Shown in pieces: positions 1 to 64,000 of a stretch of 64,000 bases of DNA (the stretch's first letter is position 1; every line of letters starts with the position of its first letter). The position numbers and the translations under genes are program-made. The stretch lies in assembly GCA_903859705.1 (NCBI GenBank), contig CAIONQ010000063.1, positions 55,611 to 119,610 of the forward strand. Direction: 5' to 3'. The stretch is from an uncultured Chthonomonas sp. (GTDB lineage: Bacteria; Armatimonadota; Chthonomonadetes; Chthonomonadales; Chthonomonadaceae). The notes below the pieces were generated by a model. It saw nothing but the letters and a program-made list of their open reading frames with translations, ran no database searches and had not been told where the DNA came from.

Positions 1-363
1 AGCCGCTTCCACATTCTTACACGCCTATTTCATCGGCAAGAACGCGTGGTGGCGGAACGCTATGTATACACCGCTGGCCCACATGGATTGGCCGAAATAA
101 TTGCCAGATTCGAAAAGAGCTCGGCCCGCTTCGGATTGCGTTGCCCACCCGGCATAACCTGGGCAGAATGGTTGGCAATTGCCGAAACCCCGGCTGTTAC
201 GGCAACGGCGGTTAGCAGAGCCACGGAGTTTCTAAAAGCTTATAACAGGCTGCGCTTCGGTGCAGAATGCACCCCAGAGGCGATGACATCACTTGCAAGC
301 ATGCTTGCCGATTACGAGCATGAGCTCAAATCGGCGACGGAGAGGAAAGGGGGCCAGAAATGA
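1..363 (+). CDS. Hypothetical protein, 5'-truncated at the window edge (listed ORF 46..363). The reading frame is open back to position 1.
   Basis: Frame 1 has no stop from nucleotide 1. It ends with a 4-bp overlap (ATGA) with the downstream MoxR gene, which suggests translational coupling. I recognise no family. Confidence 0.4.
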   Translation, partial: SRFHILTRLFHRQERVVAERYVYTAGPHGLAEIIARFEKSSARFGLRCPPGITWAEWLAIAETPAVTATAVSRATEFLKAYNRLRFGAECTPEAMTSLASMLADYEHELKSATERKGGQK

Positions 364-1298
364 CACCAGAGTTCGCGCGAAGGGTCGCGAGGATAGAAGA
401 GAACCTCTCACAGGTGATTCGGGGCAAGGCTGATTGTATTCACGTTGTGTTAATAGCAATGGTAGCAGGTGGGCATACCCTGCTGGAGGATGTGCCAGGT
501 ACAGGTAAAACCACCCTGGCCAAGTCAATAGCACGATCTATTGATGGCATTTTCCGGCGGATACAGTTCACGCCAGATCTACTTCCCGCCGATATAACCG
601 GTAGCAGCTACTACAATCCACGTGAAGGCGTGTTTGAATACCGAGAGGGGCCGGTGTTCTGTAACGTTTTGCTTGCCGATGAAATCAACCGAACATCGCC
701 ACGCACGCAGTCAGCTCTGTTGGAAGTGATGAGCGAAAATCAGATAACGGTCGATGGCAAAAGGAGAGACTTGCCGCAGCCATTTTTCGTTATTGCCACG
801 CAAAACCCAACGGAGTTTCACGGCACCTATCCGCTGCCTGAGGCGCAGTTAGATAGGTTTATGGTGCGCGTAACCCTGGGCTATCCATCTCCAGAAGAGG
901 AGATTGAGGTGCTATATAGCCAGAACGATGTACATCCGTTTGACAGCCTGAAACCGGTGCTAACCTGCAAAGATGTACTGGATATGCAGACGGAAGTAAA
1001 AACAGTAAAAGTGGATCGGTCAATTGCAGAATACATTTTGCGCATTGTAACCGCAGCCAGGGCAGATGCAAGGGTTAAACTTAGCGTTAGCCCGCGCGGT
1101 TCGCTTGCGCTTTATCGCACATCGCAGGCACGCGCAGCATTGGCAGGCCGAGCATATGTTCTCCCAGAAGATGTTCAGGCGCTTGTTAAGCCGGTACTGG
1201 CACACCGCATTACGCTGGATACACGTGCCAGATACTCTGGAATCACTCCAGAAACGGTTCTGGAAGAGGCTTTAAGTGCTATTCCAGTGCCCAGGTAA
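360..1298 (+). CDS. MoxR-family AAA+ ATPase
   Basis: Walker A 'GTGKTTLAKSIA' and Walker B 'VLLADEINRTSP'. The 312-aa length fits MoxR/AAA_3 proteins. Confidence 0.9.
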   Translation: MTPEFARRVARIEENLSQVIRGKADCIHVVLIAMVAGGHTLLEDVPGTGKTTLAKSIARSIDGIFRRIQFTPDLLPADITGSSYYNPREGVFEYREGPVFCNVLLADEINRTSPRTQSALLEVMSENQITVDGKRRDLPQPFFVIATQNPTEFHGTYPLPEAQLDRFMVRVTLGYPSPEEEIEVLYSQNDVHPFDSLKPVLTCKDVLDMQTEVKTVKVDRSIAEYILRIVTAARADARVKLSVSPRGSLALYRTSQARAALAGRAYVLPEDVQALVKPVLAHRITLDTRARYSGITPETVLEEALSAIPVPR

Positions 1299-1462
1299 CT
1301 GAGAACAACACGCAGAAACCGCGCAAACTGGAAGTAATTGAACAAATTGCACCCGTTGCGCGGTATGTTGATTGGGGATGTACCGATTCACGAGATTCGG
1401 CGCTCCCCAGATGATCCAAAAATGTTCACGCATACGTTGCAACGCTGCACAAGAGGTTATAT

Positions 1463-2485
1463 TTGACAGAAGAGACTCACACCGTTTCGGCGCCAGAAGC
1501 AGAGCTTCACACCGGTATTATTCTCAGGGTAAACAGTGGTCTGTACGCTGTGCAACGTTCCGAACCTGGCTCATTGCCGGGGGATGTAGTTTCCTGTACC
1601 TTACGCGGCAATCTGCGGAAAAAATTTACATACTCAACCAGCGGTAGCCAGCCGCGGAGAGTTGTGAAGGCAAAACAGCCGTTTAACCATGATTCTGCAG
1701 CCGTAGGAGACCGTGTCCGATTTCAGTTTGTCGATTCCGAAATCGGAATTATTGAAGAGATACTCCCTCGTACAACCCGTTTTGCACGCACATCGTTTCG
1801 AGGTGCGGAACAAACATTGGTTACCAACTTGGATCAGCTTGTAATTGTATTTGCGTGCGCAGAACCCAATCCAGATCTGTGGCGCATCGATAGGTGGCTC
1901 GTCGCAGCAGAGGTAACCGGGATTGTGCCGTTACTGATTGCCAATAAGCGGGATAAAGTGGAAGATTCTGTATTCCATGCCGCATTCGATGAATTCGCTC
2001 GTATTGGCTATAAGGTTATTGCTACCAGTGCAAAGTCTGGCCTTGGTATTGAGGAACTTCGCGAGAGCCTTTCAGGCAAAATATCGGCATTTTCTGGCCC
2101 TTCTGGGGTTGGTAAATCCAGCCTTTTGAATGCACTACAGCCGGCATTGCGCCTGGATACGGGTGAGATTGGCGAAATAACCTTTAAGGGTCGCCACACC
2201 ACTACCGTTCGGGAGCTATTTCCGTTAGTTACTGGCGGTTGGGTTGCAGATACGCCCGGCCTGCGCAGCCTTGAGATGTTGAAGATGGATAGGGAAGACT
2301 TGCTGCAGATGTTTGTTGAGTTTCGTGCACCTCTCGAGCATCCATGTCGATTCCGAAACTGTAAACATGGCAATGAGCCAGGATGCGTGCTGAAAGCTGC
2401 CGTAGAATCCGGCGAGATTTCAAAACGCCGTTATGAGAGTTTCCTACAACTTGCGCGCGAAGCAGAGCCAACTGCGCGGCATTAG
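1463..2485 (+). CDS. rsgA: Ribosome small-subunit-dependent GTPase A (RsgA/YjeQ)
   Basis: Circularly permuted GTPase motifs in the order G4 'NKRD', G1 'GPSGVGKSS', G3 'DTPG'. C-terminal zinc knuckle 'CRFRNCKHGNEPGC'. Confidence 0.9.
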   Translation: MTEETHTVSAPEAELHTGIILRVNSGLYAVQRSEPGSLPGDVVSCTLRGNLRKKFTYSTSGSQPRRVVKAKQPFNHDSAAVGDRVRFQFVDSEIGIIEEILPRTTRFARTSFRGAEQTLVTNLDQLVIVFACAEPNPDLWRIDRWLVAAEVTGIVPLLIANKRDKVEDSVFHAAFDEFARIGYKVIATSAKSGLGIEELRESLSGKISAFSGPSGVGKSSLLNALQPALRLDTGEIGEITFKGRHTTTVRELFPLVTGGWVADTPGLRSLEMLKMDREDLLQMFVEFRAPLEHPCRFRNCKHGNEPGCVLKAAVESGEISKRRYESFLQLAREAEPTARH

Positions 2486-2486
2486 G

Positions 2487-2514
2487 TTGTTGATGTTGGC
2501 CTTTCCAGTATAAT
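2487..2514 (+). promoter_or_regulatory. Putative sigma70 promoter for pcrA: -35 TTGTTG, 16-nt spacer, -10 TATAAT
   Basis: A consensus -10 hexamer sits 22 nt upstream of the pcrA start codon, immediately after the rsgA stop. Confidence 0.4.
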
Positions 2515-2535
2515 AATTCTGGAGACACCCGACAC

Positions 2536-4818
2536 ATGACCACCAGTGATGAGGAATACGACCCGTTTGCCAATGAGGATGAACCGGAGCGAGAGCCACG
2601 GTTGCATCCGCTGTTGCGCGGGCTAAACGCGGTGCAAAAAGAAGCCGTTATGCACGGTTCTGGCCCGTTATTGCTTTTTGCAGGGGCAGGCAGCGGCAAA
2701 ACACGCGTGCTAACGCATCGAGTAGCCTACCTCATTAGCGAACATAACGTATCGCCCTACAATATTCTTGCCGTAACCTTTACGAATAAGGCTGCTTCAG
2801 AAATGAAGGAGCGCATTGCAAACCTGGTTGGTACCGATTCGCGCCGGTCCATTTGGGCCGGAACTTTTCACTCTATGTGTGCGCGGCTGTTGCGCGAGTT
2901 TGGGCAAAAAATTGGCCTTGAGCCAGATTATGTTGTTTATGATGATGGCGATCAGAATACATTAATGCGCCAGGTAATGCGTGCCCTAAACGTAGACGAT
3001 AAGAGCTACGCACCCCGGGCAGTACTCTCTCACATCAGTCGCGCTAAAGAAAAGATGATAACCCCGGAGATGTGGGGCAGCCACTTTGAGGGCCACTTTA
3101 ACGATGTGTGCGGCAAGCTTTACACAGAGTATCAAAACCGGCTTTTTCAGAACAATGCCCTCGATTTTGACGACTTACTTTCAGAAACGGTGCGGCTGCT
3201 GCGAGAACGGCAAGATGTGCTGGAGCGCCTTCAGGAGCGGTTTAAGTACATACTGGTAGATGAGTACCAGGATGTAAACTACTGTCAGTACATGCTGTTA
3301 AAATACCTGGCTGCAAAAAGCCGCAACCTGTGCGTTGTGGGAGACGACGACCAGAGCATCTACCTGTTTCGTGGTGCCGATGTTGAGTTGATTCTAAAGT
3401 TTGAAAAAGACTATCCGGAAGCACGAGTGTTGAAGCTGGAGCAGAACTACCGCTCTACCCAGATTATTCTGGATGCAGCACATGGGGTTATCAGCCACAA
3501 CAGCATGCGTAAGGAAAAGCGCCTGTGGACCGATAAAGAGGGCGGAAGCAAAGTTGTTATTTACGAGGCGGAGAACGAGCAAGAGGAGGGCGTGTGGATC
3601 CTCAACCGCATTCGTGAAGACAGAAAACGATCTGGCCGAAGACTTTCAGATTATGCGGTGCTGTATCGTACAAACGCACAATCTCGGGCACTGGAAGAGG
3701 TGTTTATTAACTGGAACACGCCGTATAAAATTGTTGGCGGAGTTCGGTTTTATGAGCGCAAAGAGATTAAGGATGTTCTGGCTTATTTACGGTGCGTAAA
3801 CTCTCCGCAGGATAGCATCAGCCTTCAACGCATAATCAACGTACCGGCCCGCAAAATCGGCGCCACGACTGTTGCGGTTCTCGAAGCGGAGATGAACCGA
3901 AGCGGACAAACTTTGTGGGATGTGCTACAGCGCTCGGCAGCAATCTCGGGCCTGCAAGCAGGTACCCGATCTCGGCTGCTAGATTTCTGCGGCCTCATCT
4001 CTACTCTGCGTACAGATAGAGACAAAATCTCCCTGGGCGATCTCACCGAGAGAATTCTTGAGAGAAGCGGCTATATAGTAGAGTTGGAGGCCGAAGGCAG
4101 TATCGAGGCCCAAACAAGGCTCGAAAATATTGGTGAGCTTGTATCCAAAACAAGGCAGTATGAGAAAGAGGCCGATAGCCCCACTCTCTCTGGTTTTCTG
4201 GAAAATGTGTCTCTTGTTGCTGATATCGATAGTCTGGACGCCAGTTCAGATGCGGTAACGTTAATGACCTTGCATTCCGTAAAAGGTCTTGAGTTCAAGT
4301 CCGTGTTTCTAACCGGGCTAGAAGAGGGGCTGTTCCCACACAAACGTGCATTAGAATCCGCCTCCAAAGTGGAGATTGAAGAGGAACGCCGTTTGTGCTA
4401 CGTGGGAATTACACGTGCAGAAGAAGATTTGTGCCTCACACATGCCGGGCGTCGAACCGTATTCGGCCGAGTTATCTATAGCCAGCCCTCTCGTTTTTTG
4501 GAAGAACTGCCCAATGAAACGGTATATGGCAAAGGGGGAGCAAAGCGCACACGGGCCGTTGCTTCCTTTGATCCCGATCAAGGCGAGGCGCCAGCAAAGC
4601 TATGGCGAGATGCCCCCGTAACCCCAAAAGAACAGGCGCGAATCGCCCACTCTTCCGGGCTGAAAACGGGAATGCGCGTAAAACATCAGGCGTTTGGACT
4701 TGGTGTTGTGATACAGGTGAATGGTGAGGGGCCAGACACAATAGTGGATATTGTGTTTGCAAATGCCGGGCCAAAGAAGATAGCCCTGGCCTACGCAAAG
4801 CTCGATATCATAAAATAG
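2536..4818 (+). CDS. pcrA: ATP-dependent DNA helicase, UvrD/PcrA family
   Basis: Motif I 'AGAGSGKTRVLTHR', motif II 'VDEYQD', 'VLYRTNAQSRALEE'. 760 aa. Confidence 0.92.
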   Translation: MTTSDEEYDPFANEDEPEREPRLHPLLRGLNAVQKEAVMHGSGPLLLFAGAGSGKTRVLTHRVAYLISEHNVSPYNILAVTFTNKAASEMKERIANLVGTDSRRSIWAGTFHSMCARLLREFGQKIGLEPDYVVYDDGDQNTLMRQVMRALNVDDKSYAPRAVLSHISRAKEKMITPEMWGSHFEGHFNDVCGKLYTEYQNRLFQNNALDFDDLLSETVRLLRERQDVLERLQERFKYILVDEYQDVNYCQYMLLKYLAAKSRNLCVVGDDDQSIYLFRGADVELILKFEKDYPEARVLKLEQNYRSTQIILDAAHGVISHNSMRKEKRLWTDKEGGSKVVIYEAENEQEEGVWILNRIREDRKRSGRRLSDYAVLYRTNAQSRALEEVFINWNTPYKIVGGVRFYERKEIKDVLAYLRCVNSPQDSISLQRIINVPARKIGATTVAVLEAEMNRSGQTLWDVLQRSAAISGLQAGTRSRLLDFCGLISTLRTDRDKISLGDLTERILERSGYIVELEAEGSIEAQTRLENIGELVSKTRQYEKEADSPTLSGFLENVSLVADIDSLDASSDAVTLMTLHSVKGLEFKSVFLTGLEEGLFPHKRALESASKVEIEEERRLCYVGITRAEEDLCLTHAGRRTVFGRVIYSQPSRFLEELPNETVYGKGGAKRTRAVASFDPDQGEAPAKLWRDAPVTPKEQARIAHSSGLKTGMRVKHQAFGLGVVIQVNGEGPDTIVDIVFANAGPKKIALAYAKLDIIK

Positions 4819-4912
4819 CTGTTCAAAACCTCTGTGGTGTGGGTAGAATTCTCACCGTGAGTATATCAAAAACGGGCGCCAGCAGCTAGCGGCGCTTCAG
4901 GAGAAACTGTAA

Positions 4913-5359
4913 ATGCGACGAACACTGCTAACTGCAGCGATTGCCTGTGCAGTGGTACTGGCCGTTCCGGGCCTTAGCCATGCACAAACCAAGCCAGCCC
5001 CCAAGGGTGGCACCAAGACTGCCGCCAAGGAGAAGGTAGTTACAACCAAATCTGGTTTGAAGTATGTAGACCTTAAAGTTGGCACCGGCGTAAGCCCAAA
5101 GATGGGCCAAACAGTGAAGGTGAACTACAAAGGCACTTTTACCAACGGTAAGGTATTCGATCAGTCTTCTGGCACCCCCATCGAATTTCAGCTTGGTCAG
5201 GTTATTCAGGGTTGGAACGAAGGCCTGCAAACCATGAAGGTTGGCGGCAAGCGCAAGCTAATCTGCCCGCCAAACCTGGCTTACGGTGCCAATGGCGCTG
5301 GCCCAATTCCGCCGAATACCACGCTCATCTTTGAGGTGGACCTGCTTGGCGTTCGCTAA
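4913..5359 (+). CDS. FKBP-type peptidyl-prolyl cis-trans isomerase, secreted
   Basis: Signal peptide followed by an FKBP domain ('[16 protein letters not shown]', '[19 protein letters not shown]'). An AGGAG ribosome-binding site lies 9 nt upstream. Confidence 0.88.
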
Positions 5360-5384
5360 TCAGGCAAACACTCAGGCACAAAAT

Positions 5385-5425
5385 CGGAGCAGATCTGGTC
5401 TTCAGATCTGCTCCGTTTGTTTTGT
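5385..5425 (+). terminator. Rho-independent terminator after the FKBP gene
   Basis: 13-bp perfect stem cggagcagatctg / cagatctgctccg with a 6-nt loop, followed by tttgttttg. Confidence 0.7.
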
Positions 5426-5625
5426 GGAAATGTTCCGGATTGGGCATGTGAAAAAAACAACACACTCAAAATGGTTTTGCTGAAACACAACGAACCTGGC
5501 ATCGCGTATATCACCATATACAGGCGTCGGACACGTGTCCCGGCACCAATTGGCAACCTTCAACCAGTATCGTTTCCGGGGCTAACCGGGAACAGAAACG
5601 CAAAACTATAATGAGGAGTTTATCA

Positions 5626-7155
5626 ATGGAAAATACACCGTGGCATAAGCGAGCAGCTCGCATAGCGCTCATTCCCGCTGTATTTGGCCTTGGGTGCGCC
5701 GCAACACTCTTCACTCGCAGTAACGCAGGGTCCCAGAACGCTACACCGCCTGTTACGCCTTCGCCACAGGTGCTCAGCGTCCAATCTGCATTTGAGCAGG
5801 TTGCCGATAAACTGCGCCCTGCGGTGGTGTTCATCAAGAGCCAGCAAACTATTTCTGCACCTCCCGGATTGCAGTTCCGACAGGGCAAAGACGACGGTCA
5901 GACGTTTCCTTTCAGCATTCCCGGGTTTCCGGGTGGCGGTCAGGGAAATGGTCAGTTCCGCTCTATGCCGCAGTTCCCACAACGCGCTACCGCCAGCGGG
6001 TCTGGCGTAATTGTCCGCTCCGATGGATACATCCTTACAAACGACCATGTTGTGGCCAGTGCCGACAAGGTGACTGTTGTTTTGCAGGATGGCCGCGAAT
6101 TCACCGGGCATGTAAAGCGTGATTTCCGCAGTGACCTTGCGCTGGTAAAGATTGATGCAACCGGATTGCCGTCTGCAGAGCTTGCCAACTCGGATGGTGT
6201 TAAGGTTGGGCAGTACGCTATAGCCTTCGGCAGCCCATTCGGCTTGAGCGATACAATGACCGTTGGTGTTATCTCTTCTCTACATCGTGCGCAGCAGATT
6301 GGCGAAAACCCGCAGGATCAGCGCTTCTACTCAAGCCTCCTCCAAACGGATGCCAGCATCAATCCCGGCAACTCTGGCGGTGCACTTGTTGATATCTATG
6401 GGCGCGTTATCGGCATCAACGTTGCCATAGAATCGCCAAGCGGCGGCAATGTAGGTATCGGCTTCGCCATCCCCAGCAATACAGCCAGATACATCATGGA
6501 TCAGCTGATAACAAAGGGGGCAGTAACACGAGGATACCTGGGCATTATGCCTGCAACACCAACCTATGCGCAGCGCCAGAAGTATGGAGTACCCGGTGGA
6601 GCCATCGTGAAGATGGTTACAGATGGTACGCCTGCCTCTGAGGCCGGTTTCCAGGTTGAGGACGTAATCGTAAAGTACGATGGCAAAACAGTAGACTCTG
6701 ATGCTACTTTCCGGGATCTGGTTGCTCGCACTGTTCCGGGTAGCACGGTAGCCATTACTGTAAAGCGCAATGGTACCGAGGTTACGCTGCATCCAAAGCT
6801 TGGCACAAGCCCGGAAGTAGCATCTTCCATTGGCTCTTCGCCCGTAGAGGCACCGAAAGCTGAGCGCGGCAAACTTGGCATACAAGTTGGTGATGCCAGC
6901 GATGCACAGCTGAGAGAATCTCTCGCCCTTAAAGGAAGCACGCATGGAGCGGTTGTTGTGGAAGTTGTTCCCGGCAGCCCCGCGCAAGATGCTGGAATAC
7001 TGCGCGGTGATGTGATCGTTAAGCTGAACGGACAGGCTGTTGACAATGGTGAGCAGCTGTCCGCTGTGGCTAAAACGCTCAAAAACGGCAACCAGGTGAA
7101 TGCTGTGGTTCGACGTGGCACAGAAACAATGCTGCTTCAGATCACGCTGGATTAG
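5626..7155 (+). CDS. htrA: HtrA/DegP-family periplasmic serine protease with two PDZ domains
   Basis: Trypsin-like catalytic region ('TNDHVV', 'DLALVK', 'GNSGGALVD') followed by two PDZ-like segments. I chose ATG 5626 over the listed 5611 because AGGAG lies 7 nt upstream of 5626. Confidence 0.9.
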   Translation: MENTPWHKRAARIALIPAVFGLGCAATLFTRSNAGSQNATPPVTPSPQVLSVQSAFEQVADKLRPAVVFIKSQQTISAPPGLQFRQGKDDGQTFPFSIPGFPGGGQGNGQFRSMPQFPQRATASGSGVIVRSDGYILTNDHVVASADKVTVVLQDGREFTGHVKRDFRSDLALVKIDATGLPSAELANSDGVKVGQYAIAFGSPFGLSDTMTVGVISSLHRAQQIGENPQDQRFYSSLLQTDASINPGNSGGALVDIYGRVIGINVAIESPSGGNVGIGFAIPSNTARYIMDQLITKGAVTRGYLGIMPATPTYAQRQKYGVPGGAIVKMVTDGTPASEAGFQVEDVIVKYDGKTVDSDATFRDLVARTVPGSTVAITVKRNGTEVTLHPKLGTSPEVASSIGSSPVEAPKAERGKLGIQVGDASDAQLRESLALKGSTHGAVVVEVVPGSPAQDAGILRGDVIVKLNGQAVDNGEQLSAVAKTLKNGNQVNAVVRRGTETMLLQITLD

Positions 7156-7318
7156 TTCTCAACTCACCTACTTCCGCAGGTTCAGCCCTGGTTGAACCTG
7201 CGGGATTTCTCAAAGTTGGCGCCTGAGAAATACTGCAGGCGCCATTCGTATTTGTTTGTGAATAGCAATAATTGCTAATAAATCCCACATTGGAAAGAAC
7301 AAGAGAGGCAATGCAAAG

Positions 7319-7555
7319 ATGACAGCAATATCAACCTCAGCTTCTAACATAACTGCGCAAAGGTCTCGGGGGGTGGCAAAGTCAACTGCAAAGCTAGTAA
7401 CGGTACCAGATTGGGTATTTGGCTTTACGGATGAGCAGTTTATCCACTGGTGCCGGCAACACAAGCTGGTTGTGTGTGATGGCGTGCGCGCATTTGGTGA
7501 TGACGAGCGTGCCGCAATCTTCCGGTATGCGGCGCGCCAGCAGCTTGTGAACTAA
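7319..7555 (+). CDS. Hypothetical small protein (78 aa)
   Basis: The ORF is bracketed by an upstream AT-rich region and a strong downstream hairpin terminator. No homology recognised. Confidence 0.35.
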   Translation: MTAISTSASNITAQRSRGVAKSTAKLVTVPDWVFGFTDEQFIHWCRQHKLVVCDGVRAFGDDERAAIFRYAARQQLVN

Positions 7556-7565
7556 CTGCACGTTA

Positions 7566-7620
7566 TGAAAAAAGGCTCTGCCGTTGATGCGCATTTGCAT
7601 CACGGCAGAGCCTTTACTTT
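7566..7620. terminator. Bidirectional intrinsic terminator between convergent genes
   Basis: Stem ggctctgccgt / acggcagagcc is flanked by aaaaaa on one side and tttacttt on the other. Confidence 0.65.
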
Positions 7621-7646
7621 GTCAAATCGCTATGGCAGAGCATTTA

Positions 7647-8468
7647 TCAGCCGATGCACTTGCGTAGATAGGCAACCGATGCTGGCAATACCTCTTCTCC
7701 AGGGCCGGTTAGCCCACACTCAAATGCCATGTAACCGGTAAACCCTACCTGCCTTAATGCAGCAAATGCGGCTGCAAAATCAATATCGCCGCTGCCAGGC
7801 TGTTTGCGTGTGTTATCAGCGAGGTGAACATGCCCAATCGCGCTTCCCGCTTCAATGAGGGCTGCCGGGGAGTTGGTTTCTTCTATGTGCATGTGGAAAA
7901 GATCAGACATCAGGCGTACACCCGGGCTGTTGATCTGCTGTACGATAGAAGCTCCATCCTTCTGCTGTGGGATGCTATTGGATTCATACCTGTTGAGCGG
8001 CTCAATCAGTACAGCTGAGCCAATCGATGCCGCGAACTCAGCCAGGGGCAACAACATCTCAATAAGGAGCTCTCGCTCTATCTGAGCGCGCGTCTTCCAG
8101 GGAGATAGATCTGGCACACGATCGTTGTTGTTAAAAATTGGCACAGTGATTGGGCCAGTTGCACCAAGCTCTGCGCAGATCTCCAGTTGAACCTTCAGGC
8201 CATCGGAACATTTTTGCCGGCGAGCTTTGTCCGGGTGCACCAGCTCTGCAGTGGTTCCGCCACAGATAGAGGATGCCTTAATCGGGCTATCTGCCAGTGC
8301 CTTTCGCCGTTCGGATAAGCCGTCGGCAGTGTTCAGATGCCCTCCGTTAAGTTCCACACCTTCAAATCCGTATTTCTCGAGGTTGAATAATTTCTCGGCA
8401 AACGTCGCACCGGGCACAAGCCCTTCCTGGCAAGATAGTTTCATATCGGTTGTAAGCTCCCATCCCAT
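7647..8468 (-). CDS. Sugar phosphate isomerase/epimerase (xylose isomerase-like TIM barrel)
   Basis: Typical family segments 'HVHLADN...PGSGDIDF...LRQVGFTGYMAFE'. Confidence 0.85.
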   Translation of the reverse strand: MGWELTTDMKLSCQEGLVPGATFAEKLFNLEKYGFEGVELNGGHLNTADGLSERRKALADSPIKASSICGGTTAELVHPDKARRQKCSDGLKVQLEICAELGATGPITVPIFNNNDRVPDLSPWKTRAQIERELLIEMLLPLAEFAASIGSAVLIEPLNRYESNSIPQQKDGASIVQQINSPGVRLMSDLFHMHIEETNSPAALIEAGSAIGHVHLADNTRKQPGSGDIDFAAAFAALRQVGFTGYMAFECGLTGPGEEVLPASVAYLRKCIG

Positions 8469-8571
8469 TGCGAATCATTGGGCACGGACGAAATGGCCGT
8501 GCACTCCATGAGATATTGGCTTTTGTGCAGGAGATTTCCTGAACTATCCTGGCAAGAGTTTTTGCGCCCCG

Positions 8572-9381
8572 TTAAACAAACAGGTTTGGGCAACTATTGC
8601 ATAATTTCGTTTTCAAGCGCCGTTCAGCTACCATTAGTGAATTGTTGTAACCCGAAGGGGCAAGCTCCATAGAGATGCAAACTTCATCAGCAGTTTCGCC
8701 CTGAAGGTAGGATCTGCGGAGGATCTCAGAATCTCTTCGTAGAAGCATAGATATGGATCGCATTGCGGCACGTTTTTGTTGCCGGGACGCAATCCTGCAT
8801 AGGGCACCAGTACCAACTGTACCGTTCAAGATCTCGGGAAGAGTCGATCTCCAGAGGTTATCCGTGCCACACAGCTTGTGGAACTCATCTTTGGCTACAG
8901 TTACTGGGCGTTGTACCGCAGTTGTACCCCAGTCCAATATAGCTTTTCTCAAGATTGCTTTAACCAGGCTTACCAGGCGTCTTCGGCCAGAAATAAACCA
9001 CGTGCGCAACCTCTGGTAATCGTGCTCGAAGAGCTGAGATGTAACCTGGTTACCGATCTCTTCGCTTCGTTCTGGAGCTATGCAGGTTGCTTTCAACTGA
9101 TTCTGAACGAGCTGAAAACACCGTATAGCAAACCAATTTCGCGCGGTATCATCTCCGGAAATAACGCGGCTAACCAGTTCTCGTTCGGGATCTAAACTTG
9201 GTTCATGAGTACTGATTTGATCGGCAATGATCGGCATACGCATATCATCTGCCACGATACTATGCGTTACAGGCACCGCTACAACGATAGCCCCATGGAG
9301 CATGGGATAGTGCTTATCTGCCTGGTGAGCATGAAAACCACTGAACGGTGAGAGTGGGCGGCACACGCTGCGAATTGCCAT
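8572..9381 (-). CDS. ECF-type RNA polymerase sigma factor, possibly with an N-terminal extension
   Basis: Sigma70 region 2 ('ERELVSRVISGDDTARNWFAIRCFQLVQNQ...DWGTTAVQRP') and region 4 helix-turn-helix ('ETADEVCISMELAPSGYNNSLMVAERRLKTKL'). An alternative start at MRMPII (about 9243) would give a canonical length. Confidence 0.8.
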   Translation of the reverse strand: MAIRSVCRPLSPFSGFHAHQADKHYPMLHGAIVVAVPVTHSIVADDMRMPIIADQISTHEPSLDPERELVSRVISGDDTARNWFAIRCFQLVQNQLKATCIAPERSEEIGNQVTSQLFEHDYQRLRTWFISGRRRLVSLVKAILRKAILDWGTTAVQRPVTVAKDEFHKLCGTDNLWRSTLPEILNGTVGTGALCRIASRQQKRAAMRSISMLLRRDSEILRRSYLQGETADEVCISMELAPSGYNNSLMVAERRLKTKLCNSCPNLFV

Positions 9382-9506
9382 TGGGGATTTCCTTGCACTT
9401 GCGGAGTATTACAGTTGACGGATACAGTTAATCCTAACCTGAAGGCCGTTATAAAATCCGTATCAAATCAGGGAGATTTTCAGGAGAACGGCCCCCGGGT
9501 GGGTTA

Positions 9507-12500
9507 ATGTTTGGAGGAAGTACCAGGATGTATGAAACAAACCCATTTGCTCCCCCGCTTGAACTGAAGTTGATGGGAGATCTAACAATCCTCATTGATG
9601 GGCATGAGGTATCTGATCAGGCATCACCAGACGGCTCAAGAAAACTTGCTGTGCCTGCAAAGACCATGCTAATTCTGGCATTTATTGCACTCAGCGGCGG
9701 AGAGGCATCACGCGAGAAAATTAGAGGAGCACTGTATCCAACAAATGACTCTGAAACTCAAAAAAACAATCTCAAGCAGCGCCTAACAGAACTACGTAAG
9801 GCACTTGGAGAGAAGAAAGACCTGCTTCAAGAAGATAACTATCCAAAGCTCTCACTGATTATGGACCAGGTGCAAGTGGATGTCCTGCAGTTCGATCGGG
9901 ATATCGTTTCCAACAGCCCGGCAGTTATGCAGGCTGCAGTTGAACGATATGCGCCGCTAATGCCTGGCTCTGATTCGCTGCCGTGGGTACTAACTGAGCG
10001 AAAGAAGCGCCTGGATGCATTTCATAGGGCTGTGGCTATACTTCGCAACCACCTGTATGAGCAAGGCCATTGGAAACAATCTGTGGCTATCAGCGAACGT
10101 GCATATACCTTTGATCCCCTGAATGAGATTGTATTTCAGCGATTCTTAGAGGCACTTGGCAACGCGAAAGATGCAACGCGTGTAAACGATGAGTTTGATA
10201 AGTGGGAGAAAAAGTGTAGGAAAACATTAGGGCGTGCGCCTGAGAAGTACACTGTTGAAATTCGGACACGGATAAACAACAACACTTGGAAGCAACCCGG
10301 GCCAGGCGCAAGATCATTGCTTACTCCGGCACAGACGATACTTCCGCCAGAAAACATAATCAAACCTCCGTATCTAATTAGTAACCTGATTGGGCGAGAA
10401 GGCGACATCAGCAAACTTCTGGATAGGCTCACTACGAAAAAGTCCAGGTTGATTACTATTTCGGGAGCTGGAGGACTGGGCAAAACCAGCCTGGCGGCCG
10501 AATTGGCCACGCAACTATCGGATCAGTTTCAAGGTTGGATCAGTTATGTAGAGCTGAGCAGTGTTACAAATCCTATATCGATTGGTCCAGAAATACTGAA
10601 ATCAATGGGCTACGAGGCTACGCCCGGCAAAGCATGGACTACGGACCTGCGTTCCAACTTGCCATCAACACCTGTTCTGATAATTGTTGATAACTGCGAA
10701 CACCTGAGAAAAGGTGCAGCAGAGGCACTGTTGAATCTACTGCAGGCCCTGCCTCAGGTGCAGGTGCTAACAACAAGCCGTGGGGGGCTGGGTATAACTG
10801 GTGAGTACCTTCACCATATTGAGCCACTGGCGGTACCCACGGAAGGCGATCTGCCAACAAGCAAAACAGACGTTAACGATTGGATAGAGAGCCATCCTTC
10901 TGTTACCTTGTTTATTACCCGGGCTCAGGAACGGCGAGATTTCGAACCGCGGATTGCAGATGCAACTCCCGTCTCCCAGATTTGCCGTAAGCTGGAAGGA
11001 ATTCCCCTTGCTCTGGAGATGGCTGCGTCTCGCACTACGGAATTCTCACTCACTGAGCTTGCTATGCGATTGGATGGCCTGTTTGATACTCTGAAGTGGG
11101 ACAACCCGGTGGTGGCAGACAGGCAGTTAACCATGGAGGCTATGGTTAAGTGGAGCGTGGACCTGCTTAAGCCAGAGGAGGCGAGCCTGCTTCGGGCCAT
11201 GGCACGCTTCCGTGCCGGCTTTACAGAAGGGATGCTCGCCCGTGTTTGGAGTGATAACCCCAACGATAGCCGCGTGCAGTTGCTCATAGGTAACCTGATT
11301 AGGGTAGCATTGGTGAGATCTCCCGAAATAGATAACAATGAAGTCAAACAGTATCGAATGTTCGAGGTAATCAGGGAGTATGCGGCATACAGGTTGAACC
11401 AGGGGCCTACCATACCAGACTTGCCAGATCAATCGACAAGCTCTCTCGATGGCCGCTATGTTGAGGCGTACGCGACATACGTAACCGAGATATACAGAAC
11501 GATAAATAGCACAGAGGAAGCGATTGCATTCAGGGCAATTGACGTTGAGTTTGATAACGTACGCCATGCCATAGAGCTTGCATTGAGTGCTGCCACAATC
11601 AATGCCAAAAATATGCAAATGATTGATTGTCTGTGGAAATACTGTGGGCACCGGGGACTCGGAAGTGTGCAGCTCGATTGGTACACGCTAGCAAGATCGC
11701 TCCCGCTCGAGAGCGATATCGACACAGATCTGCTGCTGGACGTATTAATTCACACTGGCAATACCGCGATAGCAGTTGGAGACATGATAACCGCTGAACA
11801 ATGCTACTCACAGATGTTGGTTGAGGCCGAGCGTACACAAAACTATGACGATATTGGCGTTGCCAGAGGCAATTTGGCACTCGTTTATGAGCGCTCGGCG
11901 AATTACGAGCTGGCACTACAAGAGGCAATATCGGCGCTGGAGTACGTGAGGAAACATGAGGCCCTCAAGCCCGAGAAGTCTGCCACACCTCTTGAGAGCG
12001 AATACGTGCTGATTGGTAATATCGGCTCTTTACTCCGCGCTCTGGGCCGCTATACCGAGGCCATCGAGCGTTATCAGGAGAGCATTTTACTACAAGAACC
12101 TACCCCAACAGCAACGCGTTTTGCCCGTACTTTGTGTGAATGTGCCTACACTATGGCACTGGCACACCGATTTATCGAGGCAAATTCTAACCTTGCAAGG
12201 GCATTAAAATACCTGACCGATGTGGAAAGCCATCTTACCATTCCCATTGCCCTGAGCGTCGGCCTTGAGCTTGCAGCGGGATGCGAAGATCTTGAACCCC
12301 TCGCCTGTTTGCTGGGAGCGTTTGATGCAGCAATAGCTCGGTCACCCGCTACCATGGAGCCGCAACTACAGGCCTGCCGTGAACGTGCTCAGGATGTGTT
12401 GTTAACGCTCAATGCAGAGGCATACACGAACGCCTACAAAGCGGGCTTCGCAACCACGAACCACAATGCGCTGGAGTTGCTTAAGAGGGCAGTTCAACAG

Positions 12501-12518
12501 TGGAACAGCCAGCTCTAA
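9507..12518 (+). CDS. AfsR/SARP-like STAND regulator: winged-HTH + BTAD + NB-ARC P-loop NTPase + TPR
   Basis: The N-terminus has an OmpR/SARP-like DNA-binding pattern ('LMGDLTILIDGHEV...AKTMLILAFIALSGGEASREKIRGALYP'). P-loop 'ITISGAGGLGKTSLAAELA'. The C-terminus has TPR-like repeats. 1003 aa. Confidence 0.8.
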   Translation: MFGGSTRMYETNPFAPPLELKLMGDLTILIDGHEVSDQASPDGSRKLAVPAKTMLILAFIALSGGEASREKIRGALYPTNDSETQKNNLKQRLTELRKALGEKKDLLQEDNYPKLSLIMDQVQVDVLQFDRDIVSNSPAVMQAAVERYAPLMPGSDSLPWVLTERKKRLDAFHRAVAILRNHLYEQGHWKQSVAISERAYTFDPLNEIVFQRFLEALGNAKDATRVNDEFDKWEKKCRKTLGRAPEKYTVEIRTRINNNTWKQPGPGARSLLTPAQTILPPENIIKPPYLISNLIGREGDISKLLDRLTTKKSRLITISGAGGLGKTSLAAELATQLSDQFQGWISYVELSSVTNPISIGPEILKSMGYEATPGKAWTTDLRSNLPSTPVLIIVDNCEHLRKGAAEALLNLLQALPQVQVLTTSRGGLGITGEYLHHIEPLAVPTEGDLPTSKTDVNDWIESHPSVTLFITRAQERRDFEPRIADATPVSQICRKLEGIPLALEMAASRTTEFSLTELAMRLDGLFDTLKWDNPVVADRQLTMEAMVKWSVDLLKPEEASLLRAMARFRAGFTEGMLARVWSDNPNDSRVQLLIGNLIRVALVRSPEIDNNEVKQYRMFEVIREYAAYRLNQGPTIPDLPDQSTSSLDGRYVEAYATYVTEIYRTINSTEEAIAFRAIDVEFDNVRHAIELALSAATINAKNMQMIDCLWKYCGHRGLGSVQLDWYTLARSLPLESDIDTDLLLDVLIHTGNTAIAVGDMITAEQCYSQMLVEAERTQNYDDIGVARGNLALVYERSANYELALQEAISALEYVRKHEALKPEKSATPLESEYVLIGNIGSLLRALGRYTEAIERYQESILLQEPTPTATRFARTLCECAYTMALAHRFIEANSNLARALKYLTDVESHLTIPIALSVGLELAAGCEDLEPLACLLGAFDAAIARSPATMEPQLQACRERAQDVLLTLNAEAYTNAYKAGFATTNHNALELLKRAVQQWNSQL

Positions 12519-12556
12519 TGGATTGTTAGTAAAAGTAGAATTATTTGATGTTACAT

Positions 12557-12585
12557 AAGGCTGCCATAAGGCAGCCTTTTTTGTT
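12557..12585 (+). terminator. Rho-independent terminator after the AfsR-like gene
   Basis: Stem aaggctgcc, loop ataa, stem ggcagcctt, then ttttttg. Confidence 0.65.
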
Positions 12586-12752
12586 AGTGCTGTTATCTGA
12601 AAACAATTTTCGAAAAAGTTTATAACCACTGTAAGATCAAGGGCGTTCAGTGCGTTCCCTGCTCAGAACCGACGACATGGCAAGGGACTTAGGCCAATCG
12701 GTTCTTACCAAAACCCGGTGCAATGCACCGCAATCTCGCAGGAGCAGTAGGA

Positions 12753-13073
12753 ATGATCATCAACAAAACCACCATTGCAGCACGCCACTCTAGCCGCTTC
12801 GGCTTTGTTCGCAGCCTGGCACTCACCGCTCTCAGCATCGGAGCCCTGCTTGTGGGCGGAGCAAAGGCCGGCCTGTGCAATACAGAGTACTACCTCTTCG
12901 GTTCTGGCGGATCCCTGGTCGACATTACCGCTTACGTGGTTGAATATTCCGATGGCAGCCTCTGGGTGGTGGATTACAACGGCAACCCAACCTTTGAAAT
13001 CACCGTAGACGCAGCCGGCGATGTGCTGGATAGAACGGGCAACAAGCGCGGGGTTGTGAGTGAAGGGGTTTGA
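12753..13073 (+). CDS. Small secreted hypothetical protein (106 aa)
   Basis: A GGAGCAG ribosome-binding site precedes ATG 12753. Signal-peptide-like N-terminus 'MIINKTTIAARHSSRFGFVRSLALTALSIGALLVGGAKA'. No family recognised. Confidence 0.4.
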   Translation: MIINKTTIAARHSSRFGFVRSLALTALSIGALLVGGAKAGLCNTEYYLFGSGGSLVDITAYVVEYSDGSLWVVDYNGNPTFEITVDAAGDVLDRTGNKRGVVSEGV

Positions 13074-13104
13074 TCGTATCGCCTTAATTCAGGCAATGAT
13101 AAAT

Positions 13105-13150
13105 GCCTCCAGCCCCGAATGCGATGCATTTGGGGCTGGAAGTGTGTTTG
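13105..13150. terminator. Hairpin between convergent genes; putative bidirectional terminator
   Basis: Stem ctccagcccc / ggggctggaag, followed by tgtgtttgg. Confidence 0.5.
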
Positions 13151-13161
13151 GACTGGTATTG

Positions 13162-14487
13162 CTATTTTTCCAGAGTATCGAGTGCCGCAGATCCATTGTG
13201 CCAGCTGTGGCTGAACATAATGCCGAGAAAGTGGCCCCGAAGTTCATCGATACCATAGGTTAACTTTGCCTCGCTGTAATTTGGAAATCTGCGTGCCACG
13301 AAAAGGTCATATGAGTCTTTGTAACCATTATTCATCAGGCTTGAGGCTTTGTAGTCCGCACCTACATGCCATATCCACCGGCTGAGGTAGGTGCGTTCGC
13401 AACCTACAATCTCACGCACTTTTTGATCTTGAAAATACATGCTTACAGACGGAACGATTGCTGTTGAATAACCAAGCTCGTTCGACTTTTCGTGGGTGTA
13501 CATGGCAGATACAGACCCAAAGATAACCCCAGCTCCTGCTTGAACAAGTGGTGAAAGAACCGATGAGCCAACGTTATACCTCCGAATTGCACCTGGCGCG
13601 TTGATTGCGCCTGCGCTTAGGTTGTATTGAGTTGAATTGGCAACTGCCTCGGCCCATTTACGTGCGTTCTCAATGCAAAAGTGTGCAACATATGCCTCGG
13701 CAATGCTAATTGTGTCACCTTCTTGGTAACTATAAGATCTCAGGAAGTCAATTGCGATGGCTGCTGCAGACAAAGCTCGCGCATACGGCGATTGAGCAAA
13801 ACCAGGCATGATGCTCGCGCTAAATATATATGCTCCATGGCCGGTTGCAACCGCGCCAGCTGTTAGGTCCTCACCGTAGCGTTTGTCGCTGAAATTCGCA
13901 AGTGCAACCGCCGAAACCCTGCTGTCATGTACAACAGAAGTCAAATAGAGTGTAGTAGAGTTAGTCCCAGGTTTAGAAGTGATGGATTGCCGCAGCACTT
14001 TCACATCCGGAGTAATGTCTCCTACCCAGTGCTTGAACGGTCCTGTGGCTTCGGTAAATTTTTCCGGCGTGCTAACAACAGCCAATGAAACTGCTATCGC
14101 GTTTAGGTACTTATCTTCGAGGCCTGGAGCCGGTTTCAAGTATTCAAGGCGCTTGATCATTTCTCCCAACACAGGCGGCAATGGACTATTGAGCCCTGCG
14201 ATTTTTCCTTTCAAACCATAGCGTCCATTCTTGCTGTCGTTAATCAGGGAAGCCAAGTTTTTATAGTTATCCAAGAAGTTTACTGGCGTATCCTGCACAT
14301 CTGGTATTAAACTCGCCATAGAACTGCGCTTCAACACATCTGATATAGACATAGAGCTGATTGCCGTAGTGTATTGAACCGGATTTGCAGGCGGAGCCTC
14401 ATTTGCGGCGCTACGTATCGATAGCGATGACGCTAAAGCCAGAAGGCCCGATAATAATGTTTTGTGCGTATGCATCATGCGGAACAT
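13162..14487 (-). CDS. Secreted hypothetical protein (441 aa), probable distal gene of the CHAT-STAND cassette
   Basis: N-terminal signal peptide 'MFRMMHTHKTLLSGLLALASSLSIRSAA'. A GGAGG ribosome-binding site lies 7 nt upstream. It starts only 67 bp after the CHAT-STAND stop codon, with no convincing terminator in between. No family recognised. Confidence 0.6.
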   Translation of the reverse strand: MFRMMHTHKTLLSGLLALASSLSIRSAANEAPPANPVQYTTAISSMSISDVLKRSSMASLIPDVQDTPVNFLDNYKNLASLINDSKNGRYGLKGKIAGLNSPLPPVLGEMIKRLEYLKPAPGLEDKYLNAIAVSLAVVSTPEKFTEATGPFKHWVGDITPDVKVLRQSITSKPGTNSTTLYLTSVVHDSRVSAVALANFSDKRYGEDLTAGAVATGHGAYIFSASIMPGFAQSPYARALSAAAIAIDFLRSYSYQEGDTISIAEAYVAHFCIENARKWAEAVANSTQYNLSAGAINAPGAIRRYNVGSSVLSPLVQAGAGVIFGSVSAMYTHEKSNELGYSTAIVPSVSMYFQDQKVREIVGCERTYLSRWIWHVGADYKASSLMNNGYKDSYDLFVARRFPNYSEAKLTYGIDELRGHFLGIMFSHSWHNGSAALDTLEK

Positions 14488-14554
14488 GCAATTCCTCCAG
14501 GTGAGTTGTTAGAACGAGGTCAGAGTATCTCGAAATAGTTGCAGTGGGCCGAAA

Positions 14555-17551
14555 CTATTTGAGATGAATTAGCTCTTCGATTTTTCCCCTCACCTTCTTT
14601 GGTCTATCATCGGATGGGGGCAGATACTTTAAGTAGATGTCTTGACTGGTGCTATAGTGTTGCAAAGCCGATTCCGTATTGCCAAGTAAACGTTGGTTCT
14701 CGGCGATATAATAGTGCGATGCTGCACAATGTAAGTGCCGTTCGCCAATACTGCCACACCGCATCTGGAGCGCTGTGTTGTGGCAAACGAGTGCGGCATT
14801 CAGATTACCCGTTGCTGTAAGGCAACGGCCTTTATTGTCAAGCATAGATGCGATACGCTGGAGACGTGGATTCTTCTTTTGCTCCTCAACGTCAAGCGCA
14901 AGGTTGAGACACTTAAGTGCGTCCTCGTACATGGCGAGATCCTCGTATGTGGTACCCATATTGTTGTGAATTGAAGCTCTCGTTCGTAGCACGCTACCTT
15001 CCTGGCCTAAGAGCACCGATAGACCTTTCTGGTACCAGCCGATTGCACATTCCTTGGAAGCAACGGCACCACACGCATTAAAGAATCGGCCAAGCTCATG
15101 GCTGTCGGCAGGCACAGACCTTTCAGCCATGCGAAGCGCCTCATGGAAGTAATTTTGTACCTGCTCGTCGCTGTCGTTCTTTTCGCGAATGTTGTCTCCT
15201 TTTTGAACCAACAGATCTGCTCGCCGCAAAGAGGAGGTTTCGCCCATGCAATCGAGCAGTTGCTCTGCCCCATCCAGGTCTCTCAACGCTGAATCATAAT
15301 CTGCCATGGATTGCCGGACTTCTGCTGAAGCTATGAGCATCTCGACAGCTTCATCCCATAACTTGTGCTTGCGGCATTGGTTGGTAATCTCGGCAGCATG
15401 TGGCAGCAGCGAGAAGCAGTATTGCCAGCGGGCCGCCTCAATCCCCTGGCGTAACGCTTCTGTTATCGCTTTGGCTGCGCGGGCAGTAGCTGCTTTCAGC
15501 GTTTTGCTTGAGGCGCTGTGGCGCAGATATTGGCGTACTAATTCGTGTAATGCCACGTAGCCCTGGTCCGTTTTTTTGAGCAGAGCCCCGTCTCTAAGAT
15601 AAGCGATTTGGTCTAGCGCATTATCGGTAGATTTCTCGCCGCTGGATTGCTGCAGAAGATCAACGGGAATGGGCTCCTCTGCAAAACACCCCGTTGCCAG
15701 AAGCATGCGTCTTGTTTTATGGCCCAGGCTCTTGATTGCAATGTCGATACTATCAAATAGGGATCCTGAGTGGCCTGTAACACTTGTAAAACGGGTGCGG
15801 GCACGTGTAAGTGTTTTCACCGGCTCTGCGCGCAATATCTGGAGATACTGGCTGAATGGGATATCCAGCCGTGCAACATGGTGGGCTGCCAGTGTAAGTG
15901 CAAGCGGCAAATTGCCGATGATTTTCGTAATCTCCAGCACTGCTGCACTATCTTGCGCTGTAATTGCCGAGCGTCTTGACTGTAATAGGGCAGATGCGCC
16001 CTCTTCGTCCAGCGCATCCAGGCATATTGGCCTAAACCCTGATGGCAGATGAGCCGATCTGCATGTTGCCAGCACGGTGCAGATATTTGCAACAGGCAGC
16101 CATGCCTCCGGTGTTGAATCGGTTACGTTATCGTATATGAACAACGTTTTCTGTGTCCCTCGCTGGAGGATTCTCAGGGCCTCATGCTCGCGATTTGCCA
16201 GTGATTCCGGTATGTGTAACAAGTCTGCAATCTCGGAAAAGCTGCTCTTGATGCTGTCCTCATTTGCTGCTCGAACCCAGAAAGTGCCACCTGGATATTT
16301 GTCTCTCGCGGCGTGGGCATACTGGCTGGCCAACATGGTCTTCCCAATTCCAGAGATGCCAAATATCACTGCACGGGTAGCACGTCCAGCAGTGGTCTCA
16401 AAGTGTAGTGCCTGTATATCAGCTTCTCTACCGTTGAATTCGCCAGAGTGCGGAAAAGGCAAAACCTGCATTGCATCACCTCTTGCCATCCACGTTTGGG
16501 AGGAGCTGTGTGATGATGCAAATAGAACCGGGGCTACCCAATCGGCACCATGGCCCTCGATGGCCGTTCTTGCGCCAGAAACGGCCTGCTCAAGTGTGTC
16601 CTGGCAGGTAAGCGCGCCGTAAAGAGCCCGGGAAAACTGCCGCACGCTTACTTCTCGAAGCGGGCTCTGGTGGCAAAGAATTGATGCAGATATTTGCCGC
16701 GATAACTCTGCCCCTAATCCAATGGTGTCGCAAGCGTTCAATATCACAAGCTTAAGCCTGGGAAATTGGAGCATGGGCTGCAGATTGCCAGCGTGCAAGC
16801 GGGCGTAGCCAGTATCGGATTTCAGAATGATAGCAGCGGGTGCGAGGGATGTTGCAGGTTCCGCATGCCCGATAAAGTGGAGCACATCAGGCTGGAATTC
16901 GGCGAGGGCAGCCTCTAACATGGCAGGCGTAGCATTCGCAAGAACGCGGGTTTCTATGCGTCTGCACTCTGGCGAGGCATGAAGAATCGCCTCAATGTCG
17001 CGCGCTTCTTTTCGAGCCTGCGTAAGGTGGGCATATTGGCCAGATTGAGGGTCTGCCCAGACGATCAGAACCACCAGCCGATCTGTGAGATCCTGGTTAT
17101 ACAGGGCGAGTTCGGAAGGCTGCTCCGGCGGGGAGGTTAGGCGTAAAAAATGGATGCAAGGACTTAGCGCCAGGAAGTTTGGCCGGTCCAGCAAATGCGA
17201 AAACGTATCAACATGGGCAATCTCCCACGGTATTGTGTTAAGTGCATCTGGTAACCGCAAACCCAATCTTACCTTCGATGCTTTGTTCCGCATAACCGTT
17301 GCATCTACTGCGCTGGTAACAAGGTTGGGCAGCAATGCGGCGGCAACAGCGGTACCCAGATCCCGCATTGTTTCAGGTGGAATGCCAGTTTCTTTGAAGG
17401 TACTGAAGGCGTCTGCGGCCATTTGCGCCAGTTGACTTGCAGATCCGCACGAATCACGAAACGTTCTTGCACCATGTGCAGCTTCACACCATATCTGGTC
17501 TCCATCATCATCAAGTGTTAGAACAAATTGGATTTCAGTACACTCGTTCAC
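14555..17551 (-). CDS. STAND NTPase with N-terminal CHAT (caspase-like) domain, central NB-ARC/NACHT-like P-loop ATPase and C-terminal TPR array
   Basis: CHAT His/Cys dyad 'LHFIGHAEP' ... 'LVILNACDT'. Walker A 'VIFGISGIGKTMLASQYA'. C-terminal TPR repeats ('NNMGTTYEDLAMYEDALKCLNLAL', 'LDNKGRCLTATGNLNAALVCHNTALQM'). 998 aa. Confidence 0.85.
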   Translation of the reverse strand: MNECTEIQFVLTLDDDGDQIWCEAAHGARTFRDSCGSASQLAQMAADAFSTFKETGIPPETMRDLGTAVAAALLPNLVTSAVDATVMRNKASKVRLGLRLPDALNTIPWEIAHVDTFSHLLDRPNFLALSPCIHFLRLTSPPEQPSELALYNQDLTDRLVVLIVWADPQSGQYAHLTQARKEARDIEAILHASPECRRIETRVLANATPAMLEAALAEFQPDVLHFIGHAEPATSLAPAAIILKSDTGYARLHAGNLQPMLQFPRLKLVILNACDTIGLGAELSRQISASILCHQSPLREVSVRQFSRALYGALTCQDTLEQAVSGARTAIEGHGADWVAPVLFASSHSSSQTWMARGDAMQVLPFPHSGEFNGREADIQALHFETTAGRATRAVIFGISGIGKTMLASQYAHAARDKYPGGTFWVRAANEDSIKSSFSEIADLLHIPESLANREHEALRILQRGTQKTLFIYDNVTDSTPEAWLPVANICTVLATCRSAHLPSGFRPICLDALDEEGASALLQSRRSAITAQDSAAVLEITKIIGNLPLALTLAAHHVARLDIPFSQYLQILRAEPVKTLTRARTRFTSVTGHSGSLFDSIDIAIKSLGHKTRRMLLATGCFAEEPIPVDLLQQSSGEKSTDNALDQIAYLRDGALLKKTDQGYVALHELVRQYLRHSASSKTLKAATARAAKAITEALRQGIEAARWQYCFSLLPHAAEITNQCRKHKLWDEAVEMLIASAEVRQSMADYDSALRDLDGAEQLLDCMGETSSLRRADLLVQKGDNIREKNDSDEQVQNYFHEALRMAERSVPADSHELGRFFNACGAVASKECAIGWYQKGLSVLLGQEGSVLRTRASIHNNMGTTYEDLAMYEDALKCLNLALDVEEQKKNPRLQRIASMLDNKGRCLTATGNLNAALVCHNTALQMRCGSIGERHLHCAASHYYIAENQRLLGNTESALQHYSTSQDIYLKYLPPSDDRPKKVRGKIEELIHLK

Positions 17552-17597
17552 TTGAATACCTATACAGCTGATGTTGCCACTGCCCGTTGATTTGTAA

Positions 17598-18725
17598 CTA
17601 AAGTGGATCGTGAATTATCTGTGCTCGGAATACCCATGCCGGATCGATCAAACTTGCCGATCCAGGCAACTCAAATGGAGTAGCTTCGATGGCAGTTTCC
17701 ATTATGCGCAGCCGCGCAATGGTTTGTACCGAATGTGGGATGGCATCAAGCTCAAGCTCCAAGAGCTCACCCTCAAGCGCCATGCATGCACCCGGCGTCA
17801 TAGTTGCAATCCATGTACCGCTATCCATGCTTATCAGAGTTACGGGTTGTGGCTGCATTCCACTGCCGTTGTTTATAGACGCCAGTACTGTTCTTGAACT
17901 TGGTGGGCCCTCCGTGGTTGCAAAAGCGCTCTCTGCAGACCGGATTTCAATGTAAGAAGGTGGAAACACACCCTCTGTAACTCCAAAATAGCCACCGACC
18001 TCAGGCACTACCCACTGCCACACACCACCATCCGGCGAGGTGAAAGCAACTGGCACCCGGCGCCCCACAGGGCCTATGCAAAGCACAGTATCCGGGAGAG
18101 CCAATTCGTGTTCTGGCGTGGTTGCAGTCACAAATAAGGTGCCAGTTTCGTCTGTTTCACATCGAGAGAGCCGGAGGCTAACGTCTGAACCGTCGTTGCC
18201 AGGAACTGTGAATTCAAACCTTTCGGCAGTGGCGCCACGTGCAACAGCGGGGGCAGCCGTTTGCGCTGCTAGTCGCGCCTGCTCGCCCAGCAGTCTTACA
18301 ACCGAACCAAAGGCACTGATCGCCGCACGAAGCCAGCCGGCGGATCGGTTTGGATATGCATCGGAGTTTGTTTGAACAGGGATAGTTAGAGCTTCAAGTC
18401 GCGACCCTACTATGTGTAGCCATGCCTCCGCTACCTCCTGCTGTTGAGGGGTTGTTGCAACGGATCGAACTTCGGCCAGAGGGACCTTCTGCATGGCGCA
18501 CAGTGTTTTGCGCACATCGCGCAGTTCGGCCCTTGTAGATGCACTCTCCACCAGCGCAATGGTAACGCCGTCGTACTCTTCCGGGGTGGCGGTTCCCGCC
18601 ATATAAGCCACCAGCATGGCCACTGTTGGTAACACCACGGGCTCGGGAGCCGGAGGAGTTTTCAATAGCTGGAAAACAGGATCTATTTGTTCAAATTCGC
18701 TCACTGGATGTGGATCAGGCATCAA
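17598..18725 (-). CDS. Hypothetical protein (375 aa), translationally coupled to the upstream sigma-like gene; candidate anti-sigma/adaptor
   Basis: Its start overlaps the upstream gene's stop by 11 nt. It lies 46 bp upstream of the CHAT-STAND gene. No recognisable domain, no signal peptide and no transmembrane segment. Confidence 0.55.
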   Translation of the reverse strand: MMPDPHPVSEFEQIDPVFQLLKTPPAPEPVVLPTVAMLVAYMAGTATPEEYDGVTIALVESASTRAELRDVRKTLCAMQKVPLAEVRSVATTPQQQEVAEAWLHIVGSRLEALTIPVQTNSDAYPNRSAGWLRAAISAFGSVVRLLGEQARLAAQTAAPAVARGATAERFEFTVPGNDGSDVSLRLSRCETDETGTLFVTATTPEHELALPDTVLCIGPVGRRVPVAFTSPDGGVWQWVVPEVGGYFGVTEGVFPPSYIEIRSAESAFATTEGPPSSRTVLASINNGSGMQPQPVTLISMDSGTWIATMTPGACMALEGELLELELDAIPHSVQTIARLRIMETAIEATPFELPGSASLIDPAWVFRAQIIHDPL

Positions 18726-19953
18726 ACCCCTCCTTCCCGTTGTACAGCTCCTGCCACACTTTTTTTACCTGCTTCAAGAGGCGATACTGGCTTATCCACG
18801 CCTCGGCGGTTGTATGAGTGAGGGCGAAACCGAACTGTTGGCCCGGTTGAGATATCCGTTCCAGAATATCGTTAACTGGCAGATCAACCTGGTAGCGATA
18901 CTGAAAAGCCATGCGCTGCCATAGAGGCGGGCTGTTGATCTGGGCGGCTCGGACGATGTCTTCTCGCTGTGCCTCCAACTGCTTCCTTGTCTCGATGGCC
19001 ATCCGGGCAAACGGCAGCCGGACAGAGAGCTCAGTCAGTTTTTCCTGAATTGCCAATCTGGTGATCTCTGGCCATCGGCCGGTAACTCGCTCCATCGCAA
19101 CCTCACGGCTAAGTCCGAAGTAGTACCTGGCAGTCGCAGTCACCAGCTCTTCCCATCGGGGTTCTGCATCTGGTACTGAAGAGCTGTTCCAGTGGTCTGT
19201 AACGGATGCGTCCGTAAGCGCCGGGTTACTCAGCAGCTCTTTCAGCAAGTTCAGAGGGTCCAGCATGAGCTTCCGGTAAACGTACATCAGTACCGTTGCG
19301 GGATCGTACAAAATGCCCAAAATCAGCTCCGCATTCACCGCATGGTGGTATTGCTTTAGTGCGCCGCGGAACGTGTAGACGAGGTCTTCCATTTCATCAC
19401 CATCGTCAAAAAACATACTGGCAATGGCTTGCCTGATATTTATCTCTTCTTCAATGCTGTTGGCATCTACCTTTAGCCACCGCACATCTGCACACCACAT
19501 TATCTGTTGGTACAAATCTCGGTTGATGGCGTCAATTTCAATGTTGATGTCATCAGGATCATCTTCCTCGAGGCCTTCTTCCGTATGAAGCTGTGAGAGT
19601 TGAATTGGGCGTCGCTTGCGAAAATGGTCAATGCAAAGGTTGTCTGCAGTTTTGCGCAACAACGCAAATACGCCGTTTCCTGACCTCACGTCGGTAGTAT
19701 GTCGGCTTTCCCAAAGGCGACTGCAGGCCATATTCACAATTTCTTCGCGATCATCATATTGGATTGAGCAGTAGCTTCTTATTAGGTAGTGCTTGAGTCT
19801 CGGTGTCAGTTCTTCAACAAGCCTATCAAAGGCTCGTTTAGCATTATTTGAATCGGCCGATGTCACTGCTGTCCATAAACGCAGTATTTCCACTCTGAAT
19901 CTCCCACAAAAATCCCCCTGCAACGAGGGAAGAACAGACAGCGGCCACCGCAC
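18715..19953 (-). CDS. Sigma-70 family-like protein (412 aa) with a region-2-like N-terminus, a long insert and a degenerate region-4-like segment
   Basis: 'AFDRLVEELTPRLKHYLIRSYCSIQYDDREEIVNMACSRLWESRH...GVFALLRKTADNLCIDHFRKRRP' matches the ECF region-2 pattern. 'ARYYFGLSREVAMERVTGRWPEITRLAIQEKL' is region-4/HTH-like. This is an atypical architecture. Confidence 0.55.
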   Translation of the reverse strand: MRWPLSVLPSLQGDFCGRFRVEILRLWTAVTSADSNNAKRAFDRLVEELTPRLKHYLIRSYCSIQYDDREEIVNMACSRLWESRHTTDVRSGNGVFALLRKTADNLCIDHFRKRRPIQLSQLHTEEGLEEDDPDDINIEIDAINRDLYQQIMWCADVRWLKVDANSIEEEINIRQAIASMFFDDGDEMEDLVYTFRGALKQYHHAVNAELILGILYDPATVLMYVYRKLMLDPLNLLKELLSNPALTDASVTDHWNSSSVPDAEPRWEELVTATARYYFGLSREVAMERVTGRWPEITRLAIQEKLTELSVRLPFARMAIETRKQLEAQREDIVRAAQINSPPLWQRMAFQYRYQVDLPVNDILERISQPGQQFGFALTHTTAEAWISQYRLLKQVKKVWQELYNGKEGFDA

Positions 19954-20085
19954 TCAAATTAACTGTGTGGTGCCCGTGGTAAAACAATAGGCCCGTGCGA
20001 CTTCATAGGTGCAAACAGGCAGTCTTTGCAACAATACCGAACTATTGGACCGGTTTGCTAAGGAATCCTCTTTAATTAAACCCCA

Positions 20086-21558
20086 CTATGTGAGATTGCT
20101 TGCCTGCTCAGGATTATGAGCTCCTGGTGCAGTGGAATCGTAGTTTCGTAGTGCCGGCCATTTAATAGCCGCAAAGGCTACAACCAACAAACAACCGATG
20201 CCGCCGCTGACCACGGAGAACACCGGGTTCGTGTATTTGGATACTACACCAGATTCAATGCCGCCAATTTCATTGGAGCTGTTTACAAAAATCGCATTGA
20301 TTGCGTTAACTCTGCCACGCATTTCATTGGGAGTCAGTGTTTGGATCAGCGTTTGCCTCACCACCACACTTATCATATCCAACGCACCAATAAGTGCCAG
20401 AGCTACCAACGCTACAGGTAGCGAGTGGGAGTAGCCGAACACTATGGTGGCAACCCCAAATCCGGCCACTGCAATTAGCATAGCCTGGCCCGGTCTCCTT
20501 ACAGGCGGCATATGGGTCATTAGCAAAGCTGTAAGCAAGGCACCAAAAGAACCTGCACTGCGCATTAGCCCAAGCGATCCTGCCCCGGTATGGAGGATGT
20601 CGGATGCATACACTGGCAACAGGGAAACCGCACCACCAAACAATACTGCCAGCAAATCAAGAGTTATGGTAGCCAGAATGATGTTTGTGCCGCGCACATA
20701 GTGTATGCCGGCGGCAAGCGCTGCCCAGGTTACGGGCTCACGCTTAGTCGAACGCTCTTCATTTAGCTGTAACTTTGATAATAGCCAGGCGCAACTTAGC
20801 CCGATACACCCTGCCAGCACATACACCACAAACGGAAAGGCCGGGCGTCCTACAGCAACTACCTTGTGCAGGGGGCCCTTTGCGCCTGTTGCAACTATCG
20901 GGTGGATTGCCACTGGAAGCTTGCTGCCAAGTTTGGAAGTAAACTCCAGCAGATAACCACCCACCGCCGCACCTGTCATCACGGCAATTCGGCGGATACT
21001 GGTGTCCCATGAGATCGCGCTTGCCAGGTTCTCTTTTGGCACAATCTGCGGCATGATGGAGGCACGCGCCGGGTTGCCAAACGCACGTGCTGTCATTGCG
21101 CAAAACAGGCACAGATAAAACAGTGGCACCGGCCCATGAAATGCAGATAAAAGCGCCAGCAGCAAGGTGAATACCGAAAACGTTGTTTGTGCGGTAACAC
21201 TCACCAGCTTGCGCGGCATCCGGTCTGCAAGGTGCCCGGCGGGGAGAGCAAAGAGTAGGATAGGGGCCGCCTGGGATAAGCCCACATACGCCACCACTAG
21301 ATTATCCTGGGTCCGGGCATACAATTCCCAACTTACGGCAACACTCTGGATAGCATCTGCAAATCCAGATAGATTCCTGCCTGCAGTAAACAGCCGATAT
21401 TGCGGCAAACGCAGGGGGGTGTAAGGATCGGTAGCTTTGCCCTGTACCGGAGGTGTAGTTGTTGCTTCCACGCTGAGTAGTGTACCCTTATGATGCCGTA
21501 AGGGAGGCGGCAATCTATTGGTGCTACCGGCCGGGCCAGGCATATCCGTTTTCAACAC
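20086..21558 (-). CDS. MFS transporter
   Basis: 12–14 predicted transmembrane helices with MFS-like loop motifs ('GHLADRMPRKL'). 490 aa. The start is ambiguous (GTG 21558 or ATG 21543). Confidence 0.8.
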   Translation of the reverse strand: MLKTDMPGPAGSTNRLPPPLRHHKGTLLSVEATTTPPVQGKATDPYTPLRLPQYRLFTAGRNLSGFADAIQSVAVSWELYARTQDNLVVAYVGLSQAAPILLFALPAGHLADRMPRKLVSVTAQTTFSVFTLLLALLSAFHGPVPLFYLCLFCAMTARAFGNPARASIMPQIVPKENLASAISWDTSIRRIAVMTGAAVGGYLLEFTSKLGSKLPVAIHPIVATGAKGPLHKVVAVGRPAFPFVVYVLAGCIGLSCAWLLSKLQLNEERSTKREPVTWAALAAGIHYVRGTNIILATITLDLLAVLFGGAVSLLPVYASDILHTGAGSLGLMRSAGSFGALLTALLMTHMPPVRRPGQAMLIAVAGFGVATIVFGYSHSLPVALVALALIGALDMISVVVRQTLIQTLTPNEMRGRVNAINAIFVNSSNEIGGIESGVVSKYTNPVFSVVSGGIGCLLVVAFAAIKWPALRNYDSTAPGAHNPEQASNLT

Positions 21559-21605
21559 GATTTATGGCGAATTGGTATTTAATAAAGTACCTTTACTAAA
21601 GGTGA

Positions 21606-21634
21606 TTGACAAAACATTGCAAGGCGGATAGAAT
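21606..21634 (+). promoter_or_regulatory. Near-consensus sigma70 promoter (-35 TTGACA, 17-nt spacer, -10 TAGAAT). It implies a leaderless or near-leaderless mRNA for the ROK regulator.
   Basis: The -10 hexamer ends 6 nt before ATG 21641. There is no Shine-Dalgarno sequence in between. Confidence 0.5.
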
Positions 21635-21640
21635 ACTACA

Positions 21641-22870
21641 ATGAACAGCCTTTCTGCCGTACAACCCAACCTCTTGAGCCGGATTAACGAGCGCCAGGTG
21701 CTGCGTGCAATCCAGTCGCTCGGGCCAATGTCTCGTGCAGAGGTTGCCCGCCACTCCGGCATAAGCGCACCAACGGTTTCTCGTGCTGTTGAGGCCCTGT
21801 TGAAGGCGGGCCTGTTGGAAGAAAGCCGGGCCCCTGAACTGCTTCGTGGTCGCCCGGCCAAGCGCCTGCGTCTGGCAACCGACGCCTCGCAGGTTCTGGG
21901 CCTCGTTATAGATGCACACACTTGCCGCATGGTTTCTGCGGGCCTGGATGGCGAAATTGACGGAGCGCGCATACGCGAGTTTGTAACACCGGATAGTTAT
22001 GAGTGTCTCCTTGATATAGCAGCCTCCGAAGCTCTTGCTTTTATGGCATATAGCGGGCGAGCTACCCTCGGCATGGCAATTAGCATGCCTGGCCTCATCA
22101 ACACGCGCACTGCCGTTTCTGTACTTTCTCCTAACGTGCCGATTACCAACACGCATGCTATGGGTAGGGATCTGGAAAGCAGGCTGGGTATTGGCTGCCT
22201 TATGGTACAAGAAGCCGATGCGTTGTGCCTTGCTGAGCGCCGTTTTGGGGCTGCCCTGGGGGTAGATGATTTCGCCATGCTGGATGTTAGTACTGGCGTT
22301 GGCCTGGGTATTGTCAGCGGTGGTAGGCTGATTACCGGGTACAGTGGCCTGGCCGGCGAAATTGGGCACATAACCGTGGAGTTGGATGGTCGGCAGTGCG
22401 GCTGCGGAAACTCTGGCTGCCTGGAAACGGTGGCGGGAGATAGTGCCCTGGCACATGCTGTTTCTCAAAAGCTGGGTAAAGTAGTCTCGGTTCAGCATGC
22501 ACTGAGCCTTATTCGCTCTGGCGAAATCGATGCCCGCGCCGAGATGAACCGTACATGCCGTTACCTTGCGGTTGGGGTGGCTGCAGTTATAAATATGCTC
22601 AACCCTTCCACCTTGTTTGTGCACGGCGAGCTGTTTTCGGCAGATGCCAGCCTGTTTGGCAGCATGGTGGAAGAAACACGGCGGCGCGCATTGCCGCCTT
22701 CGTTTGCAGACTGCAGGATAGTGCAAGCTCGGGGTAGCAAGCGGCAAGGGGCAATAGCCGCTGTTATAGAATACTTAACCAATGGAGTTGCGCCAGAGCT
22801 TAATCAGCAGCGGTACTTAACTCCAGAGTCATCATATATGGCACTTAAACAGGCCACTGGCAGCCGGTAA
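21641..22870 (+). CDS. ROK-family transcriptional regulator (NagC/XylR type)
   Basis: N-terminal HTH 'SRAEVARHSGISAPTVSRAVEAL'. ROK signature with zinc cysteines 'GEIGHITVELDGRQCGCGNSGCLETV'. Confidence 0.88.
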   Translation: MNSLSAVQPNLLSRINERQVLRAIQSLGPMSRAEVARHSGISAPTVSRAVEALLKAGLLEESRAPELLRGRPAKRLRLATDASQVLGLVIDAHTCRMVSAGLDGEIDGARIREFVTPDSYECLLDIAASEALAFMAYSGRATLGMAISMPGLINTRTAVSVLSPNVPITNTHAMGRDLESRLGIGCLMVQEADALCLAERRFGAALGVDDFAMLDVSTGVGLGIVSGGRLITGYSGLAGEIGHITVELDGRQCGCGNSGCLETVAGDSALAHAVSQKLGKVVSVQHALSLIRSGEIDARAEMNRTCRYLAVGVAAVINMLNPSTLFVHGELFSADASLFGSMVEETRRRALPPSFADCRIVQARGSKRQGAIAAVIEYLTNGVAPELNQQRYLTPESSYMALKQATGSR

Positions 22871-22945
22871 CGGCTGTACTAAACTCTCCCCGTTTCGCGC
22901 AATCTCGATTTCGAGAATGCCGAAACGCGAGATAACGGGACAACG

Positions 22946-25495
22946 ATGCATCAGGCAACACATAGAATGCGGGCCAGGCTCTTAACTATTGCAATTGCAA
23001 TTCCAACAACGGTAATTGTGGTTGCAGCACACGCTGGCCCTCCAGTGGTCGGCCGCCCTTCTTATCCTGGCCCCAGCCCGGACAAGGTGCGATTTTTCAA
23101 CACAGAAGTACTGCCAATTCTGAAGGAATCGTGCTTCAATTGCCACGGTAGCGGAGCGCAGTTAAGCGGCGGCCTGAGTATGACCACGCACGATTCTCTG
23201 TTTAAGGGCGGCGTATCGGGCTCTGCACTCAGGGCAGATAAGCCGGAAGATAGCCTGCTGGTAAAAGCTGTTAACTATCAGGGCCGAGAAATGCCGCCCT
23301 CTGGCAAGCTGCCACCCGCAAAGATAGCCGTTCTCACCAAATGGGTTGCTATGGGTGCACCCATGCCGCTCGGTTCTGTTGCTGCACCGGGGGCTGCCAA
23401 GCCCAGCGGAATTCCCGTAACGCCGGAAACAAAAAACTTCTGGAGTTTCAAACTTCCAAAACGCTCCCCGCTTCCCACGGTAAAGAACAAAGCGTGGAGC
23501 GCAAACCCAATCGATAGGTTCATCCTTGCGGGCCTCGAGAAAAATGCTCTGCTTCCTGCGCCTCGTGCCTCTAAAATTGCCCTGCTTCGGCGCGCAACCT
23601 ATGATTTAACAGGGCTGCCGCCAACGCCTAAAGAGGTCGCAGATTTTCTTGCAGACACATCCCCAAAGGCATACGAAAAGGTTGTAGATCGCCTGCTGGC
23701 ATCTCCCCATTATGGAGAGCGTTGGGCACGCCATTGGCTGGATCTGGTAAGGTACGCCGAGAGCAACAGCTTTGAGCGAGATAACCCCAAGCCTTTTGCA
23801 TGGCGATACCGGGACTATGTAATTGGCGCGCTGAACAACGATAAGCCGTATAACCAGTTTATCACGGAGCAGCTTGCCGGTGATGAGCTGCCGAAGAGAA
23901 CAGATGAAGCGCTAATTGCCACCGGTTACTATCGCCTTGGCGCGTGGGATGATGAGCCATCAGATCATGAACAGGCCCGCTATGATGAACTCGACGACAT
24001 TGTGGCGACCACCGGCCAGGTGTTCCTGGGGCTTACCGTAAACTGCTCTCGCTGCCACGATCATAAGATTGATCCAATACCACAGAAGGATTACTACCGG
24101 CTCCTCTCATTCTTTCAGGGAACAAAGCGGTACGGTGGTACTGGCGGGTCTGTAGAACAGAACTCTCTTCGTGCAATTGGTCCAGAAGAAGAAAAACAGC
24201 GATTTGCGCGGGAAGACAGCGAGTATCACCGCAAACTTTCTGGCGTACTTACTCGCCTCAAAGCCATTGAGGGCGCAATCATCCCCGATCTTTCCTCTGT
24301 CGAAAAGGAAGAATGGGGCAATCCTCAGGCTCGGCTTGCAGCGCTAAAAAAGCGGGTGCCGGCAAAAGTGGCAGAAGAAACCTACCGCGAAGCCATAGCA
24401 CTGGACAATGAACGTAGAGATCTGGAAAAGTCCCCACCAAAAGGGCTTGAGTTGGCGCTGTGCGTTACAGAGGGTGGCAAAACAGTACCCGCAACACATG
24501 TTATGCTGCGTGGCAACCCGCATGTGCCGGGAGACGAAGTGCAGCCCGGCTTCTTGAGCGTGCTCAGTCCGCCAGAGCCGGTTATACCAGAGTTGCCTTC
24601 AGACGTGGCGTCTTCTGGCCGTCGCTCAGCCCTGGCCGCCTGGATTGCTTCCGCCAATAACCCGCTCACCGCGCGAGTATTTGTCAACAGAATTTGGCAG
24701 CACCATTTCGGCAGAGGAATTGTTCGCACTACCAGCAATTTCGGTTTTCAGGGCTCAGCACCAACCCATCCGGAACTGCTGGATTGGCTCTCAACCGAAG
24801 TTGTAAAAAGCGGCTGGAAAATCAAAACTCTCCACAGGTTAATAATGCTCTCCAACACTTACTGCATGAGCTCTAAAGGCAATGCTGTTGGCCTGAAGAA
24901 GGATCCGGAGAACAACCTGTTCTGGCGTTTTGATATGCGTAGGTTGGATGCAGAAGAAATAAGAGACTCCATGCTGGCGGTTAACGGAACTCTAAATCTT
25001 CAGATGGGTGGCCCACCTGTTTATCCCAAAATTCCGGCAGAGGTGCTGGCCGGCGAATCGCGCCCGGGCGCAAACTGGGAAGATTCAACTCCGGAACAGA
25101 TGGCGCGGCGCTCTGTGTACATCCACATAAAGCGATCGCTAACAGTACCCATCCTGGCATCCTTCGATGTGGCCGATACGGATTTCACCTGCCCTGTTCG
25201 ATTTGCCACCACACAGCCAACTCAGGCTCTGGGGTTAATAAACAGCACGTTCGCAAACGAGGAAGCAGCACTCTTCGCAGAGTACGCCCGCAAACAGGCG
25301 CCGGAGAGCTCGGCGAAGCAGATATCCCTTATACTGGCCCGCGTAACGCAGCGCACTCCGACTGCGGCCGAGATAGCCAGAGGGCAGAAGTTCATCAAAA
25401 CCGTGATGACAAGAGATCATGTTTCTGAGCAGGATGCGCTGAAATACTACTGCGTAGTTGCGCTTAACCTGAACGAGTTTATCTATCTGGATTGA
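22946..25495 (+). CDS. PSCyt/PSD protein (planctomycete cytochrome c domain + DUF1549 + DUF1553)
   Basis: Signal peptide. Heme-binding motif 'CFNCHG' and a second 'CSRCHDHK'. The 849-aa architecture is typical of the PVC-specific family. Confidence 0.88.
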   Translation: MHQATHRMRARLLTIAIAIPTTVIVVAAHAGPPVVGRPSYPGPSPDKVRFFNTEVLPILKESCFNCHGSGAQLSGGLSMTTHDSLFKGGVSGSALRADKPEDSLLVKAVNYQGREMPPSGKLPPAKIAVLTKWVAMGAPMPLGSVAAPGAAKPSGIPVTPETKNFWSFKLPKRSPLPTVKNKAWSANPIDRFILAGLEKNALLPAPRASKIALLRRATYDLTGLPPTPKEVADFLADTSPKAYEKVVDRLLASPHYGERWARHWLDLVRYAESNSFERDNPKPFAWRYRDYVIGALNNDKPYNQFITEQLAGDELPKRTDEALIATGYYRLGAWDDEPSDHEQARYDELDDIVATTGQVFLGLTVNCSRCHDHKIDPIPQKDYYRLLSFFQGTKRYGGTGGSVEQNSLRAIGPEEEKQRFAREDSEYHRKLSGVLTRLKAIEGAIIPDLSSVEKEEWGNPQARLAALKKRVPAKVAEETYREAIALDNERRDLEKSPPKGLELALCVTEGGKTVPATHVMLRGNPHVPGDEVQPGFLSVLSPPEPVIPELPSDVASSGRRSALAAWIASANNPLTARVFVNRIWQHHFGRGIVRTTSNFGFQGSAPTHPELLDWLSTEVVKSGWKIKTLHRLIMLSNTYCMSSKGNAVGLKKDPENNLFWRFDMRRLDAEEIRDSMLAVNGTLNLQMGGPPVYPKIPAEVLAGESRPGANWEDSTPEQMARRSVYIHIKRSLTVPILASFDVADTDFTCPVRFATTQPTQALGLINSTFANEEAALFAEYARKQAPESSAKQISLILARVTQRTPTAAEIARGQKFIKTVMTRDHVSEQDALKYYCVVALNLNEFIYLD

Positions 25496-25541
25496 TGTGC
25501 CGGGGTGATGTGTTCAGAACAACGAACACGAGGAGAGAGAT

Positions 25542-26993
25542 ATGAGCGAATTTTGTGGCCGAACGCGCCGGGAATTTCTGTGGCAAACAGGTGGTGGCTT
25601 TACTGGCGTAGCCCTGGCATCCATGCTAGCAGAAGATGGATTTATGGATTCGCAGGCGCATGCAGCCGATGGTGTTTCGCGGTTCAGTAATCCGCTGGCC
25701 CCCAAAAAGCCACATTTTCCGGCCAAAGCCAAGAGTGTCATCTTTCTGTATATGTACGGTGGCCCCAGCCAGATAGATACGTTCGACTACAAACCTGGTA
25801 TGAAGGGCATGGATGGCAAAACTGTACAGGTATCCACATTTGGCCGGGGTGGCCACAAAAACGAAGGCCGGATCGTTGAGCCAAAGTGGAACTTCAAGCA
25901 GTATGGTCAGTGCGGCGCCTGGGTGTCGGATCTGTTTCCGAACCTTGCAACCTGCGTAGATGATGTGGCGTTCATCAAATCGATGACCGCCGATTCACCC
26001 ATTCATGGCTCCGCCATGATCCAGATGAACACAGGAAAAATCCTGAGCGGCAGCCCATGCATCGGTTCCTGGGTGAACTATGGTTTGGGCACTGTTAACC
26101 AGAACCTTCCCGGTTTTGTAGTTATGCTGGATCCCAGAGGTGGCCCAATCAGCGGCGCTAAAAACTGGAGCAGCGGTTACATGCCGGCATCCTACCAGGC
26201 AACCGTTACGGTGCCCGGTGATACACCTATTCTGAACCTGAAGCGTCCGGCAGGAGAATCAGACCCGGTTCAGCGCGAGATTTTGGATACTCTCAAAGAG
26301 TACAACTCTGAACATGAGGCCATGCGTGGCGATAACTCTAATCTCGCTGCCCGCATCGCAAGCTATGAACTGGCCTACAGAATGCAATCGGCTGCACCAG
26401 AGGCAATAGATGTTCATAAGGAACCTGCTCACATCCAGGAGATGTACGGCCTGAACGATAAAAAGACTGAGGTGTTCGGAAGGCAGTGTTTAATGGCACG
26501 CCGCATGGTGGAGCGTGGAGTTCGTTTCATTCAGATCTATTCTGGCGGAAACCACACCGAAACCACCTGGGATGCCCACAACGATATTATGGAGAACCAC
26601 ACGCTGCACGCGGGTGAAACTGATAAACCGATTGCTGGCCTGCTGAAAGATCTTAAGCAGCGCGGCATGCTGGATAGCACACTTATCGTGTGGGGCGGCG
26701 AGTTCGGCCGCCAGCCCACCGCAGAATATGCAGTGGGCACTGGCAGAGATCACAACTGCTTCGGCTTTACTATGTGGATGGCGGGTGGCGGAATTAAGGG
26801 TGGCGTAAGCGTTGGGAAAACCGATGAACTTGGAAGCAAGGCCATAGAAGACCCATTCAAGGTGAAGCACCTGCACGCAACCATCCTGCATCAGATGGGC
26901 ATAGATCCGAACCGCCTCAGCTACTTCTATGGCGGCCTTAACCAGAAGCTTGTGGGTGTGGAACATACCGATCCCATCAAGCAGATTATCTAA
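25542..26993 (+). CDS. DUF1501 (sulfatase-like) protein with a Tat signal; canonical partner of PSCyt/DUF1553 proteins
   Basis: Twin-arginine motif 'TRREFLWQTGGGFTGVALASML'. DUF1501-like core. Immediately downstream of the DUF1553 gene. Confidence 0.88.
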   Translation: MSEFCGRTRREFLWQTGGGFTGVALASMLAEDGFMDSQAHAADGVSRFSNPLAPKKPHFPAKAKSVIFLYMYGGPSQIDTFDYKPGMKGMDGKTVQVSTFGRGGHKNEGRIVEPKWNFKQYGQCGAWVSDLFPNLATCVDDVAFIKSMTADSPIHGSAMIQMNTGKILSGSPCIGSWVNYGLGTVNQNLPGFVVMLDPRGGPISGAKNWSSGYMPASYQATVTVPGDTPILNLKRPAGESDPVQREILDTLKEYNSEHEAMRGDNSNLAARIASYELAYRMQSAAPEAIDVHKEPAHIQEMYGLNDKKTEVFGRQCLMARRMVERGVRFIQIYSGGNHTETTWDAHNDIMENHTLHAGETDKPIAGLLKDLKQRGMLDSTLIVWGGEFGRQPTAEYAVGTGRDHNCFGFTMWMAGGGIKGGVSVGKTDELGSKAIEDPFKVKHLHATILHQMGIDPNRLSYFYGGLNQKLVGVEHTDPIKQII

Positions 26994-27081
26994 ATCTTTT
27001 TTCGGCAAGGCGGCAGCAAGAAGATCATCCTTCTGGCTGCCGCTACATTATCTCAACAGTGCTAAGAATGGAGACAACGGC

Positions 27082-28035
27082 GTGGTAAAAACATCGAGAG
27101 TGGCATTGGCAGCTGCAGCGCTGGCCATATGTTTTGTGGGCGGCAAATCTCTGGCTCAGAAGCCAGTGGCACACCGTGTGCTGGCTCAGGATCGCGGACG
27201 TGTTGTGATTCTGGATGAAAATGGCAAGATCACCTGGGAGACACCCTGCAACTTTACATGCCACGATATCTCGATGCTACCGAATGGGAATATCCTATTT
27301 CATACGGATCCCACAACGGTTGTGGAAATGAACCCACAAAAAGAGATTGTGTGGAAGCATGTAAGCACTCGCAAAGAGGGCTACACCGGAGCGGTGGAGG
27401 TCCATGCCTTCCAGCGTCTGCCAAATGGCAACACCATGATTTCTGAAAGCGGCAATGCTCGGATAATTGAGGTGGATAAGGAAGATAAAATCGTACATCA
27501 AATCGCCCTCACCGTGGATCATCCCAGCTCCCACCGAGATACGCGCCTTGCAAGGCAACTGGCAAACGGCAACTACCTCGTGTGCCACGAGGGTGATGGC
27601 GTTATCCGTGAGTACGATCACGATGGCAAAATTGTGTGGACTTACAAGATGGATCTGGATGGTAAGCCCGAAACAGGCTCCCATCAAGGCCATGGCATCA
27701 ATGTTTTTGATGCCATCCGCCTCAAAAATGGCAATACCCTCATTGGCGGCGGCAACGGCAACCGCGTGATGGAAGTTACTCCAGAAGGCAAATGCATCTG
27801 GCAGGTGGGCTACACAGATCTGCCCGGCATTCAGTTCTTCTGGGTAACAACTCTGGAAGTACTGCCCAATGGCCACATCGTAATTGGCAATACGCATGCG
27901 GGCGAGGCGAACCCGCAGATGATTGAGATTACGAAAGATAAGAAAGTGGTTTGGACCCTCAAGAACTGGGAAGCGCTTGGCAACGACACTGCCGCAGCCC
28001 AGGTTCTGGATATCAAAGGAAAAGTGATCCGGTAA
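27082..28035 (+). CDS. Secreted beta-propeller repeat protein (PQQ/ASST/NHL-like)
   Basis: Five 'L(P/A/K)NGN' repeats spaced about 45–50 aa apart. I chose GTG 27082 with GGAGA 7 nt upstream, because the listed start at 26929 overlaps the DUF1501 gene. A signal peptide follows ('VKTSRVALAAAALAICFVGG'). Confidence 0.55.
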   Translation: MVKTSRVALAAAALAICFVGGKSLAQKPVAHRVLAQDRGRVVILDENGKITWETPCNFTCHDISMLPNGNILFHTDPTTVVEMNPQKEIVWKHVSTRKEGYTGAVEVHAFQRLPNGNTMISESGNARIIEVDKEDKIVHQIALTVDHPSSHRDTRLARQLANGNYLVCHEGDGVIREYDHDGKIVWTYKMDLDGKPETGSHQGHGINVFDAIRLKNGNTLIGGGNGNRVMEVTPEGKCIWQVGYTDLPGIQFFWVTTLEVLPNGHIVIGNTHAGEANPQMIEITKDKKVVWTLKNWEALGNDTAAAQVLDIKGKVIR

Positions 28036-28055
28036 ATCCTGATCGAGGAGCGCTT

Positions 28056-30410
28056 GTGTTGGACTATCGATGGTGGATGGTACGAGCGGCGGGGGCTGCA
28101 GCTATGGGAATACTCTCTGGATTAGGTTCGGCAAGGGCACATCAGGCAACCGATGCCCTCTGGCAGCCAGCTTCGGCACCTCTGGTTACGCGCTATGCGG
28201 CCGACGTAAAGCCAGGGCATGTTCGGCCGGAATATCCCCGCCCGTTGCTTGTTCGCAATAACTGGCAATCTCTAAACGGAATCTGGCAGTTTGCTTTTGA
28301 CGATGCAGCCATCGGCAAGGCAGAAGGCTGGGTTTCCGGTAAGGAGTTCCCGCAACAAATACTTGTGCCATTTACCTTCGAGTCCGCACTGTCTGGCATT
28401 GGCAAGGGCAAAGAGATCCACGAACACGTGTGGTATCGGCGCAAGTTTGAAGTGCCAGCGTCATGGCGTGCAAACCGTGTCCTTCTGAACTTTGGTGCCT
28501 GCGATTGGAAAACAGCAGTCTATGTAAATGGGCATCTGGTTGGCGAACACACCGGGGGCTACTCGCCATTTAGTTTTGATATCACAGATGCACTTACTGC
28601 GGGTGAAAGCCAGGAAGTGGTCGTTTCTGTTTACGATCCTGCCGATCCAGCCAAGGGTGCTTACCAACCCAAAGGCAAACAGCTCGGTAGCGAAGGTATC
28701 TGGTACACACGCACAACAGGAATCTGGCAGAGTGTGTGGTTGGAACCAGTTTCTGTTGGCCATGTTCTTTCAATTCGTACAGAGCCAAATATCGCAGCAT
28801 CAACCCTCACTGTCAATCTGGTGGCTCCGTCCGGTTCAACTGAAAGTGCAACTGTAAAGGTGCTGCTAAAGGGCACTGTTGTGGGCACTGCCGAAGCGCA
28901 ATTTGGTGCTGATGGTTTCGCATCCGCCCCTGTAGCAATCAAACATCCAGCGCTGTGGAGCCCAGAGTCTCCAACCCTGTACGATATCGAAGTTACTTGC
29001 CACCAGCAGGGCGCTGTTTCCGATAGCTTCCGCTCATACGCTGCCTTCCGGGAGGCTGGTATTCAAAATGGCCGCCTCACGCTGAACGGAAAACCCTACT
29101 ATTACCGTGGCGTGCTAGATCAAGGTTACTGGCCAGATGGCATTTTGACCCCACCAACCGATGCCGCCATAAAGAACGATGTTGAGATGGTGAAACATCT
29201 CGGATTCAACATGGCACGCAAGCATGTAAAAATTGATGACCCTCGCTGGTACTACTGGTGCGATCATCTGGGAGTTGCCGTGTGGCAGGATATGCCATCC
29301 AGCCATAACCTCACAACACCAGAAGCGCGAGCAAACTTTACCGCAGAGTGGAAGAATGCCATGGAAACCACGCGCAACTACCCGTCCGTGGTTCACTGGA
29401 TTCCATTCAATGAGAACTGGGGCAACCCGGGCGCATTTCAGGACGAAATCGTTCAGCTAACGCGTTCCATTGATCCAACACGTCCAATTACCGATGCCTC
29501 GGGTTGGACTCAGCGCGGAATGACAGATGTGATAGATGCCCACGATTACGGCAACAACCTCATTGCTCAGGGCGTGGCGCATCCGGTAAAACCAAAGGTA
29601 GTTGGCGAATTTGGCGGCATTGCATTGCCGATACCGGAACATACCTGGACCACAGGCTGGGGGTATCAAACCGTTAAGGATGCAGCCGGCCTCATTCAAA
29701 AAATCTGCTATCAAACAACGCAGCTCTTCGAGGCAGCAAACCTTTCTGGCTATGTTTACACGCAGCTTACAGATGTTGAGCAGGAGCTGAATGGCTTGCT
29801 GACCTATGACCGGCAGCCGAAGGCCGATCTGGCAAAGATTGCCGCCGACTTTACGGGTGCCAGCCGCGCACACCGGCCCCCGCAAATTGCCGATTGGCTG
29901 GTATTAGGCCCAATTCTGGCTGGTATTGAGTTGCCTTCTGCCGACGATAATACAGAGAATCGGGCAGTGATGCAGCAAATACTGGATAAGGCGTACCTTA
30001 CTGGAGAGGCAACATTGCATCCGGCAGACGGAGCTAAAGTTCAGCTTGATGGCGGCAAAGAGCTTCACTGGAAGCAAGTGCACGCAGCATCTGGCATTCT
30101 CGATTTTATCCATACATTCGGTGGCCCAATCAACAACGCCGCTGCGTATGCTGTGGCTTACATAGATAGCCCATCCGAACAGCATGGCGTAACTTTGAGC
30201 ATGGGGGCCGATGATGGCGCCCGTGTTTGGCTCAATGGCAAGCAGGTTTCCAATGTTGCCCGCATCAGGGGCGTGATGATGGATGAGGATGTGGTTACTG
30301 GCCTCACACTGCATAAGGGCCGCAATGTGCTTGTAGCTAAAGTGGGCCAGGGTGTGGGCGGCTGGGGCTTTACCGCGCGCTTCGATGGTGCCGCAAGCGC
30401 TGCAAAGTAA
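28056..30410 (+). CDS. Glycoside hydrolase family 2-like enzyme
   Basis: GH2 N-terminal sugar-binding pattern ('VWYRRKFEVPASW...LNFGACDWKTAVYVNGHLVGEHTGGYSPFSFDIT'). TIM-barrel segment with 'WIPFNENWG'. I chose GTG 28056 with GAGGAG 5 nt upstream. Confidence 0.7.
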   Translation: MLDYRWWMVRAAGAAAMGILSGLGSARAHQATDALWQPASAPLVTRYAADVKPGHVRPEYPRPLLVRNNWQSLNGIWQFAFDDAAIGKAEGWVSGKEFPQQILVPFTFESALSGIGKGKEIHEHVWYRRKFEVPASWRANRVLLNFGACDWKTAVYVNGHLVGEHTGGYSPFSFDITDALTAGESQEVVVSVYDPADPAKGAYQPKGKQLGSEGIWYTRTTGIWQSVWLEPVSVGHVLSIRTEPNIAASTLTVNLVAPSGSTESATVKVLLKGTVVGTAEAQFGADGFASAPVAIKHPALWSPESPTLYDIEVTCHQQGAVSDSFRSYAAFREAGIQNGRLTLNGKPYYYRGVLDQGYWPDGILTPPTDAAIKNDVEMVKHLGFNMARKHVKIDDPRWYYWCDHLGVAVWQDMPSSHNLTTPEARANFTAEWKNAMETTRNYPSVVHWIPFNENWGNPGAFQDEIVQLTRSIDPTRPITDASGWTQRGMTDVIDAHDYGNNLIAQGVAHPVKPKVVGEFGGIALPIPEHTWTTGWGYQTVKDAAGLIQKICYQTTQLFEAANLSGYVYTQLTDVEQELNGLLTYDRQPKADLAKIAADFTGASRAHRPPQIADWLVLGPILAGIELPSADDNTENRAVMQQILDKAYLTGEATLHPADGAKVQLDGGKELHWKQVHAASGILDFIHTFGGPINNAAAYAVAYIDSPSEQHGVTLSMGADDGARVWLNGKQVSNVARIRGVMMDEDVVTGLTLHKGRNVLVAKVGQGVGGWGFTARFDGAASAAK

Positions 30411-30554
30411 GTGATTTCTGGCTGCAGAGTGATAGAATGTAGGTGCCCTCGCGCACAGATCAAGCCAAACCGCGAGGGACCAACAGGAATTACAGCCCCA
30501 AATATCAAATTAAGTCTGGTAATCAGGTCCCTACTCACTAAGGAGAAACCCTAT

Positions 30555-31694
30555 ATGAAACCAACTGCATCAAAGATGGTGGCAGTGGCAGCGGTGATGG
30601 CGCTGGGAGCAATGTTTATGAGTTCTGTCTCCTCTGAAGCGGCCGAGAAACAGGGCGTCGTTAAGTCTGCATTTGGCAAGACTACCGATGGCGCAGCTGT
30701 AGATCTCTACACGCTTACCAATAAGAGCGGCATAGTTGCAAAGATAACCAGCTACGGTGCCATTCTTACCGAAGTTCATACCCCGGATCGCACAGGCAAG
30801 AAGGGCAATATCGTCTTCGGCTTCGATAATATCGAAGGCTACCTTAAGGGGCATCCTTACTTTGGCGCCACGGTTGGCCGCGTAGCAAACCGAATTGCCA
30901 AGGGCAAATTCACCCTCGAAGGCAAAGAGTATAGCCTTGCTGTAAACAATGGTCCCAATAGCCTTCATGGTGGCATCAAAGGCTTCGATAAGGCAGTTTG
31001 GAAGGCCAGTGTTGTAAAGAGCGGCGATGGCCCTTCGGTGAAGTTTACGCACCACAGCCCGGATGGCGATGAAGGCTACCCTGGCGCCGTGGATGTAACC
31101 GTTGTATACACCCTCACGAACAAGAACAGCGTTCGAATTGAGTACACGGCCACCTCAACCAAAGCAACACCAATCAACCTCACCAACCATACGTACTTCA
31201 ACCTGCGTGGTGAAGGCGACGTGCTTGGCTACGAGATGCTGATCAATGCGGATAATTACACGCCCGTTGATGATACGCTTATCCCAACCGGCAGCATTTC
31301 GGCAGTAAAGGGAACACCCCTGGATTTCACTTATCCACATGCGATTGGTGAGCACATCAAAGAACTGCCCGGCGATCCAAACGGCTATGATCACAACTAT
31401 GTCATTAACGGCGGCGGTAAGGGGCTTACGCTTACGGCTCGCTGCTACGATCCACAGTCCGGCCGCGTAGTAGAGATGCAGACAACCGAACCCGGCGTAC
31501 AGTTCTACACTGGCAACTTCCTGGACGGCACCCTTACCGGTGTTGGTGGCTTTAACTACCAAATCCACGACGCCTTCTGCCTGGAAGCCCAGCACTACCC
31601 GGATTCAATCAACCATCCGAACTTCCCAAGCTGCGTGCTGCGCCCTGGCCAGAAGTACCACCAGGTAACCGAGTACACCTTCTCTACCAAATAA
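30555..31694 (+). CDS. galM: Aldose 1-epimerase (galactose mutarotase), secreted
   Basis: 'SLHGGIKGFDKAVW' and 'FCLEAQHYPDSINHPNFPS' are mutarotase signatures. AAGGAG ribosome-binding site before ATG 30555. Signal peptide present. Confidence 0.88.
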   Translation: MKPTASKMVAVAAVMALGAMFMSSVSSEAAEKQGVVKSAFGKTTDGAAVDLYTLTNKSGIVAKITSYGAILTEVHTPDRTGKKGNIVFGFDNIEGYLKGHPYFGATVGRVANRIAKGKFTLEGKEYSLAVNNGPNSLHGGIKGFDKAVWKASVVKSGDGPSVKFTHHSPDGDEGYPGAVDVTVVYTLTNKNSVRIEYTATSTKATPINLTNHTYFNLRGEGDVLGYEMLINADNYTPVDDTLIPTGSISAVKGTPLDFTYPHAIGEHIKELPGDPNGYDHNYVINGGGKGLTLTARCYDPQSGRVVEMQTTEPGVQFYTGNFLDGTLTGVGGFNYQIHDAFCLEAQHYPDSINHPNFPSCVLRPGQKYHQVTEYTFSTK

Positions 31695-31828
31695 GGTGAT
31701 TCGGAAGCGCAAGTAACACCGCACAACATAGGAAATACCTTCGGGGGAGAGGGCGCCCTTAACTTAAACCGGGCTTCCTCGCCCCCGCATTGCCTTTGCC
31801 CGAGCAACCTGCTCTAAATAGTATATCG

Positions 31829-32791
31829 ATGACCCACGCAATACAAAAATTTCCCACTATTAAAGTAGTGGATTCTCATACGGCTGGCGAACCGACCCGT
31901 GTAGTGATTGAGGGTGGCCCGGATCTGGGAGACGTGCCGCTATCCGAACAACTTGTGCGATTTCGCACCGATTACGATTGGGTTCGGTCCGCCGTAGTAA
32001 ACGAGCCACGTGGCTCAGATGTGCTGGTGGGCGCGCTCCTAACCCCGCCAATAAACCCCGCATCGGCTGCCGGAGTAATCTTCTTCAATAATGCAGGTAC
32101 CCTTGGCATGTGCGGGCACGGCGCAATCGGCGTGGTTGCAACGCTTGCGCACCTGGGCCGAATTGGTCCGGGCAAACACACTTTAGAAACGCCTGTTGGC
32201 AACGTAGTAGCCACGTTTGATAAAAATGGCGAAGTTGCTATAGAAAACGTGCCAGCATACCGCCTGGCAAGCAATGTATCTGTACAGGTGCCCGGTGTGG
32301 GCACTGTGGTGGGCGATATCGCCTGGGGAGGCAACTGGTTCTTCCTGGTTTACAACCATGGACAGGAATTGAGCCTGAGCCGAACGTTTGAACTTACGGA
32401 GTACACCTGGGCTATCCGAGTTGCACTTGAAGATGCTGGTATTACCGGAACAAACGGGGCAGTGATCGATCATATTGAGCTGTTCGTCCCGGCCGATGAT
32501 GGAGTTTCTGACAGCAAGAATTTTGTACTCTGCCCCGGCAAAGCCTACGATAGGTCACCCTGTGGCACAGGTACCAGCGCCAAGCTGGCTTGCCTGTACG
32601 CCGATGGCAAAATTGCTGAAGGTCAGCAGTATGTCCAGGCGGGAATCCTTGGCAGCGCATTTGTGGGGTCCGTAACGCTACGTGGTGCCGAGATCATTCC
32701 AACAATCCGTGGCCGAGCCTTTGTTAACGCCGAATCAACTCTGATCTTGAATCCGTCCGATCCATTCTGCTATGGAATTCGTGCAGTATGA
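31829..32791 (+). CDS. Proline racemase family enzyme, Cys/Cys type: 4-hydroxyproline 2-epimerase or proline racemase
   Basis: Both catalytic cysteines are present ('LGMCGHGAIG' and 'DRSPCGTGTSAKLA'). The downstream FAD dehydrogenase favours hydroxyproline epimerase. Confidence 0.8.
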   Translation: MTHAIQKFPTIKVVDSHTAGEPTRVVIEGGPDLGDVPLSEQLVRFRTDYDWVRSAVVNEPRGSDVLVGALLTPPINPASAAGVIFFNNAGTLGMCGHGAIGVVATLAHLGRIGPGKHTLETPVGNVVATFDKNGEVAIENVPAYRLASNVSVQVPGVGTVVGDIAWGGNWFFLVYNHGQELSLSRTFELTEYTWAIRVALEDAGITGTNGAVIDHIELFVPADDGVSDSKNFVLCPGKAYDRSPCGTGTSAKLACLYADGKIAEGQQYVQAGILGSAFVGSVTLRGAEIIPTIRGRAFVNAESTLILNPSDPFCYGIRAV

Positions 32792-34053
32792 CAACACCAC
32801 GCTCAGTAGCCATAGTTGGTGGCGGCGTTATCGGCCTCTGCTGTGCCTACTACTTGATGCAGGATGGCTGGCAAGTTACCGTTGTCGAGCGCGGTAACCG
32901 AGATCACGATGCCTGTTCTCTTGGAAATGCAGGCATGATAGTTCCCAGCCACTTTGTTCCGCTGGCTGCTCCAGGCATGGTCTCCTATGGCCTCAAGGCT
33001 ATGCTTAGCCCGGAAAGCCCATTTTACATTCGTCCACGCTTGAATGCTGATCTCATTCGGTGGGGATTGCTGTTCTGCAAAACCGCAAATGCAGCACATG
33101 TAGATGCCGCTGCGCCGGTACTGGCAGCCATGAACCTTGCCAGCAGGGCAAGTTACGAAAACCTGGCGCAAACGCTGAAGGATGGCAACTTCTTTGGCCT
33201 CACGCGCCGTGGCCTCCTGATGCTTTGCAAAGATAAAACGGTGCTTGAGCATGAGGCCACACTTATTCCGCGGGCAAAGCAACTCGGGATGGATGCACAG
33301 CTCCTGAATCCGGAAGAAACAGCAAAGGCAGATCCTGCCATTCAAATGGATGTTGCGGGATCTGTGTACTTCCCGCTGGATTGCCACCTTAATCCATCCA
33401 GATTTGTTCAGTCTCTTACGGCCGAATTGGAACGTGGGGGCGCAAAAATACTCTGGAACTCCCCCGTTACAGGTTTTTCCACAGATGATGGCAAGATCCA
33501 GTGTATCCATACAACGCAGGAAGATGTTGAGGCACAGGAGATAGTGATTGCTGCCGGCTCATGGTCGGCAGAAACGGTAAGTGCACTTGGCCTGCGCATG
33601 CCAATGCAGGCCGGCAAGGGGTACAGCATAACTGTTGATGCCCCGGCGCAACTACCGGAGCTCTGTTCCATCTTAACCGAAGCGAGAGTTGCCGTAACTC
33701 CCATGGGGAGCACCTTGCGATTTGCCGGCACAATGGAAGTCACCGGCCTGGATCTATCCATCAATCAGCGCAGAGTTTATGGCATTTTGAAGTCGATCCC
33801 ACAGTATTTTCCAGCCTTTCAGGCGCAGGATTTTAGCTCGGAACCTGTCTGGAGTGGACTGCGTCCATGCTCACCAGATGGGCTGCCGTATATCGGCAGG
33901 AGCGCGCGCTTTAGTAACCTCAGCATTGCCGCAGGGCATGCCATGATGGGCCTTAGCCTGGCCCCCATAACGGGTCGGCTAATATCCCAGGTTCTGGCAA
34001 ACCAGAAGCCAGAGATAGATCTCTCGCTTCTCCATCCAGACAGGTATGCCTGA
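32788..34053 (+). CDS. FAD-dependent oxidoreductase (DAO family; D-hydroxyproline/D-amino acid dehydrogenase-like)
   Basis: Rossmann motif 'VAIVGGGVIGLCCAYYL'. Start codon overlaps the upstream stop (ATGA). Confidence 0.8.
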   Translation: MTTPRSVAIVGGGVIGLCCAYYLMQDGWQVTVVERGNRDHDACSLGNAGMIVPSHFVPLAAPGMVSYGLKAMLSPESPFYIRPRLNADLIRWGLLFCKTANAAHVDAAAPVLAAMNLASRASYENLAQTLKDGNFFGLTRRGLLMLCKDKTVLEHEATLIPRAKQLGMDAQLLNPEETAKADPAIQMDVAGSVYFPLDCHLNPSRFVQSLTAELERGGAKILWNSPVTGFSTDDGKIQCIHTTQEDVEAQEIVIAAGSWSAETVSALGLRMPMQAGKGYSITVDAPAQLPELCSILTEARVAVTPMGSTLRFAGTMEVTGLDLSINQRRVYGILKSIPQYFPAFQAQDFSSEPVWSGLRPCSPDGLPYIGRSARFSNLSIAAGHAMMGLSLAPITGRLISQVLANQKPEIDLSLLHPDRYA

Positions 34054-34105
34054 TGCCTGCCCGAATTCGCTGACTTCTCCAACGAACAGAAATGGACAAC
34101 ATGCC

Positions 34106-35851
34106 ATGAAGATAAGCCGATTGTGCTTCCTGTCACTCCTCTGTCTGGCATTGCCTGGCATTCGTGCAGAAGCCAGAGATGGTTACCCGCTGGGGCCTGA
34201 TTCTCAAACAAAACCTGGAGTGCCACAGGGAACAGTAACCCACTCGGTATTCAAAACCAGCAAGATATTTCCTGGTACTGAGCGTGATGTCTGGGTGTAT
34301 GTGCCAAAACAGTACGACTCCAAAATTCCGGCGGCTGTTATGGTGTTTCAGGATGGTGGCGGATTTCAATCACGCGAGGGGCAGTTTCGGGTGCCTGTAG
34401 TCTTTGATAACCTCATTTCCTCACATCAGATGCCTGTGACTGTTGCCATTATGGTAAACCCGGGAACCGTGCCAGCGGCAAATGCAAATAGCCTGCCACG
34501 CTATAACCGCAGCCATGAGTACGATGGTGTAACAGATGACTATGCGCGGTTTCTGCAGGAAGAGCTGCTGCCCGAAGTTGGCAAATCGCTCAACCTCACT
34601 AAAGATCCAGCGGGCAGGGGCCTTTGCGGTGCAAGTTCTGGCGGAATCTGCTCCTTCATCGCCGCCTGGGAGCATCCTGAGTGGTTCAGCAAAGTGGTAA
34701 GTTTTGTTGGCAGTTTTACCGATTTACAAGGTGGCAACACCTATGCCTCCGCAATCCGCAAGTACGAACCACGCCCCATTCGAGTGGTTCTGCAGGATGG
34801 ATCCGCAGATCAGGATATTTACTCTGGAGTGTGGTTCCTCGGCAATACAGATGTTGCCATGGCGCTTAAATTCGCAGGGTACGAGTACCAGTTTGTAACC
34901 GGCACCGGTGGCCACAATGGAGAGCAGGGTGGGCAGATCCTGCCAGATGCCCTGAAGTTTGTATGGAAGGATTATCCCAACCAGGTTCCGCGGCCATTTA
35001 ACGTACGGCAGCCAGTTATGGAAGTTGTGAAGCCTGGCGAAACCTGGAAAGATATAACACCGGCAGGTTCCACAATAACCGGGCTCACCTCCGGTGCAGA
35101 TGGAACCGTGCACATAGTAACCGCTGCAGGCACCGTCCACACAGTTACCGCAGATTCTGCCTTGCAAGAAAGCCATACAACTGTACCCGGTGCCGGAGCT
35201 GTTGCTACGCTGCCAGATGGCGGAATTGCCATCGCAGAGCCATCTCATCGGCGGATAGTTAAGCTTGGTAAAGACGGGAAGCTTCGCACGCTTGCTACGG
35301 GCGTCATCGCATCCTCCCTGGTTGCCGCGCATAATGGCGATCTCTACGTTACTGAGGAGAAGGCAGGCTGCGTGTGGCTGATAAAGCCAAACGGTAAGAA
35401 GACCGTGGTAGATAGGGGGCTCCCGGGCGCCGATGGCGTTACTCTCACTCCAGATCAAACACTGCTGCATGTATCGACAAAGGCACCTGGCAAATACGTC
35501 TATTCCTATGTTGTTCTGCCCAATGGGGAATTGGGACATAAACAGGCATATTTCGATATCCGGCTTGATTATGCTACCGCAGAGAGTTACGCGGCTGGCA
35601 TGGCAACCGATACGCAGGGACGCCTGTATGTAACCAGTAATACCGGCATTCAACTGCTCGATCAAGCTGGACGCGTTATTGGTATTCTCGAAAACCCGGC
35701 CCACACGCCCACCACTGCGCTGGCATTTGGTGGCCTATCACGAGATCAGTTATTTACAATAGCAGGTGGCAAGCTATACACACGCACCGTGAGAGCGCAC
35801 GGCGTAACGCCGTTTACAGCCGCCATCAAGCCGCCCGGCCCGCGCCTCTAA
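34106..35851 (+). CDS. Secreted two-domain protein: putative esterase (alpha/beta-hydrolase, enterochelin-esterase-like) fused to an SMP-30/gluconolactonase/LRE-like beta-propeller
   Basis: Signal peptide 'MKISRLCFLSLLCLALPGIRAEA'. Esterase-like 'GASSGGICSFIAAWEHPEWF'. C-terminal 'GRLYVTSNTGIQLLDQAGRVIGIL' is SGL-like. Confidence 0.6.
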   Translation: MKISRLCFLSLLCLALPGIRAEARDGYPLGPDSQTKPGVPQGTVTHSVFKTSKIFPGTERDVWVYVPKQYDSKIPAAVMVFQDGGGFQSREGQFRVPVVFDNLISSHQMPVTVAIMVNPGTVPAANANSLPRYNRSHEYDGVTDDYARFLQEELLPEVGKSLNLTKDPAGRGLCGASSGGICSFIAAWEHPEWFSKVVSFVGSFTDLQGGNTYASAIRKYEPRPIRVVLQDGSADQDIYSGVWFLGNTDVAMALKFAGYEYQFVTGTGGHNGEQGGQILPDALKFVWKDYPNQVPRPFNVRQPVMEVVKPGETWKDITPAGSTITGLTSGADGTVHIVTAAGTVHTVTADSALQESHTTVPGAGAVATLPDGGIAIAEPSHRRIVKLGKDGKLRTLATGVIASSLVAAHNGDLYVTEEKAGCVWLIKPNGKKTVVDRGLPGADGVTLTPDQTLLHVSTKAPGKYVYSYVVLPNGELGHKQAYFDIRLDYATAESYAAGMATDTQGRLYVTSNTGIQLLDQAGRVIGILENPAHTPTTALAFGGLSRDQLFTIAGGKLYTRTVRAHGVTPFTAAIKPPGPRL

Positions 35852-35869
35852 CCCGTGAGGCGATTTAAC

Positions 35870-35916
35870 ATAGCCCGCTTCCCAACTAACTGTTGGAGGC
35901 GGGCTATTTCTTTATC
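35870..35916 (+). terminator. Rho-independent terminator
   Basis: Long hairpin atagcccgcttcccaac / gttggaggcgggctat, followed by ttctttatc. Confidence 0.6.
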
Positions 35917-36063
35917 TCAGGGCGACTTTGCGTGGTAGTCGAGTCATCTGAATAGAATTAAATGCATCTTTCTGAAACGAATCACTGCCCGCGTTGTCCA
36001 TCAGATATCCGCTACTTTTGTGGGTGCTTTAAATGAACGTGCGGCTCTGGAAAGGCAGGATGA

Positions 36064-36897
36064 ATGACGGCGGTAAATAGGAAGACCCGTGGTTTTACAC
36101 TCATCGAATTGCTTGTAGTTATAGCGATAATAGCGATCCTTGCTGCAATTCTATTTCCAGTGTTTGCCAGGGCCCGGGGCGCAGCACGCCAAACAACCTG
36201 CTTAAGCAATTCGCGCCAGCTTGCTCAGGGTTTCATGATGTACCTGGAAGATTACGATTCCCGCACACCGCGCTGTGTGAACAATGATGCGGCATCCTCT
36301 AAGCTTGCTGTTTCTGCCACCCCGCAAATACCCGGTGATAATGCGTTCTTGTCTGCAGATCCTGCTGCAGGCCGTGCAGAAGGGTTTCTAACTTCCTATT
36401 TCAAGAACGGACAGATCTGGCGATGCCCCTCAGATAACGTGCGCTTTGACGGCAAAACTCTAAACACAAACAGCTCTCACAGCCTCGCAAATGCCACAAG
36501 CTATCATCTTAGCCTGTACTTAACTGGCAGCCAGGTAGATGCGAATATCGAGGTCACCAGTGGCGACGGTATTAGTGAGGCCGCCATTGGGCGCGTTAGC
36601 CAGACGATTCTTGCAAGAGATGGGGATGCCAGCGATGGTACAAATGTCGAAAACAATACCGCAATCGGTGGAGCCCTGGTAGGCGAGCAACTGTACACGC
36701 GGCACAGCGATCACACTCAGGCGGTACGCCATGACGGCAAGGGGAATTATGTGATGCTGGATGGTCACGTGAAAACCGTCGTGCCAGAGTGGGTGAGCCC
36801 TATGGATGGTACCGACGACCCTGCCCATCCGTGCCCAACGTGTTCTACCATGGTAGAAAACCCGGGCGCAGAGCTATTCTGGAACCTGTTACCATAG
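36064..36897 (+). CDS. DUF1559 prepilin-type N-terminal cleavage/methylation domain protein (H-X9-DG family), paralog 1
   Basis: N-terminus '[29 protein letters not shown]'. C-terminus '[14 protein letters not shown]'. Confidence 0.85.
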
Positions 36898-36957
36898 CTT
36901 AAATCCATATCATATTAATTTAAGTTCTAATTAATATTGTTGCGTTAATATTGCAGA

Positions 36958-36996
36958 GCCTTGCCGGTATCCGGCAGGGCTCTGCATTGTTATGCA
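36958..36996 (+). terminator. Hairpin terminator in an AT-rich spacer
   Basis: Stem gcagagccttgccgg / ccggcagggctctgc, followed by attgtt. Confidence 0.5.
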
Positions 36997-37093
36997 TGCG
37001 CTCATTCAATAAGTAGGTGCGCAACAAGTGCAGGTACCGCTACGTCGGCAGTTCACATTTCAGCTCCAGTTAAACAAAGGGGTTATCTATCCT

Positions 37094-38185
37094 ATGCGAA
37101 GTAATCAAGCTGCTATCCGTGCCCTCTTCCTGCTTCTTCCCGCCACTATCGGCACCCTGCGAGCGGACGCACAGGGCTGCATCGTTGCAAGGCAGTGCGC
37201 GCCGCTCTTCAGCGCCGATGAATCGGCGTACATGCAGCCGTACCACTGGAAATTTGATTTATCGCTCCGAGTTCTGGATGCTGCTCGCCACTACAGTGGC
37301 ACAGTAGAACAAATCATTCGTCAGACGAATCACAACAATGTTGTCAATCGCCAGAGGTTGTTGGATCTCGGCGGTACCTATGCCGCAAGCAAACAACTCA
37401 ACCTCTCTATCAGTGTGCCCGTCCTGCTTTACGGCCGCTGGTCGCTTCCACTTCCCACCAGCCCCGCAGGTCCGCGCTATGCACAGAATGCAAAGGGAGT
37501 TGGCGATATCTCCCTGTCCGCAAAATACTGGCTCTTACCAGTAACCACCAATCCAAAACAGAATATCGCAATCGGCGTTGGGGTAGAGGCTCCTACTGGC
37601 AGCGCGCACGAAACGTCCCCATTCCCCAACCTTCAGGGCAATAATCCTGGTGTGATCCGTCCTGTGGATCAGTCGATTCAGCCTGGCCTTGGAGCATGGG
37701 CATTTCCTTTCGAATTCCAGGCATTTAAGAGCGTCAAGAAAGTTACATTCTTCGCATCTGGTACCTATTTGCTTACTCCCACAAATATCAATGGCACTCC
37801 ATCTATTGTTGCCAACCTGTTTGATGGTGTAATGCCAGCGGGCAAAGAATATCAGCGATTCAACTCTGTGCCAGATCAGTACCTTGCTCGCATTGGTGCC
37901 TCTATGGGGCTTGGCCCCAAGAAGCTGGGCTTAACCGGTGAGCTTGCCTGGCGTGTTGAGGGAGTTCCAGCTACCGATCTGGTTGGGAACAGCGATGGCT
38001 TCCGCCGACCTGGCTACGCCATGTTTATTGAGCCTGGCATAACCTGGAATCATGGCAACGAAAGCTGGTCTATCAACGTGCCTGTGGCCTATCTGCGTAA
38101 CCGCATTAAGGACTCGCATGGCAACGCGGGAGATGCCACTTTTGCAGATCAATTTGAGTTGATAAGTTATTCACACAAATACTGA
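37094..38185 (+). CDS. Putative outer-membrane beta-barrel protein (MetA-pathway/transporter-like)
   Basis: Signal peptide. Alternating amphipathic strands. C-terminal aromatic residue ('...SYSHKY'). Ribosome-binding site AAAGGGG. Weak family assignment. Confidence 0.45.
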   Translation: MRSNQAAIRALFLLLPATIGTLRADAQGCIVARQCAPLFSADESAYMQPYHWKFDLSLRVLDAARHYSGTVEQIIRQTNHNNVVNRQRLLDLGGTYAASKQLNLSISVPVLLYGRWSLPLPTSPAGPRYAQNAKGVGDISLSAKYWLLPVTTNPKQNIAIGVGVEAPTGSAHETSPFPNLQGNNPGVIRPVDQSIQPGLGAWAFPFEFQAFKSVKKVTFFASGTYLLTPTNINGTPSIVANLFDGVMPAGKEYQRFNSVPDQYLARIGASMGLGPKKLGLTGELAWRVEGVPATDLVGNSDGFRRPGYAMFIEPGITWNHGNESWSINVPVAYLRNRIKDSHGNAGDATFADQFELISYSHKY

Positions 38186-38236
38186 ACATATTTAGATTCT
38201 GTGTCGTCTCTATAATTGCATTACTTATAAATGCTG

Positions 38237-38287
38237 CCCTCGCCCAACAAACCATCTCGTTGATGTTCGGCGAGGGTATTTTTCTGG
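38237..38287 (+). terminator. Rho-independent terminator
   Basis: Stem ccctcgcc / ggcgaggg, followed by tatttttctgg. Confidence 0.55.
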
Positions 38288-38308
38288 TTGCCGTTAATTG
38301 CGGTCTTC

Positions 38309-38338
38309 TTGCAGATTGCGTGATGCGGTGCTATAATC
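38309..38338 (+). promoter_or_regulatory. Strong sigma70-like promoter: -35 TTGCAG, about 18-nt spacer, perfect -10 TATAAT
   Basis: It lies 50 nt upstream of the Cys-rich small ORF. Confidence 0.5.
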
Positions 38339-38388
38339 TGGCATCAGCCGTGCAATAAGCCGGTTCCGTTTACGAGTAACTACAGACT

Positions 38389-38787
38389 ATGAGACGCTGG
38401 CTCTGCCTGATAATCTGTCTGATGATGGTGCTTTCACCACTTTCAGAGTGCCTTAACGCTGCGATGCCTGCCAACAAAGCTGGCCGGATGTCGCACGCGT
38501 TGCAGCGTCAGGTGGTATGCAAATGTGCTACATGCTCTGGCGGCCTCACATGTTGCTGTAAGGGTTCTCATCAACACTCTGGCTTTGAGTTTCTCCCACA
38601 GTGCGGATCGCAGGAAACTGCAAAAGCAGTTGCTGCTTCCTCCTCTACGTTCGCACTGCCACCATCGGTACCCGTAGTGTTCATTCGCTTTGCCGCTTCC
38701 ACAGCGCGCATCGCTTTTCAGTGCGTTCTGCCTTCTGGCAACAGAACCGCTCCCGATCTTCAACCTCCACGTTTCGCCACCGTTTAA
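38389..38787 (+). CDS. Small cysteine-rich secreted hypothetical protein (132 aa)
   Basis: Signal peptide 'MRRWLCLIICLMMVLSPLSEC'. Cys cluster 'CKCATCSGGLTCCCKG'. A consensus promoter lies upstream, but there is no clear ribosome-binding site. Confidence 0.3.
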   Translation: MRRWLCLIICLMMVLSPLSECLNAAMPANKAGRMSHALQRQVVCKCATCSGGLTCCCKGSHQHSGFEFLPQCGSQETAKAVAASSSTFALPPSVPVVFIRFAASTARIAFQCVLPSGNRTAPDLQPPRFATV

Positions 38788-39052
38788 TTCTCCGCATCCC
38801 TAACATGCCCACCTCATTTAGGCGTGGATTGCAGCTACCTGCATCCGCGTAAATCGGTGCATTGTTACGTGCTCACCAGCTCATTTCTTTATGTATTTGC
38901 AAACGGCTGCCCAGTAAGTAATTTGCAGCATCCTCTGTGATGCGCGCTGATTACTATGCTATGGGAATGCCGCTGCTGTACTCCCAACTATTCGAACGCT
39001 GTTACCAGGCGCAGGTCTTCAATGCGCCCGGCAGTGGTATGAAAGGCTGCGA

Positions 39053-39721
39053 ATGAAACGCAACGCATTCACTCTTATTGAACTATTAGTTGTTATAGCA
39101 ATTATAGCTATTCTGGCTGCAATTCTATTTCCTGTTTTTGCACAGGCACGGGAGAAGGCCCGGGGTGCAGCGTGCCAATCCAATACAAAACAACTCGGAA
39201 TCGCCCTGTTGATGTACGCTCAGGATTACGATGAGATGTTTTTTGGATACTATGCGGGCATTGATAGGAAGATGCTTCTGTATCCCTACACAAAATCTGG
39301 GCAGATCAATGCCGATACAAAACGAGATCAGGTGTGGTTCTGCCCTAGTACAAAAAATCCAGATAAAGAGGCGGGATACGGCTTTAATACCTTCCTCAAT
39401 TTTCAGTCGATGGCCGCCTTCGGCACTCCTGCAGAGCGCGTTATGCTATGCGATACGGGCCTGAAAGATACCGCTGCCGGCGTGGTATTAGATTTGCGAA
39501 CGCAGGTAAATGCTCCATCCGTTGTACCATCCGGTAGCCCATCACGCCCTAATCCTCGCCATACAAACGGCCTCATGGTTGGGTTGCTCGATGGCCACGT
39601 TAAGTTTATGAGAATGCAGCGCCCGTTTTATCCCGATACGCCGGATAAGTGGCATGGTAACGGGATTACAGACCCAACCAACCCGGATTATGTGGACCAG
39701 ATGTGGCAGAAGGACAACTGA
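39053..39721 (+). CDS. DUF1559 prepilin-type protein (H-X9-DG), paralog 2
   Basis: '[37 protein letters not shown]' ... '[14 protein letters not shown]'. Confidence 0.85.
39056..39115 (+). repeat. Dispersed intragenic repeat (DUF1559 5' leader-encoding segment). Copy at 41171..41230 is about 95% identical; more diverged copies are at 36091, 46316, 47178 and 48820 (minus strand).
   Basis: Direct comparison of the two 60-nt segments shows 3 mismatches. The conservation exceeds what coding constraint requires. Confidence 0.5.
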
Positions 39722-39725
39722 GAAG

Positions 39726-41171
39726 ATGGCACGGGCAGCAACAATTGGAGCACTGGCGGGCTTCGCCGCACTACTGACCTTTGCGTTTTCTGGTGCGTCG
39801 GCAGATGTTCTTACAGATCTACCGTCGCGAGGAATTCACGCAAAACAACAGACGTCCGGTAGCGACAACGTTAAACCGTTTATGGTAGCACGCCCCGCCG
39901 GCGGCGTCTATCTTGCATGGGCGCACACAGCCGGGGGGCAAACACAAATAGTTTGCTCTCGATCAGCCGATGGTGGCACCTACTCTGCGCCCGTTGTCAT
40001 TAGCACCGCAGGTATGTTTCTGGATCTCGGTGCTGAGAATGCACCTAACCTCGCCACAGATTCGCACGGCGGATTATACGTAGTGTGGACAGCAGGCTCC
40101 GCACCCGCCCCAATAGTGCCCGCTACCAACCATGCACACGAGCATGGCGATGCAGGGGCAACAGGTAAGAAATCTGCAGGGCACCCTCCCCGGCCAGGCA
40201 ATCTTAATATCTGGCTATCCCGCTCTGATGATGATGGCAAAACGTTTTCAGCTCCCATAAGAGTGAACGACGATGCCGATGGAGCCGAACACAGATTCCC
40301 CACCGTCGCAGTGGATCATGAGGGGGCAATATGCGTTGCATGGCTGGATAAACGCAAAAAACAGACTGATGGCAGCGATATGGCCCGAGTCTATTTCGCA
40401 CGTTCCATTGATCGTGGCTCAACTTTCTCAAAGAATATCGATGCCACATCTGGCCAGCCGTATCCTATCTGCCATTGTTGCCGCGTGGCAATCGATCCGG
40501 ATACCACGCACGGAATCACCATCGCTTTTCGAAACGATATCAACGATCTCCGGGACATATTCTTGCTGCATAGTAAAAATGGGGGGCAGGACTTCGAAGC
40601 ACCAGTGGCCATCGAACAAACTCACTGGATCTATCCATCATGCCCCATGGATGGCCCATCAATCGCCACCGATGCAGCCGGTGTTTTGCATGCGGCATGG
40701 ATGACAATGGCTCCCGGAGTGGCAAACCCGCTCTTTGGTACATCCGAAAAAGCCGATTGCAAAATCCTGTACACAACGCGCTCATCAACGGCTCCCACAC
40801 CAGATGCGCCAACATTCCTCGCAGCTGGCCATCATCCGCGCGTTACAGTAACGCCCGCCGGGCAAACTTACATTGCATACCACCAGGGGCAATCGCTTGT
40901 TCTCTGTGCGGTAACGCCGGGGCTCCATGGCAAAATCTCTGCGTTCCAACTTTCCGATGGCAAAGGCACTTCAGGTTACCCCGCAATTGTATCGATGCCG
41001 GATGGCTCCATTCTATGTGCATGGCAGGAGAAGCTGTCCACCGATTCAACCCAGATCTTTACAATTCGTCTCAACTTGAGCCAGGGGGTGGGGAGCACCC
41101 AGGTTACCCAACTGGCTTCTTCAAACCCGCACACAAACAGTACTACTCAAAACAGGAGCACCGCCCGTTGA
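39726..41171 (+). CDS. BNR/Asp-box repeat protein (sialidase-like beta-propeller), secreted
   Basis: Four or more S-x-D-x-G-x-T-(F/W/Y) Asp-boxes ('[10 protein letters not shown]', '[11 protein letters not shown]', 'SIDRGSTFS', 'SKNGGQDFE'). I chose start 39726 after the listed start overlapped the upstream gene. Signal peptide present. Confidence 0.8.
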
Positions 41172-41917
41172 AACGCAACGCATTCACTCTTATCGAACTA
41201 CTAGTTGTTATAGCAATTATAGCGATTCTTGCGGCAATCCTGTTCCCCGTCTTTGCTCAAGCACGAGAAAAAGCCAGGAGTGCTTCCTGCCTCTCCAACG
41301 GCAAGCAGATTGGCCTCGCTCTCTTCATGTATGTGCAGGACTATGACGAAACCTATCCCCAGGAACACCCTGGTACAGGCAATCCTGTTGTAGACGATAG
41401 TACGGGCCAACTCGAGGGAATCGACTACGGTTCCCCATTCGATAAGATCCTGCCATATGTCGCCAGCAAAGATAGCAGCAAAACTGCTCTGTTCGTTTGC
41501 CCTTCCGATCCAGATCCACACGGCAAGGCAATCACAGATAGCTCGGGCAACTGCACCAGCAACGGTGCGCCACCACCCGGCCCGCTCAGCAGCTATATGA
41601 TCAATGCGTATTACCTGTTTGGTGCAACACTCGCACAGATCTCAACGCCAGCACAGTCGATCTATGTTGCGGAGCGCCGCAGCGAAGGAAAACCTGCTAC
41701 TGATTTCTGCGATGTCCACTATCATCCGTGGATGGGTGAGATAGAGCTTCCCACCAGCCCAACCGATGTGGTTAACCCTATTTCCCTTTCGGCCTATCGC
41801 CACTCCGGCGGCAGCAACTACATCTACTCAGATGGACACTCTAAATGGCAACGATTTGAAAACACGCGGAAGCCATTCGCAGATCACCCGCTGTTCGGGG
41901 AACATCAGGCCTTTTAA
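41168..41917 (+). CDS. DUF1559 prepilin-type protein (H-X9-DG), paralog 3
   Basis: A TTG start overlaps the BNR stop (TTGA). '[37 protein letters not shown]' ... '[14 protein letters not shown]'. AGGAG lies 9 nt upstream. Confidence 0.8.
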
Positions 41918-41984
41918 AAATGTTTGAGTAACGGCACATTTTGCCGTTCACGTGTACAAAGAAACAGTCAAAGGAGAACCTACC

Positions 41985-42275
41985 ATGGCTCGCTCGTTCA
42001 ATCTCCGTTTCGCAGCGGCAGCAGTACTTTGCGTCCTTGCACTTGGGAGCATCGCTCCTGCCTACGCGCAGGATAAGATGTCCGATAGCAAGATGTCAGA
42101 CTCTAAAATGAGCTCTGGTAAGAGCGCAAAGAAAGAACCAAAAGTGCTTGCATGCCAGCACTGCAAGTCCAAATACACTCTGGCAGAAGCCAAAAAACAT
42201 GGCAACAAGTGCTGCGGCAAGGCACTTGTGAAGATCAAGCCCCCTGCCAAGAAGGACGCAGCCAAAAAGGGTTGA
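41985..42275 (+). CDS. Small secreted lysine-rich protein with KMSDS tandem repeats and a Cys motif (96 aa)
   Basis: AAGGAG ribosome-binding site. Signal peptide 'MARSFNLRFAAAAVLCVLALGSIAPAYA'. Repeats 'DKMSDSKMSDSKMSSGK'. 'CQHCKSK...KCCGK'. Confidence 0.5.
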   Translation: MARSFNLRFAAAAVLCVLALGSIAPAYAQDKMSDSKMSDSKMSSGKSAKKEPKVLACQHCKSKYTLAEAKKHGNKCCGKALVKIKPPAKKDAAKKG

Positions 42276-42387
42276 TAAATCCCTACAATTTGCGGGGCAG
42301 CTCACAACCATCTGCCCCTCTAACAATCTCCTACTTGTCTGGGGCCCGGCACAACGGGCGCTATTCATCTTATGGGCTGTACCAATT

Positions 42388-42927
42388 ATGAACCGATATC
42401 GATATCTTGCGGTGCTCGCAGGCATCATGTTCATACTTCCTGCGCGCGCTTCCGATAATCTGGCAACTCTCAATAAAGTGCCAGCCATCAGCTCCAACCA
42501 ATTAACAAAAGCGCTCGAAAAGCGCCACGGGCACGTCGTAGCACTCCACGTATGGGCGGCGTGCTGCGAAAACTGCCGCGGAACCTACCTCGGGTTAGGA
42601 TCCCTCCAGCGAAATTACCCTCGAGATGGCGTTGAAGTTATTTCAATCCTGGTAGATCTGCCAACAAAGCGGGCCGATGCAAATAAGTGGATCAAACGCA
42701 ATCCACCACCCGTGCTGCTCTGGCGCAAAGATACTTCCGATCCAGATATATTTGCAGAAGCCATCAATTCCGATTGGCATGGCAAACTGCCGTTTACCCA
42801 GATTTATTCTACCGATGGTACTGCCGCCGCCTTGATAGAAGGGCCGCACAGCATTAAGGCAATCAAACAGAAAATTGACCAATGTCTGCAAGAGAGTGCC
42901 CGGCAGAGCCAGCTTAACAATCAGTAA
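42388..42927 (+). CDS. Secreted thioredoxin-fold/redoxin-like protein (TlpA/AhpC-TSA-like)
   Basis: Signal peptide. 'LHVWAACCENCRG' CxxC-type motif in a thioredoxin-like context. Confidence 0.55.
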   Translation: MNRYRYLAVLAGIMFILPARASDNLATLNKVPAISSNQLTKALEKRHGHVVALHVWAACCENCRGTYLGLGSLQRNYPRDGVEVISILVDLPTKRADANKWIKRNPPPVLLWRKDTSDPDIFAEAINSDWHGKLPFTQIYSTDGTAAALIEGPHSIKAIKQKIDQCLQESARQSQLNNQ

Positions 42928-42988
42928 CTGCCGGATTGTCACCGCATGCAGCGCTAAGTGCAACATCACGAATACCGAAAGGACCATA

Positions 42989-43726
42989 ATGGCCACAAAT
43001 AACGACAACGGCATTGAGCGCCGAACCCTGTTTACTGCCGCAGCAGTAGGGGCTGCGGCCGCAGTTACCGCCTCGTTTACTGGTGGGGCATTCGCTCAAG
43101 GCGCACCCACCATTGCTGCAATTCCTCTGCCAGAGAAACTCTTCAATACAGCAAAAGCCGGCATCAGCCGCAAAACCCACGAGGAGCACTACGAACTCTA
43201 TAAGGGCTATGTGACCAAGGTAAATGAGATTCGGACGAAACTTACTGCACTTACCCCCGCCGATCTGGGCAAGGCTAATGCCAGCTTCAGCGACCTGCGT
43301 GAGCTCAAAACAGAGTACACCTTTGCCCTGGGTGGAGTAAGAAACCATGAACTTTACTTCCGCCACCTCGGCGGTACCGGTGGCGATCCAGAGGGAGCAG
43401 TTGCTGCTGCCATCAAGGCATCTTTCGGTTCAGTAGAGGCATGGAAGGCAGATTTCAAAGCAACAGCACTGGCAGCCAGAGGCTGGGTGTGGCTTGCTCT
43501 GGATAGGGAAGATGGCAAGCTGTTTAACTACATTGGGGATAGCCAGAACACGTACCCCGTGTGGAATGCAGTTCCCGTCCTCGCAATCGATATGTACGAG
43601 CATGCCTTCTATCTGGATTTCGGGCGCGCAAAGGCTAAGTACATCGATGCGTACTTCAGCGTAATCGATTGGGATGCAGTAAACGCCAACCTCAAGGCCG
43701 CCGTAACCGCCGCAAAAGGCGCGTGA
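42989..43726 (+). CDS. sodA: Fe/Mn superoxide dismutase with a Tat signal peptide
   Basis: Tat motif 'ERRTLFTAAAVGAAAAV'. SOD signatures 'HEEHYELYKGYV' and 'DMYEHAFYLDF...WDAVNANL'. Confidence 0.85.
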   Translation: MATNNDNGIERRTLFTAAAVGAAAAVTASFTGGAFAQGAPTIAAIPLPEKLFNTAKAGISRKTHEEHYELYKGYVTKVNEIRTKLTALTPADLGKANASFSDLRELKTEYTFALGGVRNHELYFRHLGGTGGDPEGAVAAAIKASFGSVEAWKADFKATALAARGWVWLALDREDGKLFNYIGDSQNTYPVWNAVPVLAIDMYEHAFYLDFGRAKAKYIDAYFSVIDWDAVNANLKAAVTAAKGA

Positions 43727-43791
43727 CGAAATCAGAGCCCGCCGTTGCGTTGCAAAATTCTGCGCATTGGGGGGCTCTGTTACAGCAATTG

Positions 43792-44472
43792 TCAGGCCTT
43801 GAACCGGTCAATCTTTGTACCTGCGGCCGAAAGTGCCTTTTCAAGCAAATCAAGCTTCTTGGCACTCCATCCAGCCTTAAGGTCAATTGCCACGCGTTTG
43901 CCACCATCTACAACGGTGATTGAGGTGCTGCCAATCTGTTTTGCTACCGTTGCAGTAACTTCCGGGGTGATGTTCTCTCCACCGGTAACTGGCAGTAAAA
44001 CACTCTTCATATCGATAGTGATGCGCTTAATGCCCGCCTCGGGTTTACCGCTATCGATAAACTCTGGTGATAGGCACACACCCAGTGGGAGCCCTTTAAG
44101 CATGTTCTGCCAGGAAGAATCCTTAACGGCATCGCCAACAATGCATCCTGCATTGGTGTCGCACCCACATTGGCTCTTCTTCGGGGTAACGGCCGCCTTA
44201 AACTCAAGAACCCAGAAGCAATCCTGGCAAATGCCCTTGAATAGCGATTCGTCGGTAACCAGTGTGTTAACTGGAGTAGCAGTGCCACTGAGTATAAGGG
44301 ATAGTTTACCATCGGAACCAGCTGGGCTCCACAGGCTGCCCTTAATCAGGTTTTTCTTAGGTGTAGTGTCATCTGCAAGCGCAGCCAGCGGGGCTGCCAT
44401 AAGCACGGCGCCCACGGTGCGCAGCATTTCACGGCGGGTGAAGATGAGTGAGGATTTGAAATCTGTGTTCAT
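43792..44472 (-). CDS. Tat-secreted hypothetical protein
   Basis: I chose the internal start MNTDFKSS. Tat motif 'FTRREMLRTVGAVLMAAPLAALA'. Divergent from the LysR regulator gene. Confidence 0.5.
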   Translation of the reverse strand: MNTDFKSSLIFTRREMLRTVGAVLMAAPLAALADDTTPKKNLIKGSLWSPAGSDGKLSLILSGTATPVNTLVTDESLFKGICQDCFWVLEFKAAVTPKKSQCGCDTNAGCIVGDAVKDSSWQNMLKGLPLGVCLSPEFIDSGKPEAGIKRITIDMKSVLLPVTGGENITPEVTATVAKQIGSTSITVVDGGKRVAIDLKAGWSAKKLDLLEKALSAAGTKIDRFKA

Positions 44473-44590
44473 GGCCAGTTCCAGTTCATTAAGAGTGCCA
44501 AGCCGTAAAATCTCGGCTGCAATCGGGATGAGAGTGTTCGGATTGGAGCTTACTCCTACCGTCAATTACAGGATAACCCCGGACCCAGCG

Positions 44591-44613
44591 ATTGTAAAAT
44601 ACGCGTTTTCAAT
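44591..44613. promoter_or_regulatory. Dyad-symmetric putative LysR-type operator (ATTGTAAAA-tacgcg-TTTTCAAT) in the divergent promoter region
   Basis: Imperfect palindrome 27 nt upstream of the LysR gene start, in the intergenic region shared with the divergent Tat-secreted gene. Confidence 0.3.
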
Positions 44614-44639
44614 GGCCTCATAAGCGGAGTGAATGACAC

Positions 44640-45572
44640 ATGAACCCACTCGATCTTACAACTTTGCAGCTGTTCTGTGATATCGTAGAAACAGGCTCAG
44701 TATCAAGAACTGCGGAACGAAATTTCATTTCTCAACCAGCTGCCAGCCAACGTTTGCAGGCACTTGAGCGCGAGTATAAGCAGCAGCTTCTGAATAGGGG
44801 ACATGGCAAGGATCCTGTAACGCCTACTGAGGCCGGCAAAGTGCTCTACGGCCGCGCACTGGCCCTGCTGAACGATGCTCGTGAACTGGATGCCGTGTTG
44901 CGGGGAAATGCAGATGGTATTTCAGGCATAGTTCGCGTGGCAGCCGTTTACTCGCTTGGGCTGCACATGCTTCCTGGCCGGTTCAAAAAGTTTATCGAGA
45001 AACACCCGGATGCACGCCCACACATTCAGTATTGCCACACTGAGGAGGTGTTGCGCCATGTGCAGGATGGCGATGCAGATGTTGGAGTGGTTGCCATTGC
45101 CGGCGATGTGCCGGGCATCAAACAATACGCCTTTGCTTCAGAAGAAATGATACTTATCTGTTCGGCTAACCACCCTATGGCTGCAATGCAGGAAGTGTCA
45201 CTTGGCGATCTCCACAATCAGCTATTTGTGGCCTTTGGACCTTCATCACCCACAAGGAGCCTCATAGATCGGCACTTAAATAGCGCCGGTGTTACAGTTC
45301 GCCTGGCTGGGGAATACGATAATGTGGAAACCATCAAGAGCGTAGTGGAGGTTTCGGGCGCGGTATCTATCGTGCCAGATGGATTGGCACCCAACTACCT
45401 TGCCGATGGCAGTATTGTGGTGGTTCGGCTTTCAGAAACAGACAGGTTTGTCCGCGAATCCGCACTAATTGTGCGAAGCGACAAAACACAGCCTGCAATC
45501 GTGCAGGCTTTCATCCGCGGCGTACGAGGCAAGCCCGAGCAGCGCACTACATTGCCTGTACTGCCGCAATAG
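44640..45572 (+). CDS. LysR-family transcriptional regulator
   Basis: N-terminal HTH 'LQLFCDIVETGSVSRTAERNFISQPAASQRLQALE'. LysR substrate-binding domain. 310 aa. Confidence 0.88.
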   Translation: MNPLDLTTLQLFCDIVETGSVSRTAERNFISQPAASQRLQALEREYKQQLLNRGHGKDPVTPTEAGKVLYGRALALLNDARELDAVLRGNADGISGIVRVAAVYSLGLHMLPGRFKKFIEKHPDARPHIQYCHTEEVLRHVQDGDADVGVVAIAGDVPGIKQYAFASEEMILICSANHPMAAMQEVSLGDLHNQLFVAFGPSSPTRSLIDRHLNSAGVTVRLAGEYDNVETIKSVVEVSGAVSIVPDGLAPNYLADGSIVVVRLSETDRFVRESALIVRSDKTQPAIVQAFIRGVRGKPEQRTTLPVLPQ

Positions 45573-45648
45573 AAAAGGGTGCTCCCAGTTGCGATAGCAT
45601 GCTCCACGGTGCTGATATCGCGGCTCACCAAGGGATTAGGATTGGAAA

Positions 45649-46038
45649 ATGGTAACTATGAAACTCAAATCGATCGGTGCGGCTATGTTGGCCGCCGCAG
45701 CTCTCTTCGGATGCACAACCTTTGCATCTGCACAGGCCAAAACACAGGCCAAAACGCAGACAAAAGCGGAGTGCAAACCTTCTGCACCAGGCAAGCACGA
45801 TGACTGTGCCGTGCCCTACACCATCAAAGTGTCTGGGCTGGATTGCGAAGGATGCATGGAAACCATTAAAACGGGCCTCACAAAGGTAACCGGCGTAGAG
45901 GAAGTGAAAACCAACTTCAAATCCAAGTCTGTCACGGTGTGGATCTGCCCGCATAAGAACGTCAAGCAGTCGTCTCTTACCGCTGCAATTAAGAAATCTG
46001 GCTTCAAAGTCAAGAGCATCCGTCAGGGCAAAGCCTGA
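45649..46038 (+). CDS. Secreted heavy-metal-associated (HMA) domain protein
   Basis: Signal peptide. 'GLDCEGCMETIKTGL' CxxC metal-binding motif. Confidence 0.7.
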   Translation: MVTMKLKSIGAAMLAAAALFGCTTFASAQAKTQAKTQTKAECKPSAPGKHDDCAVPYTIKVSGLDCEGCMETIKTGLTKVTGVEEVKTNFKSKSVTVWICPHKNVKQSSLTAAIKKSGFKVKSIRQGKA

Positions 46039-46297
46039 TAGGGTATTCTTAGAGTATTCTAAGTAAATAAGTGCCGCCGAACCAGGATGTACCCGGGAAA
46101 GGCGGCACCCTTAACAGCGCTGGATCTTTTCCTGTAATCCAGGAAGAGTTCTGAGTAATATGCCAGGTGTACCTAACACGTTGGCTAATCACGGTGGTCG
46201 TTGAGCTGCTTGAATGATTCAACTGGATCGAGGCTTCACGGCTGGCTGAACTCCAATAGCCGCGAAGCTCATGTAACCGAAAGGAAACATCGGATCG

Positions 46298-47095
46298 ATG
46301 ACACGGTTCCGACCGCGCGCCGCATTCACACTCATTGAATTGCTAGTAGTCATAGCAATTATAGCCATTCTTGCTGCTATTCTCTTCCCTGTATTCGCTC
46401 AGGCTCGAGAAAAGGCACGGGCAGTATCCTGCCTCTCCAATATGAAGCAAATTGGCACCGCCGAGCAGATGTATGTTCAGGATTATGACGAGAAGAGCTT
46501 TTATCGTGCCAGCGCTACCGCCCCATCTCCATGGCGAAGCGGCGCCGTAATAACCGATGCCAACCAGCGAGCTCAGGCGTCCTGGTGGAACCTCTTGATG
46601 CCTTACATCAAAAATGGCCAGGTATTTACCTGCCCATCCGATGCCGGGCCAACACTCAGCAAAGATCTCAATCTGGCACTCACTATCAAGCGCTCCTATA
46701 TGGCGCTCGCCACTGCCGAATCCCTGGCATTGGCACAGGTAGATTACCCAACCGATACTATGGTAATCACTGAAAAGTGGGATAAAGATTACAGCGGAGT
46801 TCGCACCGATAGCTGGATAGAGCCGTTTAACGGCGACTTCAGCCCGGATTCTCATGTTCCTGAGCGAATGTGGACCGCGGGCAACAGGCATCAGGGACGT
46901 GTATCTGCTACCTTTCTGGATGGGCACGCAAAGGCATTGAGCCCGGGCCAGATCCTTACCAGTAAGTACATTTCAGGCTGTTATCTGGTGTACGCCTATC
47001 CTTCAACAAACATGGGTATCACAAACCCCTCCACAGCGCCCGGGCAGCCCAATATCTGCGATCCAGCAAGCTTCCCACACTTTAGCTACCCATAA
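46298..47095 (+). CDS. DUF1559 prepilin-type protein (H-X9-DG), paralog 4
   Basis: '[33 protein letters not shown]' ... '[14 protein letters not shown]'. Confidence 0.85.
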
Positions 47096-47159
47096 ATATG
47101 TACACGTGAGCGCAGGCCCGAAATAGGGCTGCGCTCACGCTGCGCACAGGAATACACGA

Positions 47160-48068
47160 GTGAAGTTATCTGCCCGTTGTTATGGGTTTACCCTTATCGA
47201 GCTTCTCGTCGTAATCGCAATCATATCGATACTTGCGGCCATTCTGTTCCCTATTTTTGCACAAGCGCGCGAAAAGGCTCGGCAGACATCCTGCTTGTCT
47301 AACGAGAGGCAGTTGGCAACCGCTGCCAAGATGTACATGGATGATTTTGATGGCGCACTCTATCACCATCACGAAGAATATGTGCTGGATGATGGCACAC
47401 AAACGCCCACGCTTCCCTCTTTTCCAGCAGGCTGTATCGGGGGAGGGCACGGCAATTCCAACGCAGAAAAACCCTGGGCTATCTTCTTTCAACCCTATAT
47501 TAAGAACCGCCAGCTTATGTTCTGTATCTCAGATACCGCGCCAAAATCAACCATGCAGGCAGCCAATATTCAAGCCTACAATGGTGGCATTACCGAACTG
47601 GGCCAGGAGTGCACCGCAGCGCCAAATGGGGAGCAGTGCCTTGCAGAAAAGGGCAATCTGGCGATGTGGAGTTACCTGTTGAACTCCATTTTCACCCACA
47701 AGTCTTGCCGTTATGCCACTGAAGGAGTTCTGCCGGGGTTCGCTACAGAGGCAGCGCTAAATAGCCTTCCGGATGAGAACATAATTATGTTCTCAGAACG
47801 CAACTCTGTGGGGTTGGATGATCCTACTTCCGCCTTTTACTACGTTCCGCAAGATGATTACGATACGTGGCCCGGAGAATCTGCCCTGGTGCGCTGGGGA
47901 AGTGGATCAAGGCCAAACGAAGGTTGGATTAAGTATGACAGGCACAGCGCGGGTGCCAACTACATCTATTATGATGGCCATGTAAAATTCTTGCGGTGGG
48001 GTAAAGCGCGGATCGACCAGTATCCGGACCACATAGTTCGGTTTCCACTGGCCAATCCGCCACAATAA
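47160..48068 (+). CDS. DUF1559 prepilin-type protein (H-X9-DG), paralog 5
   Basis: '[33 protein letters not shown]' ... '[14 protein letters not shown]'. GTG start. Confidence 0.85.
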
Positions 48069-48070
48069 AC

Positions 48071-48832
48071 TCAGGGCTCAATATTTGCCAGGAAGTCTTT
48101 ACTCGTTGTGCCGTTTGTATCAAGGCTTGAGTACTTGCGATACTTGGCACTCCCATCATACTTCAGCCCATTAAAGCCTTCAGTATGCCTTGCCGGGTAG
48201 TGGGTATGTGCGGAAGTTCCGGTGAGATCCTGACTGATTGGGAACGGGCCCCGAAATCCCGGCACGTTAGAGGTTGTTGGATCTGCAGTTGTGCTGGTGT
48301 TTGCACAGCCCGGCGTACGTTTGTGATCCCATACAAAGTACACCGTAGGGTTAGAAACAAAAGCATCTGGCTGGCCCATGGGTCCATTATAAATGTAGCT
48401 CATGGCGTAACCAACCTGGCCCGCAGAATAAGAAGGGCACCGGAAGATCTGCTGATTCTTAACATATGGCTGCAGAAAGCCTGCCTTCACACCCTGATAG
48501 TTCTTTGGCAACGGTGACGGCTCTGGGCCAAGGGCAGTGTCGTATGGGGCCCACCAAATCTCGTTTGGGCCTGTAAGCACCGTAGGGCTGGCATTGGTGC
48601 ACAACTGATCCGCAGGCGTATCCGGGCAAAATCTGTATCGCGGATTTATCTCATCGTAGTCGCCACGATACATGGCAATAGCCAGCCCAATCTGGTGCTG
48701 GTTACTTACGCAGGAGGCAGTACGCCCTTTCTCTCTCGCCTGGGAAAACACTGGGAACAGAATAGATGCAAGGATTGCTATAATTGCGATAACAACAAGA
48801 AGTTCAATTAACGTAAATCCGCGCGATCTCAT
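48071..48832 (-). CDS. DUF1559 prepilin-type protein (H-X9-DG), paralog 6
   Basis: I chose start [11 protein letters not shown] (48832), which has a GGAGAAGG ribosome-binding site. The listed ORF extends 17 codons further 5'. '[14 protein letters not shown]'. Confidence 0.85.
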
Positions 48833-48901
48833 ATTCGGTCGTCCTTCTCCCTGGTGGGCACCAGTTAAATGCTCAAGAACCATCCATAGTTAACAGAAAT
48901 A

Positions 48902-49525
48902 TTACCTTGTATGTTGCTGTTGATGTGCATTGTAACTGGTAGCCTCGCTGCCCATTAAGCCACTGAGCTCGCGCACGGCACGCTCACGCCCGTGTATTTC
49001 CATCGCCTTTGCAAACTCTGCCGCCACAAAATCCGCAGCCTCTATGGCCACGCTCTGCTGGGGTGCACCATCTGCATACTGCCGCACCAGCGGCGGAAGT
49101 TCACCGAACAGGCACGTAGCAAAGAGATCTGCCTTAAAACAAACATCTGTGTATCCGTTACACACAATGCTTCCTGCAATAACAATATCTGGCTCACTGT
49201 CGACAATCTCAAAATCGGCGGCATCGTTTGCCATCTCGCTGGCCGGTATCCGGGTAACTACGGCACCATGTCTTCTAAACTGGTCGGCTAAACGCTCCGC
49301 AAAGGGTGAGAGGCTATGGTCCTGTTCAACTCCAAGTACAATGTGCAATGTGTTCAATGGGCTAATAGGCGCTGCACAGTAGCCGTGCAAGTTGGGCACT
49401 GCCTTCTTATGTCTATCCAGGCTCTCCAGCCTGGCAATGCGGTGCTCCTGTTCGTTAAGGCGTAACGTAAGTATTGCCACTGCAAAAGCCAGTACAACAA
49501 ACCCGGCTATTATCGCTATTAGCAT
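48902..49525 (-). CDS. N-terminally membrane-anchored hypothetical protein (207 aa), downstream partner of the flotillin-like gene
   Basis: Single N-terminal transmembrane helix 'MLIAIIAGFVVLAFAVAILTL'. It lies 73 bp downstream of the flotillin-like gene on the same strand. Confidence 0.5.
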   Translation of the reverse strand: MLIAIIAGFVVLAFAVAILTLRLNEQEHRIARLESLDRHKKAVPNLHGYCAAPISPLNTLHIVLGVEQDHSLSPFAERLADQFRRHGAVVTRIPASEMANDAADFEIVDSEPDIVIAGSIVCNGYTDVCFKADLFATCLFGELPPLVRQYADGAPQQSVAIEAADFVAAEFAKAMEIHGRERAVRELSGLMGSEATSYNAHQQQHTR

Positions 49526-49598
49526 GTGCTTTCCCTGCAGTTTTAGGCACCACCGGAGCCCGACTACGGTGGTGCCTGTGCTGATCTACAATCTCAGT

Positions 49599-51749
49599 TT
49601 ATTTAGAACTATCACCACCTGAGTCGGGGGTGGACGTGGGTGCGTTGCTGGCGGGAGCAGCACCAACACCGATTTTTATTTCCGGCAGTTCGGCAACGTG
49701 CGGAGCGTCCGCTCCGATGCCCTTGGCTAACACCATAGACATCAAAGTGGTAAGCAGGTTTACTGCGGTGCCTTCATTGTCCGATCCCGCTGCGCCACCG
49801 CCGAGCACTATGTTAGTTGCTGGCACCAGCGGATGCTTGATGCCTGTAAGCGCTCTGGATAGCTCCTTAATAGCAAGCTGTTGGATGTTGAACTCAGAGG
49901 AACCGTAAGCCAGGCGAACCGCTTCGATGCCTGCGGCTTCTGCCTTCTTGTTCAGCGTAGTACCTTCCGCCTCCGCCCTGGCAAGTGTCAGGTTACGAGA
50001 TGCTTCTGCCTCCGCCATCAAACGCGTTCGTTTTGCCTCTGCCTCTGCGGCAACAACTGTCTGCTGTGCGTTTGCTTCCGCAACGGTAATCGTTCTCTCC
50101 TTCTCTTTCAAAGCGCGCTGCGCCGCAGCGGATCCCTGATTGGTTTCTATCTGTATCTGAACCGATGAGGCAGTCAGGTCCGTCTGGCGTGCAGCAAGTG
50201 CCTGTGCTTCGTTCAGGGAGCGCAGCCCGGTTTGCGCCTTCTCCTGCTCTTCGTAAGTAGAAACCTGCTCACGAGCCACCTGCCTGGCGCGTATCTGATC
50301 CAGAATGCTCTCTATCTGCTTATCACCCGCATGAGAGTGCGGCGTGCCGATCAGTACTTCGTGCACTGTAAGATCGTACTCCGCAAACCTCTGGCGCATG
50401 GCCTCCGTAGCCGAGCGCTGAATGTCACCACGCTCCTGAATGAGCTCAATCAGGGTGCGTTTCTGTCCTTCATCTTTGAAGTAGGCAGAAACCAGTGGGT
50501 CAAGGCTCTGCTCTATCAGGCTCTTAATACTTCCAAAGCGTTGTATAACATGCGGCGCCTTTTTGTAATCGATACTGATAACGACGCTCAAAGGCAGCTC
50601 AGGTTCAAACGCATCCTGAGTAATCAGGCCAATTTCTCGCAGGCTAGCATCCAGCTTGTGCTCGCCAACTTCACTCTCTTTCCATTTCAGAATAATGTTT
50701 GTCGTTGGTACTTTTACCACCTGGCCCGCATAGGGGTTAAAGGCGTACTTGCCAGGCATATACGGGTCTTCCCATATTCCCCTGCCACCTTTGCGGCATA
50801 TCTCACCATGGGTAAATGCCGCACCAGATGTGTCTTCACCGGGCTGGCCATAGTAAGAAACCACCACTCCCGCGTATCCCACTTCAACGGTAGTCTTGCT
50901 GGTAAGCTCCACGCTGGCGTACAGTTGGTTTATCCAGTACGTACCTTCGCTCAGCACCTGGTACTGGCGGCCACGGTAACCACCCGCATTAAGGAACGCC
51001 TGAGGATCCTGGAAGTTGTTGTGATAGTTCGGATCGCTGCGAGAATCGCCTACAGTTGGAGCAATAATCTCTCCCTGCGGTAGCGACGGTCCATCGTGAA
51101 CGGTTACAACGCCAAGTTGGTCCTTGCTGCCATCAATTATTACAGGGCTAAACCCTGCAGTTTTTGCGATATGGTCTGCAACTGTTCTGAACTGCTGCTT
51201 CTCTTCTTTGTCCCCAATCGGTAAGAAGGAGATCTCGTCTGGGCCACTTATAACCGTAAATTGCGCCAGATTAATGGCATAGGTACCTTCACGCAGAATG
51301 GCGCGCTGAGGTCCCTGCTGTCCGCCTTCGGTTAAAAACTGGCGAACATCAGTAAACGCTCCGTTGCAAACTACATGGCCCAGGGTTTGTCCTGCCTCAA
51401 CCATCTCCTTGCCATCCACTCGGGTGTACCTGCCAAGAGGCTGTCCATCCCGGGCAAATACGTAACCAATCTGCCCGCGGTGGATGGTAACCAGCGGTAC
51501 TTTGTGAACTTTGTATCTCCATCCCGGGAGAAAGTGGAAGCCACCACGCAGCACATCTGGCTGGAAGCCAGCCTCTCCGCTTAGCGCTATCAGTTTGCCC
51601 TTAAGCGCGCCGCCACCCCACTTTTTTTCAACTACGCCTACTTCTGTGTTGCCAATAATCTGAAGGCCAAAAAACCAGAAGGCACCCTTTAGCACTACAG
51701 CCAGGGTAAGCAACACACCAACCGCAACTAGAACCTGATTAGTGTTCAT
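49599..51749 (-). CDS. Flotillin-like SPFH/band-7 domain membrane protein
   Basis: I chose start MNTNQVLVAVG (51749), which has GAAGGAG 7 nt upstream. Transmembrane helix, then SPFH domain, then a long Ala/Glu-rich coiled coil ('AEAEAKRTRLMAEAEASRNLTLARAEAEG'). Confidence 0.8.
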   Translation of the reverse strand: MNTNQVLVAVGVLLTLAVVLKGAFWFFGLQIIGNTEVGVVEKKWGGGALKGKLIALSGEAGFQPDVLRGGFHFLPGWRYKVHKVPLVTIHRGQIGYVFARDGQPLGRYTRVDGKEMVEAGQTLGHVVCNGAFTDVRQFLTEGGQQGPQRAILREGTYAINLAQFTVISGPDEISFLPIGDKEEKQQFRTVADHIAKTAGFSPVIIDGSKDQLGVVTVHDGPSLPQGEIIAPTVGDSRSDPNYHNNFQDPQAFLNAGGYRGRQYQVLSEGTYWINQLYASVELTSKTTVEVGYAGVVVSYYGQPGEDTSGAAFTHGEICRKGGRGIWEDPYMPGKYAFNPYAGQVVKVPTTNIILKWKESEVGEHKLDASLREIGLITQDAFEPELPLSVVISIDYKKAPHVIQRFGSIKSLIEQSLDPLVSAYFKDEGQKRTLIELIQERGDIQRSATEAMRQRFAEYDLTVHEVLIGTPHSHAGDKQIESILDQIRARQVAREQVSTYEEQEKAQTGLRSLNEAQALAARQTDLTASSVQIQIETNQGSAAAQRALKEKERTITVAEANAQQTVVAAEAEAKRTRLMAEAEASRNLTLARAEAEGTTLNKKAEAAGIEAVRLAYGSSEFNIQQLAIKELSRALTGIKHPLVPATNIVLGGGAAGSDNEGTAVNLLTTLMSMVLAKGIGADAPHVAELPEIKIGVGAAPASNAPTSTPDSGGDSSK

Positions 51750-52131
51750 CCAACGCTCCTTCGCGCAGTCACCCGCTCGGATTTCGTGCCAGGCGAATCG
51801 CGCACTGGCTCCAATTGGGCAGCAGTCTGCACAGACTGCGGCAGCGGCAGCTACGTTATCCACGGTAATCAGTAATAAGATCTTGCTGCTAAAATAAGAT
51901 TACGTAAGCATATATAGTCACAGTTTCACTAAAATAACTGTGTAAGCAAAAAATATTTCTGCAGTCATAAAAAGCATCTGAGGGCATAGAAATTCATATT
52001 GCTCTCGGGTATGCCGTGCGGCAGAGGGGGCATCAGAAGGATAAGGCAGGGTGCTTAGAGAACACATGCTTTAGCCAACGGCGGTTACGAAGCGTGGCTA
52101 AAGTTCTGTTCGTTTGATGAGTTGGAGGGCA

Positions 52132-52530
52132 ATGAATTTGGCTGAAGCACGCAGAATGCTGTTGTTTGGCAGTGTGTGCGCGTTCCTATCGGTAGCTATC
52201 GGCGCATTTGGCGCACATGCGCTCAAATCGCGGCTCGAGCTCAATGGCACATCAGCTGTTTTCGAAACTGGGGTGCACTATCAAATGCTGCACTCGGTAG
52301 CACTGTTGCTGTTGGCAGCATTTGCTTCCACTGGCCTCGTGCCAGCCAACAAAGTAGATCGCATCGGCGTGTGCTTCCTGGTAGGCATCGTAATTTTCTC
52401 TGGCAGCCTGTATCTTCTTGCCATATCTGGCATCAAATTGCTTGGTGCAATCACTCCGTTCGGAGGTGTAGCATTTATGGCAGGCTGGTTGATGCTGGCA
52501 GCTTCGGCACGGCAGAAACCGGTGGGGTAA
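52132..52530 (+). CDS. DUF423 family small membrane protein
   Basis: 'LLFGSVCAFLSVAIGAFGAHALK' is the typical DUF423 N-terminus. The start is ambiguous (TTG 52114, ATG 52132 or ATG 52156). Confidence 0.65.
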   Translation: MNLAEARRMLLFGSVCAFLSVAIGAFGAHALKSRLELNGTSAVFETGVHYQMLHSVALLLLAAFASTGLVPANKVDRIGVCFLVGIVIFSGSLYLLAISGIKLLGAITPFGGVAFMAGWLMLAASARQKPVG

Positions 52531-52533
52531 CCC

Positions 52534-53397
52534 GTGATTCCACTGATCGATACCCATCAGCATCTGTGGGATGTAACGCAGTTTAATCTGCTATGGCTCC
52601 CCGATAGTGGCCCACTCGCTGGCACGCATGATATTAAACGCTATCAGCAGGAGGCAGCAGCCTGCGGCATTGCATGTACCCTTTACATGGAAGCAGATGT
52701 TTCGCCGGAACAGCGCCCCGCAGAAGCCGAATATGTAATAAACCTGTGTCAGGATCCCGCTTCGCGAATGGTTGGTGCCACAATCGGCGGCATGCCAACA
52801 CATCCCAACTTTGAAGAGTACATAGAACGGTATGGGGCGTCGCCATATGTTCTCGGCATCCGCCAGGTTCTGCACGGATCGCTTCAAACTTCAGAATTCC
52901 TGAGCAGTCCATTTCTCAATGGCCTCAAGTTATTAGAGCGGTATAACCTTCACTTTGATCTGTGCCTGCGCCCGAATGAGATTTGGGCCGCCGCAGATCT
53001 TGCGGATGCCTGCCCAGGCGTAAGGTTTGTTCTTGATCATTGTGGCAATGGCGAGCCACAGTCTGCAGATCGCAGCAAATGGGCCGGCGATATTCGCTTG
53101 GCCTCGCAGCGTGAGAACATCATCTGCAAAGTCAGCGGAATTGTAGCCGGAGCTGCAGAACACTGGAGCGCGGAAGACCTCCGCCCGATCATCGAGCACT
53201 GTGCGGAGTGTTTCGGCCCCAATCGGCTCGTTTTTGGCAGCGACTGGCCTGTGTGTACCCTGAGATCTGGCCTGGATAAGTGGGTGGAAACTCTGCGTTT
53301 GATCACCTCACGGTGGTCCAAGGATGAGCAGCATGCGCTGTATCACCGCAATGCCGAGAAGTTTTATGGGCTTGCGCCTGTAGAAACTGCCGAATGA
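52534..53397 (+). CDS. Amidohydrolase-2 family metal-dependent hydrolase (possible sugar lactonase)
   Basis: 'LIDTHQHLWD' metal-binding motif and a TIM-barrel hydrolase pattern. GTG start 4 nt after the DUF423 gene stop. Confidence 0.8.
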   Translation: MIPLIDTHQHLWDVTQFNLLWLPDSGPLAGTHDIKRYQQEAAACGIACTLYMEADVSPEQRPAEAEYVINLCQDPASRMVGATIGGMPTHPNFEEYIERYGASPYVLGIRQVLHGSLQTSEFLSSPFLNGLKLLERYNLHFDLCLRPNEIWAAADLADACPGVRFVLDHCGNGEPQSADRSKWAGDIRLASQRENIICKVSGIVAGAAEHWSAEDLRPIIEHCAECFGPNRLVFGSDWPVCTLRSGLDKWVETLRLITSRWSKDEQHALYHRNAEKFYGLAPVETAE

Positions 53398-53463
53398 GAT
53401 TTACGACCATTGCACTGAAAATTCCCTCAGTGCGTTCAACACCTCGCAACGGAGCGCATGTAA

Positions 53464-55920
53464 TTGAGTAAAAGGTTCTCTATCCGGCGGCAGCCATCGC
53501 TCCTCCTCTTGCTGTTCGCCCTTATCATTGGTCCCCTGTTTGCGCCAGCATCGGCATCTGCTCAGGAGCCAATTCGCCTGGTTGTGTGGGGGCTCGAATC
53601 TGGTGAAGAGACACAGGGGCAGGATTCCAAAATCCGAGAGTTTGAACGCAGGCATCCGGGAATCAAGGTAACTGCGCTCTCTATGGGCGCCGGTGCAATG
53701 AATCCGCAAAAGCTAATGACAGCAATTGTCGGCGGCGTTCCTCCGGATCTTGTTCGGCAGGATAGATTTACTGTAGGTGACTGGGCCAGCAGAGGTGCCT
53801 TCCGTGGGCTAAACGATCTGCTTGCCCTTGAGGCGCAACGCGGCGGCCCGGAAGCAATCCGTAAAGAGGATTATGTGCCCGCAACCTGGGCCGAAACCCA
53901 GTATAAAGGCGATACGTTTGCCATCCCCATGGATACGGACGATCGCGTTTTGTACTACAACAAAACGCTGTTCAAACAGGTAGGCCTGGATCCGAATCAT
54001 CCACCGCAAACCTGGGATGAGCTAATTGACTATGCAAAGAAACTAACTCGGCGAGGGCCAGGCGGTGCCTTTGAACGCATAGGGTTTGTGCCTATTTATG
54101 GGCAGGGTTGGCTGTACTTATGGTCATGGATGCAGGATGGCGAATTTATGTCGCCGGATGGGCGCACCTGTACTCTTAACAACCCGGGTACAGAAAAAGC
54201 GCTTACAGCCATGGTTAACTGGTACGATGCCCTCGGGGGTATCGATGCCGTAAATACGTTTGCTGGCGGATTCGCCGGCGCAGATCAAGATCCGTTCCTC
54301 ACTGGCAAACTGGCTATGATGATCCAGGGCGATGGATTTGTCGGATCAATAGCACGCTACCATCCTGAAATAGATTTTGGGGTTGCACCAGCACCAGTGC
54401 CGGCCGAGCGCTTGCGGCATGAAGGCCGGTTTAAAGGAGAGAAAACCTGGATAACCTGGTCTGGCGGGTTTGCATGGGCAATCCCGCGCGGCTCCAAGCA
54501 CTATAAAGAAGCCTGGGAATTTCTCCGATGGATGAACTCCCCGGAGGCCAACCTGATAGCGGCCAAGGCACAGTCTGCCTATGCGCACAGCAAAGGGCGC
54601 CTCTTCGTCCCAGCTTTGCTCGCTAACCAACTCTCAACCCGGGCCGTGTTTGATGCGTATAGCAGCTCGTTACCCAAGAAATTTCTGGATGCCAAACAGG
54701 TTGCGTTAGATCTCCTACCCAGCACCCAGTTCCGACCTGTAACGTTTGTTGGACAGCGCCTGTGGGACGAGCACGTTCGCGCGGTGGATCAATCTGTTCG
54801 CCACACAAAAACACCGCAGGCTGCACTTGCATACGGGCAAACACAGGTTCAGATCGAGCTGAATAAGGTCTATAACCGAGATGCTCACCCGCTTGTGGAT
54901 AGCGCAAAAGTCTCCGGAGTAATCGGGATTATCGTCCTTGGTGGCGTGCTGGTGCTCTTTTGGAAAATGGCGGTCTGGATGCGGGCACACAGCCGCGCCA
55001 CCCGCGCCGAGGCATGGGCAGGCTTTACCTTTGTGCTCCCGTGGATTGTTGGGTTCCTGGCGTTCACCTTCGGCCCAATCATTGCCTCATTTATCCTGAG
55101 CTTCTGCGATTACGATGTTCTGCACCCTGCACGCTTCGCGGGGGTGGCCAACTACGTATCTCTGGCCACGCTGGATAGAGCATTTGTACTTAAGTCAATC
55201 ACAAATGCAATTGTGCTTGCGATGATTGGAATTCCGCTGGGTATGATGACCAGCCTTTCGATGGCGATGCTGCTCAATACGAAAGTTCGCGGCCTTAAGT
55301 ACTATCGAACAGCATTCTACATGCCAAGTATTGTTCCCGTGGTAGCAACAACGGTTCTCTGGGCCTGGATTCTTAATGGAGATCCGTCTCGCGGTCTATT
55401 GAATGCTGTCTGGAAAACCACCCTTACGGCATGGTTTCACCTGGCTCCTCCTGGCTGGCTTTCAGTACCGATCTGGGCCAAGCCAAGCCTTAACCTCATT
55501 GGCCTCTGGGGTGCGGGTGGCGGCATGATACTGTGGCTCGCCGGCCTGCAGTCAATACCGGCAACGCTGTATGAGGCGGCCTCTTTGGATGGGGCCGCAC
55601 CACGGCAGCAGTTCTGGCACATCACGCTGCCCATGCTTTCACCATACATCTTCTTTAACCTGATTATGGGAACCATTGGGGCTCTGCAAACCTTTGAAAC
55701 GGCCTATATTCTGGGAAATACTGCAGGTGGGCAAACAACCGGGCCAGATGATAGCCTGCTTGTACCCGTGGTTTACCTGTTTAACAATGCGTTCCAGTAC
55801 TTTAAGATGGGGTACGCAAGTGCACTCGCATGGATCCTGTTCATCATTATTCTGGGGCTCACCCTTGGCCAGGTAAAGCTCTCGAAGCGGTGGGTCCACT
55901 ACGAGTCTGAAACTCGCTAA
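53464..55920 (+). CDS. ABC transporter: extracellular solute-binding protein (family 1) fused in-frame to a MalF/UgpA-type permease
   Basis: Residues 1 to about 470 are an SBP_bac_1-like sugar-binding domain with a signal peptide. This is followed by a transmembrane linker and a roughly 330-aa permease ('FTFVLPWIVGFLAFTFGPIIASF'). A vestigial internal Met ('MRAHSRATRAEAWAG') marks the likely ancestral permease start. Confidence 0.75.
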   Translation: MSKRFSIRRQPSLLLLLFALIIGPLFAPASASAQEPIRLVVWGLESGEETQGQDSKIREFERRHPGIKVTALSMGAGAMNPQKLMTAIVGGVPPDLVRQDRFTVGDWASRGAFRGLNDLLALEAQRGGPEAIRKEDYVPATWAETQYKGDTFAIPMDTDDRVLYYNKTLFKQVGLDPNHPPQTWDELIDYAKKLTRRGPGGAFERIGFVPIYGQGWLYLWSWMQDGEFMSPDGRTCTLNNPGTEKALTAMVNWYDALGGIDAVNTFAGGFAGADQDPFLTGKLAMMIQGDGFVGSIARYHPEIDFGVAPAPVPAERLRHEGRFKGEKTWITWSGGFAWAIPRGSKHYKEAWEFLRWMNSPEANLIAAKAQSAYAHSKGRLFVPALLANQLSTRAVFDAYSSSLPKKFLDAKQVALDLLPSTQFRPVTFVGQRLWDEHVRAVDQSVRHTKTPQAALAYGQTQVQIELNKVYNRDAHPLVDSAKVSGVIGIIVLGGVLVLFWKMAVWMRAHSRATRAEAWAGFTFVLPWIVGFLAFTFGPIIASFILSFCDYDVLHPARFAGVANYVSLATLDRAFVLKSITNAIVLAMIGIPLGMMTSLSMAMLLNTKVRGLKYYRTAFYMPSIVPVVATTVLWAWILNGDPSRGLLNAVWKTTLTAWFHLAPPGWLSVPIWAKPSLNLIGLWGAGGGMILWLAGLQSIPATLYEAASLDGAAPRQQFWHITLPMLSPYIFFNLIMGTIGALQTFETAYILGNTAGGQTTGPDDSLLVPVVYLFNNAFQYFKMGYASALAWILFIIILGLTLGQVKLSKRWVHYESETR

Positions 55921-55974
55921 CTTGCCATCTTGTCATGATCGCGCCGCTATAGAAACTGGACCACAGAGAAATCT

Positions 55975-57255
55975 ATGAATGCACTGGGCTGGCTAATAAT
56001 AATCATACTGGGCTACGGGGCACTGGCGCTCTGGGTGGCTCACATCATGCGAGCGTTCCGCTTCGGCAACAAAAAGCTTGCAGGCATACTTCTGGCGTTG
56101 CCCCTGCTGCTGCTGCTAATTGCAGGGTTAATTCCGGGCGTTCTGCGAGCACCGGGTATAGAGCTGCTGCTGCTTGGCGGCACAGTTGCGATATCGCGGG
56201 CGCTGTTCGCCAGCCAGCCACTCGTACCAATCAAAGAAACGCGCCCTGCACTGCTGCACCTGGTGCTAATCACTGGCTCCGCACTGTTTCTCGTTCCATT
56301 TGTGTGGATGGTAATCACCTCGGTGAAAGAGGACACCCAGATGTCCAAATTCCCTCCAGAGTGGATTCCAACGCAGCAGGTTAAGATACAGCGCAATGGC
56401 AAGGCACAGGGCCTGGTAAAAGTAAAGTTTGGCGATCAGCTGAAGGCTGCAGCTGTTACGGAAACGTTCACGGATGGAACCCTGCAGGTGGAAGCACTGG
56501 ATGATGCCACCCTCACAAAGCGCCTTTCACGAGCGGATGTAGAACAGGTCCGTCACTTTGATCCGGTTTGGAAGAACTACCCGGATGCACTGAAGTTTTT
56601 GCCACGGGATTCAAAGTTCGGGTTGGTAAACCTGCAGAACACGCTGATAATTGCAATCATGTCCGTGCTCGGTACGGTACTTTCCTCCAGCCTGGTTGCC
56701 TACAGCTTCTCACGGTTGCGCTGGCCCGGGAGAGACTGGCTGTTCGGCCTGGTGTTGGCAACAATGATGCTGCCAGATGCAGTTACAATGATGCCGCGCT
56801 TCCTTATCTTTAGATCACTGCATTGGATAGATACCCTGAACCCACTGTGGGTACCCTCATTCTTCGCATCAGCATTCAACGTATTTCTGTTGCGGCAGTT
56901 CTTTATGGGAATACCAAAAGAGCTGGAAGATGCCTCTCGCATAGATGGCTGCTCCTACTTCGGCACCTACTGGCGCGTAATGCTTCCCATGGTAAAGCCC
57001 GCACTCGCGGCAGTAACCATAATGACCTTTATCAACGCCTGGAAAGACTTCATGGGTCCGCTCATCTACATCTCCAGCCCCGAAAAAATGCCCTTATCGT
57101 ACGTGCTGCAGCTGTTCAACTCATCGCATGGCAGTGAGCCCGGCATGCTAATGGCCGCCACCACGCTGGTTATGACTCCCGTAATCGTGCTCTTCTTCTT
57201 TACACAAAAGTACTTCATAGAAGGCGTAACCCTCACCGGCCTCGGCGGAAGATAA
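55975..57255 (+). CDS. ABC transporter permease (MalG/UgpE type) with an extended periplasmic loop
   Basis: EAA-loop region 'LEDASRIDGCSYFGTYWRVMLPMVKPAL'. 426 aa. Confidence 0.8.
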   Translation: MNALGWLIIIILGYGALALWVAHIMRAFRFGNKKLAGILLALPLLLLLIAGLIPGVLRAPGIELLLLGGTVAISRALFASQPLVPIKETRPALLHLVLITGSALFLVPFVWMVITSVKEDTQMSKFPPEWIPTQQVKIQRNGKAQGLVKVKFGDQLKAAAVTETFTDGTLQVEALDDATLTKRLSRADVEQVRHFDPVWKNYPDALKFLPRDSKFGLVNLQNTLIIAIMSVLGTVLSSSLVAYSFSRLRWPGRDWLFGLVLATMMLPDAVTMMPRFLIFRSLHWIDTLNPLWVPSFFASAFNVFLLRQFFMGIPKELEDASRIDGCSYFGTYWRVMLPMVKPALAAVTIMTFINAWKDFMGPLIYISSPEKMPLSYVLQLFNSSHGSEPGMLMAATTLVMTPVIVLFFFTQKYFIEGVTLTGLGGR

Positions 57256-57272
57256 TAACGAAAGAAGCAGAA

Positions 57273-57312
57273 AAATGGCTCCGAATCAAATCTGGTTCGG
57301 AGCCATTTTGCT
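57273..57312 (+). terminator. Rho-independent terminator after the ABC operon
   Basis: Stem aatggctccgaa / ttcggagccatt, followed by ttgctg. Confidence 0.7.
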
Positions 57313-58003
57313 GCCCCCACTATGCCCGACTCTCCCAACCCACAACCTATCGTATCTGCAAACCTCAATACGGTGAACCTGGCTCTCAACAAACCTTTGC
57401 TGCCTGGAGACTTTGCGTGAGGCTATATCACTGAATGTTTCCAATTGCCTTGCCGCTCGGCGCCTGCACGCCATTGGTGCCAACTACTGGCCCTACGGGT
57501 CGTACCTGTCGTACTCTGGTCTTAATCCCCAATTGTGCAGGCAGGACGTTAATAAAGAAATGCCGAATTAGTGCGCAGAAAATTGGAGCCTTGTGATCAT
57601 GAGGTGACAATTCGTACTGCGAACACAACTGAGCGCAGGCTTTTTCAGCGCTCGCCCGGGGGCATCAAGGTTGCTGTTGTATTTGCGAAACTGGCCCAAC
57701 AATAGCAATGTATCGGCCGATACGGCATGGAGAAGGTAGGCGCATCACTGATGTGCCGATCCTGGCTCTATGCTGACTTGCCCCGGCCTCCATCTCCTCA
57801 AAGTGGGGCGTCCAGAAAACCACGCTGGTACTGCCTTATTACCATGATCGGTCAATTCGACGGTTTATTATAGGCTCTGAAGCATAATCTCAGTGCCGTG
57901 TGGGCTTTGTTCCCCGCATGCTTTCTAGTCATGTATGAAGTGTATATTCAACCTATGCACGGATGGTGATGAGATAGGTTTACTACGAGACCAGGAGAAA
58001 ATC

Positions 58004-58444
58004 ATGCGAAAATCATGCGCACCGCGCAAAATTAGGATTTGGTCCCGCAGGGACTTTGATTATTCGCAAGGTGGGTACCGTGGCGGACAGATTGGTTGTT
58101 ACGTTATGGCAGCCCTTGCGATAGGTGTCCCAGTAGCAGCCCGTATTGGCGGAATCGATAATGGCATTCCAAAATATGTAGAGGCCGCTGTAGTGATCTA
58201 TGGTGTTGCTTGCCTGATGCTGGGTATTCACCAGGCTTACATAAACAGTTTGCTTAGAGGTGCCATATCTGAAGATTCCGTTGCCGATAAGTTAGATCTG
58301 TCCCTCTTGCTTATGTCTCAGATCAAAAGCAGTGGCAAGGTAACACCAAAATTTGAGATAGATGGGGTCCGGTTTTACGACCCACGAGATTTTGAAGAGT
58401 ACACAACTTTACCGGATGCTTCACACCACAGGATTGGTTCGTGA
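58004..58444 (+). CDS. Hypothetical membrane protein (146 aa) in a locally low-GC segment
   Basis: AGGAG ribosome-binding site before ATG 58004. Two predicted transmembrane helices. GC is visibly below the window average. No homology recognised. Confidence 0.35.
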   Translation: MRKSCAPRKIRIWSRRDFDYSQGGYRGGQIGCYVMAALAIGVPVAARIGGIDNGIPKYVEAAVVIYGVACLMLGIHQAYINSLLRGAISEDSVADKLDLSLLLMSQIKSSGKVTPKFEIDGVRFYDPRDFEEYTTLPDASHHRIGS

Positions 58445-58593
58445 GGCTAGCCGTATCGGTCTGCAGCAGCAGGATTATGTAATCACGGAATTACCTGATG
58501 TAGACACGCAGTTACGAAAACCACGTGCCACGTTTGGGCCAAGCATTTTCTAACCCCAATCCCTAACACTCAGCCCCGCGCTGAACGCGCACG

Positions 58594-59787
58594 TCACATC
58601 TTTTCCGCAACTCGCTCAGCCACATACTCTCCAATCTCAATTGATGCCGTTGCGGCTGGCGATGGGGCATTGCAAACATGCATGCTAAATCGTCCTTCTG
58701 AAATCAAAAAGTCATCAATCATGCTGCCATCCGGTTTTACGGCCATCGCTCTTACACCTGCTGGCGCGGGCTCAATATCGGCATCGGTGATCTCCGGGAT
58801 CAATCGCTGCAGGGTCTTAAGAAACGCATGCCGAGAGAACGACCTGTATTGTTCGTGCATTCCCTCCCGCCAGTGCGCTTTTGCCATCTTACGAAAGCCA
58901 GCGTAGCCCAGCACTTTGCACATCTCAGTCATCGAGAAATCGGTACGATGGTATCCCTCGCGTTTAAATGCCAGAACCGCATTCGGCCCCGCGTGGATCT
59001 CACCATTTATCATGCGGGTAAAATGCACGCCCAAAAAGGGAAATGCCGGGTTGGGTAGTGGGTAAATCAAATGGTTAACCAGCCTGCGTGCATCGGGCTT
59101 GAGCGTGTAATATTCCCCACGGAACGGAATGATCCGCGCCGGAGGTGCCACACCAGCCATGGCGGTAAGCAGGTCGCTCTGGAGGCCGCCGCATGTTACA
59201 AACAGGGTCGTCTCAATTGGTCCAGATGGCGTTATTAGCTGGGCCACTTCGGATCCTATCTTAACCTGTTGCACGCGGCAGTTCCAGCGCACCTCACCAC
59301 CATTAAGCTCAATCAGTTGCACCATTTTGCGGCACACACCGGGATAATCGGCGATGCCTGCAGTGGGCACTTCCAGAGCGGCAATACCTGCCGCATGAGG
59401 TTCGCGCTCTCGTAGCTCTTCGCCAGAAAGCCTGCGCACGGGTATCTGGTTTTCGGCAGCCCGAGCCTGCAACTTATCCAGCCGGGGCAGCTCTTGTGCT
59501 TCCACCGCTACCACAACCTTGCCGCAAACATCGTAACGTACGCCATGCTCTTCACAAAATGCGGGCATAGAAATGCCAGCCTGTTTTGCAAAGCGCGCCT
59601 TAAGGCTGCCCGGGGTGTAATAGATGCCAGAGTGAATAACGCCGCTGTTGTGGCCACTCTGGTGGATTGCTGGCCCACGCTCTTTTTCAATCACTAGCAG
59701 GCGTTTGCCCGGGTGCCGCTTCTGTACCTGGTATGCCGTTGCCAGCCCAACAATGCCAGCGCCAACTATCACAATATCGTATCGCAT
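58594..59787 (-). CDS. lhgO: L-2-hydroxyglutarate oxidase/dehydrogenase (LhgO/YgaF family, FAD-dependent)
   Basis: 'MRYDIVIVGAGIVGLATAYQ' Rossmann fold. Family-typical segments ('HQSGHNSGVIHSGIYY'). Confidence 0.85.
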   Translation of the reverse strand: MRYDIVIVGAGIVGLATAYQVQKRHPGKRLLVIEKERGPAIHQSGHNSGVIHSGIYYTPGSLKARFAKQAGISMPAFCEEHGVRYDVCGKVVVAVEAQELPRLDKLQARAAENQIPVRRLSGEELREREPHAAGIAALEVPTAGIADYPGVCRKMVQLIELNGGEVRWNCRVQQVKIGSEVAQLITPSGPIETTLFVTCGGLQSDLLTAMAGVAPPARIIPFRGEYYTLKPDARRLVNHLIYPLPNPAFPFLGVHFTRMINGEIHAGPNAVLAFKREGYHRTDFSMTEMCKVLGYAGFRKMAKAHWREGMHEQYRSFSRHAFLKTLQRLIPEITDADIEPAPAGVRAMAVKPDGSMIDDFLISEGRFSMHVCNAPSPAATASIEIGEYVAERVAEKM

Positions 59788-59991
59788 ACACTATTATAAA
59801 CTGCTGCAACAAAATTAGTGTGCTGCACATTGCAAAGGTTTAGCTGTAAATGCTATGCATACCTAAATGTATCGCCAATCGGTTGCGGCACGCACAAAGC
59901 CAGTGGTAATCGGTCTTAATATAGGAACAATAGGTCTGGGATGCGTGTACTCGGGGTATATCGGTTCCCATTAGCGAATTTCTGGAGATGA

Positions 59992-62376
59992 GTGATTACC
60001 TTGACTTCGGTATCTAGAGCAGCCCTTCTTTGCTTTACAGCAATAGCTATTAGCAGCCATTGCAATGCACGGGCGGCAGGGAGCGCAAACAAGTTGGATC
60101 GTAAGGCTCTCGTTACACGCCACAATGTGGTGCGCATCATTAACTCAACCAAAAGCCCAATCCAGGTTGGAAATGGAGAATTTGCAATTGGAGCAGATAT
60201 AACTGGTCTGCAAACTTTTGTGCCATTCAACACCATGTCCCACTGGGGATGGCACGCCTTCCCATTTCCAGCAGGTTCAAACCCCGAAGCGTTCACCGGC
60301 GTTCCCCTCCAAACCCATGGGCACGGTATCACCTACCCAATACCAAACGAAACCCAGCCCTCTCTTTCACACTGGTTGTACGCTAATCCACATCGCTTTA
60401 ACCTCGGCAGAATCGGTTTTCGGATATTGAAGTCAAATGGCACTACCGCTTCCCTGGATGATCTCACGAAAACTCGTCAGGAACTGAACCTGTGGACCGG
60501 CATACTGAAGAGCCACTTTGAGCTTGAGGGCCAGACAGTGGATGTAGAAACATGCTGCCACCCAACATTTGATCAGGTTGCCGTGCGGGTTCGATCAGCA
60601 CTCGTAGCCTCTGGCAGAATGAGCATCTTTGTCGATTTTCCATACGATGACCGTAACGAGTTTGCAGACTATGTTGGCGACTGGGGCCAGCCCGTTAGCC
60701 ACACCACTACGGTAACCGCGCAGGATGCCGGGCATGTTGATCTGTTACGGCAAATGGATGCAGATCGGTACCATGTTAGGCTGGCATGGAGCGCGGGCAG
60801 CAAACTGCAGATGCCTTCAACGGATAACGGATCCTCTCCGATACAGGTTTTGAAGGCAGAATGGGGCGCCGGCAACAAAAACACGGATGTAACCGCCCTG
60901 ATCAGAAAACTAAATAGCGGAAGCAAGCTGCCGGCGCGTGTTGATGTTGGGCTACTGGGAGATCCGGCCCCGGGGCAGGGCAAGCGGCTTAAACTAACGT
61001 ATGAAAATGGCGTTAAACAGCAGGTTGTGGAGGTGCCCGAGAACGGAGAGCTCAGGTTACAGCCGCAATCTTCTAAACACCGATTTACAGTAATTCCGGG
61101 TCCAACAGATACTGCTGACTTTACCTGTACATTCTCTTCTGCGCCACTGCCAGCATCTACCCCCAGCACCCTGCAATCACTTGCCGCCAGTGCACGGCAC
61201 TGGCCAGAATTCTGGAAGTCTGGCGGGGCTGTCGATCTTTCTGAAAGCAAAGATCCACGCTGGAAGGAGCTGGAAAGGCGCATTGTCTTATCTCAGTACC
61301 TGTTGGCCATAAACGAAGCGGGCTCCCTGCCACCGCAGGAGAGCGGCCTTGTTAACAACGGATGGAACGGCAAGTTTCATATGGAGATGTACTGGTGGCA
61401 TGCAGCACACTATGCCCTGTGGAACCGGTGGCCACTTTTAGAGCGCAGTGTTGGCTACTATCAGAAGATCCTTCCGCAAGCACTCGCATTTGCGAAGTCT
61501 CAGGGCTACAACGGAGCGCGATGGCCCAAGTGCACTACTGCAGATGGAAGGGAGGCTCCGCACATTATCCATGCGCTGTTGATCTGGCAGCAGCCACACC
61601 CATTATTCTTTGCGGAACTTGATTACCAGTCGCATCCAACAAGGGCCACACTTGAGAAGTGGAAGCAGATTGTCTCCTCAACGGCAGATTTTCTGGCATC
61701 GTATGCATATTGGGATGTGCAATCCGCCCACTATATTCTGGGGCCTCCCCTGGCACCCGTATCTGAAAACACCGACTTCTTTAAGACACAGAACCCAACC
61801 TTCGAGCTTGGATACTGGCGATTTGGACTGCGAATAGCGCAACAGTGGAGCAAGCGGCTTGGGGATTCGCCCAATCCAGAATGGGGCAAGGTACTGAACG
61901 GATTGGCACCATTGCCCGTGCAGGATGATAAGTATGTGCTACACGAAGGCATCACCGATATGTGGACAAAATGGAACTTCGAGCATCCAGCCCTAATCGG
62001 TGTTTATGGATGGCTGCCAGGAGATGGGGTAGACATGCCCACCATGCGCCGCACTGCCGATGCGGTATTTTCTGCATGGACCCTTGGCAGAACCTGGGGC
62101 TGGGATTTCCCTATGATGGCAATGTGTGCCGCACGCCTTGGAGAACCTGAAAAGGCAATCGACTTGCTTCTGACAGACGCCGCAGGGTTTCAGTTTGATG
62201 ATTGCGGGCTTGCCACCGGTGGGCCATTTCCATACTTCCCCAGCAATGGAGGCCTCCTGTATGCTGTCGCTCTCATGGCTGCTGGCTGGGATGGTTCGCA
62301 GAATAAGCCCGCACCCGGGTTCCCTGATAACGGCAAATGGAAGGTGCGTTACGAAGGATTACACAGAGCGCTGTAA
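59992..62376 (+). CDS. Large secreted hypothetical protein (794 aa), possibly an (alpha/alpha)6-barrel glycoside hydrolase
   Basis: Signal peptide. 'EMYWWHAAHYALWNRWPLLE' resembles six-hairpin glycosidase cores. The assignment is tentative. Confidence 0.5.
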   Translation: MITLTSVSRAALLCFTAIAISSHCNARAAGSANKLDRKALVTRHNVVRIINSTKSPIQVGNGEFAIGADITGLQTFVPFNTMSHWGWHAFPFPAGSNPEAFTGVPLQTHGHGITYPIPNETQPSLSHWLYANPHRFNLGRIGFRILKSNGTTASLDDLTKTRQELNLWTGILKSHFELEGQTVDVETCCHPTFDQVAVRVRSALVASGRMSIFVDFPYDDRNEFADYVGDWGQPVSHTTTVTAQDAGHVDLLRQMDADRYHVRLAWSAGSKLQMPSTDNGSSPIQVLKAEWGAGNKNTDVTALIRKLNSGSKLPARVDVGLLGDPAPGQGKRLKLTYENGVKQQVVEVPENGELRLQPQSSKHRFTVIPGPTDTADFTCTFSSAPLPASTPSTLQSLAASARHWPEFWKSGGAVDLSESKDPRWKELERRIVLSQYLLAINEAGSLPPQESGLVNNGWNGKFHMEMYWWHAAHYALWNRWPLLERSVGYYQKILPQALAFAKSQGYNGARWPKCTTADGREAPHIIHALLIWQQPHPLFFAELDYQSHPTRATLEKWKQIVSSTADFLASYAYWDVQSAHYILGPPLAPVSENTDFFKTQNPTFELGYWRFGLRIAQQWSKRLGDSPNPEWGKVLNGLAPLPVQDDKYVLHEGITDMWTKWNFEHPALIGVYGWLPGDGVDMPTMRRTADAVFSAWTLGRTWGWDFPMMAMCAARLGEPEKAIDLLLTDAAGFQFDDCGLATGGPFPYFPSNGGLLYAVALMAAGWDGSQNKPAPGFPDNGKWKVRYEGLHRAL

Positions 62377-62821
62377 GAGGAATTTTGCATGCATAAAGAT
62401 TGCGCCAGGCAGGGGCCGACAATTTGGGGCAAAATTCTGTGAAAGATTGCTGGAAATCTCTGACACCGTTTGTGCAGAACCTGCGTCCTATAGTGTAATG
62501 GTCTCACAGTTCTCCAGTGCAGACCGGTGTGGCGATTTTCAGTGTCAATATTTTCACTGGATACGGAGCGCGCAGGTAAGGCAGAAATGGTCACGGCCCG
62601 GTGGTCTCCGGACGGTGCGCGCTTCCCTCTAAGAAAGCACATAAGATCAGTGTCGACGTTGCGGCTGCCGGTAGGGTAGTGCGGCAGGTTGCATCCCAAA
62701 AAATGGGGAACTTATCGTCGGTACGAAGCTTCATTTAAGCATAGCTATTCTTAAAATCGCCGATCCACACGGCCTCTCGTCACCTGGTTGTTTCGCGTTC
62801 ATGCTGAGATAAAAGAATACG

Positions 62822-64000
62822 ATGGATACACACGCCCTTATCATTGCAGCAAGTGGCGGCTTTGGCTGCATGCTTGCCGGGTTCGCTCTTTCCCGTCGGA
62901 GCACGCTGCCGGCAAAGCTCCCTGCCGATAGGTCCTTTGTTCTGGCCGCCATATTGCTGCCAGTGCTATTATTTCTGGTTACGTTCCCTGTGCATGGCAA
63001 GATATTTGCACCGGGGCACGATTTGGGCAATGGGATTCTGATTGGCGCACTAGGGGCCCTGCTTGCGGCAAAGATTACTGCTCCTATGTGGGGTACGCCA
63101 GAAAATGGCCAGTCGATACTTACTCGCTCTGCCATTCTATCCGGTGCGCTGGGGGTGGCGGTTCTATCTCTCTGCGGTGCTTCAATTCTGCACTTCGATA
63201 CCTTTTATGTGGTGGTGCTGGGTACCGCCATAGGATGGATAGTATCGGCATCCCTTCTGTTTATGGCCATTTACAGGCAGAACGATGGGCACACCAGCAG
63301 CAACTGGCCAATCTGGCTATTGATTCCAGCTGGCTTTGTTTCTGCTGTTGCCGCTGGCATGGTGCTTGGAAGCATGCGCACTGCGAATACGCATGTTCAC
63401 GCGGGCCTCCAATTGCCTCAAATCACAGGTCTCTTACTTGCTGTATCTGTACCTTTTGTAATCCTGGTGGGTGCGCTGTTAAGTGTGCTCGTCGGCCTAA
63501 AAGGCAGCTCAGCCAGGCTCTCCCCGGTTATTCAGGGCGTAGGTGCGCTGGCAGCACTATTCGGCAGCACGAAGTACATAGATAAATTCTCTGGCCTGGC
63601 GCGAGATTCTGTAACGGATGTGCACGGGCTTGAAAAGGCATTTGCATCACTTACCGGGGGCTCTCATCTCATACAAACTGTGCTGCTTGGGGTAGTGTCT
63701 ACCCTGCTGTGCACATTCCTTTGCTCACAATCTTCGCAGGGACAGAACCGAGACCATGTAGCTGTTGGCCGCTCGGCATTTGCGCTAATAACTGTACTTA
63801 CATCCTCCTTGCTTGCTTTTCAATTGCTTTCTGGTTTCGGTGTTGCTGCAGCCGCTATCAGTGGTTTTGTAACGCTTGGCACCGTACTTGTGCTACTGCC
63901 TCAGCTCTCCAATAAGTGGAAAATCTCAATCAGCACGATAGCTGCGATGCTGTTTGCCATCATCGGAATGAGCCTATACCGCCTATTTTTCAGTTTGTAC
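62822..64000 (+). CDS. Polytopic membrane protein, 3'-truncated by the window end; not present in the supplied ORF track
   Basis: Manual translation of frame 2 from ATG 62822 gives at least 392 codons without a stop, with 10 or more hydrophobic helices ('MDTHALIIAASGGFGCMLAGFALS...'). An in-frame TAA lies at 62810. Confidence 0.55.
   Translation, partial: MDTHALIIAASGGFGCMLAGFALSRRSTLPAKLPADRSFVLAAILLPVLLFLVTFPVHGKIFAPGHDLGNGILIGALGALLAAKITAPMWGTPENGQSILTRSAILSGALGVAVLSLCGASILHFDTFYVVVLGTAIGWIVSASLLFMAIYRQNDGHTSSNWPIWLLIPAGFVSAVAAGMVLGSMRTANTHVHAGLQLPQITGLLLAVSVPFVILVGALLSVLVGLKGSSARLSPVIQGVGALAALFGSTKYIDKFSGLARDSVTDVHGLEKAFASLTGGSHLIQTVLLGVVSTLLCTFLCSQSSQGQNRDHVAVGRSAFALITVLTSSLLAFQLLSGFGVAAAAISGFVTLGTVLVLLPQLSNKWKISISTIAAMLFAIIGMSLYRLFFSLY

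Follow-up and report, generated by a model that had tools for sequence, protein, structure and literature searches.

What connects a sigma-factor-like protein, a caspase-like protease and two proteins of no known family that are encoded side by side? The window, the whole 64,000-nucleotide stretch of DNA analyzed here, carries four co-oriented, closely spaced ORFs on the minus strand (Table 1), and their coordinates and spacing agree with the original prediction, in which genes 1 and 2 were read as ORFs of 412 aa (18715-19953) and 375 aa (17598-18725). The start of the sigma-like gene is most likely GTG 19893, not 19953, judging from its use in all gene calls and homologues. The overlap of genes 1 and 2 is 11 nt with TTG 18725 as the start of gene 2 and 8 nt with ATG 18722, the gene callers' choice, and a strong ribosome-binding site, GGAAGGAGGGG, lies ahead of gene 2 within the 3' end of gene 1. 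A gap of 46 nt separates gene 2 from gene 3, and the predicted GGAGG site in the spacer between genes 3 and 4 was found 7 nt ahead of the ATG of the 441-aa gene. No strong terminator was detected between the four genes, terminator-like matches there having only short 5-6-bp stems; together with the co-orientation, overlap and short gaps, this supports the single operon proposed originally. A hairpin in the convergent intergenic gap after the last gene is likely the bidirectional terminator that closes it.

Table 1. Features of the locus; nucleotide positions are counted from the first letter of the window, residues from the start of each protein.
Feature	Nucleotides	Residues	Strand	Remarks
Gene 1, sigma-like protein, 392 aa	18715-19893		minus	Maximal ORF reaches 19953
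Sigma2 domain of gene 1	19609-19821	25-95	minus	
Disordered linker of gene 1		95-115	minus	
Sigma4-like HTH of gene 1	19309-19521	about 125-195	minus	
Conserved helical C-terminal extension of gene 1		200-392	minus	Near-invariant motif W325-x-R327-x-x-F330-Q-Y332
Gene 2, 374-aa soluble protein, putative anti-sigma factor/protease substrate	17598-18722		minus	Overlaps gene 1
Anti-sigma-domain-like helices of gene 2	18468-18626	33-85	minus	Without zinc ligands
Invariant Arg162 of gene 2	18237-18239	162	minus	In P-A-V-A-R-G linker motif
C-terminal domain of gene 2			minus	Fold unassigned
Gene 3, CHAT-NB-ARC-TPR STAND protein, 998 aa	14555-17551		minus	Pfam domain matches
CHAT domain of gene 3	16559-17326	76-331	minus	His229, 16865-16867; Cys274, 16730-16732
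NB-ARC of gene 3	15890-16438	about 372-554	minus	Walker A Lys404, Walker B Asp474
TPR array of gene 3	14558-15454	about 700-998	minus	
Gene 3/gene 4 spacer, 67 nt	14488-14554		minus	GGAGG ribosome-binding site; identical in 92%-identical relative L009
Gene 4, 441 aa, lineage-specific accessory/output candidate	13162-14487		minus	Signal-peptide-like N-terminus; outside conserved core
Hairpin, 15-bp stem	13108-13140			Candidate bidirectional terminator in convergent gap
Operon upstream region and edge of hypervariable island	19894-20100		minus	L011 nucleotide similarity ends at about 20101

Which of these genes belong together? The original prediction described a four-gene cassette and called for a comparison of gene neighbourhoods. 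We find that the conserved unit is three genes: the sigma-like gene, the overlapping anti-sigma-like gene 2 and the CHAT-STAND gene. Of 11 independent informative loci, 10 carry a sigma-like gene, a homologous gene 2 and a CHAT-NTPase gene one after another (the window, L011, L004/5, L013, L015, L017, L020/21, L022/23, L025/26 and L027/28); these loci come from independent samples, include an Armatimonadetes MAG and are related at 20-40% identity. With the exception of L018/19, where the third gene is dynamin-like and not CHAT, the order is the same throughout; the gene 2 homologue keeps its position in all 11 loci, and genes 1 and 2 overlap or abut in every one. The proteins have also diverged together (Mantel test; sigma-like versus CHAT, r = 0.84, p = 2e-4; gene 2 versus CHAT, r = 0.60, p = 0.001), and this tight co-divergence, taken with the adjacency, suggests physical co-adaptation of the pair and the protease. 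Gene 4 lies outside this unit. Its homologues were found only in the close relatives L009 (84% identical) and L011 (38%), unrelated genes occupy its position in other lineages, and its dN/dS of 0.89 indicates near-neutral evolution. The "secreted orphan" of the original prediction is an orphan by Pfam, NCBIfam and PADLOC, none of which matched the 441-aa protein; it may also be secreted, a reading that comes from a signal-peptide-like N-terminal segment judged by eye and a hydropathy scan in which no transmembrane segment was seen.

The three-gene core evolves rapidly. In the syntenic relative L011 the flanking genes are 73-95% identical to those of the window, as against 31-38% for the cassette genes, and the nucleotide similarity breaks off sharply at about 20101, upstream of the operon. 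Likewise, dN/dS is 0.18-0.26 for the core genes versus 0.011 for a flanking MFS gene. The cassette is a hypervariable, fast-evolving island, and this variability suggests a function in biological conflict, whether anti-phage or anti-competitor, over one in housekeeping stress signalling. Counted against an immune role are the surroundings, which are housekeeping genes and no recognized defence island, and the PADLOC search, which identified no known defence system at the locus; a search of viral contigs and plasmids turned up no relatives. The same surroundings and the same PADLOC result would suit a coincidental adjacency of unrelated genes, a reading effectively refuted by a three-gene order that persists at such low identity, by the gene overlaps and by the joint divergence of the proteins.

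The domains predicted for the 998-aa protein, a CHAT protease with an intact His/Cys dyad, an NB-ARC-type ATPase and TPRs, are borne out by Pfam scores above the respective cutoffs (CHAT, 58.3 bits; NB-ARC, 25.5 bits; TPR_12, 54 bits). The dyad residues His229 and Cys274 (five relatives aligned), the Walker A residue Lys404 and the Walker B residue Asp474 are invariant. The protein thus has the CHAT fold and His-Cys dyad of the caspase-like clan CD proteases, and its closest solved CHAT relative, 8tl0, is itself a CHAT protein. Its NTPase belongs with the NB-ARC, AfsR or FxSxx_TPR types, the Pfam NACHT model scoring 17.2 bits, below its cutoff of 26.7. An effector, a STAND NTPase with intact Walker motifs and a repeat sensor follow one another in the chain, and to this extent the predicted match with Avs and bNACHT systems stands; it does not extend to any described Avs or bNACHT family, since PADLOC models gave only two weak matches, SAVED_CHAT (E 0.005, 13.7 bits) and mad8 (E 0.014), both over short stretches.

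Is gene 1 a sigma factor? The protein, predicted to be sigma-70-like with a region 2, is a real sigma2-containing protein: Pfam Sigma70_r2 scores 28.4 bits against a cutoff of 24, regions 2.1-2.4 of the Sigma-70/ECF (group IV) type are present, and every one of its structural neighbours is a bona fide sigma factor. The core-binding and -10-recognition motifs of sigma2 are kept, with near-invariant Trp61 and Arg64 and the family consensus DxEDxxQ...W. The protein belongs to a coherent unnamed family of 189 clusters and about 380 aa, in which sigma2 is followed by an HTH resembling sigma4 and by a conserved C-terminal extension of ~190 aa, the last being the best-conserved part. The assignment of the HTH to sigma4 is weak. 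The alignment to a canonical ECF sigma runs on into sigma4 (aa 125-178 of the window protein) at a weak hhalign probability of 48.5%; Pfam r4_2 matches 5 of 60 family members and r4 2 of 60, in P0133 r4_2 sits elsewhere (aa 255-282), and the window's own protein has no Pfam r4 match. The best PDB sequence match, SigG1 (7qh5, 1.4e-13), is confined to sigma2. At 392 aa the protein is larger than a compact two-domain ECF sigma (about 170-250 aa), but ECF sigmas with extensions are known, so its length is no bar to sigma function. SigG1, for example, similarly has an ECF-type sigma2 followed by a long extra C-terminal region; in the window protein, in contrast, the extension is all-helical, with HTH-like units and a conserved motif of its own.

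These features bear on another possibility, in which gene 1 encodes no transcription factor but a PhyR-like sigma mimic that serves as decoy or adaptor, its state watched by the STAND protein in a guard/decoy arrangement for phage proteins that target host sigma factors. The atypical architecture, in which a long extension is conserved best, would fit such a role, as would the weak sigma4 support, the failure to find a common promoter motif upstream of the sigma-like genes of 13 family members, and the match of the PhyR_sigma2 model to one family member. A mimic, however, accounts poorly for the retained sigma2 motifs and for structural neighbours that are all sigma factors, and we consider this explanation to have only a small chance of being correct. 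We favour a sigma factor that would bind RNA polymerase.

Gene 2 lies where a class-I anti-sigma factor would be expected, directly downstream of the sigma gene and predicted to be co-transcribed with it. The family of the 375-aa protein was originally given as unknown, and so it stays by Pfam (no match above threshold), NCBIfam and PADLOC. A hydropathy scan found no transmembrane segment, indicating a soluble protein, and no sensor domain was recognized. The top PDB match of its N-terminal profile is the anti-sigma domain (ASD) of RslA (3hug_B), in register on the ASD motif, at an E of 0.37 that is short of database-wide significance. In direct comparison with RslA the hhalign probability is 70.7% and the pairwise E 3.8e-5, and in a shuffle control none of 20000 shuffles reached the real score. 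The zf-HC2 model matched one of nine family members, weakly (E 0.85), and RslA itself, used as a query, retrieves no other ASD from the PDB. At the positions aligned with the zinc ligands H-x3-C-x2-C of the ZAS subgroup, none of 11 members has His or Cys. The N-terminus of gene 2 resembles a zinc-less class-I anti-sigma-like domain, through which the protein would bind its sigma partner. With the exception of Gly43, Arg64 and Arg162, no residue is invariant among the 11 members. Arg162 sits in an indel-rich linker with small residues on either side, and a bacterial caspase-like protease has been described that strictly needs Arg at P1 and prefers small nonpolar neighbours (10.1101/2024.10.24.620036); on the strength of this precedent and of an invariant Arg in such a linker, we nominate Arg162 as the putative cleavage site.

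We propose, with about even confidence, that the three proteins act in the cytoplasm as one signalling module, in which a dedicated sigma factor comes under proteolytic control. In the resting state the sigma-like protein would be kept inactive by the N-terminal anti-sigma-like helices of the 374-aa protein. Second, a ligand sensed by the TPR array of the STAND protein would promote nucleotide exchange or binding and oligomerization, which would bring the N-terminal CHAT domains together and activate them. Third, CHAT would cut the anti-sigma-like protein, with Arg162 of the PAxA-R-G linker as the most likely P1 residue. The freed sigma-like protein, with its sigma2 domain, sigma4-like HTH and C-terminal extension, would then redirect RNA polymerase, and the variable gene or genes downstream of the protease, here that of the 441-aa protein, are candidate outputs. 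Of the two functions raised by the original prediction, the protease-gated sigma/anti-sigma switch is thus the one we favour, and the Avs-like module survives as a description of architecture.

Could the pair be purely regulatory? ECF sigma operons often hold genes under their own control, and all genes at the locus are predicted to be co-transcribed; an autoregulated sigma/anti-sigma pair might therefore control transcription of the CHAT-STAND gene without any proteolytic link, leaving the protease to act on other targets. The control of a CBASS-CRISPR island by DdvS/DdvA (PMC11506125) and the existence of related CHAT-STAND proteins that have no such pair (L006-8) agree with this arrangement. 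On the other hand, a soluble partner with no transmembrane or recognizable sensor domain offers no evident route to inactivation, the CHAT-NTPase follows the pair almost invariably and diverges with it, and an autoregulatory promoter motif was not found; we regard this explanation as unlikely. Distinctly unlikely, in our judgment, is a module for abortive infection in which a promiscuous Arg-specific CHAT-STAND protease brings about cell death or arrest in the manner of PCaspase or the type IV Thoeris caspase, with gene 2 as a protease inhibitor or chaperone and the sigma-like protein as a substrate or side arm. Such promiscuous caspase-like proteases occur in Thoeris IV (10.1101/2024.10.24.620036), in the type III-B cascade the targets of PCaspase include a sigma factor and the inhibitor PCi (10.1101/2023.06.23.546230), and a hypervariable island with an effector, a STAND NTPase and TPRs arranged as in Avs is in keeping with them. 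A specialized sigma-like family and a dedicated partner that are strictly conserved nevertheless argue for a specific output, as does the anti-sigma-like motif of gene 2, and no Avs system was matched by PADLOC.

The original prediction did not recognize the coupling of such a protease to a sigma factor from described systems; precedents do exist. In the type III-E Craspase module (Csx29 TPR-CHAT, Csx30, Csx31 and CASP-sigma/RpoE) a CHAT protease likewise stands beside an ECF-like sigma, a partner of no assigned family that binds and inhibits it, and a further unknown protein. There, Csx29 cuts Csx30, the inhibitor of CASP-sigma, and sensor-triggered proteolysis is proposed to release the sigma factor (PMC10028731), the same logic that we propose here. 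In the window, by contrast, protease and sensor form one chain, the sensor being a STAND NTPase of the NB-ARC type, and the order is CHAT-NTPase-TPR and not TPR-CHAT; a search of the PDB with the gene-2 profile gave no Csx30 match. The CASP-sigma NCBIfam model gives the sigma-like protein 17.7 bits against a cutoff of 100. Array search, Rfam and a large-ORF survey revealed no CRISPR array, crRNA or Cas7-11/gRAMP in the window, where no ORF other than those of two STANDs reaches about 1000 aa.

Other known systems share parts of this organization. Caspase-like N-terminal effectors have been described on bacterial STANDs (PMC13581612), and the CHAT-STAND protein is built as Avs and bNACHT proteins are, with the effector (in this case a protease) at the N-terminus, the NTPase in the middle and a TPR sensor at the C-terminus; obligate sigma-like and anti-sigma-like partners, however, are absent from a survey of ten protease-associated effector families (10.1101/2025.11.14.688446). 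Caspase/ECF-sigma neighbourhoods have been seen computationally in the EACC2-caspase systems (Kaur et al. 2021, PMC8195603), predicted conflict systems with an ECF sigma as transcriptional output. In those systems EACC2 is fused to a caspase, the C-terminal domains vary and a DUF1822 TPR protein is encoded separately, whereas the window has a CHAT-NB-ARC-TPR fusion, a distinct ~380-aa sigma-like family and an anti-sigma-like partner, and gave no DUF1822 match in Pfam. DdvA of Myxococcus is a TPR-CHAT anti-sigma factor, so that CHAT, TPR, anti-sigma domain and the ECF sigma DdvS lie in one pathway, and CHAT proteolysis is proposed to release the sigma factor (PMC11506125). DdvA is a single membrane protein with a periplasmic TPR-CHAT region and a zinc-binding ASD, and release requires RseP; the components in the window are separate, predicted to be cytoplasmic, zinc-less and equipped with an NTPase. 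Finally, the protease/anti-sigma/sigma trio CalpL-CalpT-CalpS of type III CRISPR systems (10.1101/2024.05.08.593097; 10.1101/2023.06.23.546230) is also tripartite, with an ECF-like sigma in CalpS, and sensor-driven oligomerization switches on anti-sigma cleavage. The protease of CalpL is of the Lon type and is turned on by cyclic oligoadenylate via SAVED, in contrast to a CHAT protease on a STAND NTPase, and no sequence relation of gene 2 to CalpT was detected. By analogy, we suggest, as a proposition that could fall either way, that the module is a CRISPR-independent counterpart of Craspase-Csx30-CASP-sigma and CalpL-CalpT-CalpS; if so, it would answer a sensed signal with new transcription, through cleavage of a partner protein and without CRISPR.

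How is the cassette organised, and which of its genes belong together? The four minus-strand reading frames of the original prediction (13162-19953) are all present exactly as listed and encode a sigma-like protein (gene 1), a putative anti-sigma protein of 374/375 aa (gene 2), a 998-aa CHAT-NB-ARC-TPR STAND protein (gene 3) and a 441-aa protein (gene 4). The predicted spacing is borne out, with an 11-nt overlap followed by gaps of 46 and 67 nt, and a GGAGG lies 5' of gene 4; the overlap is 8 nt with the gene callers' choice of ATG 18722 as the start of gene 2, and GGAAGGAGGGG, inside gene 1, sits 5' of gene 2. The unit indeed contains no clear terminator, the intergenic terminator-like matches all being weak with stems of only 5-6 bp, and a hairpin with a 15-bp stem at 13108-13140, in the convergent gap, closes it. 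For the sigma-like gene the start is almost certainly GTG 19893, which gives 392 aa and agrees with every gene call and homologue. Pfam recognises the domains that had been read by eye: the first protein carries Sigma70_r2, and CHAT, NB-ARC and TPR all match the 998-aa protein. The 375-aa and 441-aa proteins match no entry of Pfam, NCBIfam or PADLOC and no PDB sequence, single-sequence PDB searches included.

Gene neighbourhoods separate a three-gene core from the fourth gene. Contexts were recovered for sigma-like members across the full score range, giving a census of 11 sampled loci for a family of 189 clusters (a first metagenome scan yielded no loci, a genome scan one and a viral scan none). 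In ten of the 11 loci (see table) the sigma-like gene is followed by an overlapping or abutting homologue of the 375-aa protein and then by a CHAT-NTPase. The exception is the locus L018/19, where the third gene opens with a dynamin-family GTPase domain (Dynamin_N, 1.8e-14), and therefore the pair may also couple to other NTPases. Relatives of the CHAT-STAND protein also occur without the sigma-like pair (L006-8). The four-gene set originally proposed is conserved in part: genes 1-3 recur in the ten loci, and homologues of the 441-aa protein are found only in two close relatives, L009 (84% identity) and L011 (38%), the post-protease genes of other lineages being unrelated to it and mostly also to one another. 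Across nine loci, pairwise identities correlate between the sigma-like and CHAT proteins (r = 0.84, Mantel p = 2e-4), between the second-gene and CHAT proteins (r = 0.60, p = 0.001) and between the sigma-like and second-gene proteins (r = 0.48, p = 0.005), which argues that the core genes are inherited and diverge as one module. Because the neighbourhood is conserved, coincidental adjacency is effectively excluded.

Two further arrangements were seen among these contigs. L014:1-9185 and L015:5547-11837 share 6291 nt at 100% identity and part within the second gene, past which L014 is without a CHAT-STAND gene; either a chimeric assembly or natural structural variation accounts for the difference. 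In a clade of HTH_77-carrying CHAT-NTPases, the genes downstream of the protease encode a small protein (116-147 aa) and a TP_methylase-family member, with the sigma-like pair present or absent, and L004 carries two CHAT-NTPase paralogues in tandem.

Loci carrying the core genes and coordinates of other features (positions without a locus name are those of the window)
Feature	Locus or position	Strand	Description
Core-gene locus	L001/L002		metagenome contig, the window's own source
Core-gene locus	L011		syntenic relative
Core-gene locus	L004/L005/L010		Armatimonadetes MAG
Core-gene loci	L013, L015, L017		from metagenome scan
Core-gene loci	L020/21, L022/23, L025/26, L027/28		from further look-ups
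Dynamin-type third gene	L018:4210-4737; L019:3241-3777		both contigs end before the gene does
HTH_77 clade	L004:12981-17679; L006:13203-14340; L022:14894-16053
Second STAND gene	9507-12518	+	1003 aa; weak BTAD, NB-ARC/AAA_22, TPR; SARP/AfsR-type-like; convergent to cassette
Small neighbour of second STAND gene	12723-13073	+	116 aa, one hydrophobic segment
PSCyt1/PSCyt2/PSD1 and DUF1501 protein pair	22946-26993		849 aa and 483 aa

What kind of protein is the sigma-like factor? A word-indexed search found, beyond itself, only one 80% relative; the 189 clusters came from an exhaustive HMMER search across 1.84 billion representatives, and 71 reach E <= 1e-10. With few exceptions they span 345-415 aa and align over their full length, and they form one coherent family, for which Pfam and NCBIfam hold no dedicated model. 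The family profile matches ECF sigmas in the PDB at up to 1.4e-13, covering sigma2 only, and AF2 on a 2-sequence alignment was likewise confident for sigma2 only. An hhalign comparison with the canonical ECF sigma of L022 extends from sigma2 to the sigma4 HTH (window protein aa 21-178) at only 48.5% probability, and Pfam r4_2 and HTH models match few family members, in the member P0133 at aa 255-282. In our reading, sigma2 is followed by a sub-threshold sigma4-like HTH and by a helical extension of ~190 aa that is conserved; the extension holds further HTH-like units and the best-conserved motif of the family, W325-x-R327-x-x-F330-Q-Y332. A search for promoter motifs, bipartite or of the classical AAC-N16-17-CGT form, found no excess over shuffled controls. 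An alignment of 60 sequences proved too divergent to be scanned for patterns. A BFVD search returned phage sigma matches only, none significant; that the protein is a sigma-mimic decoy we regard as improbable.

The second gene may encode the partner of this sigma-like factor. A word-indexed search with the 375-aa protein gave essentially self matches only, and the protein has no TM segment. All 11 members examined share the N-terminal motif LVxYxxGxLxxxExxxVxxxLxxxxxxRxxL, which is suggestive of, and does not establish, a class-I anti-sigma helix pattern with the zinc ligands replaced. A 3-sequence N-terminal profile found no anti-sigma domain (ASD); among 177,635 PDB sequences, the top match of a 10-sequence profile was 3hug_B (E 0.37), the chain of the M. 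tuberculosis anti-sigma-L factor RslA in its complex with SigL. That alignment is in register on AAYVLGALSAADRREFEAHLAGCPECRG, hhalign against the 3hug_B segment gives 70.7% probability (pairwise E 3.8e-5), and the real score of 14.5 bits exceeds all those from 20,000 shuffled versions of the RslA segment with matched composition (maximum 12.4). One member touches Pfam zf-HC2 (E 0.85). Weak scores are to be expected for the ASD fold, since RslA used as bait in the PDB retrieved no other ASD. The gene-2 profile has no similarity to Csx30 or CalpT, the sigma-factor inhibitors of the CRISPR-linked Craspase and CalpL systems. An apparent kinship with polyubiquitin (gene-2 family profile A8, 6.7e-14) was rejected as an artefact, the sum of repeated 11-13-bit matches, none significant singly, in which an 'A-R-G-G' linker and beta-strand resemble the ubiquitin 'LRGG|MQIF' junction.

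Invariance in the gene-2 family is limited to three residues: G43 and R64 within the ASD-like region, and R162 in a 'P-A-phi-A-R-G/S' motif, part of an indel-rich linker before the C-terminal domain. For cleavage, a bacterial caspase-like protease, that of type IV Thoeris, needs a P1 Arg flanked by small nonpolar residues (10.1101/2024.10.24.620036). Because an invariant linker Arg fits this requirement, we infer that R162 is a candidate site of cleavage by CHAT. In the CHAT-STAND protein, the H229/C274 dyad, Walker A K404, Walker B D474 and a GxPLAL motif are invariant among relatives, and aa 370-969 (NTPase-TPR) score 139.8 bits (cutoff 300) against the NCBIfam model 'FxSxx-COOH system tetratricopeptide repeat protein', which indicates a STAND module akin to that family.

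We propose that a ligand bound by the TPR array would cause the STAND NTPase, as sensor, to oligomerise; that oligomerisation would bring the CHAT domains close and activate them; and that active CHAT would cut the anti-sigma-like protein at R162, freeing the sigma-like factor. We give this mechanism about even chances. That CHAT is instead a promiscuous abortive-infection protease served by accessory proteins is quite unlikely.

The cassette lies in conserved surroundings. In the syntenic relative L011, flanking proteins are 95% (DUF1501), 82% (ROK), 80% (PSCyt/PSD1) and 73% (MFS) identical in amino acids, and all four cassette proteins only 31-38%; nucleotide similarity runs from window position 27876 down to 20101 and then ends. 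These identities define a hypervariable island in conserved synteny. The 1003-aa STAND protein (~36%) and the 116-aa protein (58%) have positional homologues in L011, and their low identities place both genes in the same island. Against closer relatives, dN/dS is 0.011 for MFS, 0.18 for the sigma-like gene, 0.24 for gene 2 and 0.23 for CHAT-STAND, where it is similar across the three domains. The 441-aa gene reaches 0.89 against its 84%-identical relative, in which the 67-nt spacer upstream is identical; by these values the protein's evolution is near-neutral or driven by diversifying selection, with its regulatory region conserved. In one contig pair (18418-20830 vs L003), dS is ~4.5 (saturated) for MFS and moderate for the sigma-like gene (0.69) and gene 2 (1.0); recombination or transfer may have given cassette and flank separate histories, or the difference may be saturation noise.

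The neighbours of the cassette are ordinary chromosomal genes (MoxR, RsgA, UvrD, HtrA, sugar metabolism). Planctomycetota and Verrucomicrobiota genomes characteristically carry the PSCyt/DUF1501 pair, which would suggest a source in that group. These surroundings hold no tRNA, integrase, flanking repeats, CRISPR array or Rfam element, and nothing suggesting a mobile element; no cassette relatives were found on viral contigs or on the plasmids searched. Judged from its divergence, the locus is a hypervariable island of a pattern typical of conflict systems; it is not a recognised defence island. That the sigma/anti-sigma pair is purely regulatory we hold to be unlikely. CHAT-mediated release of the sigma-like factor could, more tentatively, represent CRISPR-independent innate immunity, in which an NLR-like STAND protein spares the cell and its fused caspase-like protease frees a dedicated, hitherto unclassified sigma to launch a transcriptional defence programme. 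The low identity of the cassette within conserved synteny makes it a candidate arms-race locus in poorly studied, mostly unidentified bacteria that only metagenomes have revealed, with an Armatimonadetes MAG among the relatives.

If the innate-immunity reading is correct, the cassette would be the first STAND-protease-sigma axis, joining the Avs/NLR world to the 'protease frees sigma' principle of Craspase and CalpL. Protease-released sigma factors have recently become known as an output of CRISPR type III immunity, after RNA-guided or cyclic-nucleotide sensing only; here the same output logic would be wired to an NLR-type STAND receptor, giving a compact system of three genes with which to reconstitute ligand sensing, proteolysis and transcription. 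Two unannotated families are defined, the sigma-like proteins with their conserved C-terminal extension and an anti-sigma-like partner with a candidate Arg site, and R162, H229, C274 and K404 offer directly testable residues.

How does the module compare with known systems? The original prediction likened it to antiviral Avs and bNACHT proteins; in membership tests it falls outside the described families of both, and PADLOC finds no system. Nor is a sigma/anti-sigma partner among the ten protease-associated effector families of a recent survey (10.1101/2025.11.14.688446). In type III-E CRISPR, the TPR-CHAT protein Csx29 cleaves Csx30, an inhibitor bound to the ECF-like CASP-sigma (PMC10028731); unlike Craspase, our module is without Cas7-11, an array or a Csx30 homologue, and the CASP-sigma model scores 17.7 bits vs a cutoff of 100. 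Similarly, the anti-sigma CalpT, bound to CalpS, is in some type III systems the substrate of the SAVED-Lon protease CalpL (10.1101/2024.05.08.593097; 10.1101/2023.06.23.546230). In DdvA of Myxococcus an anti-sigma domain and a TPR-CHAT module form one fusion protein (PMC11506125), and Kaur et al. described caspase systems with ECF sigma genes as neighbours (PMC8195603). The anatomy of the module matches the documented logic of these systems.

What the first reader, a model, noticed from the sequence alone, without database searches (positions are those of the whole stretch)
14555..17551. CHAT domain with intact His/Cys dyad at the N-terminus of a STAND NTPase
'LHFIGHAEP' and 'LVILNACDT' match the catalytic His and Cys contexts of CHAT/caspase-like proteases, so the protease is predicted to be catalytically competent. 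The Walker A motif 'GISGIGKTMLASQYA' and the long C-terminal TPR array give the domain order effector–NTPase–sensor. The N-terminal 100 aa before the CHAT domain has no obvious motif.
Basis: partly seen in the sequence, partly recalled or inferred. Interest (0 to 1): 0.6.

Follow-up and report, generated by a model that had tools for sequence, protein, structure and literature searches.

The report
Caspase-like STAND protease linked to sigma factor
The gene really does encode a caspase-like (CHAT) protease fused to an NLR-type ATPase and a TPR sensor, which is a known kind of protein, but across distant bacteria it sits in a conserved three-gene operon with an unusual ECF-type sigma factor and an uncharacterised partner, which suggests the protease switches on transcription by cutting that partner.

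Summary
Window 14555-17551 (minus strand) is a 998-aa ORF with a CHAT domain (Pfam E=1e-15), an NB-ARC STAND NTPase and C-terminal TPRs. H229 and C274 align with the experimentally defined dyads of SAVED-CHAT (H375/C422) and DdvA (C907), and they are invariant in 13 homologues. Walker A and B, RNBS-B, GLPL and MHD-like motifs are present. CHAT-NOD-repeat proteins are already described in bacteria, so the protein alone is a new member of a known kind.

Best reading, which is inferred and not shown: the STAND-activated CHAT protease cleaves the middle protein, a putative anti-sigma with a conserved P-x-x-A-x-x-R-G junction motif, and this releases the sigma factor. The logic matches Craspase and CalpL, but the sensor is an NLR-like ATPase. 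No description of such a module was found in the searchable literature.

The parts
14555..17551 (-). CHAT-NB-ARC-TPR protein (998 aa, GTG start; identical to P0001)
   Evidence: ORF and translation. Pfam CHAT, NB-ARC and TPR_12 all above their cut-offs. The identical protein is called on 10-12 public contigs.
16559..17326 (-). CHAT (caspase-like) protease domain, aa 76-331
   Evidence: Pfam PF12770, E=1.1e-15. A profile of the module's CHAT regions matches SAVED-CHAT 8tl0 at E=1e-20 and 8rot_B (taken to be DdvA) at E=0.0017.
16865..16867 (-). Codon of H229, the predicted catalytic histidine (second His of LHFIGHA)
   Evidence: Aligns with SAVED-CHAT H375. Invariant in 13 homologues, whereas H225 is a Tyr in L018.
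16730..16732 (-). Codon of C274, the predicted catalytic cysteine (LNAC)
   Evidence: Aligns with SAVED-CHAT C422 and with residue 907 of 8rot_B, which is DdvA's published C907. Invariant in 13 homologues.
15524..16438 (-). NB-ARC-type STAND NTPase module, aa about 372-676. Motifs: Walker A GISGIGKT (398-405, K404), Walker B LFIYDN (D474), RNBS-B-like VLATCRS (493-499), GLPL-like GNLPLAL (546-552), MHD-like ALHELV (667-672)
   Evidence: Pfam NB-ARC 25.5 bits (cut-off 23.5), plus AAA_16 and NACHT below their cut-offs. Motifs read from the sequence and conserved in the alignments.
14558..15454 (-). C-terminal helical/TPR repeat region, aa about 700-998, the presumed sensor
   Evidence: Pfam TPR_12 (three stretches, best 858-931) and TPR_1. 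Aligns with kinesin light chain TPRs over aa 783-990. FxSxx_TPR model extends to aa 969.
17598..18722 (-). Middle gene: a 374-aa cytoplasmic protein of no known family (identical to P0184); putative anti-sigma and protease substrate. Its ATG overlaps the sigma gene's stop by 8 nt, and a GGAGG lies upstream
   Evidence: Start and overlap. No TM segment. No Pfam, NCBIfam, PADLOC or PDB match. Homologues lie between the sigma and CHAT-STAND genes in 15 loci. AlphaFold gives a confident helical domain for aa 30-108 only.
18234..18251 (-). Conserved P-A-V-A-R-G motif of the middle protein (aa 158-163 of the 374-aa protein). It is the best-conserved element of the family and a candidate cleavage site after R162
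   Evidence: Alignment A7 has an invariant Ala and near-invariant Pro and Arg at the junction between the helical N-terminal half and the beta-rich C-terminal half. The motif lies in the non-regular segment between helix 126-155 and strand 170-174 of a low-confidence model. Coordinates.
18715..19893 (-). ECF-type sigma factor with a ~200-aa conserved C-terminal extension (392 aa, identical to P0027; the open frame extends to a GTG at 19953)
19894..20085 (-). Leader/promoter region upstream of the sigma-like gene, more conserved than the flanking genes
   Evidence: 89% identity to L026, against 77% for the MFS CDS and 81% for the sigma CDS. No Rfam family and no unusual folding energy. The ECF-type motif found in other loci is not present here.
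13162..14487 (-). Downstream 441-aa gene with a signal-peptide-like N-terminus. It is possibly co-transcribed but is lineage-specific and not part of the conserved module
   Evidence: No family. Conserved only in the close relative L027 at 84% identity. Absent from the other loci. No strong terminator separates it from the CHAT-STAND gene.
13108..13140 (.). Hairpin with a 15-bp stem between convergent genes, the likely end of the minus-strand transcription unit
   Evidence: Terminator-like scan.

Best explanation
The ORF encodes a cytoplasmic NLR-like signalling protease. A C-terminal TPR sensor and an NB-ARC STAND NTPase control an N-terminal CHAT (caspase-like) protease that has an intact His229/Cys274 dyad. 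It is the third gene of a conserved operon: an ECF-type sigma factor, then a ~375-aa partner, then CHAT-STAND.

Proposed mechanism:
- At rest, the partner protein holds the sigma factor inactive through its N-terminal helical domain.
- A ligand bound by the TPR array triggers nucleotide-dependent oligomerisation of the STAND module.
- Oligomerisation activates the CHAT domains.
- The protease cuts the partner, possibly after the conserved Arg of the P-x-x-A-x-x-R-G junction motif.
- The freed sigma factor directs RNA polymerase to its regulon, including its own operon.

Shown here: the domain architecture, conservation of the dyad and the NTPase motifs, the conserved three-gene linkage, the sigma-factor identity of the first gene, and an ECF-type promoter upstream of the sigma gene in four related loci.

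Inferred: that the partner binds sigma, that it is the protease substrate, the cleavage site, and the nature of the signal.
For: Architecture and active site.

NTPase motifs conserved in all 13 CHAT-STANDs.

Operon signals: the sigma stop overlaps the partner start by 8 nt, the gap to the CHAT-STAND gene is 46 nt, and there is no strong internal terminator.

Conserved linkage: sigma, partner and CHAT-STAND occur in the same order and orientation in 13 of 18 informative loci (10 non-redundant lineages), from a Planctomycetota-like genome, Armatimonadota MAGs and other metagenomes, at only 20-30% protein identity. An all-against-all comparison finds these three as the only families that recur widely across the loci; the next largest real family is a small upstream ORF in 6 loci. 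Their pairwise divergences correlate, r=0.55-0.68.

The partner tracks the protease: the two loci whose STAND gene lacks CHAT (L011, L024) also lack the partner.

Sigma identity.

Autoregulation: GAACG-N15-ATCTA(A/T)C lies 120-134 nt upstream of the sigma start in L003, L009, L018 and L019. About 0.6 exact matches are expected in all the sequence scanned.

Partner protein: cytoplasmic, with a confident N-terminal helical domain at aa 30-108. Its most conserved element is a short Arg-Gly motif at a domain junction.

Precedents: Craspase Csx29 cleaves the CASP-sigma inhibitor Csx30. CalpL cleaves the anti-sigma CalpT. Bacterial caspase-like proteases with strict P1-Arg specificity and a preference for small neighbouring residues are known.
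Against: - The partner has no detectable similarity to any anti-sigma domain. Pfam zf-HC2 appears in 1 of 14 members at E=0.85. The zinc ligands are absent. There is no PDB hit, although Csx30 and CalpT structures have been reported.
- Its AlphaFold model is poor overall (pLDDT 41).
- A sigma-partner complex prediction could not be run.
- The ECF-type promoter motif is absent from the window's own leader, and window matches are at chance level.
- The CHAT-STAND gene is not always adjacent: it is 6 kb away in L008 and not seen within 2.4 kb in L015.
- The protease fold itself was not modelled.
- Nothing here shows binding, cleavage, NTP dependence or a trigger.
Confidence: 0.5

Rival explanations
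1. Stand-alone abortive-infection effector of the Avs or bacterial-NLR type. After sensing a phage protein, the STAND oligomer unleashes a promiscuous protease that degrades many cellular proteins and stops growth. The sigma factor and its partner only regulate expression of the operon.
For: CHAT is a frequent N-terminal effector of bacterial NLR-like proteins. Caspase-like proteases in type IV Thoeris and the PCaspase cascade are promiscuous, Arg-specific death effectors.
Against: No PADLOC Avs, NLR or other STAND model matches any of the 16 proteins scanned. Only the CHAT domain hits SAVED_CHAT. The window neighbourhood (MFS transporter, ROK regulator, planctomycete cytochromes, HtrA-like protease) is not a defence island. 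The rival does not explain why the partner protein co-occurs with CHAT and disappears with it. The module is absent from viral contigs, which is neutral.
Confidence: 0.22
2. Pro-sigma processing. The protease substrate is the sigma factor itself, and removal or cutting of its ~200-aa C-terminal extension activates it. The middle protein acts as an adaptor or protease inhibitor.
For: The sigma family carries a long, conserved C-terminal extension beyond the sigma2-sigma4 core. C-terminal extensions regulate some ECF groups, and pro-sigma processing is established for sigma-E and sigma-K in Bacillus (established knowledge). A PCaspase cascade does cleave a sigma factor.
Against: The extension is predicted to be well folded (pLDDT above 90) and offers no obvious exposed conserved linker other than residues 100-125 between sigma2 and sigma4. 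The L011 and L024 sigma genes keep the extension although no CHAT is encoded next to them.
Confidence: 0.12
3. The middle protein is a latent toxin or effector that cleavage activates, as with gasdermins and the other protease-effector modules. The sigma factor only provides inducible expression.
For: Linked protease-effector pairs in which site-specific cleavage releases a death effector are widespread, including next to STAND sensors. The middle protein has two halves joined at a conserved short motif.
Against: It matches no PADLOC gasdermin or effector model and no Pfam family. It has no membrane-active features. It is translationally coupled to the sigma gene rather than to the protease gene. 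This rival does not explain why a dedicated, unusual sigma family is always present.
Confidence: 0.11
4. The CHAT domain is a non-catalytic scaffold (pseudo-protease), and the protein acts as a STAND-type regulator by binding alone.
For: DdvA's CHAT site is incomplete and at rest in the solved structure, and mutating its dyad had no phenotype.
Against: His229 and Cys274 and their sequence contexts are invariant across 13 homologues at 20-30% identity, which indicates selection for catalysis.
Confidence: 0.04

Closest known systems
Type III-E CRISPR 'Craspase': Cas7-11 with Csx29 (TPR-CHAT), Csx30 and CASP-sigma (RpoE)
   Different: Here the sensor is an NB-ARC STAND NTPase fused to the protease, not an RNA-guided Cas7-11. 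No cas genes are seen in the flanks. The domain order is CHAT-NTPase-TPR rather than TPR-CHAT. The partner protein shows no detectable similarity to Csx30. There is no Csx31 equivalent. The sigma factor carries a ~200-aa extension.
CalpL-CalpT-CalpS (type III-B CRISPR SAVED-Lon protease, anti-sigma and ECF sigma)
   Same: A tripartite arrangement of sensor-protease, cytoplasmic anti-sigma and ECF-like sigma. Oligomerisation of the sensor activates cleavage of the anti-sigma.
   Different: The protease class differs (Lon-like serine protease versus CHAT cysteine protease). The sensor differs (a cOA-binding SAVED domain versus STAND and TPR). CalpL-CalpT-CalpS is CRISPR-linked.
Bacterial 'all-in-one' NLR-like proteins with an N-terminal CHAT (Koonin and Aravind 2002; Dyrka et al. 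2020), and Avs proteins with protease effectors
   Same: The single-protein architecture is identical: CHAT effector, NB-ARC/NACHT NOD module and TPR/WD40 repeats. The NB-ARC+TPR part resembles actinobacterial AfsR- and FxSxx-type proteins.
   Different: Those proteins are described as stand-alone cell-death or immunity effectors, or as partners of amyloid-motif proteins. A dedicated sigma/partner pair is not part of their description. No PADLOC Avs or NLR model matches this protein.
[quoted passage not shown]
   Same: A CHAT protease domain is tied to release of an ECF sigma. The catalytic Cys aligns exactly, C274 with C907.
   Different: In DdvA the CHAT domain is fused to a transmembrane zinc-binding anti-sigma and sits in the periplasm, and release is proposed to need RseP. 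Here every component is predicted to be cytoplasmic, the protease is a separate STAND protein, and no zinc anti-sigma domain is present.
SAVED-CHAT / PCaspase cascade with PCc-sigma (type III-B/CBASS hybrid)
   Same: Its CHAT domain is the closest solved relative (8tl0, E=1e-20). Activation is by oligomerisation, and a sigma factor is encoded in the locus.
   Different: The sensor is a SAVED domain that binds cA3. The CHAT substrate is a second protease, and the sigma factor is cleaved by that second protease.
EACC2-caspase systems with a neighbouring ECF sigma and DUF1822 TPR protein (Kaur et al. 2021)
   Same: A comparative-genomics prediction that a caspase-fold protease system feeds into a coupled ECF sigma factor.
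   Different: The components differ: an EACC2 domain, a classical caspase rather than CHAT, and a separate TPR protein. No STAND-CHAT fusion and no family like the 375-aa partner are described.

Membership tests
CHAT domain proteases (Pfam PF12770; caspase/separase-like cysteine peptidases) | Significant match to the family model over most of its length | tested here: met
   58.3 bits, E=1.1e-15, against a cut-off of 24. Profile positions 9-266 of 289 are covered. 13 of the 16 proteins scanned also match.
CHAT domain proteases (Pfam PF12770; caspase/separase-like cysteine peptidases) | Catalytic His at the position of the experimentally defined His | tested here: met
   H229 aligns with chain index 355 of 8tl0, which is SAVED-CHAT H375 given the constant +20 offset that the Cys also requires. 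Invariant in 13 homologues.
CHAT domain proteases (Pfam PF12770; caspase/separase-like cysteine peptidases) | Catalytic Cys at the position of the experimentally defined Cys | tested here: met
   C274 aligns with SAVED-CHAT C422 and with residue 907 of 8rot_B, which is DdvA's published C907. Invariant.
CHAT domain proteases (Pfam PF12770; caspase/separase-like cysteine peptidases) | Caspase-hemoglobinase alpha/beta fold with the dyad side chains adjacent | not tested
   Both structure-prediction jobs went to the sigma-like and middle proteins. No model of this protein was made.
CHAT domain proteases (Pfam PF12770; caspase/separase-like cysteine peptidases) | Peptidase activity | not testable with these tools
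   Needs biochemistry.
STAND NTPases, NB-ARC (AP-ATPase) type | Match to the NB-ARC model | tested here: met
   25.5 bits against a cut-off of 23.5, so the pass is marginal, covering aa 396-554. 12 of the 16 proteins scanned match, best E=2.4e-11. NCBIfam FxSxx_TPR (NB-ARC+TPR) scores E=1e-40 over aa 370-969.
STAND NTPases, NB-ARC (AP-ATPase) type | Walker A (GxxxxGK[ST]) and Walker B (hhhhD) | tested here: met
   GISGIGKT at 398-405 and LFIYDN at 470-475. Both are conserved in all 13 CHAT-STANDs.
STAND NTPases, NB-ARC (AP-ATPase) type | NB-ARC signature motifs downstream of the P-loop (RNBS-B TxR, GLPL, MHD-like His) | tested here: met
   VLATCRS at 493-499, GNLPLAL at 546-552 and ALHELV at 667-672, read from the sequence and conserved in the alignment consensus (LATxR, LPLAL, RxHxL). 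The motif definitions come from established NLR literature.
STAND NTPases, NB-ARC (AP-ATPase) type | C-terminal repeat (sensor) domain | tested here: met
   TPR_12 and TPR_1 are above their cut-offs. The region aligns with kinesin light chain TPRs.
STAND NTPases, NB-ARC (AP-ATPase) type | Ligand- and nucleotide-dependent oligomerisation | not testable with these tools
   Needs biochemistry or structure determination.
Catalogued anti-phage STAND systems (Avs, bNACHT and others in PADLOC-DB v2) | Match to a defence-system STAND model | tested here: not met
   There is no Avs or NLR hit. The window protein gives only a sub-threshold SAVED_CHAT hit (E=0.005), and 12 of the 16 proteins scanned hit SAVED_CHAT through the CHAT domain alone.
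Catalogued anti-phage STAND systems (Avs, bNACHT and others in PADLOC-DB v2) | Location in a defence island | tested here: not met
   The flanking genes are an MFS transporter, a ROK regulator, PSCyt/PSD1, an AP endonuclease 2 fold protein and an HtrA-like protease. The only related gene nearby is a second STAND. GC content is unremarkable.
Protease-gated sigma/anti-sigma modules (Craspase, CalpL-T-S, DdvA-S) | Protease gene in conserved linkage with an ECF-type sigma gene | tested here: met
   13 of 18 informative loci show the same order and strand.
Protease-gated sigma/anti-sigma modules (Craspase, CalpL-T-S, DdvA-S) | A partner protein that binds and inhibits the sigma factor | tested here: inconclusive
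   A conserved partner exists and is translationally coupled to sigma. It has no homology to known anti-sigmas. Only its N-terminal helical domain is modelled with confidence.
Protease-gated sigma/anti-sigma modules (Craspase, CalpL-T-S, DdvA-S) | Cleavage of the partner by the protease | not testable with these tools
   The only lead is a candidate site, the conserved P-x-x-A-x-x-R-G motif.
Protease-gated sigma/anti-sigma modules (Craspase, CalpL-T-S, DdvA-S) | [quoted passage not shown] | tested here: not met
   No Cas families occur among the genes within about 10 kb in the window or its same-species contigs. CRISPR arrays were not specifically scanned for.
ECF sigma factors (for the upstream gene 18715-19893) | Sigma2 and sigma4 domains without sigma1.1 or sigma3 | tested here: met
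Class I anti-sigma domain (zf-HC2/ASDI) (for the middle gene) | Match to the anti-sigma domain model, or the HxxxCxxC zinc motif | tested here: not met
   Only 1 of 14 members hits zf-HC2, at E=0.85. The zinc ligands are absent from the alignment. A resemblance of LVxYLxGxL...VE..L......R..L to the ASDI consensus is recalled from memory only.

The most novel reading that the evidence does not exclude
This is a previously undescribed three-component signalling system, found in at least two phyla. A bacterial NLR-like ATPase uses its fused caspase-like CHAT protease to license a dedicated, unusually extended ECF-type sigma factor by cutting a new kind of cytoplasmic anti-sigma protein. Bacterial NLRs would then have a transcriptional, non-suicidal output, and Craspase/CalpL-type logic would operate without CRISPR.
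Probability: 0.4. Interest if true: 0.75.

Novelty: new variant of a known kind. Interest (0 to 1): 0.6.

Why it matters
Bacterial NLR-like STAND proteins with protease effectors are generally assumed to kill or arrest the cell, and what their caspase-like domains actually cleave is mostly unknown. This locus offers a concrete and genetically compact answer that can be tested directly.

- Candidate substrate: the ~375-aa partner protein.
- Candidate cleavage site: the conserved Arg-Gly junction motif.
- Read-out: a dedicated ECF-type sigma factor, with a recognisable autoregulatory promoter in related loci.

If the model is right, it links NLR-type sensing to sigma-factor control. It would also extend the protease/anti-sigma/sigma logic, so far known from type III CRISPR accessories and envelope-stress pathways, to a CRISPR-independent cytoplasmic sensor. 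Two uncharacterised protein families would gain a function: the extended sigma family (about 200 clusters at 50% identity) and the partner family. As with Craspase, such a ligand-gated protease with a defined substrate could be engineered into a tool.

Tried and rejected
- Word-indexed homologue searches with the CHAT-STAND, the sigma-like protein and the middle-protein alignment returned few relatives (26, 2 and 9). The exhaustive HMMER search was needed to reveal the sigma family.
A subset sharing the W[QRK]RLAFQY motif worked. As a result the locus sample is biased toward that sub-clade of the sigma family.
- The AlphaFold model of the middle protein from 9 sequences was poor (pLDDT 41), so no fold search was run on it.
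- AFDB Foldseek was unavailable.
- Anti-sigma homology of the middle protein: profile against the PDB and a permissive Pfam scan were both negative.
- Gasdermin or defence-effector identity of the middle protein and the 441-aa protein: no PADLOC hits.
- The ECF-type promoter motif in the window is at chance level (26 matches with up to 2 mismatches, 35 expected). Antisense motif copies inside the sigma genes of L012, L019 and L020 were rejected as promoters because they come from conserved D/V-R...P-F codons.
- An RNA element in the conserved leader: no Rfam hit, folding z-score 0.55.
- The 441-aa downstream gene as a fourth module member was rejected. It is conserved only in the closest relative.
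- The ECF sigma + YCII genes near the distant homologue in L005 were judged unrelated, because that sigma belongs to a different family and is not adjacent.
- Viral contigs: no relatives.
- Source names and organism for the window proteins: none on record.

Full report
**1. The observation**

Window 14555-17551 is a single 998-codon ORF on the minus strand with a GTG start.
- LHFIGHAEP at aa 224-232
- LVILNACDT at aa 268-276
- GISGIGKTMLASQYA at aa 398-412

Pfam supports the reading:
- CHAT: aa 76-331, E=1.1e-15, 58.3 bits against a cut-off of 24.
- NB-ARC: aa 396-554, 25.5 bits against a cut-off of 23.5.
- TPR_12 and TPR_1: C-terminal, above their cut-offs.

NCBIfam's NB-ARC+TPR model FxSxx_TPR covers aa 370-969 at E=1e-40, below its equivalog cut-off. 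Gene callers predict the identical protein on 10-12 public metagenome contigs, and a 92% homologue exists.

There are three corrections:
- The gene is on the minus strand.
- The region outside the CHAT model is about 60-75 aa, not 100. It is homologous to the N-termini of related proteins from about residue 19.
- The second histidine, H229, is the catalytic candidate.

**2. Is the protease site intact?**

The closest solved relative is the SAVED-CHAT protease 8tl0. phmmer aligns query LHFIGHA and LNAC with the chain's LHFIGHG and LNAC. The aligned residues are chain indices 355 and 402. The published catalytic dyad is H375/C422. Both residues need the same +20 offset and have the same 47-residue spacing.

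A profile built from the CHAT regions of 12 module members hits 8tl0 at E=1e-20. It also hits 8rot_B, a 991-aa chain taken to be DdvA because the length matches. Counting along the printed alignment, the aligned Cys is residue 907, which is DdvA's published catalytic C907.

H229, C274 and the upstream PWE motif are invariant in CHAT proteins of 20-30% identity. H225 is a Tyr in one homologue. The fold was not modelled here.

**3. The NTPase and sensor**

The following motifs are present, and their equivalents are conserved across the 13 CHAT-STAND homologues:
- Walker A: GISGIGKT (K404)
- Walker B: LFIYDN (D474)
- RNBS-B-like: VLATCRS
- GLPL-like: GNLPLAL
- MHD-like: ALHELV

The C-terminal ~300 aa contain TPRs.

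This single-protein architecture is not new. [quoted passage not shown] No PADLOC Avs or NLR model matches the protein; only its CHAT domain resembles SAVED_CHAT.

**4. Surroundings in the window**

Four minus-strand genes run in series:
- A 392-aa protein with a Sigma70_r2 domain (18715-19893).
- A 374-aa protein of no family (17598-18722). Its ATG overlaps the sigma stop by 8 nt and follows a GGAGG.
- The CHAT-STAND gene, 46 nt further on.
- A 441-aa protein with a signal-peptide-like N-terminus (13162-14487).

A hairpin with a 15-bp stem follows at 13108-13140. None of the four proteins has a predicted TM helix. The flanks encode an MFS transporter, a ROK regulator, planctomycete-type cytochromes with DUF1553 and DUF1501, and a second STAND NTPase. 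This is not a defence island, and GC content is unremarkable.

**5. The linkage is conserved**

A distant CHAT-NB-ARC homologue (P0003, 28% identity) in two assemblies follows genes that match the window's sigma-like protein (E=1.5e-21, full length) and, weakly, the N-terminus of the middle protein.

An exhaustive HMMER search with the sigma-like protein found 198 clusters (78 at E<=1e-10). Nearly all are 350-410 aa and aligned end to end. They share signature motifs such as GLWQRLAFQYRY..LPHRDIxER.

Loci were fetched by that motif from genomes (4 loci, all Armatimonadota MAGs) and from metagenomes (14 loci). This sampling is blind to CHAT. Of 18 informative loci:
- 13 (10 non-redundant lineages) have sigma, middle protein and CHAT-STAND in the same order and orientation: window, L003/L004, L009, L010, L012, L014, L016, L018, L019, L020, L021, L022, L025.
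- L008 has the sigma-middle pair adjacent and the CHAT-STAND gene 6 kb upstream.
- L013 has a convergent STAND gene cut by the contig end.
- L015 has none within 2.4 kb.
- L011 and L024 have a STAND-type gene without CHAT, and both also lack the middle protein.

An all-against-all comparison finds these three as the only families that recur widely. The next largest real family is a small upstream ORF in 6 loci. The 441-aa gene is lineage-specific. Pairwise divergences of the three proteins correlate at r=0.55-0.68. No relatives were found on viral contigs.

**6. What the partners are**

hhalign against E. coli RpoE places sigma2 and the sigma4 HTH in family positions 17-189 at 96.5% probability. 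The remaining ~200 aa are a conserved C-terminal extension. The general ECF model TIGR02937 scores below its cut-off.

In four distant loci (L003, L009, L018, L019, plus L020 with one mismatch) an ECF-type bipartite motif, GAACG-N15-ATCTA(A/T)C, lies 120-134 nt upstream of the sigma start. About 0.6 exact matches are expected in all the sequence scanned. This is the autoregulation typical of ECF sigma factors.

The window's own leader lacks the motif. It is nevertheless more conserved (89%) than the flanking coding sequence (77-81%) when compared with its closest relative.

*Middle protein.* It matches no Pfam, NCBIfam, PADLOC or PDB entry. Its alignment shows a helical N-terminal half and a beta-rich C-terminal half. 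The best-conserved element, P-x-x-A-x-x-R-G (PAVARG, aa 158-163), sits at the junction. AlphaFold with a shallow alignment is confident only for a helical bundle at aa 30-108. It places the motif in a non-regular segment between helix 126-155 and strand 170.

**7. Most likely mechanism**

Shown:
- A catalytically equipped CHAT-NB-ARC-TPR protein.
- Its conserved operonic linkage to an ECF-type sigma factor and a partner protein.
- Co-loss of CHAT and the partner, in two loci.
- Sigma autoregulation in related loci.

Inferred:
- The partner sequesters the sigma factor.
- Ligand binding by the TPRs and nucleotide-driven STAND oligomerisation activate CHAT.
- CHAT cuts the partner, possibly after R162, and frees the sigma factor.

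Precedents for the inferred steps:
- Csx29 (TPR-CHAT) cleaves Csx30, a non-canonical inhibitor of CASP-sigma.
- CalpL cleaves the anti-sigma CalpT.
- DdvA couples a CHAT domain to an ECF sigma.
- Bacterial caspase-like proteases with strict P1-Arg specificity and a preference for small neighbours exist, and separase also cuts after Arg.

Confidence is about 0.97 for the architecture, about 0.8 for a functional link to the sigma module, and about 0.5 for the anti-sigma cleavage model as a whole.

Rivals:
- A promiscuous abortive-infection protease, with the sigma pair as a mere expression regulator (0.22).
- Pro-sigma processing of the C-terminal extension (0.12).
- The partner as a cleavage-activated toxin (0.11).
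- A pseudo-protease scaffold (0.04).

**8. Comparison with what is known**

The system works like Craspase or CalpL-T-S, but it fails their membership tests. It has no CRISPR association, a different sensor, and a partner that is not homologous to Csx30 or CalpT. Taken alone, the protein is a member of the known CHAT-NOD-TPR class of bacterial NLR-like proteins.

Kaur et al. predicted a caspase system coupled to an ECF sigma, but with different components. The ECF reclassification paper does not mention CHAT, caspase or NB-ARC neighbours in its main text. Full-text searches for a STAND/NLR-CHAT module with a sigma or anti-sigma found nothing. The library is incomplete, so this is absence of evidence only.

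**9. Verdict**

The protein itself is a new member of a known kind. The conserved sigma/partner/CHAT-STAND module is best rated a new variant of a known kind: protease-gated sigma release with an NLR-like sensor. Interest is 0.6.

The main weakness is that the anti-sigma role of the partner, and its cleavage, rest on genomic association and analogy. The decisive complex prediction could not be run.

Noticed in passing
window 9507-12518 (+): A second STAND NTPase of 1003 aa (AAA_22, AAA_16, nSTAND1 and TPR_12, with a weak BTAD-like N-terminus) lies 2 kb from the module on the opposite strand. In the same-species contig L001 it is split into 547- and 453-aa ORFs, but it is intact (996 aa) in L002. 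This suggests a frameshift polymorphism or an assembly error.
   Followed up: partly
window 19894-20085 (-): The 192-nt leader upstream of the sigma-like gene is 89% identical to the closest relative (L026), while the flanking MFS and sigma coding sequences are 77% and 81% identical. It has no Rfam family and no unusual folding energy, and it lacks the ECF-type motif seen in other loci.
   Followed up: partly
L027:1-120 (P0002, 92% identical CHAT-STAND): The closest homologue has a different, shorter N-terminus. It lacks the equivalent of window residues ~1-90 and has an in-frame stop 12 nt from the contig end. This could be a real N-terminal variant or an assembly-end artefact.
   Followed up: no
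window 13162-14487 (-): A 441-aa protein with a signal-peptide-like N-terminus and no family lies directly downstream of the CHAT-STAND gene, with no strong terminator between them. It is conserved at 84% identity in L027 but absent from every other module locus.
   Followed up: partly
L021:15018-15042 and 16082-16106; L022:15147-15171 and 16197-16221 (minus strand): Two copies per locus of the GAACG-N15-ATCTATC promoter-like motif flank the gene downstream of the CHAT-STAND gene, on the opposite strand. The two boxes are conserved between L021 and L022 while the spacers have diverged. Their target is unclear and could be antisense transcription.
   Followed up: no
L003:8001-14488 (also L004): Two tandem CHAT-NB-ARC paralogues (59% identity) follow the sigma/partner genes. 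The partner gene appears to be split into a 298-aa ORF plus a short ORF that matches the C-terminal part of the family.
   Followed up: no
L011:10001-13193; L024:9938-12552: These are variant modules. The sigma-like gene is followed directly by a STAND-type protein without CHAT (L011: AAA_16+TPR, 700 aa) or by a sensor-only relative (L024: 504 aa, no P-loop), and the middle protein is missing in both. L011 also has the promoter motif, with a 14-nt spacer, upstream of a minus-strand 262-aa gene (13652-14440).
   Followed up: partly
L009:9394-9720, L014:4769-5257, L016:9273-9749, L018:1109-1471, L019:537-845, L020:1845-2198 (all minus strand): A small (~100-160 aa) protein family of no Pfam family is encoded divergently, immediately upstream of the sigma-like gene, in six loci. 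The window has no copy.
   Followed up: partly
window 22946-25495 (+) and 25542-26993 (+): PSCyt1/PSCyt2/PSD1 (DUF1549/DUF1553) and DUF1501 genes are hallmarks of Planctomycetota-type genomes. They give the likely origin of the window.
   Followed up: partly
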